From positions 3,812-53,981 of the forward strand of contig JAEURO010000001.1 in NCBI GenBank assembly GCA_016788345.1: a stretch of 50,170 nucleotides of DNA, read 5' to 3'. Positions 1-50,170 of this stretch are shown here, one piece after another. How positions within the stretch are numbered: the first letter of the stretch is position 1; every line of letters starts with the position of its first letter. The notes beneath the pieces are model-generated. The model worked only from the letters and a program-made list of their open reading frames with translations. It did not search any database and was not told the origin of the DNA. The translations under genes and the position numbers were made by a program. The stretch is from Chthonomonadaceae bacterium (GTDB taxonomy: Bacteria; Armatimonadota; Fimbriimonadia; Fimbriimonadales; Fimbriimonadaceae).

Positions 1-555
1 GTCGAACCCTAAGACGACCCTCTCGGCCTGGTCAAAACTGACTTCGTGCTGCTCTGCGTACTGCACGACCATAAATGTCCGGTTCTCCAGCCAGACGCTC
101 AAAGCGACCTTTCCAATATCGTGTAAAAGCCCTGCCGTAAATGCTTGGTCGGGATCGCATGATTTACTTAGTTTTGCAAAGAGTTGGGCACCGAGGGCTG
201 TTCCAAAACTGTGCGTCCAAAGTTCTCGCGGGCCGAGGACATAACCGTCTAGCTTCCGCGACATCCACGGATAGGTCGCCGCGACCATGCAGAGGTTTCG
301 TACACACCGCATCCCCAGGACAACGACAGCTTCTTGCAAGTTCACGACTTTCCTCGCGAGCCCGTAGTACGCGCTGTTTGCGAGCCTGAGCACCCGGACC
401 GAAAGGGCTTGGTCTTGGGCTAGAATCTGGGCGATCGAATTGGCGTTGCTTGAGCTGGATTCCGTTTCTCGCATGACTTTGAGGGCCGCTGCCGGAAGGC
501 TCGGTAAGTCTGGAGTCCGCTTGATGATGTCTTCGATGGTGATGGGAGTAGGCAT
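1..555 (-). CDS. HDOD domain signalling protein (C-terminus cut by window edge)
   Basis: Reverse-strand frame is open from ATG at 555 to position 1. My translation reads MPTPITIEDIIKRTPDLPSLPAAALKVMRET...VLRLANSAYYGLARKV...AGLLHDIGKVAL...ERVVLGFD, matching the HDOD pattern (LPxLP, LANSAxY, HDxGK, LGxD[H]). The ATG overlaps the cheD stop (TAATG). Confidence 0.75.
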   Translation of the reverse strand, partial: MPTPITIEDIIKRTPDLPSLPAAALKVMRETESSSSNANSIAQILAQDQALSVRVLRLANSAYYGLARKVVNLQEAVVVLGMRCVRNLCMVAATYPWMSRKLDGYVLGPRELWTHSFGTALGAQLFAKLSKSCDPDQAFTAGLLHDIGKVALSVWLENRTFMVVQYAEQHEVSFDQAERVVLGFD

Positions 556-1079
556 TACGCAGCCACCGCCCTGAGCTCTTTCAGATTGCACAAGACTTTC
601 TCACCAGACACGACCGTCCGGACCTTAACGATCCCAGAGACTGTGTCGACAGTGACAGTCCGACCAGACGAGCCACCTACGTCAAATGCGACCGGCTTGA
701 TTCCAAAGCCTGCCAATATTTCTTCTACCGCCCGGATGTTCCGTAGGCCCACGTCCATTCTAGTATCGGCAGACGAGCCGAACTTAAAGACCTGGGCTCC
801 CCCAGCATATGCGTAGGCTATCCGACTTTTGTTCGCCCCTGCAGCCTCTAGTTTCGCAAAGAGCTCGGCAATGCCTGTGTCGGCAAACTTCCCAGGCTTG
901 TCGACTGGTTTATCCTTAAAGGCCTCTGGCAGCATGATGTGAACCATGCCGGCAATCCCGCTTGACCGATCCAAGCCCACAAGCCCAATACAGCTTCCTA
1001 GGCCGAGACAATTGAAAAGGGCAGGTTTGTCTGTCACCTGCAGATCAGCCATTCCAACCAATATCTGCGGCGATGCCAC
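555..1079 (-). CDS. cheD: Chemoreceptor glutamine deamidase CheD
   Basis: 174-aa ORF with the CheD core (NCLGLGSCIGL, GMVHIMLP, YAGGAQVF, GLRNI). It starts directly after the cheC stop with no gap. Confidence 0.9.
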   Translation of the reverse strand: MASPQILVGMADLQVTDKPALFNCLGLGSCIGLVGLDRSSGIAGMVHIMLPEAFKDKPVDKPGKFADTGIAELFAKLEAAGANKSRIAYAYAGGAQVFKFGSSADTRMDVGLRNIRAVEEILAGFGIKPVAFDVGGSSGRTVTVDTVSGIVKVRTVVSGEKVLCNLKELRAVAA

Positions 1080-1742
1080 TTAGGCAGCCTCCCGGATCCC
1101 AAGGTTGTCAAAAATCCTGTCGAGCCCATCTTTGTTAGGGATGAAGAGGAAGAACCCGCGAACGTCGCTCGCCTCGTTCTCGATCTCGAATATCTCGGTC
1201 TCAATAAAAAGAGCGGTCACCTCACTCAATTGGGCCTCGGCGACAACGCTCGAGCAAATCGACGCCGTGTGGTCCAATGAAAAGAGGGGAGGTGTCGCAT
1301 GAAGCTTGAGACTGGCCATGTCCGAGATAGCATTCAGAAAGCTCGATCCGATGATGTTTCCGATTTCAAGAGTCGTGGAAGCATAGAGCTCATCGATCCC
1401 TTCAGGTGTCTCGGGAGCAGATCCGACCAACATTTTCCAAATCGACGTCCCCGCGCTCCAGGGCCAAAGGAACGCCATGTGTCCGCAGACATCCCCTTCT
1501 ACAGGCATGTAGATTCCTACCGACACCCCCATCGGATCGTCGATAAGCTCTGGGATTTGGTCTAAGTTGACAGTGTCGATGTTGGGCACCGTCATGTCGA
1601 AATATCGGCCAGTCAAGTTCGAAAGAGCCGTCATGGCGTTACCCAGCCCGATGTTGGCCAGTTCCTTTACTGCCGAAGATTGTAAGAGCCCTAAAGAGTT
1701 TGAGTTGTCCGCCACCGCCGTTCTTCCTTGCGGCAAAGACAA
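1080..1742 (-). CDS. cheC: CheY-P phosphatase CheC (CheC/CheX/FliY family)
   Basis: 220-aa ORF with the duplicated CheC signature (ELANIGLGNAMTALSNLTG and LEIGNIIGSSFLNAISDM). It is adjacent to cheD, as in Bacillus-type chemotaxis operons. Confidence 0.8.
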   Translation of the reverse strand: MSLPQGRTAVADNSNSLGLLQSSAVKELANIGLGNAMTALSNLTGRYFDMTVPNIDTVNLDQIPELIDDPMGVSVGIYMPVEGDVCGHMAFLWPWSAGTSIWKMLVGSAPETPEGIDELYASTTLEIGNIIGSSFLNAISDMASLKLHATPPLFSLDHTASICSSVVAEAQLSEVTALFIETEIFEIENEASDVRGFFLFIPNKDGLDRIFDNLGIREAA

Positions 1743-1819
1743 GTCGTCTCAGCCACAATTGTGCATTCCACAACGGCCTTTGGATTTGAGACTATCTCGC
1801 AAAATTTGATCATAGATAT

Positions 1820-2284
1820 TCAAGACAACCGTAAGGCTTTACAAATGTTTGGCCAGTCCCATAGCTCCATCTCCGAACGCTCTGGTTCGTGCCCATTGAT
1901 CCGGAGCGCTGTGAGTATCTGGGACCTGTGGTTTTCTTCATGGGCGACGCTATAGGCCAGGAACAAGGGAAGGGTCCACCGACCAGGCTTGGCCTGTAGA
2001 GCCACAAACAGACGTTCCATGAGCTTGCTTGTTTGGGTGAGACCCTCGACAAGGTCTGTCCGCGTTGCCGTCTGACGGTCAAGTTTCACGACGGATTCGG
2101 CCGTTTTCCCCAACTTCTCCTTTGCCCACATTCGTCGGACGTTAGACAAGTGCGTGAAATTTCCTCGCACGGTCTTTCCTTGGCCAGGCTTGTCCCCCAT
2201 ACACTCGTCGGAACACCACGAAAGCAGCCTCATCGTGACCTCATGGTTCACTCGCCAAGTCTCTAAAACAGCTTCTATGTCCAC
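1820..2284 (-). CDS. DinB/YfiT-like metal-dependent protein (DinB_2-like four-helix bundle)
   Basis: 154-aa ORF with His residues spaced as in the DinB superfamily triad (NFTHL ... VAHEENHRSQI). Assigned by eye only. Confidence 0.5.
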   Translation of the reverse strand: MDIEAVLETWRVNHEVTMRLLSWCSDECMGDKPGQGKTVRGNFTHLSNVRRMWAKEKLGKTAESVVKLDRQTATRTDLVEGLTQTSKLMERLFVALQAKPGRWTLPLFLAYSVAHEENHRSQILTALRINGHEPERSEMELWDWPNICKALRLS

Positions 2285-2319
2285 GTCCCAACGCTACCCG
2301 ATGGTAGCATCGGTACCTC

Positions 2320-3435
2320 GTGTCTGCCTTTGATAGCCTCCTGCGCCTGACCAATGCCCGCACAAAGAGAGTCAGCAGTTTCGACCGGTCCGGTGGTAAC
2401 GCCGACCGAGTGACGTTCAAAAGTGGCGAGACCTTCGTCATGGCCGACCTCACAGGGGCTGGCAAGGTCACCCATATTTGGATCACGCTGAGCAGTAAAG
2501 ACCTGATGTCGCGGAAGAACCTTGTCCTCCGGTGCTATTGGGACGGGCAAACCCACCCGTCAGTTGAGGCGCCCTTAGGAGACTTCTTTGGCCAAGGATG
2601 GGGGGACAAGTACAACTTTGTATCGCTTCCACTTGCCTCCGCGCCAAAAGACGGACACGCGCTCGTCTGTTATTGGCCGATGCCGTTCGGAAAAGGCGCC
2701 AGGATAACTGTCGAAAACCAGGGGCCCGAAGACATCGATGCATTCTACTACTATGTCGACTACGAGCAACTCGACCAACTTGACCATGACTGCCCACGCT
2801 TCCATGCTTGGTACAACCAGGAAGTGACGGTACCTGAAGGAGGGTCAGAGAACGAATGGGCTGTCCTTGGCCCAGAGCCACAAAATCCGTCGGACAAGTT
2901 TAACTACTTGGTCTGCGAGTGTGAAGGGAAGGGTCATTTCGTGGGGCTCAACTACTACGTCATCAATCCAGGGCCCATGTGGTACGGCGAAGGCGACGAT
3001 ATGTTTCTAATCGACGGTGAGCCCTGGCCGGGATCACTGCATGGGACAGGCACAGAGGACTATTTCAATATGAGCTGGTGCCCCGACGAGCTCTACTGTC
3101 ACCCCTATTTCGGATGTGCCCGTGCCCCAGGGCGGGGCAATGACTCGGGCCGGTTTGGTTGGATCGGAAAGACCCACTTGTACCGGTTCCATATCGAAGA
3201 CCCCGTCAGGTTCCAGTCCTCACTACGGGCCTCGATCGAACATGGACACGCGAATGTCCTCACGCTCCAACTTGCGTCAGTCGCCTATTGGTACCAGTCT
3301 TTGCCCTCTCGACCGTTTCCACCCCTGGCCGCCGCAAGTGACAGGCTGCCCCTTCCAGAAACAGGCGTCGTCGAAATCCATCGCTGGCGAGACGCTTGGA
3401 GGCAGAAGTCAGGTGGGCCAAACCCATGGAATTAG
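2320..3435 (+). CDS. DUF2961 family protein (family now classed as glycoside hydrolase GH172)
   Basis: 371-aa ORF. The N-terminal 'SSFDRSGGNADRVTF...GAGKVTHIWITL' and later 'GTGTEDYFN' are typical of DUF2961. No signal peptide. Confidence 0.8.
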   Translation: MSAFDSLLRLTNARTKRVSSFDRSGGNADRVTFKSGETFVMADLTGAGKVTHIWITLSSKDLMSRKNLVLRCYWDGQTHPSVEAPLGDFFGQGWGDKYNFVSLPLASAPKDGHALVCYWPMPFGKGARITVENQGPEDIDAFYYYVDYEQLDQLDHDCPRFHAWYNQEVTVPEGGSENEWAVLGPEPQNPSDKFNYLVCECEGKGHFVGLNYYVINPGPMWYGEGDDMFLIDGEPWPGSLHGTGTEDYFNMSWCPDELYCHPYFGCARAPGRGNDSGRFGWIGKTHLYRFHIEDPVRFQSSLRASIEHGHANVLTLQLASVAYWYQSLPSRPFPPLAAASDRLPLPETGVVEIHRWRDAWRQKSGGPNPWN

Positions 3436-3438
3436 GAG

Positions 3439-3777
3439 TCAGAACAGTCGCGAGCCATTGGGCACGGCTAAGTCTGGGCACACCAAAACGACCGCTCCTG
3501 ACTCGTCGGCAAAGCCTGTGACCAGGCACTCGCTCAAGAACGGCCCGATTTTTTTTGGGGTCAAATTCACTACGCCCGCGACCTGTCTCCCAACCAATTG
3601 GTCAGGATTGTAATGTGTGGTGATCTGGGCAGAAGAACTCTTAACCCCCAGGTCGCCAAAATCCACCCAGAGCTTGAATGCAGGTTTTCGTGCTTCGGGG
3701 AACATTTCGACCCGGACTATGGTGCCGACCCTGATGTCCACCTTATCGAAGTCATCCCAGCCGATCACTGGCCGCAC
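3439..3777 (-). CDS. csaA: tRNA-binding domain protein / chaperone CsaA
   Basis: 112-aa ORF with FDKVDIRVGTIV...KPAFKLWVDFG...SSAQIT...LVGRQV, the OB-fold tRNA_bind (CsaA/YgjH) pattern and size. Confidence 0.85.
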   Translation of the reverse strand: MRPVIGWDDFDKVDIRVGTIVRVEMFPEARKPAFKLWVDFGDLGVKSSSAQITTHYNPDQLVGRQVAGVVNLTPKKIGPFLSECLVTGFADESGAVVLVCPDLAVPNGSRLF

Positions 3778-4793
3778 AACTGCTTGTACCTTGCTATGAC
3801 CTTCTTGACGTAGTTTTGCGTCTCGCGGTACGGAGGGACCCCGCCATGTTTCTTGACAGCACCGTCACCAGCGTTGTAACCGGCAAGGGCGAGTACAAGT
3901 GCCTCAAACTGGTCGTCAGTCTTCTTTGAATACTTGTCGATATGGCCCCTGACCAGTCGGACTGTGCCGTAAAGGTTTTGCTCAATGTCATAGCCGTCAC
4001 TCAGCCCAAGCTCTCTGACATTCACTGGCATAAGTTGCCCTAGCCCCATAGCCCCCGCACGGCTCCGGGTCTTCGGGTTGAAATCGCTCTCCGTGATTAT
4101 CACTGCGACGATCAATCTGGGATCAACCCCGAATTTGGCAGAGTAGCCAAGGATTGACGTAGCAATCCTGGATGCCTCGTCATCAGTAAGCTTTTTGTTC
4201 CAACCTTGGACAAACGAAATGTACGACGGCAAAATCTTTTGCAGCGACTCAGATAGTGCTGGGCTATCAGCCCTAGGGGTCGCGACATAGGTCGGCACAG
4301 AGCCCGGCATCGAAGCTGGTCTTCCGCCGCGCCTGGACGTGATCGGGCCAGACATCCGTTTTGTCGGGGCCGCTTTGGCCACAGCTGGGTTTCGCGATTC
4401 TATGGCGACGACATCGCTGTCGGTGGCCGCCGCGATCAGGTTAGCTTTGAGCGCGGTCGATTCGGCCCGTCTTTCACATTCAACTAACAGCCTGGCTTGC
4501 ACTTGCCCATGGTTCATCCACTCTGGCGACTCTTTGGCCTGCACATAGTGCTGGACTCCAGCCGAGGTTTCAATCAGGAGCAGTTTCCCATCCGTTGTAC
4601 CAACGATCCCCATGACTTTGCCTTGAATCTCAAAAACCCTCTTCCCTATGAATGTCTCAAGGGTGGCTGCGTCCACGGCCCTGGTCACACCATGTGACTT
4701 ACGCAACTTAGCGTAGTCCTGTAAGGATTGGGCAGATGCGCCAATGGTGAGGGCGGCACAGCCGGCTATCAAGATCTGGCGAAAAACTGTCAA
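3765..4793 (-). CDS. Secreted lytic transglycosylase (SLT domain)
   Basis: SLT motifs are present (ESDFNP, GAMGLGQLMP, AGYNAG). The 362-aa ORF in the track runs through the tRNA-Ser gene. I therefore place the start at in-frame TTG 4793, which gives the signal peptide (M)TVFRQILIAGCAALTIGASA|QS. Confidence 0.75.
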   Translation of the reverse strand: MTVFRQILIAGCAALTIGASAQSLQDYAKLRKSHGVTRAVDAATLETFIGKRVFEIQGKVMGIVGTTDGKLLLIETSAGVQHYVQAKESPEWMNHGQVQARLLVECERRAESTALKANLIAAATDSDVVAIESRNPAVAKAAPTKRMSGPITSRRGGRPASMPGSVPTYVATPRADSPALSESLQKILPSYISFVQGWNKKLTDDEASRIATSILGYSAKFGVDPRLIVAVIITESDFNPKTRSRAGAMGLGQLMPVNVRELGLSDGYDIEQNLYGTVRLVRGHIDKYSKKTDDQFEALVLALAGYNAGDGAVKKHGGVPPYRETQNYVKKVIARYKQLCGQ

Positions 4794-4802
4794 AACTCTT
4801 TC

Positions 4803-4892
4803 TGGCGGACAGGTCGGGATTCGAACCCGAGAAGAGATTTCTCCCTTACCCACTTAGCAGGCGGGCGCTTTCGTCCACTCAGCCACCTGTCC
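4803..4892 (-). tRNA. tRNA-Ser (anticodon GCT), class II with long variable arm, CCA encoded
   Basis: The reverse complement folds by hand. Acceptor GGACAGG/CCTGTCC, 3-bp D stem, anticodon stem CCCGC/GTGGG with loop CTGCTAA, long variable arm, T arm TCGGG-TTCGAAT-CCCGA, discriminator G, CCA. Length 90 nt. Confidence 0.93.
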
Positions 4893-4923
4893 GTCTCCTC
4901 TATTGTACATTGTCGGGAGGGCC

Positions 4924-5094
4924 ATGCTGCAAGGCCAGGTATCCTCTGACCTCGTGACTTCTGGCCCTAGTTGGAAACGCCCGTGGGTGTTGCCACTCGC
5001 CCTTCTCATCGTCAGCACCCTGGCTTTTTGGGTGTTGCCGACAATTTGGAGCGCCCGATCCATAGACGTGACGTTTGAGGGAACGGTTCGATGA
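4924..5094 (+). CDS. Possible small single-pass membrane protein (56 aa)
   Basis: The ATG is preceded by GGGAGGG. The ORF encodes a hydrophobic helix (WVLPLALLIVSTLAFWVLPTIW). Its stop overlaps the ychF start (ATGA). No homology recognised. Confidence 0.3.
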   Translation: MLQGQVSSDLVTSGPSWKRPWVLPLALLIVSTLAFWVLPTIWSARSIDVTFEGTVR

Positions 5095-6146
5095 AAGCAG
5101 GAATCATTGGCTTTCCCCAAGTTGGAAAAAGCACTCTCTATCGTGCCGCTGGGCAGGGACTTGCCAAAGGGACAGTCACTGCAGTCCCCGTGCCAGACCC
5201 CCGTTTCGACAAGATCGTCACACAAGTCCAACCCAAGAAAGTCACACCTGCCACCGTAATCTTTGAAGACGACATCGAAGCTGTCCAGCCGAGTGGCAAA
5301 ATGTTTAGCCAGCGGTTCCTTGACGACGCCCGAAAGTGCGATCTGCTCCTCCACGTCGTGAGGGTGTTCGACACACCGATGGCCCCTTACCACGATTCGG
5401 TCGACCCGACGCGAGACCTCGATGCTGTCGAGGTCGAAATGGTCCTGACCGACCTCTCGATCGTAGAAAACCGCCTGGAGCGGCTCCAAAAGTCGATGAC
5501 AGTCAAAAACCCTGGGTCGCCCGACTACCTAGAGAAAGCCCTGTTTACAAAAATCCACGGACCACTCCAAGACGGCACCCCCATCCGAGGAATGGATCTG
5601 GACGAAGAGGAGCAGAAGATCGTCCGGAACTACCAGTTTTTGAGCGGCAAACAATGTGTCGTCGCCTTCAATGTCGGGGAGGGAGAGGCGGCTGTGACGC
5701 CGCCCCAGGTGTCGGCCCTCATGGAAGGGCTGCTGAAAAAAGGGACCCAGTCCTTCACGCTTTGCGCTACGATCGAGGAGGAGATCGCTCAGCTTGAGGC
5801 GGCTGACCAGCCCGAGTTCCTTGAATCTATGGGGCTCGCTGAGCCTGCTGCCAACAGGATGATCCGGGCGATCTATGACGCCCTCGGATTAGTCACATTT
5901 TTCACTGCGGGTGAAAACGAGACCCGCGCTTGGCCACTCGCCCGTGGCTCATCCGCCCTTAAGGCCGCCGCAACGATCCACAACGACATCGCCAAAGGCT
6001 TCATCCGTGCTGAAGTCGTCTCCTATGCAGACTACTGCGAGCATGGCTCCCTAGACTCCGCATACAAGGCCAACAAAATGCGCCTGGAAGGAAAAGAGTA
6101 CGTTGTGCAAGATGGGGACTTGCTTCACATTCGCAATAAGTCCTAA
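5091..6146 (+). CDS. ychF: Ribosome-binding ATPase YchF (Obg-like)
   Basis: 351-aa ORF with an N-terminal P-loop (GIIGFPQVGKSTL) and a C-terminal TGS-like end (RLEGKEYVVQDGDLLHIRF-like). Confidence 0.9.
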   Translation: MKAGIIGFPQVGKSTLYRAAGQGLAKGTVTAVPVPDPRFDKIVTQVQPKKVTPATVIFEDDIEAVQPSGKMFSQRFLDDARKCDLLLHVVRVFDTPMAPYHDSVDPTRDLDAVEVEMVLTDLSIVENRLERLQKSMTVKNPGSPDYLEKALFTKIHGPLQDGTPIRGMDLDEEEQKIVRNYQFLSGKQCVVAFNVGEGEAAVTPPQVSALMEGLLKKGTQSFTLCATIEEEIAQLEAADQPEFLESMGLAEPAANRMIRAIYDALGLVTFFTAGENETRAWPLARGSSALKAAATIHNDIAKGFIRAEVVSYADYCEHGSLDSAYKANKMRLEGKEYVVQDGDLLHIRNKS

Positions 6147-6323
6147 GACAAAGTTAAGTCCTGGGTTAGGGCAGGCGAGTGCTCAATTTGGAAACCAGAA
6201 AATTAGTCCCCTACTTGGAACTGTCAGCCTATGGGATGACGACCCAGTGTTTTTGAGCAAGCACCTTTCTATACGCTTTATTGGTTTGCACGAGAATTTG
6301 TCCGGAAGCGCAGTAGAGCGACA

Positions 6324-6884
6324 CTAAACTTGGCTTTCAAGATTCAGTCGAGACCACGTCTCACGATCCAGAAACATAAGGACTTCGTCACGGAATTGCC
6401 CTCTTTTCCAGTACTTCTTGGGCATCCGGCCACATTCCGTATACCCGTTCTTCTCGCTCATCCGGCGTGATCGTTCGTTGCCTTCTAAATATCCGGAGTA
6501 AAGGACTCTTAGACCCAATACGTGGAAGCAATAGTGGGCCCGGATTCGAGACGCATCGGTGCCATAGCCCTTGCCCCAGACCTCCTTTTCGCCAATCATG
6601 CTCCCTGTGATGCACGTCCCATTGCGGAGATCGATTTGGTGAACGCCAGAGTTACCAATGTGCCTGCCGTCCAAGGTCTCGATAGCGAACATCACGTTGG
6701 TGTCTGTGGCTCTGGCCGCTTTTTCGAACCAGTCCGATTGCGACAATCGACTTAGTGGAAAGTCACCTATGAGCAGCCACTCTGTGACGTCGGGGTCGTT
6801 GACCCACTTGACACAATTGTCGAAGTGACGATCCTTGTCCAATGGGACAAGTCGAACAAGTTCACCTTCCCACCCGTGTGCCAT
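6324..6884 (-). CDS. GNAT family N-acetyltransferase (RimJ/RimL-like)
   Basis: 186-aa ORF with a GNAT core (GKGYGTDA...YCFHVLGLRVLYSGYLEGNERSRRMSEKNGY). Confidence 0.75.
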   Translation of the reverse strand: MAHGWEGELVRLVPLDKDRHFDNCVKWVNDPDVTEWLLIGDFPLSRLSQSDWFEKAARATDTNVMFAIETLDGRHIGNSGVHQIDLRNGTCITGSMIGEKEVWGKGYGTDASRIRAHYCFHVLGLRVLYSGYLEGNERSRRMSEKNGYTECGRMPKKYWKRGQFRDEVLMFLDRETWSRLNLESQV

Positions 6885-6939
6885 AGTAAATTATGGCAGA
6901 CGCGGGAGAGACGTCACGCCCAGGCCTGGATACGTGCCA

Positions 6940-8082
6940 CTATCTAGCCCCACCAGGCTCGTTCAAGTTGCGTCCGATGGACTTTTCGGCGGCGTTGATA
7001 AACGTGTCCTTGTCCCTGATCACTGCTTGAGGCGGCAGTGCATCCGACACTGTCCTGAGCCCATCGATCTTTTTGACAGCCGTCCCGATCGCCATAAACT
7101 CGATCATTCCTCCGCCTAGCTCATAAACATAAGTTTTGATCCCGACAACATCGTCCGCCCCGCAAGCGCTCGCATCGCGCATGATGTGGTGCAAAGCGTT
7201 TTCGCGGGCGTCGTAAATCAGTTTGGTGAGCTCTTCGATCTCGCCTCTTCCCAAGCTCTTGAACGCCGCAGTGATGCCCCCGACCAGTCCGAGCGAGTAG
7301 ACAGACACTCCCAGCACCAATTGAATAGGCATATAGCCGATGTGGACCATGTTCCACATCTCCTCGTTCGTCAAGTCGCTGGTGATCGGGCTTTGGTCGT
7401 ATTCTGGGCCAAGCATCTCGTGCCTGCTCGCAGTGCCGACCATGATCATTTCTTGCATCCCGCCGAAGGGGAAAATCGACGTGTTTATGCCGACAACAGC
7501 GTTTGCGCCGCACATTCGAGCTTCGTTCTGAATCCGCGACAAAGCCATGTGGCGCGTGACATTAAAGATTTCTGAGTACTCCTTGACTTCGCCCCTGCCA
7601 AGGCTACGGAGGGCCCCACCGATTCCGCCGCCGATCCCGATCGAGTAGGCCACATTTCCAAAGACAAAATGGATCGGTTTAAACCCGGAATCGATTTGAC
7701 AATAGAGCTCTTGCCCGTCCGCACATGATGTGAATTCCAAGCTTGTCGCGTTGTGGTTCTCACGGTGGACGGCAGAACCAATCGACAGGAATTCGATGTT
7801 TCCACTGTGCATGACGAGTTCACTCGTCACCCCTGTGATCCCAATTGCTCCCCGAAGGTCGCTCCAAGCTATCATGCGGTCGAGGGCAGCTTTTCGGCCA
7901 TCGTGGATGAGGTGGGTGATCTGCTCGACCTCGCCTCCAGCCAAGGTTTTTAATCCAGCTCCGATCCCCCCGACAATGCCGAGCGAGTACACGCTGTTCC
8001 CAATTATCAATTCGCCGGGAGCCATGCCCTTTTTGTGTAGGCAGAAGATCTCGTTGCCGCTGAGGCCAGTCATCACAGGCAT
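6940..8082 (-). CDS. Protein made of three tandem YbjQ/UPF0145 ('putative heavy-metal-binding') domains
   Basis: 380-aa ORF. It has three ~110-120 aa repeats, each with the pattern G..VYS.G.VGGI.A..K.L.(G/R)GE..E.T..I...R..A...........GA...VG....... See the finding for this gene. Confidence 0.75.
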   Translation of the reverse strand: MPVMTGLSGNEIFCLHKKGMAPGELIIGNSVYSLGIVGGIGAGLKTLAGGEVEQITHLIHDGRKAALDRMIAWSDLRGAIGITGVTSELVMHSGNIEFLSIGSAVHRENHNATSLEFTSCADGQELYCQIDSGFKPIHFVFGNVAYSIGIGGGIGGALRSLGRGEVKEYSEIFNVTRHMALSRIQNEARMCGANAVVGINTSIFPFGGMQEMIMVGTASRHEMLGPEYDQSPITSDLTNEEMWNMVHIGYMPIQLVLGVSVYSLGLVGGITAAFKSLGRGEIEELTKLIYDARENALHHIMRDASACGADDVVGIKTYVYELGGGMIEFMAIGTAVKKIDGLRTVSDALPPQAVIRDKDTFINAAEKSIGRNLNEPGGAR

Positions 8083-8117
8083 GCCAGTATTCTACACGGG
8101 GAGACGGGGTCAGAATG

Positions 8118-8158
8118 AAAAAAATCCGTACTGGATGGAGAGGACAGCTCCAGTACGG
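8118..8158 (-). terminator. Rho-independent terminator (minus strand)
   Basis: Perfect 10-bp inverted repeat CCGTACTGGA (8126-8135) / TCCAGTACGG (8149-8158) with a 13-nt loop. On the minus strand it is followed by A-TTTTTTT (8124-8118). Confidence 0.6.
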
Positions 8159-8513
8159 ACAAAGTTTGCTTCTTTCCTGATGGCCGCGGGCGTCTGGCCT
8201 GCGCTCCTCAAGTTGTCAACATACTCTTCGGTCGGACACAAGCCTTCTGGAGGGATGCGGGCCAATTTTTCGACACTTTTGGGGGAAAAGGTGGCCGGGA
8301 TTGGTAAGCCTTGCCCGGCCAATACTCGCTTGTTCCTTTCGAAGTTGCCTGATTGAGTCGGCCTTAGTGGGTCGGTTCTTCTCTTGGACCCGATCCCACC
8401 TCGATGAGAGGATGTGTACAGGTCAACAAGGCTCGTCTCTGTCTCGTTCCCGGTCCCAGACCGATAGCCTAGCCCTGACGTCCCTAGCTGGCCGTGCGAC
8501 CCTCTTCAGCGAT

Positions 8514-9410
8514 TCAGCGAGGAGGATCGGCCAGCGGATAACGGACCTTGTGGTCGGGATATTGGTCTAGTCGTGCTTGTGACCAGCGGAGCCACTTGGC
8601 GTGTCCGTCCGCGTAGATGTAATTAGAGCCTTGGTTGTGACGGTCATACTTGATCCAGCCTTCTTGTGGTCGAGATCCGTCTCCCCATCTGACGAGCGCC
8701 GCTTCCCCGGCCCATGAGTCATAGTCGTCCTGCAAAGTGTAGTAGAAACTGCTGCCTGGATCACTGAAGCCTTCTGAGTTTCGCTCACTAAAGAGGATGA
8801 TGTTCGGATCGTCGAGTCCAGCCAAAACACCCTCTGTGGCAAAACCGCTCAGAGCACCTTCGAGGGCGAAGCGACACGATTTGTGCGTGAAAATGGAGTT
8901 GAGCAGATAGCTCCAGGGTGCGAAGTTGTTCCTTCGAGCCACACAGGCCTCTCCTGTTGGGTTTGCTTCACACTCGGTTCCGACCCCTTGTGCGTCACCG
9001 CTATAGTCCTCAAGATTGGTGGATAGTTTGCCAGGGTGCATGGATCTGTCTTCGGGGCAGAAAGCGACTTGCCTCGACTTCATGTACGGATGCATGATGA
9101 TGGCCCATGGCTTTTCTGCCTGACTGTTTCCAAAACCACCACCTTCGCAATCTGAGGCCGAGGCTGGCAAATCGACGACCAGAGAGCCGTCGTCTAGCAC
9201 CCAGTCATCGTGGTGGTGGAACAGAGACCCATCGTTGTCTTGAAGGTAGAGGCTCGACCCCAAGCCAAGCTGCTTCTGATTGCTGAGGCAGACAGATTTC
9301 TTTGCAGCGCTTTTGGCCTGAGTGAATACAGGAAACAAGATCGCAGATAGGATCGCGATAATCGCGATCACTACGAGGAGTTCAATGAGAGTAAACGCTT
9401 GGCTTTTCAT
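8514..9410 (-). CDS. Prepilin-type N-terminal cleavage/methylation domain protein, H-X9-DG (DUF1559-like) pseudopilin
   Basis: Starts MKSQA|[24 protein letters not shown] and ends in ...[16 protein letters not shown], the H-X9-DG-type C-terminus. Confidence 0.85.
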
Positions 9411-9532
9411 GGCAGGCCCATTGTCCGACGCTCTTCTGACCGCGGGTCATCGTAGACATGAACAGGGGATGAATCATTGGGACAGGACGGCAGAAGGATT
9501 TGCGGTAACCTGCTTCTCTGCTCGACCAGCCT

Positions 9533-10825
9533 TTGTCCCTCCGCCGGTTGCTGGCCATTTACTCTCCACTGGCTCTCAGCTGGTTGCTGATGGCGGCAGA
9601 GGCTCCGATTTGTACCCGTACAGTTAACAGTCTGCCCGACCACCGGATCCAGACGGCAGCCTACTTAGGCCTGTTCGCCATGGCCCTGTTTATTGAAAGT
9701 CCGGTGATCGACCTTCTGGGAACGTCCACCACTTTATCGGTGGACCGATCAAGTTTTGACAGAGTCCGTCGCTTCTCTTTTCTCCTGATGGCATGGTGCG
9801 GCTTAGTCCATCTTGCTGTGGCGACCACCCCCCTCTTTGACGTCGTTTTCTATGGTGTCCTGAAGTTGCCAAAAGAGGTCGGTGAGGCTTGTCGAGCCCC
9901 CTTGTTAGTCATGGTGCCTTGGAGTCCAGCAATCGGATTACGGCGACATGTCCAGGGATTGCTCATTCGACGCGGCACAACAGCGGCCATTGGGCAAGGC
10001 ACTGTTCTTAGGGTGGCGACAATTGGACTAGTTGCATGGGGGCTGTCTGCGACTGGACAAGTGTCGGGAGCGCTGGTGGCGGCATGGGCACTTTCGGCCA
10101 GCGTCGTGGTCGAGGCGGCCTTTATTTATGTCGTCGGGATGCGGACACTCGCTAACGTAGAGTGGCCAGAGGGCGCCACGACGACGACCACGGCCGACTT
10201 ATTAAGGTTTCATATTCCATTGACGGTAAGCACGATGTTCATGTTGACGTCAATGCCGCTCGTCACCCGCTCCATGAATTCTTTACCGGACAGCATTTTG
10301 TCGATGAACGGATGGCAAGTGTCGATGACGCTGGCGTTCCTCTTTCGAACCATGACTTTCGCTCTACCAGAAGTCGTCATCGCCAACTACCGGGGGAGGG
10401 ACGGTTCCGGCCTCCTGTTCCGCTTTTGCCTCACCATCGGGGCTGGATTGAGTGGAGCCATGGTCCTCATGTCACTGGCAGGATGGGACACCGCCTTCTT
10501 CAGGTATGTGACCGGCGCAGACACCGAGACGGCACATTCTGCGCACCAAGCCTTCTTTGCAAGCTCGTTGTTGCCTCTCATCGGAGCCTTGGCTAGCTAT
10601 GCGAAAGGAGTCCTGACACTTCGAAAGGTCACTACGTCCCGGCTCGCAGCGACGATCGTGTCGCTCTTGGCCCTCTTTGCAGCGTTACAAGTCGGGATTT
10701 GGTCGAATTGGCCAGGGGTCTTGGTCGGTGCACTGGCCGTGACAGTTTCGTCTTTGGCTGAACTAGGAGTCCTGGTGGTTTCGCTCAAAGTGCCTGGATT
10801 TGGCGCAAATTTTGAAAAAACTTAA
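9533..10825 (+). CDS. Polytopic membrane protein with internal two-fold repeat (MATE/MOP-superfamily-like)
   Basis: 430 aa with about 12 hydrophobic segments and a TTG start. The two halves share a motif (CTRTVNSLPDHRIQ vs VTRSMNSLPDSILS). The family call is tentative. Confidence 0.4.
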   Translation: MSLRRLLAIYSPLALSWLLMAAEAPICTRTVNSLPDHRIQTAAYLGLFAMALFIESPVIDLLGTSTTLSVDRSSFDRVRRFSFLLMAWCGLVHLAVATTPLFDVVFYGVLKLPKEVGEACRAPLLVMVPWSPAIGLRRHVQGLLIRRGTTAAIGQGTVLRVATIGLVAWGLSATGQVSGALVAAWALSASVVVEAAFIYVVGMRTLANVEWPEGATTTTTADLLRFHIPLTVSTMFMLTSMPLVTRSMNSLPDSILSMNGWQVSMTLAFLFRTMTFALPEVVIANYRGRDGSGLLFRFCLTIGAGLSGAMVLMSLAGWDTAFFRYVTGADTETAHSAHQAFFASSLLPLIGALASYAKGVLTLRKVTTSRLAATIVSLLALFAALQVGIWSNWPGVLVGALAVTVSSLAELGVLVVSLKVPGFGANFEKT

Positions 10826-10882
10826 GGAAAACCGGGACATTCTGCCTTTCATTGAATTACGATAGACATGAGGCTTTGCCTT

Positions 10883-11713
10883 ATGCATAATAAACGTCTT
10901 CGCGCCTTCACCCTGATCGAGCTCTTGGTTGTGATCGCGATCATTGCCATTCTTGCCGCTATCCTCTTCCCAGTCTTTGCCCAGGCAAAACGAGCTGCAA
11001 AACAAACCCAATGCATCATGCAGACACGGCAGATCATCACTGCCCTCATCATGTATGCGGATGACCATGACACGACATGGGCTCCAGTCGCCACAGCCGC
11101 ATATACTGGGCCTGGCTATCGCCCCCAATATCCTTGGATCGGATACGACAACCGCAATGTTCAAGGTCCTGGCCAGTTTTACGGAGACATGACCCAACCG
11201 GCCAGGAACCCTCCAGCACCTGGAATGATCGATCCGTATCTCAAGAACCACGAGGTCAAAGCCTGCCCAGAAAAGCCTCGGTCTTGGCAACTCGCCATCG
11301 CCTACAACTATTGGCACAATTGCGCTCCCCAAGCGAATTGTGACGTGAGTTCAAGTTATTGGTCTCGAAACCCCGCGGCCCGTCTTCAAGAATATGGCCC
11401 TGGAGGAAAGAACATGAACAATCGCAGGGGATTTGTCGAAGCAGAGGGTGTCACCGATGGCGAGATCGCCGAACCAGCCAACACGCTCGCCACTTGGGAG
11501 CATGGTGTCTGGGCGCCAGTCTGCGTGTTCATTTTGGGGCCGAATTGGTTCGAATCTCCCCCCGCTGACACGAACACTAAAGCCCACTTCCAGTTCCTCC
11601 ATCGAGAAGCCGCTGTTCTTTCTTGGTGTGACGGTCACGCGAAACGATACGCCTATGGCCAGCTCAAGAGGCCGATGTTCTCAGTGAGAAAAGACATCTA
11701 CGAAGGACAATGA
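10883..11713 (+). CDS. Prepilin-type N-terminal domain pseudopilin (H-X9-DG type), tandem paralogue 1
   Basis: Starts MHNKRLRA|[24 protein letters not shown] and has C-terminal WCDGHAKRY. An upstream ATG at 10868 is an alternative start. Confidence 0.85.
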
Positions 11714-12522
11714 AGCGCGGATTCACGCTCATTGAACTTCTGGTCGTCATCGCTATTATTGCCATCTTGGCCGCTATACTCTTCCCGGTTTTCAGCCAGG
11801 CAAAAGAAGCGGCCAAACAGACCCAATGCATCATGCACATGCGACAGTTGGGTGAGGCCCATATCCTCTACTTAGGCGACCACGACGACACGTGGGCCCC
11901 GGTATACAACTCGACCTCTACTGGCCCAGAATTTCCCCGTACCCAACCTTGGATCGGATATGACACGCGGAACGGGGGCGGGGGAGGAGGCTTTTACGGT
12001 GACATCAGACGGCCAGCCACCCACCCTGTCCAGCCAGGGAAAATCGACCCGTACTTGAAGAACTTTGCCGTCCGTCAGTGTCCTAACCGGCCGGCTGGAT
12101 GGCAAATGGCTGTCGTCTATGGCCTCTGGACAGGGTGCGACAGCAGGACGGACTGCCAAAGGCAGGGCATCTCGTCATCCTATTGGAACCGTAACCCCGC
12201 CGCGATTGGTCGCGAATACAGCGTCGGGGCCATGCGGCAAGTCAGTGGCGGGTTCTTGGCGGCCACGGACAGCTCAGTCCAAGAACCCTCTAAGACTCTC
12301 GTCATGTGGGAACATGGAAATTCGCCTCCAGCCTGCCAGTTCTTGTTCCCGCCCGATTGGTACGACAATCCCCCCAACAATTCGCGACTCATCGACCACT
12401 TCCACCTTCTCCACAGGGGCGGTGCCGTCACAGTCTTCGCCGACAGTCATGTTCGAAGAACGGCCTACTTCGCGCTCAAACGCTCGTGGTTCTCAGTCGA
12501 AAAGGACTTCTATCCAGAGTGA
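11710..12522 (+). CDS. Prepilin-type N-terminal domain pseudopilin (H-X9-DG type), tandem paralogue 2
   Basis: Starts MKRG|[24 protein letters not shown]. It is about half identical by eye to the upstream gene. Its start overlaps the upstream stop (ATGA). Confidence 0.85.
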
Positions 12523-12902
12523 CGGACCTCATCGAACTTTCAAGGGAAGCCCGTCGATTGGCTTATGCGCCCTATTCGAACTATAAGGTTGGCGCAGCAG
12601 TTTTAGGTGTGGACGGGAAGACATACACGGGATGCAACGTGGAAAACGTCTCATTTGGCTTGACTGTGTGCGCCGAACGAACCGCCGTCGTCAAGATGGT
12701 CTCAGCAGGATGTCAAGAACTGTTGGCCCTGGCTGTGGCGACAGCAGACGGCGGCACCCCGTGTGGAATGTGCTTACAAGTCCTCCTCGAATTCACGAAA
12801 ACTCCAGACCAGGTCAAAGTGACCTGTGTCAATGAGTCTTTCAAAGGACACACATACACCCTCACTGAACTGATCCCTCACGGTTTTGCGTCACAATTGT
12901 AA
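12519..12902 (+). CDS. cdd: Cytidine deaminase (small homotetrameric type)
   Basis: CAERTAV and PCGMCLQ zinc/catalytic motifs. A GTG start at 12519 overlapping the upstream stop (GTGA) gives 127 aa. The longer track ORF (from 12306) overlaps the pseudopilin gene. Confidence 0.88.
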
Positions 12903-12907
12903 TTAGA

Positions 12908-13693
12908 ATGAAGAACGCTAGCCTGTTAGTCTTGGTCGCCCTTGTGTTGGCCGCATCGCTCTTGCTTGGCTGTGGGGGCGGCGGTGGGACTGGCGGAGGT
13001 GGGGGAGGTGGCGGAGGAGGAGGAGGTTCTGCCCCTCTGCCTGGCCAATATATCGAGCTTGTGAGCGGAAGCGGGATCCTCCAACCTTTGGCGCTGCACT
13101 CTGGTGACCAGATCCAGTGCGTCATAGCCAATTACGACTTGGCCGGTAACCGCACAGTCCTGCCCTCAAGAAACTGGTCGATGGTTCCGTTGAACTCGCG
13201 AGTCAGCCTATCTTCATCGGGCACAATGTCCATCAAAGGCGCGCCAGTTGGTATCTTCAACTTGACGGCCCAAGCCACTGTCGGAGGACAAACAATCGTC
13301 CTGAACCGCGATTGCGCCGTGCCTCCCAACTACACGACAACGATCAGCGGCCGCGTGACTCGTGAGGCCGAATCCAAGGGCGTCAAGTACATCCAAGTCA
13401 ACTTTTATGATGCGTCTGGGGCCGCAGTCGCAGGAGTGCTCACGGGAGACAACGGGGTGTTCCGGGCCGGTGTGCCGGCCACGGTCAAGTCTGTTTCGAT
13501 CAAATCTGACACTGTCCCCGCTCCGCCTTTCTACAAGTCTTTTGTGTACAAATCCAAGGTCTATACAATGGACGCTTCGACCTGTCCGCTAAAGTTGACG
13601 ATCGCAAGCGGGACGAACAACCCGCTTGACAACATGGGCATTTTCAAGCAAGAAGACGGCCCACCGCCACCGCCCGACGGCTGCAAGCCCTGA
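12908..13693 (+). CDS. Lipoprotein with Gly-run linker and carboxypeptidase-regulatory-like (prealbumin-fold) segment
   Basis: Lipobox LLLGC is followed by GGGGGTGGGGGGGGGGGG. The segment ISGRVTRE...VNFYDASGAAVAGVLTGDNGVFR resembles CarboxypepD_reg-like domains. Confidence 0.6.
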   Translation: MKNASLLVLVALVLAASLLLGCGGGGGTGGGGGGGGGGGGSAPLPGQYIELVSGSGILQPLALHSGDQIQCVIANYDLAGNRTVLPSRNWSMVPLNSRVSLSSSGTMSIKGAPVGIFNLTAQATVGGQTIVLNRDCAVPPNYTTTISGRVTREAESKGVKYIQVNFYDASGAAVAGVLTGDNGVFRAGVPATVKSVSIKSDTVPAPPFYKSFVYKSKVYTMDASTCPLKLTIASGTNNPLDNMGIFKQEDGPPPPPDGCKP

Positions 13694-13719
13694 GAAGCCA
13701 GCCGGTATCCTAAGGGCTT

Positions 13720-14133
13720 ATGGAAGAGACTACACTTGTCCTTATCAAACCCGGCGGAGTCGCCCGAAACCTGATCGGTGAGATCACGCGTAGGATCGAG
13801 GCCAGAGACCTGCGCGTCACCGGATTGAAGCTTGTTAACGCGGAGAGAGCAATCGTCGAAGAGCACTATGGAGAACACCGGGAGCGGCCGTTCTTCCAAG
13901 ATGTTTGCGACTACCTCACCAGCGGTCCCATCGTGTGCATGGCTGTGAACGGGACTAACGCGGTCAAGGCGATCCGGACGATGATGGGTGCGACGAACCC
14001 AGTGGAAGCTGCGCCCGGGACAGTGAGAGGAGACCTTGCGCTGACCATCGACGACAACCTGACCCATAGCAGCAGTGACCCCGAAGCCGCTGCGAGAGAG
14101 TTGGCACTTTGGTTTCCAGAAGGCACGGTCTGA
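13720..14133 (+). CDS. ndk: Nucleoside diphosphate kinase
   Basis: 137 aa with TLVLIKPGGV, ERPFF, GATNP..A.PGT.RGD and N..H.S. Confidence 0.95.
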   Translation: MEETTLVLIKPGGVARNLIGEITRRIEARDLRVTGLKLVNAERAIVEEHYGEHRERPFFQDVCDYLTSGPIVCMAVNGTNAVKAIRTMMGATNPVEAAPGTVRGDLALTIDDNLTHSSSDPEAAARELALWFPEGTV

Positions 14134-14172
14134 TCTTGGGCCGCTTCGATCGGTAGCCTGGCAGGGAACTCC

Positions 14173-15210
14173 TTGATAGTCCAATTCCGACCCATCCTAC
14201 TGACCAAGAGGTATCCGCTGAGGATCAGCCGAGGTGTCAGTACTGGCTCGACAAACCTCTTTGTCCAGGTCAGCGATGGAACGCACATTGGGTTAGGCGA
14301 ATGTGCTCCTGGCACAGGACACAACGACCAAACTTTTGCAACTGCGGCGCAAGAGGCTTTATCGAAGTTTGTGGAACGTCACGACTTAGCCCAAGGCCCG
14401 CACCAGGTCTGGGCAGACATGGAGGCAGCCGGCCTCGATCGCGCTTACATGGCAGGCGTGGACATCGCTTTGTGGGACCTCCTTGGCAAACAAGCCAAGC
14501 TGCCTCTTCGGGCTCTGCTCGGACTGCCGCGTAAAACAGTGGCAACGAGCGTGACAATCGGCATCAACCCACCAGAGGTCATTGCTGAACGGGTTCCTGA
14601 AATCTTGCACCGGACCGGGGCCAAACACTTAAAGGTCAAGCTGGGAAGCCCAGAGGGATTGGACTCCGATAAGGCCTCTTACCTGGCTGTCATCGAAGCC
14701 TCCAAAGGGTCACAAGTGTCTTTCAGGGTCGACGCGAACGGTGGCTGGAACCTGAACAACGCTCAAGCGATGGTACAGTGGCTGGCCGACCATGGCTGCG
14801 ACTATGTCGAGCAACCGCTTTCCGACAGCGATGAGCCAGGTTTGGACATGTTGTTCGAGGGCTCGCCACTTCCCATATTTCTTGATGAGTGGATTCGGTC
14901 AAGCGGCGATGTGGCCCGATTTTCTGGAAGGTGCCATGGGGTCAACCTGAAACTCATGAAAACCGGAGGGCTGACAGAAGCACTGCGTGTTGTCGCCACC
15001 GCAAGGGCGAACGGACTCAAGACAATGATCGGCTGTATGGGAGAGTCCCCAGTGGCCATTTCGGCAGGTGCGTCCCTTGGTGCGCTTTTCGACCACATTG
15101 ACCTGGACTCCCACTTAAACCTCCTGCCTGGGCCCGTGTCAGGATCAAGACTTGAAGACGGCGCCGTTTGGCCGACCGAAGTCCCTGGCCACGGTGCCTT
15201 ATTGGACTGA
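14173..15210 (+). CDS. Enolase-superfamily dipeptide (L-Ala-D/L-Glu-type) epimerase
   Basis: 345 aa with a TTG start. Has KVKLG, RVDANGGW, VEQP and LDEW metal/catalytic landmarks of the MLE subgroup. Confidence 0.72.
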   Translation: MIVQFRPILLTKRYPLRISRGVSTGSTNLFVQVSDGTHIGLGECAPGTGHNDQTFATAAQEALSKFVERHDLAQGPHQVWADMEAAGLDRAYMAGVDIALWDLLGKQAKLPLRALLGLPRKTVATSVTIGINPPEVIAERVPEILHRTGAKHLKVKLGSPEGLDSDKASYLAVIEASKGSQVSFRVDANGGWNLNNAQAMVQWLADHGCDYVEQPLSDSDEPGLDMLFEGSPLPIFLDEWIRSSGDVARFSGRCHGVNLKLMKTGGLTEALRVVATARANGLKTMIGCMGESPVAISAGASLGALFDHIDLDSHLNLLPGPVSGSRLEDGAVWPTEVPGHGALLD

Positions 15211-15212
15211 AC

Positions 15213-15536
15213 ATGCCCATCTACGAGTTCGCTTGCCAGTCGTGCGGCAAAAGAAGTTCCCAGCTCGTCAGCATTTCGAGCGAAGACCTCGATCCTTGCC
15301 CACATTGTGGTCGAGCCGACCTCACCAAACTTGTGTCCCGCTTCCGGATGGGCAGGAGCGAGGACACGCGTGTCGAGGAATTGGCAAACCGTCTTGAAGC
15401 CATGGGTGAGCCCGACTCACCGTCAGACATGCGCCACATGGTCCGAGAAATGGGTAAAGCCATGGATGACGACATGGCGGACGACATGGAAGAGATGTTC
15501 GAGGCAGATATGGAAGAAGACGCCGGTACAGACTAG
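15213..15536 (+). CDS. FmdB-family zinc-ribbon protein with acidic tail
   Basis: Starts MPIYEFACQSCG...CPHCG (CxxC...CxxC) and has a C-terminal D/E/M-rich tail. The start is the internal ATG just after the epimerase stop. Confidence 0.8.
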   Translation: MPIYEFACQSCGKRSSQLVSISSEDLDPCPHCGRADLTKLVSRFRMGRSEDTRVEELANRLEAMGEPDSPSDMRHMVREMGKAMDDDMADDMEEMFEADMEEDAGTD

Positions 15537-15552
15537 GGCCCTGCACGCCGGC

Positions 15553-17334
15553 TCAGTGCCTCTTAAACCGTCGGTAAAGATCGGACTTGGGAAGGACGAT
15601 CGTGATTGGGCGCCCATGAGGGCAAAGGAAGGGGTTCTCAGTTTGGGCAAGATCAAAGACGAGCTTCTCCATTTCCGCTTGCCCAAGCGGGTCGCCAGCC
15701 TTGATAGCCATCTTGCAAGAACACATGATATAGACGTCGTCGCGCAGCGTGTTCAAGCACCCTTGGCCAAGGCCGTCAGCAAGTTCATTGACGACATCCC
15801 TGAGAACTTGGAGCGGCTGTCGGCCGCGCCAGAGCGCGGGCACGCTTCGGACTAAGACACTGTCCCCTCCGAAACGTTCGATTTCAAACCCGATCGCCCT
15901 CAGTTCGTCGAACCGCTCAGCAACCACCTCGATCGTGCGTTTGTCGAAGTGCAGGGTTTCGGGCTGGATCAAAGATTGGGTCTCGATTTGGCCCTGGCCC
16001 CTCGTCGCAAGCAAGTGTTCATAGCACACCCTCTCATGGGCCACATGCTGGTCGATCACAAGGATCCCCTGGTCGTTTTCGGCAAGGATGAAGGTGTTGT
16101 CGACCTGTGCCAAGATACGAAGGCCGTCCAAAAAACTTGTCGAAGCAGAGCCAATGGTCGCTGCTAATTCAGCACTTTGTGCCCCCTCTACCTGTAAAGG
16201 AGACTGCGCCCATTGGGCCAGGGCAAAGATTCCGCCGGGCTGGCTTACTTCCAAGCCAAGTTGCCCAGATGACAGTGCGGCGTTCGCTGCTGCCAATCCT
16301 TCCGCATGAGGCACCATTCCGGTTTCTAGGAGGGCGTTCGAGACTCCACGCTTCACCGCGTCAAAAACGGCCCCTTCATGGTGGAACCGGACTTCAGACT
16401 TGGTCGGCGAAACATTGACGTCAACCCTCTCAGGGTCTACGTCCAACATGAGCACCGCCAAAGGAAAGCGTTTGTCTGGTGTCAAGCTTCTCAACGCTTG
16501 ATCCAGAGCCGATTGCAGCGTGCGGGACCGAACCGGGCGGCCGTTTACAAACATCCACTGGTGTGACCGGGTCGGTTTGGTGAAGTGAGGCGGAGAGACG
16601 AAGCCGCGCACACGGGCGGTCCCGTTGTAGAAGTCGACCGGGGCCAGGGCCCGTGCAGATTCGCGGCCCCATACGTCTGCCACGGCATTGGCAAGCGAAC
16701 CGTCACCGCCGGTCTGCACTACTGCCGTCCCACCATGTCTGAGAACAAACTTAACGTCAGGACGGGATAGCGAAGCTCGGGAGACAGCGTCGATAATCGC
16801 CGATAGTTCCGTTGCGTCAGACTTTAGGAACTTAAGGCGGGCGGGCGTGTTGAAGAACAAGTCTTCGACCCGTACCGTCGTGCCCTTTGCCCCGGGCCCT
16901 GCGGGCAAGGTCCTCATCTGGCTCCCCTCAACTTCAATCCTGGCGCGAAGCCCGTTCGTGACCCCAGAGCTCACGGTCATCTTTGACACCGAACCGATAG
17001 AAGGAAGTGCCTCACCACGAAACCCCATGGTCGCGACCCTGTTCAAATCCTCAACACTAGAAATCTTTGACGTCGCATGGCGCTGGAGGGCCAGTTGTAG
17101 TGAGCATTCGTCCATGCCACAGCCGTCGTCACACACTTCGATCAGTCTGCGTCCAGCCTCCTCTATCGTGACTTCGACCCATGTCGCCCCAGAGTCCAGC
17201 GAGTTTTCGACCAGCTCCTTGACCACCGACGCTGGCCTCTCGACGACCTCTCCCGCCGCAATCTGGTTCACAGTGTGCGAGTCCAGCATTCGGACCACGG
17301 GGGTCAATGGATTCGGTCGGTGGGCTATGGCCAT
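15553..17334 (-). CDS. mutL: DNA mismatch repair protein MutL (endonuclease-type)
   Basis: 593 aa with an N-terminal GHKL ATPase (IAAGEVVERPASVVKELVENSLDSGA). The C-terminus has DQHVAHERVCYE and CPHGRP endonuclease motifs. Confidence 0.95.
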   Translation of the reverse strand: MAIAHRPNPLTPVVRMLDSHTVNQIAAGEVVERPASVVKELVENSLDSGATWVEVTIEEAGRRLIEVCDDGCGMDECSLQLALQRHATSKISSVEDLNRVATMGFRGEALPSIGSVSKMTVSSGVTNGLRARIEVEGSQMRTLPAGPGAKGTTVRVEDLFFNTPARLKFLKSDATELSAIIDAVSRASLSRPDVKFVLRHGGTAVVQTGGDGSLANAVADVWGRESARALAPVDFYNGTARVRGFVSPPHFTKPTRSHQWMFVNGRPVRSRTLQSALDQALRSLTPDKRFPLAVLMLDVDPERVDVNVSPTKSEVRFHHEGAVFDAVKRGVSNALLETGMVPHAEGLAAANAALSSGQLGLEVSQPGGIFALAQWAQSPLQVEGAQSAELAATIGSASTSFLDGLRILAQVDNTFILAENDQGILVIDQHVAHERVCYEHLLATRGQGQIETQSLIQPETLHFDKRTIEVVAERFDELRAIGFEIERFGGDSVLVRSVPALWRGRQPLQVLRDVVNELADGLGQGCLNTLRDDVYIMCSCKMAIKAGDPLGQAEMEKLVFDLAQTENPFLCPHGRPITIVLPKSDLYRRFKRH

Positions 17335-17405
17335 GGCTAAGCAATCTTACTGACGTTTCCGACAATGAGAAATGTGCGGGTCAGTTTAGCCCGTGCGGTT
17401 CGGTC

Positions 17406-18263
17406 ATGTTCACCTTCATTGGGATCATTATTGGCGTTGTAGCCACCGTGGTCGGCTACCTCATGCATGGTGGCCAGATCGGGGTCTTGATCCAGGTCAA
17501 TGAGTTTGTCATCCTAGGTGGGGCAGGAATCGGCATCTTTCTGGGCTCCAACGGCATGCCTGTCTTGCAGCAGACGATCAAGGCTCTGACCGGCTTGCTC
17601 AAACCGGCGCCTGCCAAGCAAGACTACGTCGATCTTCTCAAAATGATGTACCAGCTCTTCACGGTCGCCCGGAAAGAGGGCCTTCTAGGTCTCGAAAAAC
17701 ACGTCGAAAACCCGGAAGAGTCGGAGATCATGAAGAAGTTTCCGTCGTTCTTGGCCAACCATCATGCCGTCCATTTCTTCTGTGACACCATGAAAGTCAT
17801 ATTGACCGGCGCAGTCGGGCCGCATGACCTCTCAGAAATGATGGAGCTCGACCTAGAAGTCGCCCACGCAGAAGAAATGGTGCCTTCCGACGCCCTACAA
17901 AACGTGGCCGACGCCATGCCAGCGGTCGGAATCGTCGCGGCCGTCCTTGGCATCATCATCACGATGGGCAAGATCGGGGGCGAAGCCTCAGAGATCGGTC
18001 ACTCGGTCGGTGCATCGCTCGCAGGAACGTTCTTTGGTATTTTCGCCGGATACATCGTGATCGCCCCAATGGCCAAGTCGGTCGGCAACCGGGTTAAGGC
18101 CGGCGGCCAATATCTGACCTGTATCCGATACTCCCTATTTAGTTTTGCACGAGGCGAATCTCCGATCACATGCGTAGAGTTCGCCCGCCGAAACATCGAC
18201 CCGACAGTAAGGCCAGGGTTTGTCGAGCTCGAAAAGGCTGTCAAGGAGAAGGATGCGGCGTAA
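17406..18263 (+). CDS. motA: Flagellar motor stator protein MotA
   Basis: MotA/ExbB-type 4-TM protein starting at MFTFIGIIIGV. The track ORF start at 17307 would overlap mutL. Confidence 0.88.
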   Translation: MFTFIGIIIGVVATVVGYLMHGGQIGVLIQVNEFVILGGAGIGIFLGSNGMPVLQQTIKALTGLLKPAPAKQDYVDLLKMMYQLFTVARKEGLLGLEKHVENPEESEIMKKFPSFLANHHAVHFFCDTMKVILTGAVGPHDLSEMMELDLEVAHAEEMVPSDALQNVADAMPAVGIVAAVLGIIITMGKIGGEASEIGHSVGASLAGTFFGIFAGYIVIAPMAKSVGNRVKAGGQYLTCIRYSLFSFARGESPITCVEFARRNIDPTVRPGFVELEKAVKEKDAA

Positions 18264-18370
18264 ACCGCCGCACTGCACCCAGTAAGCGGCTGAGCCTCGA
18301 GACAGCAGGACTGCGTCCGCAGACACGACTGACTCTGGCCCTCAAGACCCCCCTCTTATAAAGTGGATCT

Positions 18371-19246
18371 ATGCAAGAAGGCACACCGATTATCATCAAG
18401 AAGAAGAAAGGCCATGGCCATGGCCACCACGGTGGTGCATGGAAGGTCGCGTATGCCGATTTCGTGACCGCTATGATGGCCTTCTTCATGGTCATGTGGA
18501 TCATGGGCATGGACCAACCAACAAGGGAAGTCATTGCCGGCTACTTTAAAGATCCGATCGGATGGGAGAAAAACACCCCCAAGCACAAGGTCAATCTCAT
18601 CAAAGATTCTGGAGCCGTGTCAACTTCGCCGACCCGAGGTAATCCCAAAGAAAAGAAGGAGATCGAACAGGTCCGGCAACTCGAAGAGACCGTCACCAAG
18701 GCCATCGAACAAAAGCCTGAGCTCAAAAAGCTCAAATCCCAGCATGGTATTGAAATACGACGGACCCCGGAGGGCCTCCAGATCGAATTGGTAGAGAACG
18801 AAACCAACTCCGAGCTATTCTTCAAATTGGGTAGTGCAGAAGTCCGGTCACAGGCCCGCGCCGTTCTCGCCCGCCTCGCCCCCATCCTAAGGTCGACTGG
18901 TCGAAAGATGATCGTTGACGGGCATACCGACGCCCGACCCTTGAACAGAGTTGGATACGACAACTTCGATTTGAGCCACGACAGGGCGAACATGGTACGG
19001 AAGATCTTGGTCAATGGAGGGTGCAGGGCTTCTCAGTTCTTGGCTGTGCGAGGCTTCGCCGCCAACCAACCTCGAAAGGCGACTGACCCATACCACTTTA
19101 GCAACCGGAGGGTGACGATCCTCATCCCTTACGTGTTCCCAGCTGCCAAGATTGAGGGCCTTCCTGGCGACGTTGCCAGAGAGTCTATCGAAGGAGTCTT
19201 CAAGATGCCGGACACTAGTGTGGACCTCACGCAAAAAGAGCGGTGA
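18371..19246 (+). CDS. motB: Flagellar motor stator protein MotB (OmpA-like C-terminus)
   Basis: Has GGAWKVAYADFVTAMMAFFMVMW, the plug/TM segment with the conserved Asp, plus the OmpA-like GHTDARP...N..LS..RA. Confidence 0.9.
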   Translation: MQEGTPIIIKKKKGHGHGHHGGAWKVAYADFVTAMMAFFMVMWIMGMDQPTREVIAGYFKDPIGWEKNTPKHKVNLIKDSGAVSTSPTRGNPKEKKEIEQVRQLEETVTKAIEQKPELKKLKSQHGIEIRRTPEGLQIELVENETNSELFFKLGSAEVRSQARAVLARLAPILRSTGRKMIVDGHTDARPLNRVGYDNFDLSHDRANMVRKILVNGGCRASQFLAVRGFAANQPRKATDPYHFSNRRVTILIPYVFPAAKIEGLPGDVARESIEGVFKMPDTSVDLTQKER

Positions 19247-19403
19247 AAATCACCACCGGTCTCCGTTCTTGCCCAGATTGACGTCAGAGTCTGAATTGGG
19301 TTGCAAGGAACACAGTCTCAGTGACCGGTCTAGAAATGCGAATCCTGAAACGTCCGAGCCTGCCGTTCCATGACGGCACCTTCGGCGGTATCTTCTCCGA
19401 TAA

Positions 19404-20123
19404 ATGTCCCGCGACAAGGCGACCAAGATTGGCAAAGCGGCTGGATGTGGCGGGTGCGGCTGTGGTGCCCTATTCATCATGCTGCTGGGCGGATTTTTGT
19501 ACATTGCCCTCTTCACAAACACTTTTGCGAGAATGATGGGCGAGGAGACCTATCCGTTGGCGTCCGATCCCAAAGAGTTCGACCCTTTTGCGGCTCTGGA
19601 TGACGTGCGCAAGAGGGTTGGCGGCCAGGCAATATTGGTCAGCATTGAAGCGGATTTCGTACGGTCAGACGGGACAATGGACTTGACCGCCACGTACTCC
19701 CCGGCTCCAAGAGTCACCTACACGTTCGTAGTCCAGCTCGATCCGCCTCCCGTAGACGCACCTCCCATCGGCGCGGGCCGCGCACCTGGGGATGTCTGGC
19801 TCCAGCAAGTGAGTGTCGTCTGCTATGAACCAGGCCAACGCCGGTCGGTCACCCGGATCAGTGGAGGCTCTCGTTCCCAGTACACTTACACAAACGAAGG
19901 AATGGATGTAGACCGCGGGTCACCGCGGATGGGGAAACTCCCTGCGGACATAGGAGCCCCAAAAGTATCGACCGCAAACCTCTGGAGTTCGGCGATGGCC
20001 AAGGGGGCGCCAAGGGATGCTGTATCCCGGATCTCATTTAGTAAGGATGGATACGAGTTTTCTGTAACTGGGCTCAAAGTTGGGTTCGAGCTTGACCGCG
20101 AGGGTAAGCCTCGCACTCGTTGA
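19404..20123 (+). CDS. Hypothetical single-pass membrane protein
   Basis: 239-aa ORF with an N-terminal Cys/Gly-rich stretch and a TM helix (ALFIMLLGGFLYIALF). No family recognised. Confidence 0.45.
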   Translation: MSRDKATKIGKAAGCGGCGCGALFIMLLGGFLYIALFTNTFARMMGEETYPLASDPKEFDPFAALDDVRKRVGGQAILVSIEADFVRSDGTMDLTATYSPAPRVTYTFVVQLDPPPVDAPPIGAGRAPGDVWLQQVSVVCYEPGQRRSVTRISGGSRSQYTYTNEGMDVDRGSPRMGKLPADIGAPKVSTANLWSSAMAKGAPRDAVSRISFSKDGYEFSVTGLKVGFELDREGKPRTR

Positions 20124-20247
20124 AACGGGTACGCGGCTCTTGCATCCGAGATCAACGTTGTCCATTTGTCACAAAACTGCAGCATATCGACAATAAGTCA
20201 TCAAGCGACACTGGACAGAGTCTGGTGACGGCCCGGTGAAGCAAAAT

Positions 20248-20922
20248 ATGAAATTCAATTCGCAAGTTCGACTTTTGGCAGCGTTGATGGCCCTGGCTGT
20301 CGGTACGGTGGCCTTTGCAGACGACTATAACCCTCCGTCTTGGAGGCTTGGCAATGCGTCCGCTACAGTCCAAGAGTGGGATTTCAACACTCCCTCACAG
20401 CCTCTTGCCCCAGACGGAAACACATGGGGCTCGGGCGGCAGCGGGTTTGTCAACCCGTTTGGCACGCCTCTCATGACCACCAATGCCTCGTGGGCACCTT
20501 CAATCGGGACACGGAACGGCATTTATCAACTGACCCAGCCTGCGGACGTCATGTCGTTTGACATTCCCAATCACTTTGGTTCGAACGACGTCAAAGACAT
20601 TTGGATCCAAGTGACGTTTCTCGACCCGACTGGAGGCTTTCCAGCCGTAGGAATCGTGTCTTCGTCCTTTACAGGCCCTGCTACTTTTGTCTCATCTCAA
20701 GCAACAGCCGACGGATTCACCCAAGCGACATGGTCTGCCAGGTTCGGCCCATGCCCACAGAACGAGGTCATCCAGATAGCCGGGCACTTGCCAGGTGCCA
20801 TCGTCTTCGTGGACCAGGTTGTCATCGACACAATCTGCAACCCTGTCCCCGAGCCTAGCAGCCTGGCGATTCTTGGAGCAGGTGCCATCGCCGTGGTTAG
20901 AAAACGACGAAGAAAGCTCTGA
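20248..20922 (+). CDS. PEP-CTERM sorting-domain secreted protein
   Basis: Signal peptide MKFNSQVRLLAALMALAVGTVAFA. The C-terminus PVPEPSSLAILGAGAIAVVRKRRRKL is a PEP motif, TM helix and basic tail. Confidence 0.8.
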   Translation: MKFNSQVRLLAALMALAVGTVAFADDYNPPSWRLGNASATVQEWDFNTPSQPLAPDGNTWGSGGSGFVNPFGTPLMTTNASWAPSIGTRNGIYQLTQPADVMSFDIPNHFGSNDVKDIWIQVTFLDPTGGFPAVGIVSSSFTGPATFVSSQATADGFTQATWSARFGPCPQNEVIQIAGHLPGAIVFVDQVVIDTICNPVPEPSSLAILGAGAIAVVRKRRRKL

Positions 20923-20938
20923 GATCGATGAATTAGGG

Positions 20939-20969
20939 GGCCCGCCTCGTAGCGGCGGGCCTCATTTTT
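20939..20969 (+). terminator. Rho-independent terminator
   Basis: GGCCCGCC (20939-20946) pairs with GGCGGGCC (20954-20961) across a 7-nt loop, followed by TCATTTTT. Confidence 0.7.
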
Positions 20970-20988
20970 GAGTAACCTTTTCGCAGTC

Positions 20989-21339
20989 ATGAGCCGAATC
21001 CTCTTTATCAGCCCCATGGTTCCGACAACAGACCTCTCCGCTTCTGCTGGCTTTCTTGTCGGGGCGTTGGGGTTCAAGGAAGTCTTCAATGAAGACGGGT
21101 ACGGGATTTGCGAGCGAGACGGTCTCACCATACACTTCTTGCCTGCAGGTTCCAACGTCGGCCAAATGGAGACCTATATCGAAGTGGACGATGTCGATGA
21201 CGTATGGGAAGGCATGAAAGACAAGGTCGGAGACATCAAGCACAAGGAGCCATTCGACAGGCCCTATGGAATGAGGGAGATCCACGTTGAACTCCCGGCT
21301 ACCAAGTGCTTACTATTCATCGGTCAGTCGATCACGTGA
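20989..21339 (+). CDS. Glyoxalase/bleomycin-resistance (VOC) family protein
   Basis: About 116 aa from the ATG after the terminator. The pattern is VOC-like (PMVPTTDLSASAGFLVGALGF ... GLTIHF ... YIEVDDVD ... YGMREIHV). Confidence 0.6.
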   Translation: MSRILFISPMVPTTDLSASAGFLVGALGFKEVFNEDGYGICERDGLTIHFLPAGSNVGQMETYIEVDDVDDVWEGMKDKVGDIKHKEPFDRPYGMREIHVELPATKCLLFIGQSIT

Positions 21340-21380
21340 CCTCCGGGGACAAAACAAGGTGGTCTGAAAAACTAGGGCGC

Positions 21381-22895
21381 CTACAAGTCAGCGAGAAAGC
21401 GTTCCAACCGTTCTCGACAATCGGTTGAACCTAGGACGGCCATCAACTCGAACAGTCCCGGCCCTGTCGACGCCCCGGTCAAGGCCAGGCGCACAGGGTG
21501 GACGACAGGGCCAAGCTTTTCGATCCTGAGACTTGTCTGGACTGAACGCAACAGGCCCTCGAAGTCGGAGGGCCCCATGCCGGCATCCGTGGTCAGGCCC
21601 TCGGCGACAGATTGGACCACTTGTGAAGTCGTGGGAACGGCCTTCCATTTGACCAGGGCTGCCTCTTCATAACTAGACGGAGCTTCCAAAACAAACAGGG
21701 ATGCCTTCCCAAAATCCGCAAGGGTCGTCACTCGTTCCTTTACCAACTCGACAGCACTGGCTTGAAGATCGTGTCGAGAGTCATCGGCAAAATACGAAAG
21801 GCCCCTCATATTTACGCCCGAATCGGGATGAGCCGCCCAGTAGGACTCTGTCTCCGGATTCGATGCGTAGCCTTTGACCTCGCTCAATAGTGAACCGGTG
21901 TCCATACCGCGGACATGCACTCCCTGCATCCACATGAGCTTGTCCAAGTCAAACACGCCCGAGGAGGGCTGAATGCCTCGAATCTCAAAAGCCTCGGCCA
22001 TCTCGTTGATGGACATGACCTCCTTGTCTCCACCCGGCGACCACCCGATCAAGGCAATAAAGTTCGCGAGCGCGACTCCTAGGTATCCTTGCCGGCGAAA
22101 ATCCAGCGCGGCTGTATCCCCATGCCTCTTTGAGAGCTTTGAACCGTCTCGTCCTTTGATGACTGGAAGGTGAACCATCTCAGGTGGATCCCACCCCAAT
22201 GACTTAAACAGAACAATGTGTTTTGGAGCGCTGCCCAGCCACTCTTCGCCTCGAAAAATATGTGTGACACCCATGAGGTGGTCATCAACCATTGCAGCAA
22301 AGTGATAAGTCGGCATTCCGTCCGACTTGATCAGAACGGGGTCATCCAACGTGTTTGAGGGATATTCGATCTTGCCACGGACCCCGTCCATGACGATAAT
22401 CGTCTCGTCACGTGGAATTCTGAGTCGGACTACGCCTGGTCTGCCCTCGGCCCTGGCTTTTTCACGCTCGACCTCTGACGCATCGCGCCATGCGCCCCCA
22501 AAGTAACCCGTCGCAAGGCCCTGGTCTGTTTGGCTCTTCCGCATCTCCTCAAGCTCCTGCGGCGTGTCGAAGGCCCAATACGCAAAGCCGGACTCGATCA
22601 GGCGGTTCCAATGTGGGTCGTAGAGTCCGGCCAGGCTTCGCTCGCTTTGTACATACGGACCACAGTCGCCGCCAGCCCCATACCCTTCTTGCCATTGGAT
22701 CCCGACGTACTTAAGGCTTTCGACAATGTCAGCTTCACAACCTGGCACCGACCTGCTTCGGTCAGTGTCTTCGATGCGCAGAATGTTCGTGCCACCATGC
22801 CTCCTCGCAAAGAGGTCGTTGAAGAGCGCTGTCCGAATATTGCCGACGTGTGGACTACCGGTCGGGCTGGGGGCATATCGGACGCGGACTGACAT
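21381..22895 (-). CDS. gltX: Glutamate--tRNA ligase
   Basis: 504 aa with RYAPSPTGSPHVGNIRTALF (HIGH-type) and GSKLSKRHG (KMSKS-type). Confidence 0.95.
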   Translation of the reverse strand: MSVRVRYAPSPTGSPHVGNIRTALFNDLFARRHGGTNILRIEDTDRSRSVPGCEADIVESLKYVGIQWQEGYGAGGDCGPYVQSERSLAGLYDPHWNRLIESGFAYWAFDTPQELEEMRKSQTDQGLATGYFGGAWRDASEVEREKARAEGRPGVVRLRIPRDETIIVMDGVRGKIEYPSNTLDDPVLIKSDGMPTYHFAAMVDDHLMGVTHIFRGEEWLGSAPKHIVLFKSLGWDPPEMVHLPVIKGRDGSKLSKRHGDTAALDFRRQGYLGVALANFIALIGWSPGGDKEVMSINEMAEAFEIRGIQPSSGVFDLDKLMWMQGVHVRGMDTGSLLSEVKGYASNPETESYWAAHPDSGVNMRGLSYFADDSRHDLQASAVELVKERVTTLADFGKASLFVLEAPSSYEEAALVKWKAVPTTSQVVQSVAEGLTTDAGMGPSDFEGLLRSVQTSLRIEKLGPVVHPVRLALTGASTGPGLFELMAVLGSTDCRERLERFLADL

Positions 22896-22941
22896 CGACC
22901 CTCATTATGGCGGGGCCAGGGCCTAGTGAGCGGGCAACCCC

Positions 22942-23193
22942 TTGACGATTTTTTCCGTCAAATTGTCAGTGGACACAATTGCTCCCCGACGCCCATCCTT
23001 ACCTTGGAAGGCCTTGGTTTCAGCATTGATCGGACTTCTTTATGGGGCATCCCCGTTGGATGTGATCCCCGATGTGATTCCGCTTCTCGGTTGGTTCGAT
23101 GATGGCCTCGTCGGATTGGTCATGCTAGTCTTATCCGTGTCGTCGTTTGTACGCTGGCAGAAAGCCAGGCGGCAATCCTCGCTGGTCCGATAG
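22942..23193 (+). CDS. DUF1232 (YkvA-like) membrane protein
   Basis: Has LDVIPDVIPLLGWFDDGLV, the DUF1232 signature. Non-ATG start. Confidence 0.7.
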   Translation: MTIFSVKLSVDTIAPRRPSLPWKALVSALIGLLYGASPLDVIPDVIPLLGWFDDGLVGLVMLVLSVSSFVRWQKARRQSSLVR

Positions 23194-23249
23194 CAAAAAC
23201 ATGAACTAACGCAACAAGAGTGCGAAAAGTCATGTAGAATACCATTGGT

Positions 23250-23558
23250 TTGGGTCGGCCTGTTTGGAAAAAAATATGGGTTTGGCTAGCGTGCCTGGTC
23301 TTTGTACAGCATGCAGTGCTCCCTATTATCCACGCACAGTCTGGATGCGACTGCACTTCGGCGACTAAGAAAGCGTCAGACGCCAAGCCCTGTGCATGGG
23401 CACAATTAAATGTGTCTCCACTCGTGGAGGCGGAGGGATCTGGATGGAACCTGACTTTCTACAGTGGCCCTGAACCACAGTTTTCAATCCATTCATCCCC
23501 AGGTTCTATCACTCATTTTGGCGAAATCCTCGTCCGTGGCCCACCTTACGAATCATAG
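23250..23558 (+). CDS. Possible small secreted protein (hypothetical)
   Basis: 102-aa ORF with a TTG start and a signal-like N-terminus (KKIWVWLACLVFVQHAVLPIIHA). No homology recognised. It fills an otherwise 430-nt gap upstream of a pseudopilin gene. Confidence 0.2.
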   Translation: MGRPVWKKIWVWLACLVFVQHAVLPIIHAQSGCDCTSATKKASDAKPCAWAQLNVSPLVEAEGSGWNLTFYSGPEPQFSIHSSPGSITHFGEILVRGPPYES

Positions 23559-23623
23559 TTCTCCACTTCACCCCCCTTTTCGCTCGTCCAGCCGCGGCTG
23601 GCGCGACCCTCTGATTCAGAACT

Positions 23624-24325
23624 ATGAAATCCAAAGCTTTTACTTTAATCGAGCTCCTCGTCGTGATCGCGATCATTGCGATCTTGGCGGCGATCCTGTT
23701 CCCCGTTTTTTCTCAAGCCAAAATGGCCGCCAAGAAAACCAGTGACCTCTCAAATTTTCGCCAGATCGGCAATGCCATAACCCTCTATGCTTCTGACAAT
23801 GACGACCGGACCATGTACGTCGACCACTCGAACGATTACAAGTGGTTCGTCCCGCTGTACACCTACGTGAAGTCGAAGGACGTTTTCACGACGCCGGCTT
23901 ATAAACGGCACGAGGTCGTCGATGACGAAGGTGTGACCATCATGCCGGAAACAGACTACAGCATAAATGGACTGTTTTCACATGGAGAATCCATGACCGT
24001 TAGCTCGGATTCTGCAAAGCAAATCGTTGTCGGGTTAAGGAACATCGAGGCGGCAGACCCGGACTATCATCCTTGGCCCGGAGCAGCCTATCAGGATCCG
24101 AATACCCCAGACTGGAATGACATCACTAAGTACATAGGAGCCGACCACTTAGGCGGCGAGGAAGAGGATTGGTTCCAAGAAAGACTTCAAATTTCTCCTT
24201 GGAACGGCGGTTCAAACTACTCATTTCTTGACGGTCACGCCAAGTTCATCAAATGGACCAAGTCGATCGAGGCGCCCTTACCTGGGATGCATAATCCAGA
24301 TCGAATTGTCGAAAAGCTCTTGTGA
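23624..24325 (+). CDS. Prepilin-type N-terminal domain pseudopilin (H-X9-DG type)
   Basis: Starts MKSKA|[24 protein letters not shown] and has C-terminal [16 protein letters not shown]. Confidence 0.85.
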
Positions 24326-24344
24326 ACCCCACTCGCCTGACCGG

Positions 24345-24848
24345 ATGGTCGCCGTTTCGATTGGATCAAACATCGGCGACCGGGTTGGCAACTTGGCCAG
24401 GGCTGTAAAAGCCCTGGCCCGACTCGACTCGAACGCAGTGGTGAGCAGTGTTTATGAGACAGCTCCCATGTACGAAATCGACCAAGCCAAGTTTCTCAAC
24501 GCGATTGTTGTCTTTACATCTAAGCTAGAGGCAAGCGAGCTCCTCGACGTGTTCAAGGTGACCGAGGCCGAGATTGGCCGAAAGAAAAGGCTGGCCAATG
24601 GACCGCGTGAAATCGATTTGGACCTCGTTTGGATTGATGGCTATCAGTCTCCTCTAGGCGCCGTCCCAATCGTCCCACATCCGAGGGCACATGAGAGAAA
24701 GTTTGTCCTCGAACCTCTGAACGAAATCCTTCCAGGTATCGTTCTACAAGGATATGGAAAGGTCGAGCGGCTCCTGATGTCGGAAGACCTCCAGGGGCAG
24801 TCGGTCGACAAAGTGGAAGATGCGTCGATTCTCTTATCTAGCGGTTGA
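24345..24848 (+). CDS. folK: 2-amino-4-hydroxy-6-hydroxymethyldihydropteridine pyrophosphokinase (HPPK)
   Basis: Has VAVSIGSNIGDR...S.VYET.P......F.N......T......LL......E...GR.....GPR.IDLD...... HPRAHER.FVL.PL. The start is the internal ATG at 24345. Confidence 0.88.
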   Translation: MVAVSIGSNIGDRVGNLARAVKALARLDSNAVVSSVYETAPMYEIDQAKFLNAIVVFTSKLEASELLDVFKVTEAEIGRKKRLANGPREIDLDLVWIDGYQSPLGAVPIVPHPRAHERKFVLEPLNEILPGIVLQGYGKVERLLMSEDLQGQSVDKVEDASILLSSG

Positions 24849-26124
24849 TAGGGCAGGGCATGAGGTCAGCGGAGTGCTGGATGCGGTCACTGAAAACGAC
24901 CTTGTAGTGCGATTGTCAAACCAAGGCCTCAGATTGAAATCCATCGCAGCTGCTCCAGGAGCTCAGCCCGGGCCAAGTGTTTCCACCTCAAGAGTCGTTC
25001 CTGTCTCTGGACTTGTCGCCGCCAATAACTCTGTTCCCGCCGCCGCCCCAAAAACTGCCCCTGCCGTACCGACGGTATCACAATCCATCCGAACAAAACG
25101 CGCCAGCGCCAAGGACTTAATGTTCCTGTTTACTCAGCTCGGAACCTTGCTCAGATCAGGGATCAGCCCGACGGCCGCCCTGACCGAGTTGGCGAGCAGG
25201 CTGGCGAAGTCTTCCTTGTCCAATGTGTTGCACGAGATGTCCAAGCGTGTGGCCACGGGGGCGACTCTAGCTGACTCAATGGCGGTGTATGCAGACGTGT
25301 TCCCCCCAGGCACCGTCAAATCTGTTCAAGCGGGCGAAACTGGCGGCTACACTTGGCAAGCCTGCGAAACGCTTAGCGAGCAATTCGCGTCGTCACACAA
25401 AATGCGCTGGGCTGTCAGGTTGTTCCGTTGGGTCGCAGTTGCCGGGCTACTCGGTGTGCCTGTCGTATTTGCCATAACCCTGGCTCTCGACTACTCCTTT
25501 GCGACCTTGTCCGGTCTACCTGGCCTAGTGAAGGGGTTTGGCCAGGCCATGTTGGGCCCCGCTGGCTTGGCGATCCTAGTAATGACGGCTGGATATTGGG
25601 TACTCAGGCTCTGCTTTGTCCGGACAGAGGCGCGGGCCCTCCGTCACAAAATTGGCGCGCACGTACCCGTATTTTCAGCTAAGGCGAGGGCTGAGTGCCT
25701 GGCTGTCTTTAATTGGCATTTGGGAAAGTTATCCGAAGCTGGGATCGCCCCAATGACAGCTTGGAGACTTGCGGGCGAATCGGTTCCAAACGAGCACTTT
25801 GCAGGACTCTTTCGCGAACTCGGTCAGAGGGCCACTGAGTCGACAAAACTGTCTCAGCTTGTCCGCTCTTCCAAGGTTTTTCCGCCTGAGTATTGCAGTG
25901 TCATCGAGACTGGAGAATTGGCCGGAAGTCTGCCCGCCGCATTGAGCCAAGCGTCCGTATTGGCCAACGATTCAGCATCAAGATATGACAAAGCATCGAG
26001 GACTTCGCTCTATCTGGCCTATATCGCTTTGTTCATGGTTCTGGGGATCACATGCGGAAAGATGTTTTACACTGCATACGTGAACAGTTTGATCAAGCAC
26101 ACTGTCGAGGAGGCAGAACAGTAA
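24820..26124 (+). CDS. Type II secretion / type IV pilus platform protein (GspF/PilC family), paralogue 1
   Basis: 434 aa with an N-terminal FSYLAVDRAGHEVSGVLDA motif and two T2SSF-type repeats (LMFLFTQLGTLLRSGISP...; LAVFNWHLGKLSEAGIAP...) with TM segments. It overlaps the folK end by 29 nt. Confidence 0.8.
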   Translation: MRRFSYLAVDRAGHEVSGVLDAVTENDLVVRLSNQGLRLKSIAAAPGAQPGPSVSTSRVVPVSGLVAANNSVPAAAPKTAPAVPTVSQSIRTKRASAKDLMFLFTQLGTLLRSGISPTAALTELASRLAKSSLSNVLHEMSKRVATGATLADSMAVYADVFPPGTVKSVQAGETGGYTWQACETLSEQFASSHKMRWAVRLFRWVAVAGLLGVPVVFAITLALDYSFATLSGLPGLVKGFGQAMLGPAGLAILVMTAGYWVLRLCFVRTEARALRHKIGAHVPVFSAKARAECLAVFNWHLGKLSEAGIAPMTAWRLAGESVPNEHFAGLFRELGQRATESTKLSQLVRSSKVFPPEYCSVIETGELAGSLPAALSQASVLANDSASRYDKASRTSLYLAYIALFMVLGITCGKMFYTAYVNSLIKHTVEEAEQ

Positions 26125-26127
26125 GGC

Positions 26128-27336
26128 ATGCCGACTTTCGAGTACTCGGCGATTGATTTTGCGGGCAACCCGGTGAACGGACTGGTTGACGAAGCCGATC
26201 TCGCGCTGGCTAGCAAGGCCCTGACCGAAAAGGGCCTGACCGTCCAGAAGCTTGAAGTCCGGCAGCCCCTCGCCGCACCCTCTGCCCCGCCCACAGAGCC
26301 TAGGAACACGTTTCGCACCGAGGTGGCAGGGCGAGCGATCCAACTCGTTTCTCTCCAGAGCCTGGAGTTTTTCTTCAGCCAGTTGGGAACCCTCCTCGAA
26401 GCAGGGATCAACCCCGTGGACGGGCTAGAATCTCTGGCGCGACAGTCGAACAACGCGATACTTCGATCGGTGATTGAAGAATGCCGTGGCCACGTGACCG
26501 TGGGACGACCCCTGAGCGTCGGCCTTCAACGGTACCCGGAGATCTTCTCCCCTTTGATCTTGAGCTTGGTCAGGGTCGGCGAAGAGGGCGGAATGCTTTC
26601 GACCCAGTGCAAGTTGATAAGTGAGTACATCCACAGGGACATCGAACTGAAAAACATGATTCGGCGCGAAACCATGGGCCCGAAAGTCACGGTGTTCGGA
26701 TCCATCGCGATCATAGTCGGAGTCAACGGGTTTCTTCAAATCATCGCGCCAAAATCTGGGGGGCTTCCCGTCCCAACCACCTTCTGGGTTGTGGCAGCCA
26801 TCATTACGGTCGCGGTCTGGCTGTTTCGCTCATTCATGCTCCCTCGTCCGCCGGTCAGGCGGGCTTTCGACGAATTCGTCCTAACGTTGCCCGGCCTCGG
26901 CGGGATGGCGCACGGTTTTGCAATGGCCAAGTTTGGCCGGGCGTTTGGAGCGTTGTACAAGGGTGGGGTGGCGTTACCTAAGGCAGTCCGCCTCGCGTGC
27001 GACGCTTGTGACAACGAGGCCGTCCGGGCCAAAGTGATGCCGGCCACCGACGCACTGGAGCGGGGGGCGGGAGTGACCGAGACCCTCCGCTCGACAAATG
27101 CCTTTAGCCCATTGGTATTGGACATGACCCGCACTGGAGAAACGACCGGAAACATGGATGAAATGCTGGTCAAAGTCTCTGAGTATTACGAATCTGAAGG
27201 GGCCATGAAGGCTCAGGTCGCCTCAAAAATCATTGGCGTCGTGTGCTTGGTACTTGTCGCTGTCTATGTCTTGTTCATCCTCCTGTCGTTCTATGGAGGC
27301 TATTTTGCGAGCCTCATGGGCGGTGCCGGGAGTTGA
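26128..27336 (+). CDS. Type II secretion / type IV pilus platform protein (GspF/PilC family), paralogue 2
   Basis: 402 aa with N-terminal FEYSAIDFAGNPVNGLVDA and two T2SSF repeats (FFFSQLGTLLEAGINP...; AKFGRAFGALYKGGVALP...). It starts 3 nt after the paralogue-1 stop. Confidence 0.85.
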   Translation: MPTFEYSAIDFAGNPVNGLVDEADLALASKALTEKGLTVQKLEVRQPLAAPSAPPTEPRNTFRTEVAGRAIQLVSLQSLEFFFSQLGTLLEAGINPVDGLESLARQSNNAILRSVIEECRGHVTVGRPLSVGLQRYPEIFSPLILSLVRVGEEGGMLSTQCKLISEYIHRDIELKNMIRRETMGPKVTVFGSIAIIVGVNGFLQIIAPKSGGLPVPTTFWVVAAIITVAVWLFRSFMLPRPPVRRAFDEFVLTLPGLGGMAHGFAMAKFGRAFGALYKGGVALPKAVRLACDACDNEAVRAKVMPATDALERGAGVTETLRSTNAFSPLVLDMTRTGETTGNMDEMLVKVSEYYESEGAMKAQVASKIIGVVCLVLVAVYVLFILLSFYGGYFASLMGGAGS

Positions 27337-27421
27337 CATGTGGACAAATTGGGGATTACTTCCTCAATTTTCTTGGGAGTCGGCCTGTAGGTTCAAGCTG
27401 TGAGGATTTGTCCATGAATCA

Positions 27422-28480
27422 TTGACAAAAGGTACGCCACCGGGACTATCTTTGGGTCTTGACCCGGGCTGGATCGACCATGAAAATGAAACTCATGTTT
27501 GGCCCATTTTCGGGGGTTACCGGGTCGTGGTATTGACTAGCGCCGTACTTGAGACAAGTGCGGACTTCCCAAGTTCACTGGGATCGTTCGCAGCCTTGCC
27601 TTCTAACATTGCGGCGATTGAGGCGGCCCTGCGTTTTGCCCATGGGACCTTACCGTTTGTCGCGATCACGGGCCCTTGTGGGTGGGGCAAAACACACCTC
27701 CTGTCGACTGTCGAGACCGTGCTTTCCAAATCGGATGCGAAACCGCTCTCATTGACGGCTCTGCAATGGTCGCGATCGGCCAGGCCATCATCGTCAAGTT
27801 CACCTCTCATCATCGACGAGGCCCAAGAGCTCTTGTCACACCCTCGGTCAAGGCACGTCTGGCGCCAGTGTCTCGATGTCCGCAAACGAACCGGCCGACC
27901 GACCTTGGTCGCGTGGACCAGCGAGGGGGCTGACCACCGGACGAGGTCTCTCTTGGGTCTCGGCCCGGGCTGGGAGCTGGCCGAACTGCAGTGTCCAGGA
28001 TTGGACGAAAAGGAGCTCCTCGTGATGAGGATTGCAGCAGAGCTTGGCGTCGAGCTGTCCGACCTTGTCGTAAAGGTCGTCGCCCGACACGTCTACGGAA
28101 ATGGCCGATCGGTCAGAGGGGCGCTCCAGAGGCTAAAACTTGTCAAAAAAGACTGGACGTCAGACCTCGATGTGATACCTGCCTGTGGAGTCTTGTCCCC
28201 GTACCTGCTGGGCCACGATGGCTGGGATCCCCGTGACCACGTCCATGATGCCGTGTTGAGTTGTACTGCTGGTGATTCGATTTCCCTGCCGCTCTCCTGC
28301 CACCTGATGCTCGTCGAGATGGGGCTGCCGGAGAGGGAAGTTGCCGAGTTTGTCAAACTTCCGCCCGGAAAGGCTTATCAGTACAGTCGCAGTATCACCG
28401 ACTTGAAGGGTGACAAGAGGGTTGGGAATTTGTTGGACTCTTGCAAAATTGCTATTCTTTCGGGATTTCAGGAGGCCTAG
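27422..28480 (+). CDS. DnaA-family AAA+ protein lacking DnaA domains I-II (divergent DnaA/Hda-like paralogue)
   Basis: Walker A GPCGWGKTHLL (27671-), Walker B LIIDEAQEL, sensor-like TLVAWTSE and GNGRSVRGAL. The pre-P-loop SFAALPSNIAAIEAALRFA resembles DnaA 'FDNFV.G.SN..A..AA'. The C-terminal ~100 aa are loosely DnaA-domain-IV-like. There is no in-frame ATG near the 5' end, so the start is taken as TTG 27422. Confidence 0.55.
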   Translation: MTKGTPPGLSLGLDPGWIDHENETHVWPIFGGYRVVVLTSAVLETSADFPSSLGSFAALPSNIAAIEAALRFAHGTLPFVAITGPCGWGKTHLLSTVETVLSKSDAKPLSLTALQWSRSARPSSSSSPLIIDEAQELLSHPRSRHVWRQCLDVRKRTGRPTLVAWTSEGADHRTRSLLGLGPGWELAELQCPGLDEKELLVMRIAAELGVELSDLVVKVVARHVYGNGRSVRGALQRLKLVKKDWTSDLDVIPACGVLSPYLLGHDGWDPRDHVHDAVLSCTAGDSISLPLSCHLMLVEMGLPEREVAEFVKLPPGKAYQYSRSITDLKGDKRVGNLLDSCKIAILSGFQEA

Positions 28481-28572
28481 CCCCAATCTTGGCGAGTTTG
28501 TTGCGTTCTTCACCGTCAGACTACTACAGAACCAAGCCAGGCTCGGCTTGTCTGGCCGCAGTTGAACCTGCC

Positions 28573-29775
28573 ATGAGGACGATCGGGGATCTTAAACTAA
28601 TCCAGCAAGCTGTTTCGATGTACGAGACGGCGACCGATGCGTTGTCGGCCATGGCCAGAAACTCGGTAGCTGTTGTCTCAGTTCTCGACGATGGGAGGTT
28701 TATCGGCGTCGTGACCAAGGACACTGCAAAGGCTGCCGCTCCAGACACGCCAGTGCGGGACCTCGTTAAGACCCTCGTCATCGAGATGCCTGCGGCGACG
28801 CCGGTCCGTAACGCAGCCGAGGTCTATCTGCAGAACGGACTCGATTTCGTACCAGTGATGGACGGTGACAAGTTTTGCGGGCTATTGACGGCCGTCCAGT
28901 TCCTCCTTGACCTCAGCTGGTCTTGGGATCCGATGACGGCCCTGAGCTGGAGCGACCGTCTACGCGAATGGGGCGTCGACCAATTAGAGGATGGCCGAGA
29001 AGTGACAGTGGTTTTTGTCGATCTAGATAACTTTGGAGCCTACAACAAGACTCATGGACATGTGGTTGGCGACCGAGTGCTCCGGGCCGTCGCAAAACTC
29101 CTGGCGAACAAAGCAGACTCCAACCAAGACCTTTTGGTGAGATATGGAGGCGACGAATTCGTCATTGGGTCGATCCGGCCCCGGGGGGACGTAGAATCTG
29201 ACTTTCGGGAACTCGCTCAAACCTCGGTTGTTGTCGAAGGCGTCCCCGAGAAGGTGTCCTTCACAGTCGGCGTCGCGGGAGGCAAGCGGACGCGAGAGAG
29301 AGAAAGGACTCACGTCGCTTCAACACTTGACAATTTGATCAACCTCGCAAGTAAGGACGCCCTGGCAAGAAAGGCACGTCGGTCTTCCAAAGAGCAGCCC
29401 ACAGAGAAAAGAATCTGCAATGTTGAGATTGAGCCTAACCAGGCAGGATCGACGGCTCTCGCATCGGTCGAGCTTTCGAACGGGGTTTTCATCGCCTCGC
29501 ACCCAGTTGTCGACAACGATAAGATCGCAGCCGTTGGAATGGCCGTGTCGCGGGCTCTCGAAAGATCCCGCCCGGGTGTCAAAGTGACCTGCCAGGACGT
29601 CGTCTTGTATAAGAGATGGGACGGTGAACCTGTTGTAATCGTAAGGACCAAAATACAAAAGGAGTCCGTCTCCGAAGTAGTCGAAGTGTCAAAGTACGCA
29701 CCTTCCGGAGTTCTCACTTCTCTCGGCGAAGCGGTGGTTTCGGCTTGCCAAAAATCGATCGTCTTTAACAGCTGA
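28573..29775 (+). CDS. CBS-pair + GGDEF diguanylate cyclase with uncharacterised C-terminal extension
   Basis: Two CBS-like segments precede FVDLDNFGAYNKTHGHVVGDRVLR...RYGGDEFVI, with an intact GGDEF at 29146-29160. About 130 aa after the cyclase domain match nothing I recognise. Confidence 0.85.
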   Translation: MRTIGDLKLIQQAVSMYETATDALSAMARNSVAVVSVLDDGRFIGVVTKDTAKAAAPDTPVRDLVKTLVIEMPAATPVRNAAEVYLQNGLDFVPVMDGDKFCGLLTAVQFLLDLSWSWDPMTALSWSDRLREWGVDQLEDGREVTVVFVDLDNFGAYNKTHGHVVGDRVLRAVAKLLANKADSNQDLLVRYGGDEFVIGSIRPRGDVESDFRELAQTSVVVEGVPEKVSFTVGVAGGKRTRERERTHVASTLDNLINLASKDALARKARRSSKEQPTEKRICNVEIEPNQAGSTALASVELSNGVFIASHPVVDNDKIAAVGMAVSRALERSRPGVKVTCQDVVLYKRWDGEPVVIVRTKIQKESVSEVVEVSKYAPSGVLTSLGEAVVSACQKSIVFNS

Positions 29776-29981
29776 CCACTGGCCGCTTGTCATCTGCTTG
29801 ATTTGCGACGTCGCATAGCGACCCCTCGCATCCAAATTTTATGCCTGGAGCAAAGATGGATTGGGGGTGCCTTTGGCCCGCCTTCCCGTCGGCCAAACCT
29901 TCAATTCAGGTACAAACAAGGCTGAAACTACACGTTCTGGTCATGTTTCATGATGTGGCTGGAGCCTGGGAACGAACCTGA

Positions 29982-31568
29982 ATGGCCCTGATGGACAACG
30001 ACAAGACGGTGCATGAAATTCAAACTGACGACCAGCTCTTAGAGCACTACTCGGAGAAAGAATACGAGTGGGGGTTTGTCAGCGATGTCGAAGCGGAAAC
30101 GCTACCACCTGGCCTCAGTGAAGAGACTGTCAGGTTTATCAGTGCTAAGAAGAATGAGCCTGAGTGGATGCTGGAGTGGCGGCTCAAGGCTTTTCGTCAC
30201 TTCCTGACCTTGACCGAGCCGACCTGGCCCAATGTTGAGTACGAAAAGCCACGACTTCAAGAAATTTCCTTCTATTCGGCACCGACTAAGAAGCCCTCGC
30301 TTGATTCTCTCGAAGACGCTGACCCCGAACTGCTGCGGACGTTCGAAAAGCTGGGAATCCCGCTTAGGGAGCAGGAAATCTTGCTCAACGTGCGAGGTGC
30401 CGCAGAGGCCCACGCTTCCGGATCTCCACCCCCAACCCCCTCCTCATCTGCACAAACATCAGACGAGGAGGGGGCTCCGATTTCCGGTGGGGTCGCCATT
30501 GACGCAGTTTTCGATTCCGTCAGCGTTGTCACAACATTCAAGGAAACGCTCAAGAAGGCGGGCGTCATCTTTTGTTCGATCAGTGAAGCGATCCAAGAGC
30601 ACCCAGAACTGGTCAAAGAGTACATGGGCAGCGTTGTGCCCTACAGCGACAACTACTATGCGACCCTCAATAGTGCCGTTTTTAGTGATGGCTCGTTCGT
30701 TTACGTTCCCAAAGGCGTCCGTTGCCCGATGGAGCTCAGCACGTACTTCCGGATCAACGCCGAGAACACGGGGCAATTCGAACGGACCTTGATCATCTGC
30801 GCCGAGGGGGCCTACGTCAGCTACCTCGAAGGCTGCACAGCACCTAAGCGAGACCAGAACCAACTGCATGCCGCAGTCGTCGAGCTCGTCGCCCACAAAG
30901 ACGCGACCATCAAGTACTCGACCGTCCAGAACTGGTATCCCGGCGACCCCAAGACGGGCAAGGGCGGCATCTTCAACTTTGTCACCAAGCGCGGGATCTG
31001 CCGCGAGAGCGGCGGCAAGATCACGTGGACCCAGGTGGAGACCGGCAGCGCTATCACATGGAAGTACCCGAGCGTGATCCTCAAAGGCGACGACAGTGTC
31101 GGAGAGTTCTACTCCGTCGCCCTCACTGCTAACAAGCAGCAGGCCGACACCGGCACCAAGATGGTCCACATCGGCAAGCGCACCCGCTCGACGATCGTCA
31201 GCAAAGGGATCAGTGCGGGCAACGGTCAGAACACCTACCGCGGCCTCGTCAAAATCAACGCGGGGGCAGACGGAGCGCGCAACTACTCGGTCTGCGACTC
31301 GATGCTGATGGGCGACCGCTGCGGCGCCCATACCTTCCCCTACATCGAGGTCAAGAACAACACCGCCAAGATGGAGCACGAGGCGACGACATCCAAGATC
31401 GGCGAAGACCAGCTCTTCTACCTCGCCTCGCGAGGGATCAACGAGGAGGACGCGATCAACATGATCGTGTCTGGCTTCTGCAAAGACGTCTTCCGCGAGC
31501 TCCCCATGGAGTTCGCCGTCGAGGCGCAGAAGTTGCTTGCGGTGAGTTTAGAGCACAGTGTCGGCTAG
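29982..31568 (+). CDS. sufB: Fe-S cluster assembly protein SufB
   Basis: 528 aa with SufB motifs throughout, ending in ...[31 protein letters not shown]. It contains a ~30-aa low-complexity insert. No sufC/D/S/U is adjacent. Confidence 0.95.
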
Positions 31569-31574
31569 GCAGGC
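31470..31574 (+). repeat. Direct repeat copy 1 (functional 3' end of sufB plus 6 nt)
   Basis: Hand alignment to 33673-33776 gives about 16 differences in 105 nt, with an identical 28-nt core at 31505-31532. Confidence 0.85.
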
Positions 31575-31609
31575 TCAACTCTTCGGGTAGTACACCCTCA
31601 ATCTTCGTG

Positions 31610-32362
31610 TCATTTGCTGACAAGCCGAAGAGGGACGTACCAATGACCCCCATGCCACAGAAGCGTGTCTGGACAGTCCTGCCACTCGGATCCTTTCTTG
31701 AGCTTGGTCGACCCCAAGGGAAAAACGTAGTCCAGCCCACTGTAGTTAAAGGAGGCCGTACCTCTGACCTTGTTCCAGGTTATTTCGACTCCAGCCGCCG
31801 CCGCCCACCCGTCCAGGGGTAGGAGCACATCGCCAGAGGGGCCCGTGCGGCAACCTGAAACCCGATGGCCATAGACCGTAGCGTCGCCCGCCGCCCGGGT
31901 GTCAAGCCCCCTGATCTTTGCGACGGCATATCGCGCCGCGCCTTCTTGCAGCTGATAGTCGGTCTCGGTGACTGAGATGCCAGTTAGTCGAACATAAAGC
32001 ACCAGGCGACCGGTCATAAAATAGAGGAATCCTCCGTCTGGGCCCCTAGAGTCCGCACACCTATTGGCAAGAGGAAGTCCAGACCTGGGGGTCTGCGGCC
32101 GATCTGGGGCGTACTTAGATATCAAAAACGTATTGGCTTCGTTCCAGATTTCCTCGATACTTAGCTTGTCGTCTGTGCGCATCGCAACAATGTCGAGTCG
32201 AGAATTGTCCCTCTCTCGGCTGTAATAGACCATATGTGCGACTTTCGTACGAGTTTTGGAAAGCATGAAACCACACAAAATTGAAGGATCTGGTTTCAAG
32301 AGGTCGACGTCTGGTAACTCTTGTTTTGCGGCGGTCAGATATAGTATCACGCTTAGAATCAT
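31610..32362 (-). CDS. Hypothetical protein; C-terminal part resembles copper-amine-oxidase-N-terminal-like 'stalk' domains
   Basis: 250-aa ORF. The tail ...LLPLDGWAAAAGVEITWNKVRGTASF...HWYVPLRLV is reminiscent of Cu_amine_oxidN1-type domains. (AAT)4 abuts the ATG. Weak assignment. Confidence 0.45.
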   Translation of the reverse strand: MILSVILYLTAAKQELPDVDLLKPDPSILCGFMLSKTRTKVAHMVYYSRERDNSRLDIVAMRTDDKLSIEEIWNEANTFLISKYAPDRPQTPRSGLPLANRCADSRGPDGGFLYFMTGRLVLYVRLTGISVTETDYQLQEGAARYAVAKIRGLDTRAAGDATVYGHRVSGCRTGPSGDVLLPLDGWAAAAGVEITWNKVRGTASFNYSGLDYVFPLGSTKLKKGSEWQDCPDTLLWHGGHWYVPLRLVSK

Positions 32363-32412
32363 AAATTATTATTATTAGTGAAGGTCATTGGTAAAAGCAC
32401 ACTTCAGTAGTT

Positions 32413-33582
32413 CTAGACCAGCTCGATAACCGTCCAGTCGTACCAATAGGGAATAAGAAAGTTATTGCCAGGATAAAATGGATAGTTGGCAGCAAGACCT
32501 CCCCAAAAATATGTGTAAAATTGCCAGTACATCGAACGTGGCCATCCCGGTATTGGGTTGTCCCAAAAAAAGCCACCTATGTCCTTTTCCTGCGCCGCGC
32601 AAGCGTCGAAGGCGTCTGCACCGTTAGAAGTCGCTTGGGCATGAAAAGCAAAGTCAAAAGGCTGATAGGTGCTCCACCCAGTGCCTCGAAGAGGGTTTGT
32701 GCGGAACCCTGCTTGACCTCCAGGGCTGACTGCGGTGACTTTTGACAACACTATGGGCACACCAATGGCTTCATTGCAGATTGCGAAGTACGCAGCGACG
32801 TCCTGACAGTCAACAAATCTAAAAAATTGGAGCGTATCAATGAAGAGTTTTAGACGGAAAAGTCCAATTGTATTGGTTACTGGTAGATAGAAATTCGGTT
32901 GCGTAGAATCATACAACCCTGCCGAGCCGAAAACTCCGTAGGTGCAAGCGGCGCGACAGGCGTCTGGGCCGGTCAGCCCTGTGCACCAAAGACATGATTT
33001 GTCTAAGACTTCGGCCCAAACGGGCACCTGGTGGCCCGGAGCCGCACCAATCGGGGCGGTGTCCGTCAGCCACACTTTGATCCCCACGTCGTTGCCGAAG
33101 AGCGAGGCATAGTCTGAATCACACACAAAGTCAAAGGTCAGGTCCCCCAACGTCACAAAGATTGGCAGGCCGCTGATGGTGAATTCAACTTGGTTGCACT
33201 GGCCGTTGGCCGGAAACTACACGGGTTGGGCGGCTGGCGTCACAGACAGTGTGAAACTACCGCTCGCTGACGAATACCTGACGTCAGAAATGCTGATAAA
33301 CGTTCCATGGGCATACGGCGTCGGGTTTGTGAGGGCGATTTTGAACTTGCGAGTCCCCGAAGAGCGCACCCACGCGACACCTGGCGCACCTCCAGGCACT
33401 TCGGCGGGCAGGTATTGGCCGGGATCCGCCGTTGGCCACACTTCAGAACTGGTCAGAGACTCACTGGCGAGATAGTCCAAGAACGTGAGGCTATACGGCG
33501 GCTCTAGCGAGCCCGAACCTGCCCCACGGAACATCCCGCCCAAGGCGACACCCGCAAGAGCGACTGTCGAAATACCTACCAT
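32413..33582 (-). pseudogene. Secreted protein gene interrupted by a single in-frame TAG (121-aa signal-peptide part + 267-codon open remainder)
   Basis: ORFs 33217..33582 and 32413..33156 are in the same frame. The only stop between them is TAG at 33217-33219, and the intervening 20 codons are open (FPANGQCNQVEFTISGLPIF). The N-terminus MVGISTVALAGVALGG is signal-like. Confidence 0.5.
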
Positions 33583-33589
33583 TGGCGCA

Positions 33590-33610
33590 TACTACTACTA
33601 CTACTACTAC
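33590..33610. repeat. Trinucleotide microsatellite (TAC)7 = (GTA)7 on the minus strand
   Basis: Seven perfect units lie 8-28 nt upstream of ATG 33582 of the minus-strand gene. Further degenerate TAC units follow to about 33633. Confidence 0.9.
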
Positions 33611-33672
33611 TGTTAAAACTACTAGCTTTTACTGTGGTCGCTGATCAGTCCAACCTGGACAATTGGGCGGCC

Positions 33673-33776
33673 TCAGGTTTCTGCAAAGACATCTTCCGCG
33701 AGCTCCACATGGAGTTCGCCGTCGAGGCGCAGAAGCTGCTGGCCGTGAGCCTAGAGCACTCGGTTGGTAGGCCTGG
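33673..33776 (+). pseudogene. Orphan sufB 3'-end fragment (direct repeat copy 2)
   Basis: Translates to [32 protein letters not shown] with no SufB sequence upstream. A 1-nt deletion removes the stop. It has P->H in the ELPMEF motif. Confidence 0.8.
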
Positions 33777-34079
33777 CATGCCACATGATGAGCTAGTCTC
33801 ATGCTATAGGATCCCCAAAGGACGGTGCTCAGTGGTCGAACATGGACAAGAAACCGTTCGTTCGCATTTTGGATCTAGTGATGGCAACCGCCTTGACGGC
33901 GGCATCTGAGGCAAGAGTCACTGAGGGTTCTTGCCGAGCGCTTGGCACCCCCACAGCCCGAAATCTCTCCCCAAAAACGTGAGCAAATCGTGAATTGACG
34001 TTGTGACGATCCTGTCACAAACACTGTGTTTCAATGGGGGAGAGCCACGGCATTCGAGCCTTGGCAAAAGGAAAAACAC

Positions 34080-35423
34080 ATGTCAAAACTAAAAGGAACA
34101 CTGCGTGCGCTTTGCCTATTGACGATCGGTTTGTCGTCCTTAGCCTACTCCCTCCCCGTCCGGTTTGGATCGCCCGATATGGATGGAGCCACATGTGTGG
34201 ACGTCGACCCTGTCTCCGGATCGGTCTATGTGGCCGGCTCCTATTACACAAACAAGCTCGTCAAAAGTCAAATGTGCCTGAACAAGTACACCGCGGCAGG
34301 CGTCCTGGTTTGGTCCCGGCTCTACGGCAACAAAGGTGAAGACACAGCGCTAGACGTTAAGGTTTCCCCAACTACAGGCGAGATTTATGTGACAGGCAGG
34401 GTGGAGAATGCCTTGACCGGACATACCGACTGCGCCACTCTCAAATACTCGCCTGGTGGAGTTCGCTTATCGTCTCACCTTTACGGCGGCGCGCTCGACG
34501 ACGCAGGAAAGAAAATCACTCTAGACGGAGTCGGCAACTGCCTGGTCGCCGGCTACGCCTCGCAGTCGGCTTCAGGCAAAGACATCATGCTGCTCAAATA
34601 CAGTCCTGGCCTGACGCTAACCCTGCCCGTCGTTTTGACCAGTGCGTCTGGTGACGATGAGGCCAATGCGATCGCCGTGAACAGCAATGGCGCTTATCTC
34701 GCTTGTAAGATGACGAACTCCGCTGGCAACCAAGATGGATTCTTGGCGAGGATTTCACTCGTCTCGGGGGCCGTCTTGGGCAATAGACTGTTTGCAGGGA
34801 CGGCTTCCGCGAACGACCAACTTGTCGACGTGGCTTATGACGCTGCTGGCTCCGTCTATGTCGCGGGCACCGTCGACGACACGGTTGGTGGGCAAATGAT
34901 CGTGGCAGGAAAGTTCAATCCAAACTTGGCCGTGACGAACTGGGTCTCGCCCTTTAACGCTGTAGCAGGGACCACCGATGACTTTGCAAACAGGCTGAAG
35001 GTCACGAGCACCGACGTCTATGTCGCTGGGGCATCCTTCGGCGTGACCGGGCTTGGCGCGGACGCCGTCATGGTGAGCTTTGACCCTCTGACTGGCGGAC
35101 TTCGTCCAGGCTGGCCGTGGTTCTACCATTACTTGGATCACGATGAAGTGAAGGACTTTGTGGTCGACCCTGTCTCTGGTTCGATTTTCGCGGGGCTTTA
35201 CACGGACGGATTTCCATCCCACGACTACGCCACGATCCGAATCAATGGCGGCCTGACAAGTTGGGTGAACCGCTACCACTACTACAGCCATGACGAGATG
35301 TCCGAAGTCGCCCTAAGCCTCACCGGAAACCCGATCATAACTGGAAGATCTGAAGGACCAGGCACGAGCTTCGATTGGGCCACAGGAATGTGCGACGCGA
35401 CGACCGGATCCGATGTTTGGTGA
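34080..35423 (+). CDS. Secreted SBBP beta-propeller repeat protein
   Basis: Signal peptide MSKLKGTLRALCLLTIGLSSLAYS. It has repeated ...D.A.....D..G..YV.G........D....K....G... units typical of SBBP repeats. Confidence 0.75.
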   Translation: MSKLKGTLRALCLLTIGLSSLAYSLPVRFGSPDMDGATCVDVDPVSGSVYVAGSYYTNKLVKSQMCLNKYTAAGVLVWSRLYGNKGEDTALDVKVSPTTGEIYVTGRVENALTGHTDCATLKYSPGGVRLSSHLYGGALDDAGKKITLDGVGNCLVAGYASQSASGKDIMLLKYSPGLTLTLPVVLTSASGDDEANAIAVNSNGAYLACKMTNSAGNQDGFLARISLVSGAVLGNRLFAGTASANDQLVDVAYDAAGSVYVAGTVDDTVGGQMIVAGKFNPNLAVTNWVSPFNAVAGTTDDFANRLKVTSTDVYVAGASFGVTGLGADAVMVSFDPLTGGLRPGWPWFYHYLDHDEVKDFVVDPVSGSIFAGLYTDGFPSHDYATIRINGGLTSWVNRYHYYSHDEMSEVALSLTGNPIITGRSEGPGTSFDWATGMCDATTGSDVW

Positions 35424-35591
35424 CGCTACTCTGAACTCACGATCAATCAAAACCTATCCTTGGGGCGCCCGTTTCACGATTCTGTGACGGGCGCCAGCCC
35501 TTAATGAAAGGCAAGATGGATGCGACGAGAGATCTGCAACTGGCTTGCCACGGAGTCGCAATTCTTTGTCTCAATCTGACAAACTTCTTGC

Positions 35592-38573
35592 ATGGTCGAG
35601 GTTCGCGGCGAGCCTGCTTGGCGGATCCAGACTTTTGGCGGACTCCGCGTGACCGGCCCGAATGGGCCAGTCTCTTTTCGGACACACAAGACCGCTGGGG
35701 TGTTTGCTCACTTGGCCTACTATGCCAGTCGATCGGTATCAAAGGAGATGCTGATGGAGGCCTTCTGGCCAAACACTCCGCAGGAGAAAGCGCGCCAGTC
35801 GCTGCGGACTGCCGTCTCCGCGATCCGAATCGAGATCGAGAAAGCGGGAAGCGTTCCGGCCAATTGGATCCATTCCACCCATCGGGCGCTAGAAATCGGG
35901 TCCGACTGCTTCGAAGTCGATACCGCCCGGTTTCGACAGTTACTGACCCTGTCCAGGAACCAGGATGCCGACACCAAAGTCAAGACTCTTACAGCCGCCT
36001 GCGAACTCTACTTGGGCCCCTTCTTGCCCGATTTTTCCGAAGAATGGGTCGTCCCCCAGACCCTGGAATTGGAAGAGCAGTACGTCCAGGCAGTCAGCGA
36101 ACTTTCTCCGCTCTTGTCTGCAATTGGAAACCCAGGGCAAGCGATCGAAGTCGCGTCTCGGGCAGTGACTCTATGTCCGGGGCGAGAAGAAGTGCACATT
36201 GCACTCATGAAAGCGTTTGCCGCGGCAGGCAGGGCCACGTCGGCCATCGCTCAGTTCGAACTTATGGAGAAGATGCTGGACGAGGAGTGGGGCGAATCGC
36301 CCTCGTCCGAAGCCCTTGCCGTCCTAGACAATCTTCCTCGGGCACAAAGCCAGAACCGACACACGACCGGAGATTCCCAAAGAGATGAGGAGGACCTTCA
36401 ACTGACTGCTGTTGCTGAAAGGGTTCCTGCCACCACGGGAGGGTTCTACGGACGCAGCCTTGATGTCGACGATGTTTGCCGCGCCCTTAGGCCAGGGTCT
36501 TCTGCAACACGTTGTCTCACTTTGACCGGACTCGGAGGGAGCGGCAAGACCCGATTGGCACAGGCAGTGGCCCTGGCTCTCGACGAGCCATTTCGAGGAA
36601 GAGTGTGGTTCGTCCCTTTGGCTGGAGTCGCATCGTCGGATCATGTCGCAGACGCGGTTCTGGGCCAGGTCAATCCAGACCTTGTCGTCGGCCCAGAGCC
36701 AATGGCTGATCTCAGTAAGTCTCTCAACGGGGCTCCTTCGTTCATCGTCCTGGACAATCTTGAGTCTGTTTTCCCTAGCGTAAAGACGATTATCGAACTG
36801 ATGCTGAGGGCTTGTCCTGAGTTGACAATTCTCTCGACATCGCGGTGGCCGATCGGCTCAGACCTTGAGGTGGTCAGGCCGGTGGGGCCCCTAGAGTTGC
36901 CTAAGGACTATCATGACTTACCCGCCATGCGGTCAAATCCGTGCGTCCAGCTGTTTGTCGAGCGAGGAAACTCGGTCCGACCTGGATTTCAAGTCAGTGC
37001 GATCAATGCGCGAGGCGTGTACGAGCTGTGCTGCCGCCTAGGTGGGCTGCCGCTGGCACTTGAGCTTGCGGCCTCAAAACTTGCCACGAGAAGTCCAGTC
37101 CAAATCCTCTCTATGATCAGCGAGACACTCGATCTTTCGACCGACGACATGAGGGTCGAGGAACGCCACCGCAGCTTGCGTACGGTTGTTAAGTGGAACT
37201 GCGACCAACTCGACGACGATTGCCTGAGATCGTTCGTGAAGCTGTCAGTGTGCCAGGGAGGCTGGGAGAGCGACCTGGCTGAGGCGGTCCTTGGCCAAAG
37301 TGCAGAAAGCCATGTCCCTTCTTTGATTGGAGCCTCGCTGGTCTATTGGTCTGAAAGCGAGGAAAGCGTTCGGTTCGACATGCTGGAATCCGTGCGTGAA
37401 TACGCTCTGGAATTGAGAAAGGCAGAGCCAGAACTCAGCAAGGAAGCCGTCATCGACCATGCTCAGTTTTTCACGGAACTGTGCGCAGAGCGGCCCCGGG
37501 GGCAGAAATCGCAAGACTGGCTTAAACGCCTTGGTAGAGAGCAGGGCAATCTGTTGGCGGTCATCAATGCTGGCGCACAAAGCCTCATCCCATCTGAATC
37601 GGCATGGACGGTCTGCGAGGCCGTTATTGAGCTCGTGAACTGGAGGGGCCGGTCCGCAGTGTGGGTTGAAAGCATGGCCCAACTTCTTGACACTACTGGG
37701 GAGTCATTGCCCTTGCCTCGGCTAGTCGAAGCTGAACTGGCAGTGGCAAAAATGTATTACGGGCTTCGAGACATCGCCGAAACTTACAATCATGCAGCCC
37801 GCGCGCTCGAAGCAGCGGACATCTCTGGCAACAAGAGCCTGCAGATCAGGGCCCGGGTCGGTATGGCAGTTCCAAGCTCTCTTATCGGCAAGTTTGACGA
37901 GGCCAAAGCAGACCTTGCTGACGCCCTGAGTCTTCTAGATGAAGGGGCCAGCCCCTCGGAGAGATTTGGTATTGAGCTCAACTTGGCATGGCTTTACTTT
38001 GATGGCGGCGATGAGCCGGGCTCGCTGCCCGGCTTTCAACGAGCTTTGGCACTGGCCGAGTCTTATGGGGAACCGGCAGACATCGTGAGTGCGCTCGTCG
38101 GCTTGGCGGTGGCGGTGGGCGAGACACAGCCAGGCGAGGCCGCCGAACTGTTCGACAGGGCGAAAGAGTTGGCAGACTCCAGGGGTCGCCGTCAGGAGGC
38201 CGCCCATTGCCTCTACTACCGGGCAATGACGGAGCACAGGGCTGGGCTTAAAGACGAATCTCTGATCCATGTTCTGCAAGCGATGTCGCTCTTTGTCGAA
38301 CATGGCATTCGGCTAGGGCAAACCATACTCACCATCGCGGGCTGCTCTTTAGCGAGTGCCGGCCGATATGAAGAGGCCGCCATTTGTTGGGGACGGGCAG
38401 AAGCGAGCCGAAAGAGGCACGGAATGAAGATGTTTCCTACACAAGCCAAGGACTATGAGCGCGAAGTCGTCAAAGTAAAACAGGCTTTAGGGCCCATGGC
38501 TTTCGGTACGGCGTCGACTTGGGGGGCAGAAACAAGCGACGAAGACTTGACCCAAAGGCTATTCAATGCCTAG
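35592..38573 (+). CDS. SARP/AfsR-like regulator: OmpR-type winged helix + BTAD + NB-ARC-like P-loop NTPase + TPR (STAND architecture)
   Basis: 993 aa with N-terminal IQTFGGLRV...LAYYA...EAFWP, BTAD-like helices and the P-loop LTGLGGSGKTRLA. The C-terminal half is helical and TPR-like. Confidence 0.78.
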   Translation: MVEVRGEPAWRIQTFGGLRVTGPNGPVSFRTHKTAGVFAHLAYYASRSVSKEMLMEAFWPNTPQEKARQSLRTAVSAIRIEIEKAGSVPANWIHSTHRALEIGSDCFEVDTARFRQLLTLSRNQDADTKVKTLTAACELYLGPFLPDFSEEWVVPQTLELEEQYVQAVSELSPLLSAIGNPGQAIEVASRAVTLCPGREEVHIALMKAFAAAGRATSAIAQFELMEKMLDEEWGESPSSEALAVLDNLPRAQSQNRHTTGDSQRDEEDLQLTAVAERVPATTGGFYGRSLDVDDVCRALRPGSSATRCLTLTGLGGSGKTRLAQAVALALDEPFRGRVWFVPLAGVASSDHVADAVLGQVNPDLVVGPEPMADLSKSLNGAPSFIVLDNLESVFPSVKTIIELMLRACPELTILSTSRWPIGSDLEVVRPVGPLELPKDYHDLPAMRSNPCVQLFVERGNSVRPGFQVSAINARGVYELCCRLGGLPLALELAASKLATRSPVQILSMISETLDLSTDDMRVEERHRSLRTVVKWNCDQLDDDCLRSFVKLSVCQGGWESDLAEAVLGQSAESHVPSLIGASLVYWSESEESVRFDMLESVREYALELRKAEPELSKEAVIDHAQFFTELCAERPRGQKSQDWLKRLGREQGNLLAVINAGAQSLIPSESAWTVCEAVIELVNWRGRSAVWVESMAQLLDTTGESLPLPRLVEAELAVAKMYYGLRDIAETYNHAARALEAADISGNKSLQIRARVGMAVPSSLIGKFDEAKADLADALSLLDEGASPSERFGIELNLAWLYFDGGDEPGSLPGFQRALALAESYGEPADIVSALVGLAVAVGETQPGEAAELFDRAKELADSRGRRQEAAHCLYYRAMTEHRAGLKDESLIHVLQAMSLFVEHGIRLGQTILTIAGCSLASAGRYEEAAICWGRAEASRKRHGMKMFPTQAKDYEREVVKVKQALGPMAFGTASTWGAETSDEDLTQRLFNA

Positions 38574-38686
38574 CCGTGACGTACAAGTCCGACAAAGGAT
38601 CGCTCCAGTTTGAACGCTGTAAGGCTGCTAGTGGAGCCAAAATACTTCGAGAAAAGCAGCTCCGTGCGGCCAGGTACGATTCCAGG

Positions 38687-39628
38687 ATGTTGCTGACCCT
38701 TGCGGTGGCTATGGATTTGACTTCGGATCGAATTGATTTGGATGGCGACGGAGCCCGTAGAATCGTTCTCATCGCCGGTGACGAAGAGTACCGGTCGGAG
38801 GAAATGCTGCCCCAATTGGCTTCGATTCTCGAAAAGAGGCATGGGTTCAAGTGCGACGTTCTCCACTCGATTGCCCAGGACGGAACCATTGACCCGACGG
38901 TCACCACCAACGAACCTAGGCTTGACCTGTTGGACAGGGCCAATCTCGTCATTATCATGACCCGCTTCCGCTGCTGGCCAGATGCTCAAATGGCGCGTTT
39001 CGTGAAGTACGTCGAGTCAAAAAAACCCATCATTGGGATTAGGACGGCGACCCACGCCTTCGCTTACCCAAAGGACAGCCCTAGCCCTTTCGCCAAATTC
39101 TCGTGGGACAGCACCGTTTGGCCGGGCGGATTTGGAAAGCAGATTCTCGGCGAGACGTGGGTCGCGCACCACGGCACTCACATGGTTGAGAGCACTCGGG
39201 CTGTGCCGGCACCTGGTGCCGAACAAGACCCGATCTTGCGCGGAGTCAAAGACCTTTGGGTTCCGACTGACGTCTACGCCTCAAATCCCATGGAGAGCGA
39301 AACGCTTATGCTGGGACAGGTCTTGGACGGGATGGAGCCAGGCTCAAAGACCGTGGGCGGCACCAAGAACAGCCCGATGATTCCCGTCGCCTGGAAAAAG
39401 GAGACTGATGGGCGGCGCGTCTTCACGACAACGATGGGATCGGCTGTGGACTTCTTGAACCAGGGGTTCCGCCGGCTCTTGGTCAATGCTTGCTTCTGGT
39501 GTCTGAACAAGCCTGTACCGCGCAGGGCGAATGTGAGTTTCGTTGGAAACTATGAGCCGTCCCCCATCGGGTTTGGCAAACACAAGAAGGGCGCTTTTCC
39601 CACCAGCAGCGGGGGACGCCCTCGATGA
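38687..39628 (+). CDS. ThuA-like (class-I glutamine-amidotransferase-fold) domain protein
   Basis: RIVLIAGDEEYRSEE...LVIIMTRFR...FVKYVESKKPIIGIRTATHAF resembles ThuA-domain proteins common in PVC/Armatimonadota. The start is set at ATG 38687 to avoid overlapping the regulator. Confidence 0.5.
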   Translation: MLLTLAVAMDLTSDRIDLDGDGARRIVLIAGDEEYRSEEMLPQLASILEKRHGFKCDVLHSIAQDGTIDPTVTTNEPRLDLLDRANLVIIMTRFRCWPDAQMARFVKYVESKKPIIGIRTATHAFAYPKDSPSPFAKFSWDSTVWPGGFGKQILGETWVAHHGTHMVESTRAVPAPGAEQDPILRGVKDLWVPTDVYASNPMESETLMLGQVLDGMEPGSKTVGGTKNSPMIPVAWKKETDGRRVFTTTMGSAVDFLNQGFRRLLVNACFWCLNKPVPRRANVSFVGNYEPSPIGFGKHKKGAFPTSSGGRPR

Positions 39629-39635
39629 TTTCGGC

Positions 39636-39917
39636 TTAGCCGATCGTCGCGACTTTCAACTTTCCCGGGCCATCAAGCGAGACGCACGCAAGGCGGCTGC
39701 TGACGGCGACGACGGTCGCCATATGGGGAAGAATGTTAATTTCCGTTGCCATATTGTCCATGTTGTGCGAGGGGTAGCTGCGCAAGTTGATTGTTGATTC
39801 ACCCATGTTGTGAATCACGAACGTCCGGTTCAGTGGCTGTGCGTCGCCTTCTGCCAGTCGGACTTCTTGTTTTGCAGGAAGGAAAATGTCGAAAAGGGTG
39901 TTGAGGTTTTCTGCCAT
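39636..39917 (-). CDS. Hypothetical protein (93 aa)
   Basis: ORF only, divergent from hmgA. No family recognised. Confidence 0.3.
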   Translation of the reverse strand: MAENLNTLFDIFLPAKQEVRLAEGDAQPLNRTFVIHNMGESTINLRSYPSHNMDNMATEINILPHMATVVAVSSRLACVSLDGPGKLKVATIG

Positions 39918-40135
39918 CGTTTAGTCTTGAGCCAGGTTTTTTCTGACCATTCATCCAAACTCGCATTTTGGTTCTTTTGACTCAGGGTGGGACGCCTCCA
40001 GTTTTGGTACCAGGGAACCCAAAAGAGATGTGGTCGGAAGCGTCATGGCTTCGCTTCCTTGCGCTTCTAGATGCAGATTCAAGACAAAAATGTATACACC
40101 GGGATATCCGCCCAGCCCCCGAGTAAACTACAACC

Positions 40136-41296
40136 ATGCCACGCTACCACCGACTGGGAAACATCCCGGCCAAGAAGCACGTCCAGTTCCGTAAGCCGGA
40201 CGGGGGGCTCTATTCCGAGCAGCTCTTCAGCACCCACGGGTTCAGCGACATGATGTCGACGATGTACCACATCAACCTGCCGACCGAGGTCGCGGGGTGG
40301 GAGGACATGGGGCCTTGCGCGCCTACCTACCTCAAGGACGAGGCCTTGAGGCACCGTCACTTCCTCACCGGCAAGCTCCAGCCCAGGGGCGACGCAATCA
40401 GCGGCCGAATCCCGCTGATGGGGAACAACGACGTTATCTGGAACCAGAGTCTCGTCGCTGACCAAATGGTTGATTTCTTCAAAAACGCCCAGGCCGACGA
40501 AATCCTCTTTGTCCATGACGGGAGCGGAACTTTAGAGTCGATGTATGGCGACGTCCCGTTCAAACCGGGCGACTACCTTGTCATCCCGAGAGGGACGATC
40601 TGGCGGATACGGTTCGACTCTTTGCCTGTCCGCATGCTCACGATCGAGAGCTACGGCCCTGTCACCATCCCAAAGAACTACCGCAACCAATATGGCCAAC
40701 TCTTGGAGGAGGCGCCCTATTCAGAGCGCGACATCCACCCCCCTGTCGAACTCAAAACCTACGACGAGGCTGGAGATTACAATGTCGTCGTCAAGGCGAG
40801 GGGACGTTACACCAAATACCACTACCGTTTCCACCCCTTTGACATCGTTGGATGGGACGGTTTTGTCTATCCTTGGAGCTTCAGCATTCACGACTTCCAA
40901 CCCATTGTTGGCAAGCTCCACATGCCGCCGCCGATCCATCAGACTTTCACAGGTTGGAATTTCGTCATTTGCTCCTTCTGTCCACGGGTACTTGATTTCC
41001 ATCCCGAGGCAATTGTGATCCCCTACAACCACTCTAACGTGGACAGCGACGAAGTGCTCTATTATTGCAACGACAAGTTCGGTTCAAGGAAAGGCATTCA
41101 AGAAGGGTCGATCACCATGCACCCGCTCGGCATTCCTCATGGTCCGCAGCCCGGTGCAGTTGAGGCGTCGCTAGGAGCCACGAAAACCGAGGAACTGGCC
41201 GTCATGCTGGACACCTTCCACCCGCTCTGGATGACGAAGGAAGCAGTCGAGATCGAAGACCCCGATTATTGGAAGAGTTGGCAGACTAAAAAGTAG
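40136..41296 (+). CDS. hmgA: Homogentisate 1,2-dioxygenase (short, Bacillus-type)
   Basis: 386 aa. MPRYHRLGNIPAKKHVQFRKPDGGLYSEQLF...HGF matches the N-terminus of ~380-aa HmgA proteins, and a cupin core with His ligands lies near HPLGIPHGP. Confidence 0.8.
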   Translation: MPRYHRLGNIPAKKHVQFRKPDGGLYSEQLFSTHGFSDMMSTMYHINLPTEVAGWEDMGPCAPTYLKDEALRHRHFLTGKLQPRGDAISGRIPLMGNNDVIWNQSLVADQMVDFFKNAQADEILFVHDGSGTLESMYGDVPFKPGDYLVIPRGTIWRIRFDSLPVRMLTIESYGPVTIPKNYRNQYGQLLEEAPYSERDIHPPVELKTYDEAGDYNVVVKARGRYTKYHYRFHPFDIVGWDGFVYPWSFSIHDFQPIVGKLHMPPPIHQTFTGWNFVICSFCPRVLDFHPEAIVIPYNHSNVDSDEVLYYCNDKFGSRKGIQEGSITMHPLGIPHGPQPGAVEASLGATKTEELAVMLDTFHPLWMTKEAVEIEDPDYWKSWQTKK

Positions 41297-41298
41297 GT

Positions 41299-42951
41299 TC
41301 AAACAACCGTCGTTCGAGAGAGTCCGCGCCCATGCGCGGGCCCGATCGGTTTGACTGCCGCGACTGACTCCGGTTCAAAGTCGAGAAGCTTCAACCAATC
41401 TTCCATGGCATCGGTCTTCGGGAAAATCTCGTTTTCAGCGAACTCGGATTCAACTGCATGCTGGAGATCGTCGATTTTCAATCCACCACCGTCCGCGTGC
41501 TTCGAATCAATTTCGCGCCTTATGGCTGTATCTTTTGCACGGTCGACAACCGATTTAAGCAATGCGCCCGAAACAAAGTCGCACCAATGTAAAACCTGCA
41601 TCGATCCGTTTTTCATCATGACGCGCACAAATTCCGATTTCTTTGTCGACTGCCAAACGTGAGTCAGCGTCGCTTCAATCATGGCCCGTCTGGCACATTC
41701 GGGCTCATCATGTTCAGTGACCAGGGCGGGGTCAATCGGCAGTTTGTCGTGCAGATAGATATTGAGGATGGCGCGTGTCGAATCTTTGTCGGGGCGAGAA
41801 ATCTTGACCTTACGGTCGATGCGTTCCGGACGGAGGATCGCCGGGTCGATGTAGTCCGGTCTGTTCGACGTGAGAACGAGAACCACATTGTCGAGACCGA
41901 TGAGTCCGTCCATTTCGGCGCAGAACTGCGGCACGACGGTGTTAGATATGTTCAACCAACGCCCACTCGAGCGAGTGCGTAGAATTGACTCCGCCTCATC
42001 GATAAAGATAACCACCAACTGCCCTTCCTTGGACTTTTCACGTGCAATTGAGAAAATCTCCCTCACCATGCGCTCGGTCTCTCCCAGCCACATGTTCAAG
42101 ATTTTCGGACCGCTGATATGAAGGAAGCACTCCTTAACTTCGTGCCCTTCTTGGGCTGAACGCTCCCTAGCGAGGTTCCAGGCGATCGCTTTCCCAATAA
42201 GCGTCTTTCCGCACCCAGGCGGCCCAAAAAGCAGAACTCCTTTGATTGGTCGCTTATCGTATTTTTGGTAGAGCTCAGGGTACAAGCGGGGGGCCTCGAT
42301 GGTCTCACGGATCAGGGCGATAGCTGACTCTTGTCCACCAATGGAGGACCAAGGAGTGGGTGGAACGTCTTCGGCAAAATATTCCTTGGATTCCGGCCTC
42401 CCAAAGTGTTCTATGGCAAGGCGGCCTGTCGGTTCAATCCGAACTTCATCACCGGCATGGATGGTGGCGTCTTCCAAGGCGTGTGACCGGCGGACGAGCC
42501 TTCCTTGGGCGTTTTGCTGATCTGTCCCTACGCGCAATCGGCCGTCTTCCAGAGTTTCGGCGACCTTCGAGAGCGTCCCAATATCGAGATCCAGAGCTGG
42601 CCCAACCACTGCATAGGCTTCATTGAGCCGGACACGAGTTCCGGGCTGCAAGGATTTGAGGTCGAGCGCGGGGTCGACTGTGGCCACATATTCGGTATCT
42701 CCGAGCGTGACCGCCACTGTGCCATCATCTAGGATTTGGAGTACGGTCGCCACGCGGTTTGCAGGCTGGGTGAGTTTTTCATAGGCTTGTTGGAATGCAG
42801 CGATCGCATTCGCTTGTTCGTCAGCACGAACCTTGCTCTCAGTCACAAGATCCTTTAGGGTTGAGAGATATGTGCGAGTCTTTGGGTCTGTCCCGCCCAA
42901 GCTGTCTTCGAGTCTTCGGATCAATTCGAGGGCTTCGTCGTCTCGCTCCAT
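41299..42951 (-). CDS. ARC/Mpa-like AAA+ ATPase (coiled coil + OB domains + AAA)
   Basis: 550 aa with an N-terminal coiled coil and OB-like VATVLQILDDGTVAVTLGDTEYVATV...LQPGTRVRLNE. Then WSSIGGQESAIALIRETIEAPRLYPELYQKYDKRPIKGVLLFGPPGCGKTLIGKAIA is closely Mpa/ARC-like. Walker B is VVIFIDEAES. Confidence 0.8.
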   Translation of the reverse strand: MERDDEALELIRRLEDSLGGTDPKTRTYLSTLKDLVTESKVRADEQANAIAAFQQAYEKLTQPANRVATVLQILDDGTVAVTLGDTEYVATVDPALDLKSLQPGTRVRLNEAYAVVGPALDLDIGTLSKVAETLEDGRLRVGTDQQNAQGRLVRRSHALEDATIHAGDEVRIEPTGRLAIEHFGRPESKEYFAEDVPPTPWSSIGGQESAIALIRETIEAPRLYPELYQKYDKRPIKGVLLFGPPGCGKTLIGKAIAWNLARERSAQEGHEVKECFLHISGPKILNMWLGETERMVREIFSIAREKSKEGQLVVIFIDEAESILRTRSSGRWLNISNTVVPQFCAEMDGLIGLDNVVLVLTSNRPDYIDPAILRPERIDRKVKISRPDKDSTRAILNIYLHDKLPIDPALVTEHDEPECARRAMIEATLTHVWQSTKKSEFVRVMMKNGSMQVLHWCDFVSGALLKSVVDRAKDTAIRREIDSKHADGGGLKIDDLQHAVESEFAENEIFPKTDAMEDWLKLLDFEPESVAAVKPIGPAHGRGLSRTTVV

Positions 42952-43007
42952 GCTCGGTTCTACGTTTGATTCTACCGGCGGTTCCTGAAGTTTGGTAGCA
43001 TGGACTA

Positions 43008-43796
43008 ATGGGGTCGTTGGTGGGACTCAGGATCTATCCTGTAAAGTCCATGCGGGGGATGGAGCAGCCAGAAGCTGTAGTCGAAAGCCGAGGTCTCAAG
43101 GGCGACCGGCGTTGGATGGTTTGTGACCATGATGGTAAGTTTCTGACACAAAGAAATGTCCACGAACTGGCGCAGTACTCTGTACGTTACGTGGGATCGA
43201 GTCTTCAAATCAATCATCCTCAGAACGGCCTTGCCCTTGTTGGCCAACCCGTAAAACCAGTCAAACCGATCCAGGTTTGGAACGATACAGTCGACGCCGT
43301 CGTGGCCAGTTCAGTTGTCAATCAATGGCTCAGCAAGGCGCTCGCAAGGCCTGTCGAGCTCTGCTACATGCCAGACAGCACGATCAGGACTACACATCAA
43401 GACTTCTCGGATCCAGGCGACCATGTGAGTTTTGCAGACGGGTTCCCTTTGTTGCTCACAAACGTGGCGTCGCTCGACGAGATGAACTCGCATCTGGACG
43501 CACATGTGAGCGTGGACCGTTTTCGACCCAATGTGATTGTGGAGGGTTTTGAGGCATGGGCCGAGGAATCGTGGAGCGGCGTCCAGATTGGAGAAGTGAA
43601 ATTCAAGTGTGCAAAGTTGTGCGGCAGGTGCATCGTCACGACCCTCAACCCCTTGACCGGAGAAAGCTTGGGCACCGAACCCTTGAATTATTTGTCCAAG
43701 CACCGGTTGAAAGGACAGGCAGCCATCTTCGGCGTCAACCTCATCCCGATGACTCCTGGTGTGATTCGAATGGGCGAAATCGTCGTGCCCATTTGA
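43008..43796 (+). CDS. MOSC domain protein (MOSC_N beta-barrel + MOSC)
   Basis: [11 protein letters not shown]...[10 protein letters not shown]... precedes a C-terminal MOSC region with the conserved Cys (CGRCIVTT). Confidence 0.85.
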
Positions 43797-43831
43797 GCCA
43801 ACAACACGCGTGCGTCCGGTACAATGCATCC

Positions 43832-44395
43832 ATGCCAAAGAGGATCGAGACGGTCGTCTTCCACGACTCTAGCACCCCGGTGCTGGGCGATGTCCAAAAA
43901 GCTGGCTCGGTCGTCGTGACGAACTTCGACACTCTTCTCAACCAAGCCCGGGCGAATGCGCTTTGGCCCCTCACATTTGGGCTTGCTTGCTGTGCCATCG
44001 AGATGATGGCGTCTGTCGCGTCGCGTTTCGACCTCGCCCGCTTTGGATCCGAAGCCTTCCGCGCCACTCCACGGCAAGCCGACGTCATGATCATTGCAGG
44101 CAGGTTGAGCAAGAAGATGGCACCTGTCTTACGGCAGATTTACGACCAAATGCCTGAACCAAAGTGGGTGATCTCGATGGGTGCCTGTGCGTCTAGCGGC
44201 GGTGTCTACAACAACTATGCCATCGTCCAAGGCGCGGATCAAGTTGTGCCCGTTGACGTCTACGTCCCTGGGTGCCCTCCTTCGCCAGACGCCCTGATCT
44301 ATGCCGTCATGAAACTGCAACAAAAGATCAAGCACAACAAATTTGGAAAGCTGATCGAGCTCAAGCCGAGAACCTTGGAAGAGGAGAGCGCCTAA
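43832..44395 (+). CDS. nuoB: NADH-quinone oxidoreductase subunit B (NuoB / 20-kDa, N2 cluster)
   Basis: Has [23 protein letters not shown] and VPGCPP. The start is the internal ATG at 43832. Confidence 0.92.
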
Positions 44396-44863
44396 ATGCC
44401 GTTTGAAGTCTTTCGAGATGTCGCCAAGCCGATTTTAGCTGGTTTTGGGATCACGGCCAAGCGCTTGGTGCAACAGGTCACAGAAGGGAAGGGAGTCACA
44501 GTCCAGTATCCCGAGGAACGGAGAGAGCAGTTCGGACGGACAAGGTGGCGACATGTCCTGACTCGATACGACTCTGGACTAGAGAAGTGCATTGGCTGCT
44601 CGCTTTGTGCCGGTGCCTGCCCCGCCAAATGCATCTATGTCGAGGCCGCCGAGAACACAGACGAAGATCGAAAGTCGCCTGGTGAGCGGTATGCCGCACG
44701 CTACGAGATCAACATGTTGCGGTGCATTTTTTGTGGCTATTGCCAAGAGGCCTGCCCAACGGGGGCGATTGTTCTCCGAAAGGACTTTGAACTGGCCAAC
44801 TATGAAAGGGAGGATTTCGTCTACACGAAAGAAATGCTTCTTGAGCCGGTTCGGAGTCTGTAG
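44396..44863 (+). CDS. nuoI: NADH-quinone oxidoreductase subunit I (NuoI, 2x[4Fe-4S])
   Basis: Has [12 protein letters not shown] and [12 protein letters not shown]. It starts on the nucleotide after the nuoB stop. Confidence 0.9.
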
Positions 44864-44909
44864 GTTTCGTCTAGCCTGGTAGACTCATTGAGGGGCAAGA
44901 CTCCAGTTC

Positions 44910-46301
44910 ATGGACGGGCCGAGCGACAAGCAAAAGTTAACACAGCGAATGGCCCGGGGCATAGGCGCGAACACCTACGCCCAAGTCGTCACAATAGTCT
45001 CCAACCTCGTCACTGTCCCCTTTTTCTATAGGTTTTGGGGCATCGACCTTTATGGTGAGTGGCTCGCTCTGAGTGCGATCCCGACCTACCTGACCATGTC
45101 GGACCTCAGCTTCGGTACGACTGCAGGGAGCGAAATGACAATGCTTGCTGCGCAAGGCAAGAAGAAGGAAGCCTTGTCCGTCCTTCAAACTGCCTGGCTG
45201 CTTGTCACGGTAGCCTCAATCGTGATCTTTGCGATCGCGCTGCTCCTGACCTGGGTGGCACCTCTGGACCAGTGGCTGAACTTCTCAGTCTTGTCTCGGC
45301 GCGAGGCGGCATCGGTCATGACGCTTCTTCTCATCAGCGTGTGCTTGTCTCAACAAGGTGGACTGATCGACGCGGGTTTCAAGTGTGCCGGCCATTATGC
45401 CGAAGGCATTTTTCTAATCAACACTTTGAGACTGTTCGAGTTTTTCGCCGGAATAACGATCCTCCTCACGAAGGGCGACCCTTGGGTTTTCGCATGGACC
45501 CTTATCGTTCCCAAGGCACTGGCTTACGCTTACTTTTGGCACAGGTTGCGACAACGGGCTCCCTGGCTCTATCTGGGATGGTCCCACGCCGATCGCAAGC
45601 TCCTCAAGCCGATGGTCTCGCCAGCCCTGACGTTCAATGCATTTAACCTAGGATTTGCTTTTAGCATCCAAGGCATTCAGCTTTTGGTCACAGCACTGGT
45701 CTCTCCTGCTGCGGCTGCCCTCTTCTCCAACATGCGGACCTTGGCGCGAATAGTCTGGCAAGGGGCCAATGCCATCGGGAATACGGCTTGGGTCGAATTG
45801 TCGAGAGCCCTTGGTGTCGAAGACTATGACTTCGCCCGCAAGCTCCATCGTCGCACTTGTCAAATCGGGATGTGGTGCGTCTTACCTGGCGCGCTCCTCA
45901 TGCTCTTGGTCGGCCCGGTCATTTTCAAGGTTCTGACTGGACGGACAATGGCCGAGCCCTTTGTTTTTGCAGGCCTTCTCCTCGCCACGGTGTTCGGCAG
46001 CTTCTGGACCATTAGTTATGTCGTCGCCCTCTCGATCAATAAACACCAGACGACGGCCCTGGCCTTCATATTGTCAACAGGGGGGTCTCTCCTTCTGGCT
46101 CGGCTTTTCCTTTTGCCCATGGGGACAATTGGAGCGGTCCTAGCCCTCTTGTTAGGTGAAATCGCAATGGCCTCGTTTGTCTTCTATCGTTCGCTTCGAC
46201 TTCTCAAAGAGAAGCCAGGTCCGTTCCTAACCCAGTTGGCCACTCCTCCGTTTGGCCTCATAAGAAGGCTGCTTCATCGCAAGAGGGCCGTCGAAGAATG
46301 A
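44910..46301 (+). CDS. Oligo/polysaccharide flippase (Wzx-like, MOP superfamily)
   Basis: 463 aa and polytopic. The N-terminus RGIGANTYAQVVTIVSNLVTVPFFYRFWG..LYGEW is typical of polysaccharide-biosynthesis flippases. Confidence 0.7.
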   Translation: MDGPSDKQKLTQRMARGIGANTYAQVVTIVSNLVTVPFFYRFWGIDLYGEWLALSAIPTYLTMSDLSFGTTAGSEMTMLAAQGKKKEALSVLQTAWLLVTVASIVIFAIALLLTWVAPLDQWLNFSVLSRREAASVMTLLLISVCLSQQGGLIDAGFKCAGHYAEGIFLINTLRLFEFFAGITILLTKGDPWVFAWTLIVPKALAYAYFWHRLRQRAPWLYLGWSHADRKLLKPMVSPALTFNAFNLGFAFSIQGIQLLVTALVSPAAAALFSNMRTLARIVWQGANAIGNTAWVELSRALGVEDYDFARKLHRRTCQIGMWCVLPGALLMLLVGPVIFKVLTGRTMAEPFVFAGLLLATVFGSFWTISYVVALSINKHQTTALAFILSTGGSLLLARLFLLPMGTIGAVLALLLGEIAMASFVFYRSLRLLKEKPGPFLTQLATPPFGLIRRLLHRKRAVEE

Positions 46302-47464
46302 AAGTCGCTCTATCTGCCCCTGCCAAGTATCACTTTTTTGAACTGGGAAGAGAGTTGGTCCGACGGAACTGTCTGTCCGCTCTCATGACCGGATATCCGG
46401 CGTTTAAGCTCAAGCACGAAGTCGAGCTAGGCCCCTATTTCTGTTCATTGCCTTGGGCGCATTTACCCTATCGTTTCCTGGCATCGAGATTCAACGTCAA
46501 CTTGGAGTACTGGGATAAATCCCTCTTTGATAGGTTTGCCAGCAAGAGAGTGCCGGAATGCGATGTCTTCATGGGGATTGCAGCGTCAATGTTGTTCTCT
46601 TCGAGAGCTGCGAGAGACCGAGGGGCTAAAGTCGTCGTCGACCGGCCATGTTCGCACATCGAGGTGCAGAACCGACTGATCCAAGAAGAAGCCAAGAGAG
46701 AGGGCTACCGCCTCAAGGAAATAGACTCCAGAGTCAGAGATCGCGAAATGGCCGAGTATTCCGAAGCCGATCTGATCACTGTTCCATCGCTCTTCTCGGC
46801 CCGGTCATTCTATGCCCAAGGTTTCCCGGAGGAGAAGATCAGGGTCATTCCTTACGGGGTCGACCTGACCGTGTTTTTTCCGACGGCCCAGCCGGATCCC
46901 TCTGAATTCATCGTTGTCTATGCTGGGCAAATCTCGCTCAGAAAAGGGATTGTCCATCTCATTCGGGCTTTTGAGAAAGTCAAGCATGCCAACAAGAAAC
47001 TCATCTTGATCGGCTCGGACGGAGCAGAGCCTTTTGTGGCCCAGGCCAGACAGTTCGCACAACGAATGTCCATTGAGCTTCCTGGACACGTACCCCAGAC
47101 TGTCCTTCGCGACCATATGAGCCGCGCGACGGTGTTCGTGCTGCCCAGCATCGAGGACGGATACGGGCTCGTCATGACTCAAGCTATGGCTTGTGGGTGT
47201 CCGGTGGTCGCCACGACGAACACCGGCGCCGACATGCTGATCACAGAGGGTACAGACGGGTATATCGTCCCACCCGCTGACGATCAGGCACTCTTTAAGC
47301 GCCTACAGGCCCTGGCAGACAGCCCAGAGCTCCGTTCGAAGCTTTCGACCGCGGCCTTGACAAGGGCCCAAAAAATTGCCGGGTGGACCGAATATGGTGA
47401 CCAGATCGTTGATATGTTCCAAGAATTGACGGATGGAAGCGACAGTTCGCCTAGATCGAATTGA
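46298..47464 (+). CDS. Glycosyltransferase family 4 (GT-B, Glycos_transf_1)
   Basis: Has VLPSIEDGYGLVMTQAMACGCPVV...G.DG (EX7E motif). Its start overlaps the flippase stop (ATGA). Confidence 0.85.
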   Translation: MKVALSAPAKYHFFELGRELVRRNCLSALMTGYPAFKLKHEVELGPYFCSLPWAHLPYRFLASRFNVNLEYWDKSLFDRFASKRVPECDVFMGIAASMLFSSRAARDRGAKVVVDRPCSHIEVQNRLIQEEAKREGYRLKEIDSRVRDREMAEYSEADLITVPSLFSARSFYAQGFPEEKIRVIPYGVDLTVFFPTAQPDPSEFIVVYAGQISLRKGIVHLIRAFEKVKHANKKLILIGSDGAEPFVAQARQFAQRMSIELPGHVPQTVLRDHMSRATVFVLPSIEDGYGLVMTQAMACGCPVVATTNTGADMLITEGTDGYIVPPADDQALFKRLQALADSPELRSKLSTAALTRAQKIAGWTEYGDQIVDMFQELTDGSDSSPRSN

Positions 47465-47493
47465 GTTAGGAGTACAATGACGCAAAGCTCAGG

Positions 47494-49065
47494 ATGGTAG
47501 CGACAGCACTCCAGGAAGAGAGAAGGCCAGGCGCCAGGGTCTCAATTTATGGGTTTTTGCTGGCCCTGTTTGTCATAGCCCTGTTTGCCCTCCAAGTGAT
47601 GACGGGCACTCCGCTCGGATTCGCCGGGATGGTCTCGCTTTTTTGCGTCCAGACCTTCATCACAATCAAGATCCTAGGCGGGCCGACCACGTTGCCGGGT
47701 GCAAGCGTCGGGTACTTCGCGATCCAGCACGTCATCTTCTCACAAGTAGCCAAGGGTCTCCTATTGCAGCCCGCAACAGACCGGATGTTGGCGCCCTACA
47801 CGACCATGCAGGTCTACAACTTGGCGATCTTCGCCATAATGTGCGCCGCTGTCGTCTATCGGATTTTCCGGGTCGAAACGATAAAGCCGATTTTTGACCT
47901 CGAGCTCGACCACCGTCGGCTCAATATCCTGGCCATCGTGCTTACACTCTTTTCGCTCTACAGGTTCTATGCCCTCCAGAAGTTCGGCGTTTTTGAGGGT
48001 GCGGGCGGTGGCGTTTACGTTGGTGGGATTGTCGGGCCCTTGCGACAATTTGGATTCCTGTCTACACTTGCCGTCGCGGCGGGCACTGCGTCCGTCATCC
48101 TGAAATCGGAAGGACGCAGGTGTGTGGGCATCTGGAACGCCTTGGCTATTGTTGCTCCCATCCTCTATGGCATTCTGAGTGCGGGCCGACAGGACAGTGC
48201 CAGCTCAATCATCACGTTCGTCCTGACCCTCTATGCGTTCAAGTTCAAAATCAAACCTGTCCATATCGGTTTCGTGTTGGTCACGGGGTACATCTTGCAG
48301 TTCATTGTTTTCCCTTATTCGCTCTATGCCAGGGGCGAGGGACAGGTTCGTATCGGTGCTTTTGAAGACCGGATCGTCAAAGCTGCGAACTTGCTGATGG
48401 AGTTTACTTTTGCGCCCAAGAAGAAGACGCAAAAGCTCGAGGAGACCAATCCCAACCTGCCATGGAGCATGCAGAGGATGTACTACTACGGGAGCCCGAA
48501 CTCGTCTCTCGACCGGTATTCGATCATTCTTTCGACAGACAACATTGTCAACGCTGTCAATATCAAAGGCCCCAAGGGCCCCGACACGGTCTTTGTCGGC
48601 TTCAACATGATCTTGCCTCGGTTCCTTAACCAGGACAAGGAGGCCATTGGTACGTCCAGCCAAATCGCCCACTATGGTGACGGGCTTATTGGCGAGTCAG
48701 ACTTTATGACTGGCATCACCTTGGGCATTGTCCCAGAGGGATACTACGCCTATGGCTTTGGAGGAGTGTTCTGGTTGCCATTTATCATTTCTTTGGCCTA
48801 TTTCGTCGTTTATCGCATCCTCTACCGATCGTCAATATTTCAGAACATCTATGTCGTGTCACTTATGTTCATCGCATCGTGGACGTTTTCTGAATCTACT
48901 GCGGCGGGCCAAACTTTGGCCATCATACAACAGCCGATTTACTACCTTGTGTCGGTGCTTCCGCTTCTGCTTATCGCCAAGTCTTTGACGAAGCGGCATA
49001 AAGAAGCCAAATTTGTTTATGAGGCTGATTACAAGCCTGCCACAGACACCTCATCGCAAGTGTGA
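47494..49065 (+). CDS. Polytopic membrane protein, possible Wzy-type polysaccharide polymerase
   Basis: 523 aa with more than 10 hydrophobic segments and one large loop. Its position between a GT and AsnB-like genes in a Wzx cluster suggests the role. No diagnostic motif recognised. Confidence 0.4.
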   Translation: MVATALQEERRPGARVSIYGFLLALFVIALFALQVMTGTPLGFAGMVSLFCVQTFITIKILGGPTTLPGASVGYFAIQHVIFSQVAKGLLLQPATDRMLAPYTTMQVYNLAIFAIMCAAVVYRIFRVETIKPIFDLELDHRRLNILAIVLTLFSLYRFYALQKFGVFEGAGGGVYVGGIVGPLRQFGFLSTLAVAAGTASVILKSEGRRCVGIWNALAIVAPILYGILSAGRQDSASSIITFVLTLYAFKFKIKPVHIGFVLVTGYILQFIVFPYSLYARGEGQVRIGAFEDRIVKAANLLMEFTFAPKKKTQKLEETNPNLPWSMQRMYYYGSPNSSLDRYSIILSTDNIVNAVNIKGPKGPDTVFVGFNMILPRFLNQDKEAIGTSSQIAHYGDGLIGESDFMTGITLGIVPEGYYAYGFGGVFWLPFIISLAYFVVYRILYRSSIFQNIYVVSLMFIASWTFSESTAAGQTLAIIQQPIYYLVSVLPLLLIAKSLTKRHKEAKFVYEADYKPATDTSSQV

Positions 49066-49225
49066 CAGTGCGGCCCTGTCGAAATTGCCATCATTGTCAG
49101 GAACGTTCAAAGAGCGCTACGCATTTCATATATAATGTGTCTAGTGTTAATTGTCAATTCTTACTTGTCAGCTTGGATGTGACCTTCTGCGTTTGAACCG
49201 AACTGGGTCAATGGGGTCAACATAA

Positions 49226-50170
49226 ATGTGCGGCATTATCGGCGCCTACGCCTATGGTCGTAACTCCGGCAGACTGGATTTCGAACGATTGATCGCCGGG
49301 AGGGATTCAATGGAGCCTAGGGGGCCAGACGGGTGTGGCGAATGGTGCAGTCCTGATGGAAGCGTTTTCCTTGGCCACCGAAGGCTCGCTATCATAGATT
49401 TGAGCCCAGCAGGCGCCCAGCCCATGTCATTTGACCAAGAAGGGTTGCATATCACCTTCAATGGCGAGATTTACAATTATCGAGAACTAGGGGAGCACGT
49501 CAAGTCAAAGGGCCGGGTCGTCATGACAGGCAGCGACACCGAGATTCTGCTCCACCTCTACTCCCTTTATGGAGCTGGGATGTGCACTATGCTTCGCGGA
49601 ATGTACGCCTTCGGAGTTTGGGACGAACGACGAAGAGGCTTGCTCCTCGCCAGGGACCAACTCGGGATCAAGCCGCTCTATGTCTCACGACAAGCTGGAA
49701 AGTTGATATTCTCTTCGCAGGTCAAAGCGATTCTGGCGACTAAATCCATCTCTGTCACTCCGGACCCGGCCGGACATGTCGGTTTCTTTCTCTGGGGAAA
49801 CATGCCGGACACCCGGACGCTCTATAAGGAGATCAGGGAGATTCCCCCGGGCTCGACCATGTGGGTCGACGAGTTGGGAGTTCGAGAGGCTGTGCCGTTC
49901 TTTGACCTCAGTAACGAGATTCGAGACCTCGAAGGGACTGCGACGGCAAAGTCTTCGGAAGAGGCCCTCGAGGCTCTCAGGGCCTGTGTCCTCGATACAG
50001 TCCGGCATCACTTTGTAGCTGACGTGCCCGTAGGCGTCTTCCTCAGCGCGGGACGAGACTCGACGACACTTCTCGCTGCGTCATGTGAAGTCCTGCCGTC
50101 ACCTCCAAACGCGATCACGCTCGGATTCAAGGAGTTTGAAGGAACTGAGGACGACGAGTCTCCTCTCGAG
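49226..50170 (+). CDS. asnB: Asparagine synthase (glutamine-hydrolysing)-family amidotransferase, 3' end beyond window
   Basis: Starts MCGIIGAY (Ntn Cys2), with HRRLAIIDLS, ITFNGEIYNY and later VPVGVFLSAGRDS (PP-loop). The frame is open to the window end. Confidence 0.9.
   Translation, partial: MCGIIGAYAYGRNSGRLDFERLIAGRDSMEPRGPDGCGEWCSPDGSVFLGHRRLAIIDLSPAGAQPMSFDQEGLHITFNGEIYNYRELGEHVKSKGRVVMTGSDTEILLHLYSLYGAGMCTMLRGMYAFGVWDERRRGLLLARDQLGIKPLYVSRQAGKLIFSSQVKAILATKSISVTPDPAGHVGFFLWGNMPDTRTLYKEIREIPPGSTMWVDELGVREAVPFFDLSNEIRDLEGTATAKSSEEALEALRACVLDTVRHHFVADVPVGVFLSAGRDSTTLLAASCEVLPSPPNAITLGFKEFEGTEDDESPLE

Follow-up and report, generated by a model that had tools for sequence, protein, structure and literature searches.

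Phages and genomic islands are known to supply a spare gene end when they integrate into an essential gene. In Escherichia coli, e14 and phage 21 reportedly integrate into the 3' end of icd, a housekeeping protein gene, where the element is said to supply an alternative icd end that is mostly synonymous to that of the host, the original end being displaced to the far junction. Integron cassettes and CALINs are small gene units without mobility genes that occupy a fixed site, are bounded by repeats of ~60-140 nt and depend on a recombinase provided in trans. To our knowledge, examples of spare gene ends come almost exclusively from Proteobacteria and Firmicutes, integrase included, and hardly any mobile elements have been described in Armatimonadota. 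Elements in the 3' ends of housekeeping protein genes are nothing unusual as such: streptococcal ICEs and IMEs target such ends and reuse the same site, with one repeat restoring the gene, and CIMEs retain attL and attR after losing their integration and transfer genes (PMC5704250). Among islands, those of the SGI1 type lie at the 3' end of trmE and others at the 5' end of dusA (PMC8409611, PMC6531882, PMC4482086). Besides, staphylococcal prophages of the Sa1int type adjoin sufB (PMC6036120), and in phiSP44-1 (NC_055019) the integrase gene directly follows sufB.

Searches of the literature and of phage records returned no report of sufB as an in-gene integration target. The GenBank phage records opened as possible precedents for an attP containing a sufB 3' fragment (phiSP44-1 and three unverified 'Bacteriophage sp.' entries) hold full-length sufB. 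Two IMG/VR contigs (L132 and L133) start at the G-F-C-K codons of sufB and at first looked like attP-bearing phages, but they proved to be truncated versions of regions with a full sufB (L124, L125 and L129), carry mostly cellular-type genes and are ambiguous; a degenerate sufB-end pattern found no match in IMG/VR.

In the 50,170-nt stretch of Fimbriimonadaceae (Armatimonadota) DNA analysed here (the window), sufB (29982-31568, plus strand) is a stand-alone gene for a 528-aa protein that matches Pfam SUFBD_core (E=1.8e-79) and SufBD_N and has its closest homologues in Fimbriimonadaceae/Armatimonadota MAGs (84-89% identity). Neither sufC nor sufD lies beside it, and sufB stands alone in the loci of relatives as well. 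The preliminary description had reported that the 3' end of this gene recurs downstream as a direct repeat, which a repeat search and MAFFT alignment confirmed. Copy 1 (31470-31574, plus strand), in the position of an attL, comprises the last 32 sufB codons, the stop codon and ~6 nt more, and copy 2 (33673-33776, plus strand), in the position of an attR, is a displaced sufB 3' end without a gene body. The repeat search of the window paired 31470-31556 with 33673-33759 (87 nt ungapped, 90% identity), and in the alignment the homology of both copies reaches a few nt beyond the stop codon. Over 96 coding nt the copies differ by 14 substitutions in 12 codons and by a 1-nt gap that removes the TAG stop from copy 2; this recount of 15 is near the figure of about 16 in 105 positions given before. 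The perfectly identical 28-nt core that had been described (31505-31532 and 33708-33735, plus strand), which would be the crossover interval, proved exact, and the differences flank it on both sides, four proximal and ten distal. The P->H change and the missing SufB body of copy 2 were likewise borne out, with a V->I exchange in addition. A 27-nt core probe, allowing up to three mismatches, matched twice in the window, at the two repeat copies, and in 0 of 100 shuffles; a sequence search of the 50-kb window revealed no third copy. The intervening DNA is bounded, in the manner of attL and attR, by direct repeats that are unique in the window.

The nature of the differences between the copies is informative about their origin. 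Just two of the 14 substitutions are non-synonymous, so that 30 of the 32 residues are kept, and in simulations with 14 random substitutions none of 50,000 runs gave two or fewer amino acid changes; by simulation, ~5 of the 14 at most could be unconstrained, which shows that selection has acted on both copies. A relic left by local duplication would be expected to carry mostly non-synonymous changes. The scarcity of such changes argues that the copies stem from two functional sufB lineages rather than from a local duplication followed by decay. The working gene is intact at 528 aa, and its last 11 codons and stop (31533-31568, plus strand), probably imported with the insert, differ from copy 2 at 10 nt, all synonymous.

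The two ends also show a polarity. In its distal 33 nt, copy 2 matches the sufB ends of several other species at 82-91% identity, whereas copy 1 is an outlier there at 61-79%; in the proximal part of the repeat the comparison with sufB of other species gives the opposite pattern. Both non-synonymous changes of copy 2 sit in this proximal part, which presumably was never expressed. The resemblance of distal copy 2, and not of distal copy 1, to the sufB ends of the clade fits a single crossover near the core, whereby the working gene would end in imported codons and the native end would persist as the displaced relic. A codon-usage likelihood, tried as an arbiter of native versus imported end, did not discriminate between the two.

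The insert (31575-33672) carries two genes. Cargo gene A (31610-32362, minus strand), convergent with sufB, encodes a 250-aa protein without assigned function, whose sole match, to Cu_amine_oxidN1 (E=4e-5), is weak and lies just below the Pfam cut-off; NCBIfam and PHROGs gave no matches. Its counterpart in L106, a ~90%-identical relative from a separate assembly, occupies the same position, is 246 aa long and shows 73% identity. Cargo gene B (32413-33582, minus strand) spans 389 codons and encodes a putative secreted protein. The statement in the preliminary description that only minus-strand genes are present holds for both cargo genes, but what had been taken as two upstream ORFs (33582-33217 and 33156-32413) is one gene split by an in-frame TAG at 33217-33219. 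The corresponding codon in L106 is TGG, and the homologue P0121 is intact (390 aa, 92% identical over its full length); the TAG may mark either a pseudogene or a sequencing error. A (TAC)7 microsatellite (33590-33610, no strand) lies in the promoter/leader region of cargo gene B and overlaps the spacer and -10 hexamer of the sole predicted promoter-like match 5' of the gene; in L106 it has at least 8 units, and the contig terminates within it. In L109-L111 and L153, remoter homologues of cargo genes A and B are paired in the same way, in ordinary chromosomal surroundings rather than at sufB.

As regards composition, the term low-GC insert used before was an overstatement: G+C is 53.4%, compared with 55.4% for the window (4.6th percentile among windows of the same size), and the dip to 46% is confined to 32001-32500, although the patch counts that had been given (66/180 and 34/60) are exact. 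The tetranucleotide usage of the insert, in turn, is the most deviant of all 2.1-kb windows, ~4.8 sd off the mean.

Several element types were considered for this insert. No recombinase domain was detected between the repeats or in the 44 ORFs examined across the window (nearly all of at least 150 aa), and Pfam, NCBIfam and PHROGs scans of the cargo proteins gave no integrase, excisionase or transposase, as had been stated. The insert hence does not encode the integrase that defines a site-specific integrative element; in its state, with attL- and attR-like repeats kept and genes for integration and transfer absent, it resembles a CIME (PMC5704250). No parent ICE or IME at sufB and no tandem accretion was seen in the fetched loci. 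A transposon or IS with target-site duplication was rejected, there being no transposase and the ~105-nt repeat differing between its copies at 14 positions, most of them synonymous; the repeat search found no inverted repeats at the insert ends. A tRNA- or tmRNA-targeting island is ruled out by the negative results of ARAGORN (no tRNA or tmRNA in 29000-36000) and Rfam (no structured RNA in 31000-34200 at E up to 1). Integron cassettes or CALINs were rejected as well: single-strand DNA folding of either strand of each copy gave no attC-like hairpin (z -0.6 to +0.1 versus shuffles), the repeat is protein-selected coding sequence, there is no integrase, and the window holds only two repeat copies.

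Comparable structures were found at sufB in three other related lineages. In L084, a 109-nt repeat (95% identity) surrounds 2.65 kb with five genes; its homology begins abruptly at almost the same codon as in the window, and its copies differ by F->S in the proximal part and by synonymous changes only in the distal part, which is the same polarity. L140 has a ~62-nt relic past a 1.2-kb one-gene insert, and L150 a ~32-nt relic past a 0.6-kb one-gene insert. In all four inserts the right edge of the repeat is at the stop codon or within a few nt of it, and the left edges lie at different distances from the stop (-108, -102, -63 and -30 nt), although erosion may have shortened the two smallest repeats. 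The cargo is on the minus strand in the window and in L084 and on the plus strand in L140 and L150. DNA and protein comparison revealed no protein or end sequence common to the four inserts, which leaves no sign that they form a single element family, and no recombinase was found in the inserts of L084, L140 and L150 (0.6-2.65 kb). By these comparisons, the sufB 3' end has been used at least four independent times in Fimbriimonadaceae. The sufB loci of other phyla showed no gene-end duplication, and no integrase-bearing element was seen at sufB in ~19 clade lineages (~45 clade loci).

Exact-sequence look-ups of SufB and of the cargo gene A protein gave no recorded match. The same left junction and cargo are present in L106, which matches 31500-31670, a stretch that spans the junction with the insert, at 100% identity. 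Occupation of the site in a relative of ~90% identity suggests that the insertion is old rather than a recent mobile event. Most relatives have no sufB-end duplication; their flanks, however, are not syntenic with the window, and no empty site was found: a GTDB genome scan gave only relatives at 70% identity or less, a metagenome pattern scan gave 14 loci of which 0 were syntenic on the downstream side, and a tblastn search of all fetched loci with the flanking proteins of the window returned no homologues adjoining sufB. Weak tblastx matches to a propeller-gene homologue after sufB in L135 and L147 were not upheld. The gene past the relic in L140 encodes a product 37% identical to that of the gene directly after the intact sufB of L086, which is only an indirect analogue of an empty site.

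The reading we favour, with about even confidence, is that an integrase-less islet was recombined by one reciprocal crossover at an attachment site in the sufB 3' end, through a recombinase that the islet does not encode. The DNA at 31575-33672 would have been acquired by Campbell-type integration, in which an incoming molecule, presumably a circular intermediate, brought along a sufB 3' end and crossed over within the last ~100 nt of sufB, probably within or beside the 28-nt core. The expressed sufB would then be of host origin up to ~31504 and imported from ~31533 to the stop, and the native end would have been pushed 2.2 kb downstream (33736-33776), losing its stop codon later. The sufB 3' end is thereby a putative attachment site, at which a site-specific recombinase would have acted. 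The islet, which consists of two cargo genes and lacks mobility functions, may be either the cargo remnant of a formerly larger element whose integration genes were shed, as in CIMEs, or dependent on a recombinase encoded elsewhere. The integrative element proposed in the preliminary description thus gains from the synonymous pattern, the polarity of the ends, the deviant tetranucleotides, the lack of a tandem second sufB in relatives and the three further inserts, and loses from the failure to find an integrase, an empty site or a circular form.

A serious competing explanation, which we deem less likely, dispenses with a recombinase: DNA of a related donor, in which the cargo naturally lay 3' of sufB, would have been captured by means of the sufB homology. 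This could proceed by RecA recombination on the sufB side and an illegitimate join shortly upstream of where donor-recipient homology stops, at the stop codon, i.e. by homology-facilitated illegitimate recombination, or by one homologous crossover with a circle carrying a sufB 3' fragment. Such capture accounts equally well for the synonymous pattern and the copy polarity, and it suits four small inserts (0.6-2.65 kb) that contain no recombinase and no common gene, whose left edges vary and whose right edge coincides precisely with the end of interspecies homology. The DNA 3' of sufB differs across all species, even between strains from ~5 nt past the stop, and the cargo genes are ordinary for the clade, their homologues lying in normal chromosomal surroundings. 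Against capture, all four events hit sufB, and within 344 kb of clade loci, other conserved genes included, partial gene-end duplications occur at sufB only. Homology-facilitated illegitimate recombination usually deletes recipient DNA, whereas 30-110 nt are duplicated here. Furthermore, a donor with sufB followed by this cargo was not found: the pair in L109-L111 is not beside sufB, and the L153 contig stops inside the cargo gene A homologue.

More doubtful still is the idea that the sufB 3' end serves in Fimbriimonadaceae as a dedicated platform for cassette capture, integron-like, with the end of an essential gene in the role of attC. Units of 1-5 genes without mobility genes would be inserted repeatedly, each time exchanging the end of the gene and leaving the former end behind, through a recombinase encoded elsewhere or a recombinase-free process that uses conserved coding sequence as its recombination site.

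It is very improbable that copy 2 is an assembly artefact, created where a conserved sufB fragment from a different strain was chimerically joined. In favour of this, the source is apparently metagenome-derived, the closest relatives are all MAGs, identity between the window and L106 is mosaic, and the right junction is seen in this assembly alone, the L106 contig stopping at its (TAC)n repeat ~60 nt short of it. On the other hand, three independent Logan assemblies contain the left junction together with both cargo genes, analogous structures lie inside contigs of 1.17 Mb (L084) and 418 kb (L150) from unrelated assemblies, and copies that differ at 14 positions do not represent a collapsed repeat. 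Close to refuted is the reading of copy 2 as the last remnant of a decayed tandem or nearby second sufB, with unrelated genes in between: SufB and SufD are paralogues, and the SufD C-terminus of other phyla lies ~2.1-2.2 kb past that of SufB, a spacing matched here by coincidence, but the copy 2 protein is 86% identical to SufB versus 25-45% for SufD, nothing sufB-like was found upstream of 33673, the relatives have neither a tandem second sufB nor adjoining sufCD, 30 of 32 residues kept despite 14 substitutions are incompatible with decay, and homology in L084 sets in abruptly at almost the same codon.

If the mechanism is trans-acting or host-driven, uncultured bacteria would have a simple route to swap small gene sets at a conserved anchor. 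In practice, displaced sufB 3' fragments are markers of acquired DNA in Fimbriimonadaceae genomes, and they are a likely cause of metagenome contig breaks beside sufB.

Compared with the systems described above, the locus is like CIMEs in that att-like repeats are kept, integration genes are absent and the site is reused; for CIMEs, however, the parental ICEs with their integrases have been identified, and experiments have demonstrated cis-mobilisation through accretion (PMC5704250), whereas no parent element, integrase or tandem accretion was seen here. With the trmE and dusA islands it shares the end of a conserved protein gene as one fixed site for diverse cargo; those islands have a cognate integrase and core repeats of ~18-21 bp, in contrast to the ~105-nt homology without integrase at sufB. 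Staphylococcal prophages likewise use sufB as a chromosomal landmark, but their insertion is intergenic, with a 12-bp repeat 48 nt past the stop, an integrase and no duplication or replacement of sufB. Integron cassettes and CALINs are similar in being repeat-bounded units of one to few genes without mobility genes at one fixed site, and differ from the present case, where the repeat is coding, fold z is ~0, intI and an array are absent and cargo orientation is not uniform. e14 and phage 21 reportedly span 15-40 kb and carry their own integrase beside the att site, unlike this 2.1-kb insert without a recombinase, and their target is icd rather than sufB, in a host outside Armatimonadota. As in icd, though, the working gene appears to carry an imported end and the native end appears to lie at the far junction. 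What is new is thus the target gene, sufB, and the phylum, Armatimonadota, for a known kind of event.

The direct repeat of the sufB 3' end that the preliminary description had placed at 31470-31574 and 33673-33776 is real, as repeat search and alignment agree. The plus-strand gene sufB spans 29982-31568, with a Pfam SUFBD_core match at E=1.8e-79, and its last 32 codons, the stop codon and a few further nucleotides (copy 1, 31470-31574) recur at 33673-33776 (copy 2), with a perfect 28-nt core (31505-31532 = 33708-33735) that proved exact as described, as did the G+C counts on recount. A 27-nt core probe allowing up to three mismatches matched two sites only in the window, namely the two copies, and nothing in shuffled sequence; a third sufB-end copy is absent from the window, even as meaningfully arranged 11-mers. 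Among 96 aligned coding nucleotides there are 14 mismatches, spread over 12 codons; ten of these codons differ synonymously and two encode another amino acid (V->I and P->H, both altered residues in copy 2). In addition, copy 2 lacks a stop codon because of a 1-nt gap. The repeat and insert region overlaps no tRNA, tmRNA or Rfam RNA, and folding of the repeat region was no more stable than that of shuffled sequence. Visual inspection showed a single local symmetry: within ~31494-31518, at the proximal core edge, the codons for the conserved R-E-L-P-M-E-F-A peptide form an imperfect inverted repeat around CCATGG. This could be a candidate core-type binding site, to which we give no weight.

Assignment of the native end rests on comparison with relatives, since the two alternative ends could not be told apart by codon-usage likelihood. 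In the distal 33 nt, copy 2 shows 82-91% identity to the sufB ends of several further species of the clade, and copy 1 shows 61-79% to those of other species and 70% to copy 2. The proximal 35 nt behave in the opposite way, with copy 1 nearer to the relatives, and both amino-acid changes fall in the proximal part of copy 2. Such a reversal is the prediction of a single crossover in the identical core. A crossover within these 28 nt would have left a working sufB made of the host body and an imported end, and the relic would combine the imported, never-expressed proximal arm with the displaced native end, whose stop codon would since have been lost. The repeat of another clade lineage (L084, GCA_026129715.1) follows this pattern too, with F->S proximally and nothing but synonymous changes distally.

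Searching each fetched locus with the final 150 nt of its sufB revealed three further direct sufB-end duplications, all in the Fimbriimonadaceae clade, amounting with the window to four of ~19 clade lineages; none was found in the fetched sufB loci of other phyla. The window repeat (~105 nt, 14 substitutions and one gap) brackets a 2.1-kb insert with two minus-strand genes, and that of L084 (109 nt, 95% identical) a 2.65-kb insert with five minus-strand genes including an ECF sigma factor. In the lineages L140 and L150 (the latter GCA_018268395.1), relics of ~62 nt and ~32 nt accompany inserts of 1.2 kb with one 364-aa gene and of 0.6 kb with one 186-aa gene, the ATG of which overlaps the sufB stop; these two short relics show numerous non-synonymous differences and are probably eroded. 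All four repeats end on the right at the stop codon or within a few nucleotides of it, and begin on the left at -108, -102, -63 and -30 nt. The inserts have neither DNA nor protein in common with one another, and none encodes a recombinase. The L140 relic is followed by a gene pair, the 151-aa product of which is 37% identical to that of the gene directly after intact sufB in L086; because a related gene follows the relic in one and intact sufB in the other, the two loci provide an indirect before/after comparison. Self-comparison of 344 kb of clade loci located partial gene-end duplications at sufB only, the remaining repeats being paralogous genes, two tRNA genes and one 49-nt repeat. In the L084 insert, two cargo genes are separated by a tandem array of ~12 copies of the 10-nt unit GGTTCGGGTT (L084:12925-13050). 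Besides, two IMG/VR contigs from different metagenomes, ~80% identical to each other (L132:1-96, UViG_3300020183_005579; L133:1-96, UViG_3300044997_000358), start at the same sufB codon, the G of S-G-F-C-K, 3 nt from the left edge of the window repeat. Contigs syntenic with them (L124, L125, L129) hold full-length sufB there, and the shared start could be due to chance or to assemblies breaking at the boundary of a repeat or a variant.

The best SufB matches (84-89% identity) come from Fimbriimonadaceae/Armatimonadota MAGs, in which sufB stands alone with no sufC or sufD beside it. The DNA after sufB is different in every lineage examined, and strains of a single Fimbriimonadaceae species with identical SufB (P0048 group) diverge from ~5 nt past the sufB stop, which together mark the 3' side of sufB as a hotspot of variation. 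Three different gene sets directly follow sufB in these strains (L086-L095, from ~5 nt after the stop, position 11527), one including an IS200-type Y1 transposase and a Fic protein, and no sufB duplicate was found within 10 kb. The strain-variable DNA downstream of sufB in L089 includes a 1.1-kb segment with one 252-aa gene, enclosed by direct repeats of 49 nt (13702-13750 and 14872-14920) that match perfectly and contain a hairpin; this segment may be a further small insert of the bracketed kind. In GCA_050246055.1 (L151), two minus-strand tRNA gene copies upstream of sufB (3623-3743 and 5510-5630, 84% identical over 121 nt) flank 1.9 kb with two minus-strand genes of unknown function, which may be a tRNA-associated insert. 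Elsewhere in the window, 8514-12522 and 23624-27336 contain several genes with prepilin-type N-terminal methylation motifs as well as two T2SS-F genes, and the N-terminal regions of the prepilins recur as direct repeats with 75-79% identity (10901-11022/11716-11837 and 10916-11008/23648-23740).

The label of a low-GC insert was overstated, as the bracketed DNA (31575-33672) is only slightly G+C-poor (53.4% vs 55.4% for the window, 4.6th percentile of same-size windows); its tetranucleotide usage, by comparison, is the most deviant among all 2.1-kb windows, ~4.8 sd from the mean. Its genes lie on the minus strand as described, but two of the reported ORFs belong to one interrupted gene. Cargo A (31610-32362, minus strand, 250 aa) has a weak Cu_amine_oxidN1 match just under the Pfam cut-off as its sole match. 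Cargo B runs on the minus strand from 33582 to 32413 in one frame, split by an in-frame TAG at 33217-33219 into 121-aa and 247-aa ORFs. Since the 390-aa homologue P0121 is intact and shows 92% identity over its full length, and the matching codon is TGG (Trp) in L106, a separate assembly of a ~90%-identical relative, the window copy is either a recent pseudogene created by a nonsense mutation or a sequencing error. Neither cargo gene matched a recombinase, transposase or phage function in Pfam, NCBIfam or PHROGs, and no recombinase was detected among 44 ORFs scanned across the 50-kb window (nearly all ORFs of at least 150 aa), which upholds the absence claimed between the repeats. Upstream of cargo B there is a single promoter-like match (TTAACA-16-TAGTAT), the spacer and -10 hexamer of which overlap with a (TAC)7 microsatellite at 33590-33610, just before the start codon; L106 has at least eight TAC units, its contig ending within the repeat. 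Changes in repeat length may switch cargo B on and off.

Cargo B was recovered in three Logan assemblies (L106-L108, SRR14092351-53), ~90% identical to the window overall, and the two longer ones also hold cargo A and the sufB end. The insertion, being common to two diverged strains or species, is old, not recent. Identity between the window and L106 is a mosaic: within 31140-33611, blocks of 100% (e.g. 31260-31465 and 31500-31670, the latter including the junction) stand amid stretches of 75-90%, cargo A is 75% identical, and its 5' part is unalignable. This pattern suggests repeated recombination within and around the insert, in which exchange has gone on since the insertion. The L106 contig stops in (TAC)n, ~60 nt short of copy 2, which leaves the window as the sole evidence for the right junction.

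There is good support for the view that foreign DNA entered the last ~100 nt of sufB by recombination and brought a replacement end with it; the original idea of an integrative-element-type replacement is largely right. The mechanism is less certain. There is roughly an even chance that a site-specific recombinase acted on a sufB attachment site and that the inserts are integrase-less islets, which would be stumps of larger elements or trans-dependent cassettes. We favour this mechanism for the strict sufB specificity, for the crossover polarity and because the two well-preserved repeats are of nearly constant extent. Metagenome assembly also has a bias against elements that are large and vary between strains, and several sufB contigs end soon after the stop (L141 88 nt and L121 2 nt past it). 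The main rival, which we regard as less likely, is recombinase-free capture by RecA recombination on the conserved sufB side and an illegitimate join near the end of homology; it accounts for the missing mobility genes, the small inserts and the variable left edges, but leaves the occurrence at sufB only unexplained.

Copy 2 as a freely decaying local duplicate, for which mostly protein-altering changes are expected, is ruled out by the two observed: with 14 random substitutions, two or fewer amino-acid changes never arose in 50,000 simulations. From rough site counts, a functional copy plus a neutrally evolving relic predicts about four-fifths of the differences to be unconstrained, whereas at most ~5 of 14 can be, and this model is rejected. 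The simulations likewise exclude a decayed paralogue; a full second sufB in relatives, which had been named in advance as evidence against an inserted element, was found in none of those examined. By this substitution pattern, the two copies stem from two functional sufB lineages. A SufD C-terminal remnant is rejected, as copy 2 is 86% identical to SufB vs 25-45% for SufD; the SufD C-terminus does lie ~2.1-2.2 kb past that of SufB in ordinary sufBCD operons of other phyla (L001-L080), the same spacing as between the copies, but with copy 2 clearly SufB-like this is a coincidence, though a potentially misleading one.

At icd, e14/phage 21 supplies an alternative, synonymously diverged gene end, and is the closest analogue in logic, as the window insert would likewise supply one. 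Cis-mobilizable elements (CIMEs) and ICE/IME elements targeting the 3' ends of housekeeping genes have been described (PMC5704250); CIMEs are closest in anatomy, and the window insert has the features by which they are described. SGI1 at trmE and islands at dusA (PMC8409611, PMC6531882 and PMC4482086) are examples of the general class. The window insert does not fall among integrase-bearing islands, for want of the integrase, nor among integrons or transposons. Although sufB is a known landmark for staphylococcal prophages (PMC6036120), their site is intergenic, 48 nt after the stop, with an integrase present, whereas the window site is in-gene and integrase-free. In the full-text literature and GenBank phage records searched, integration inside the sufB 3' end had no report and no example. 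The event belongs to a known class, with sufB as target gene and Armatimonadota as phylum being new, and its unusual part is the repeated occurrence of cargo-only inserts at one essential-gene end.
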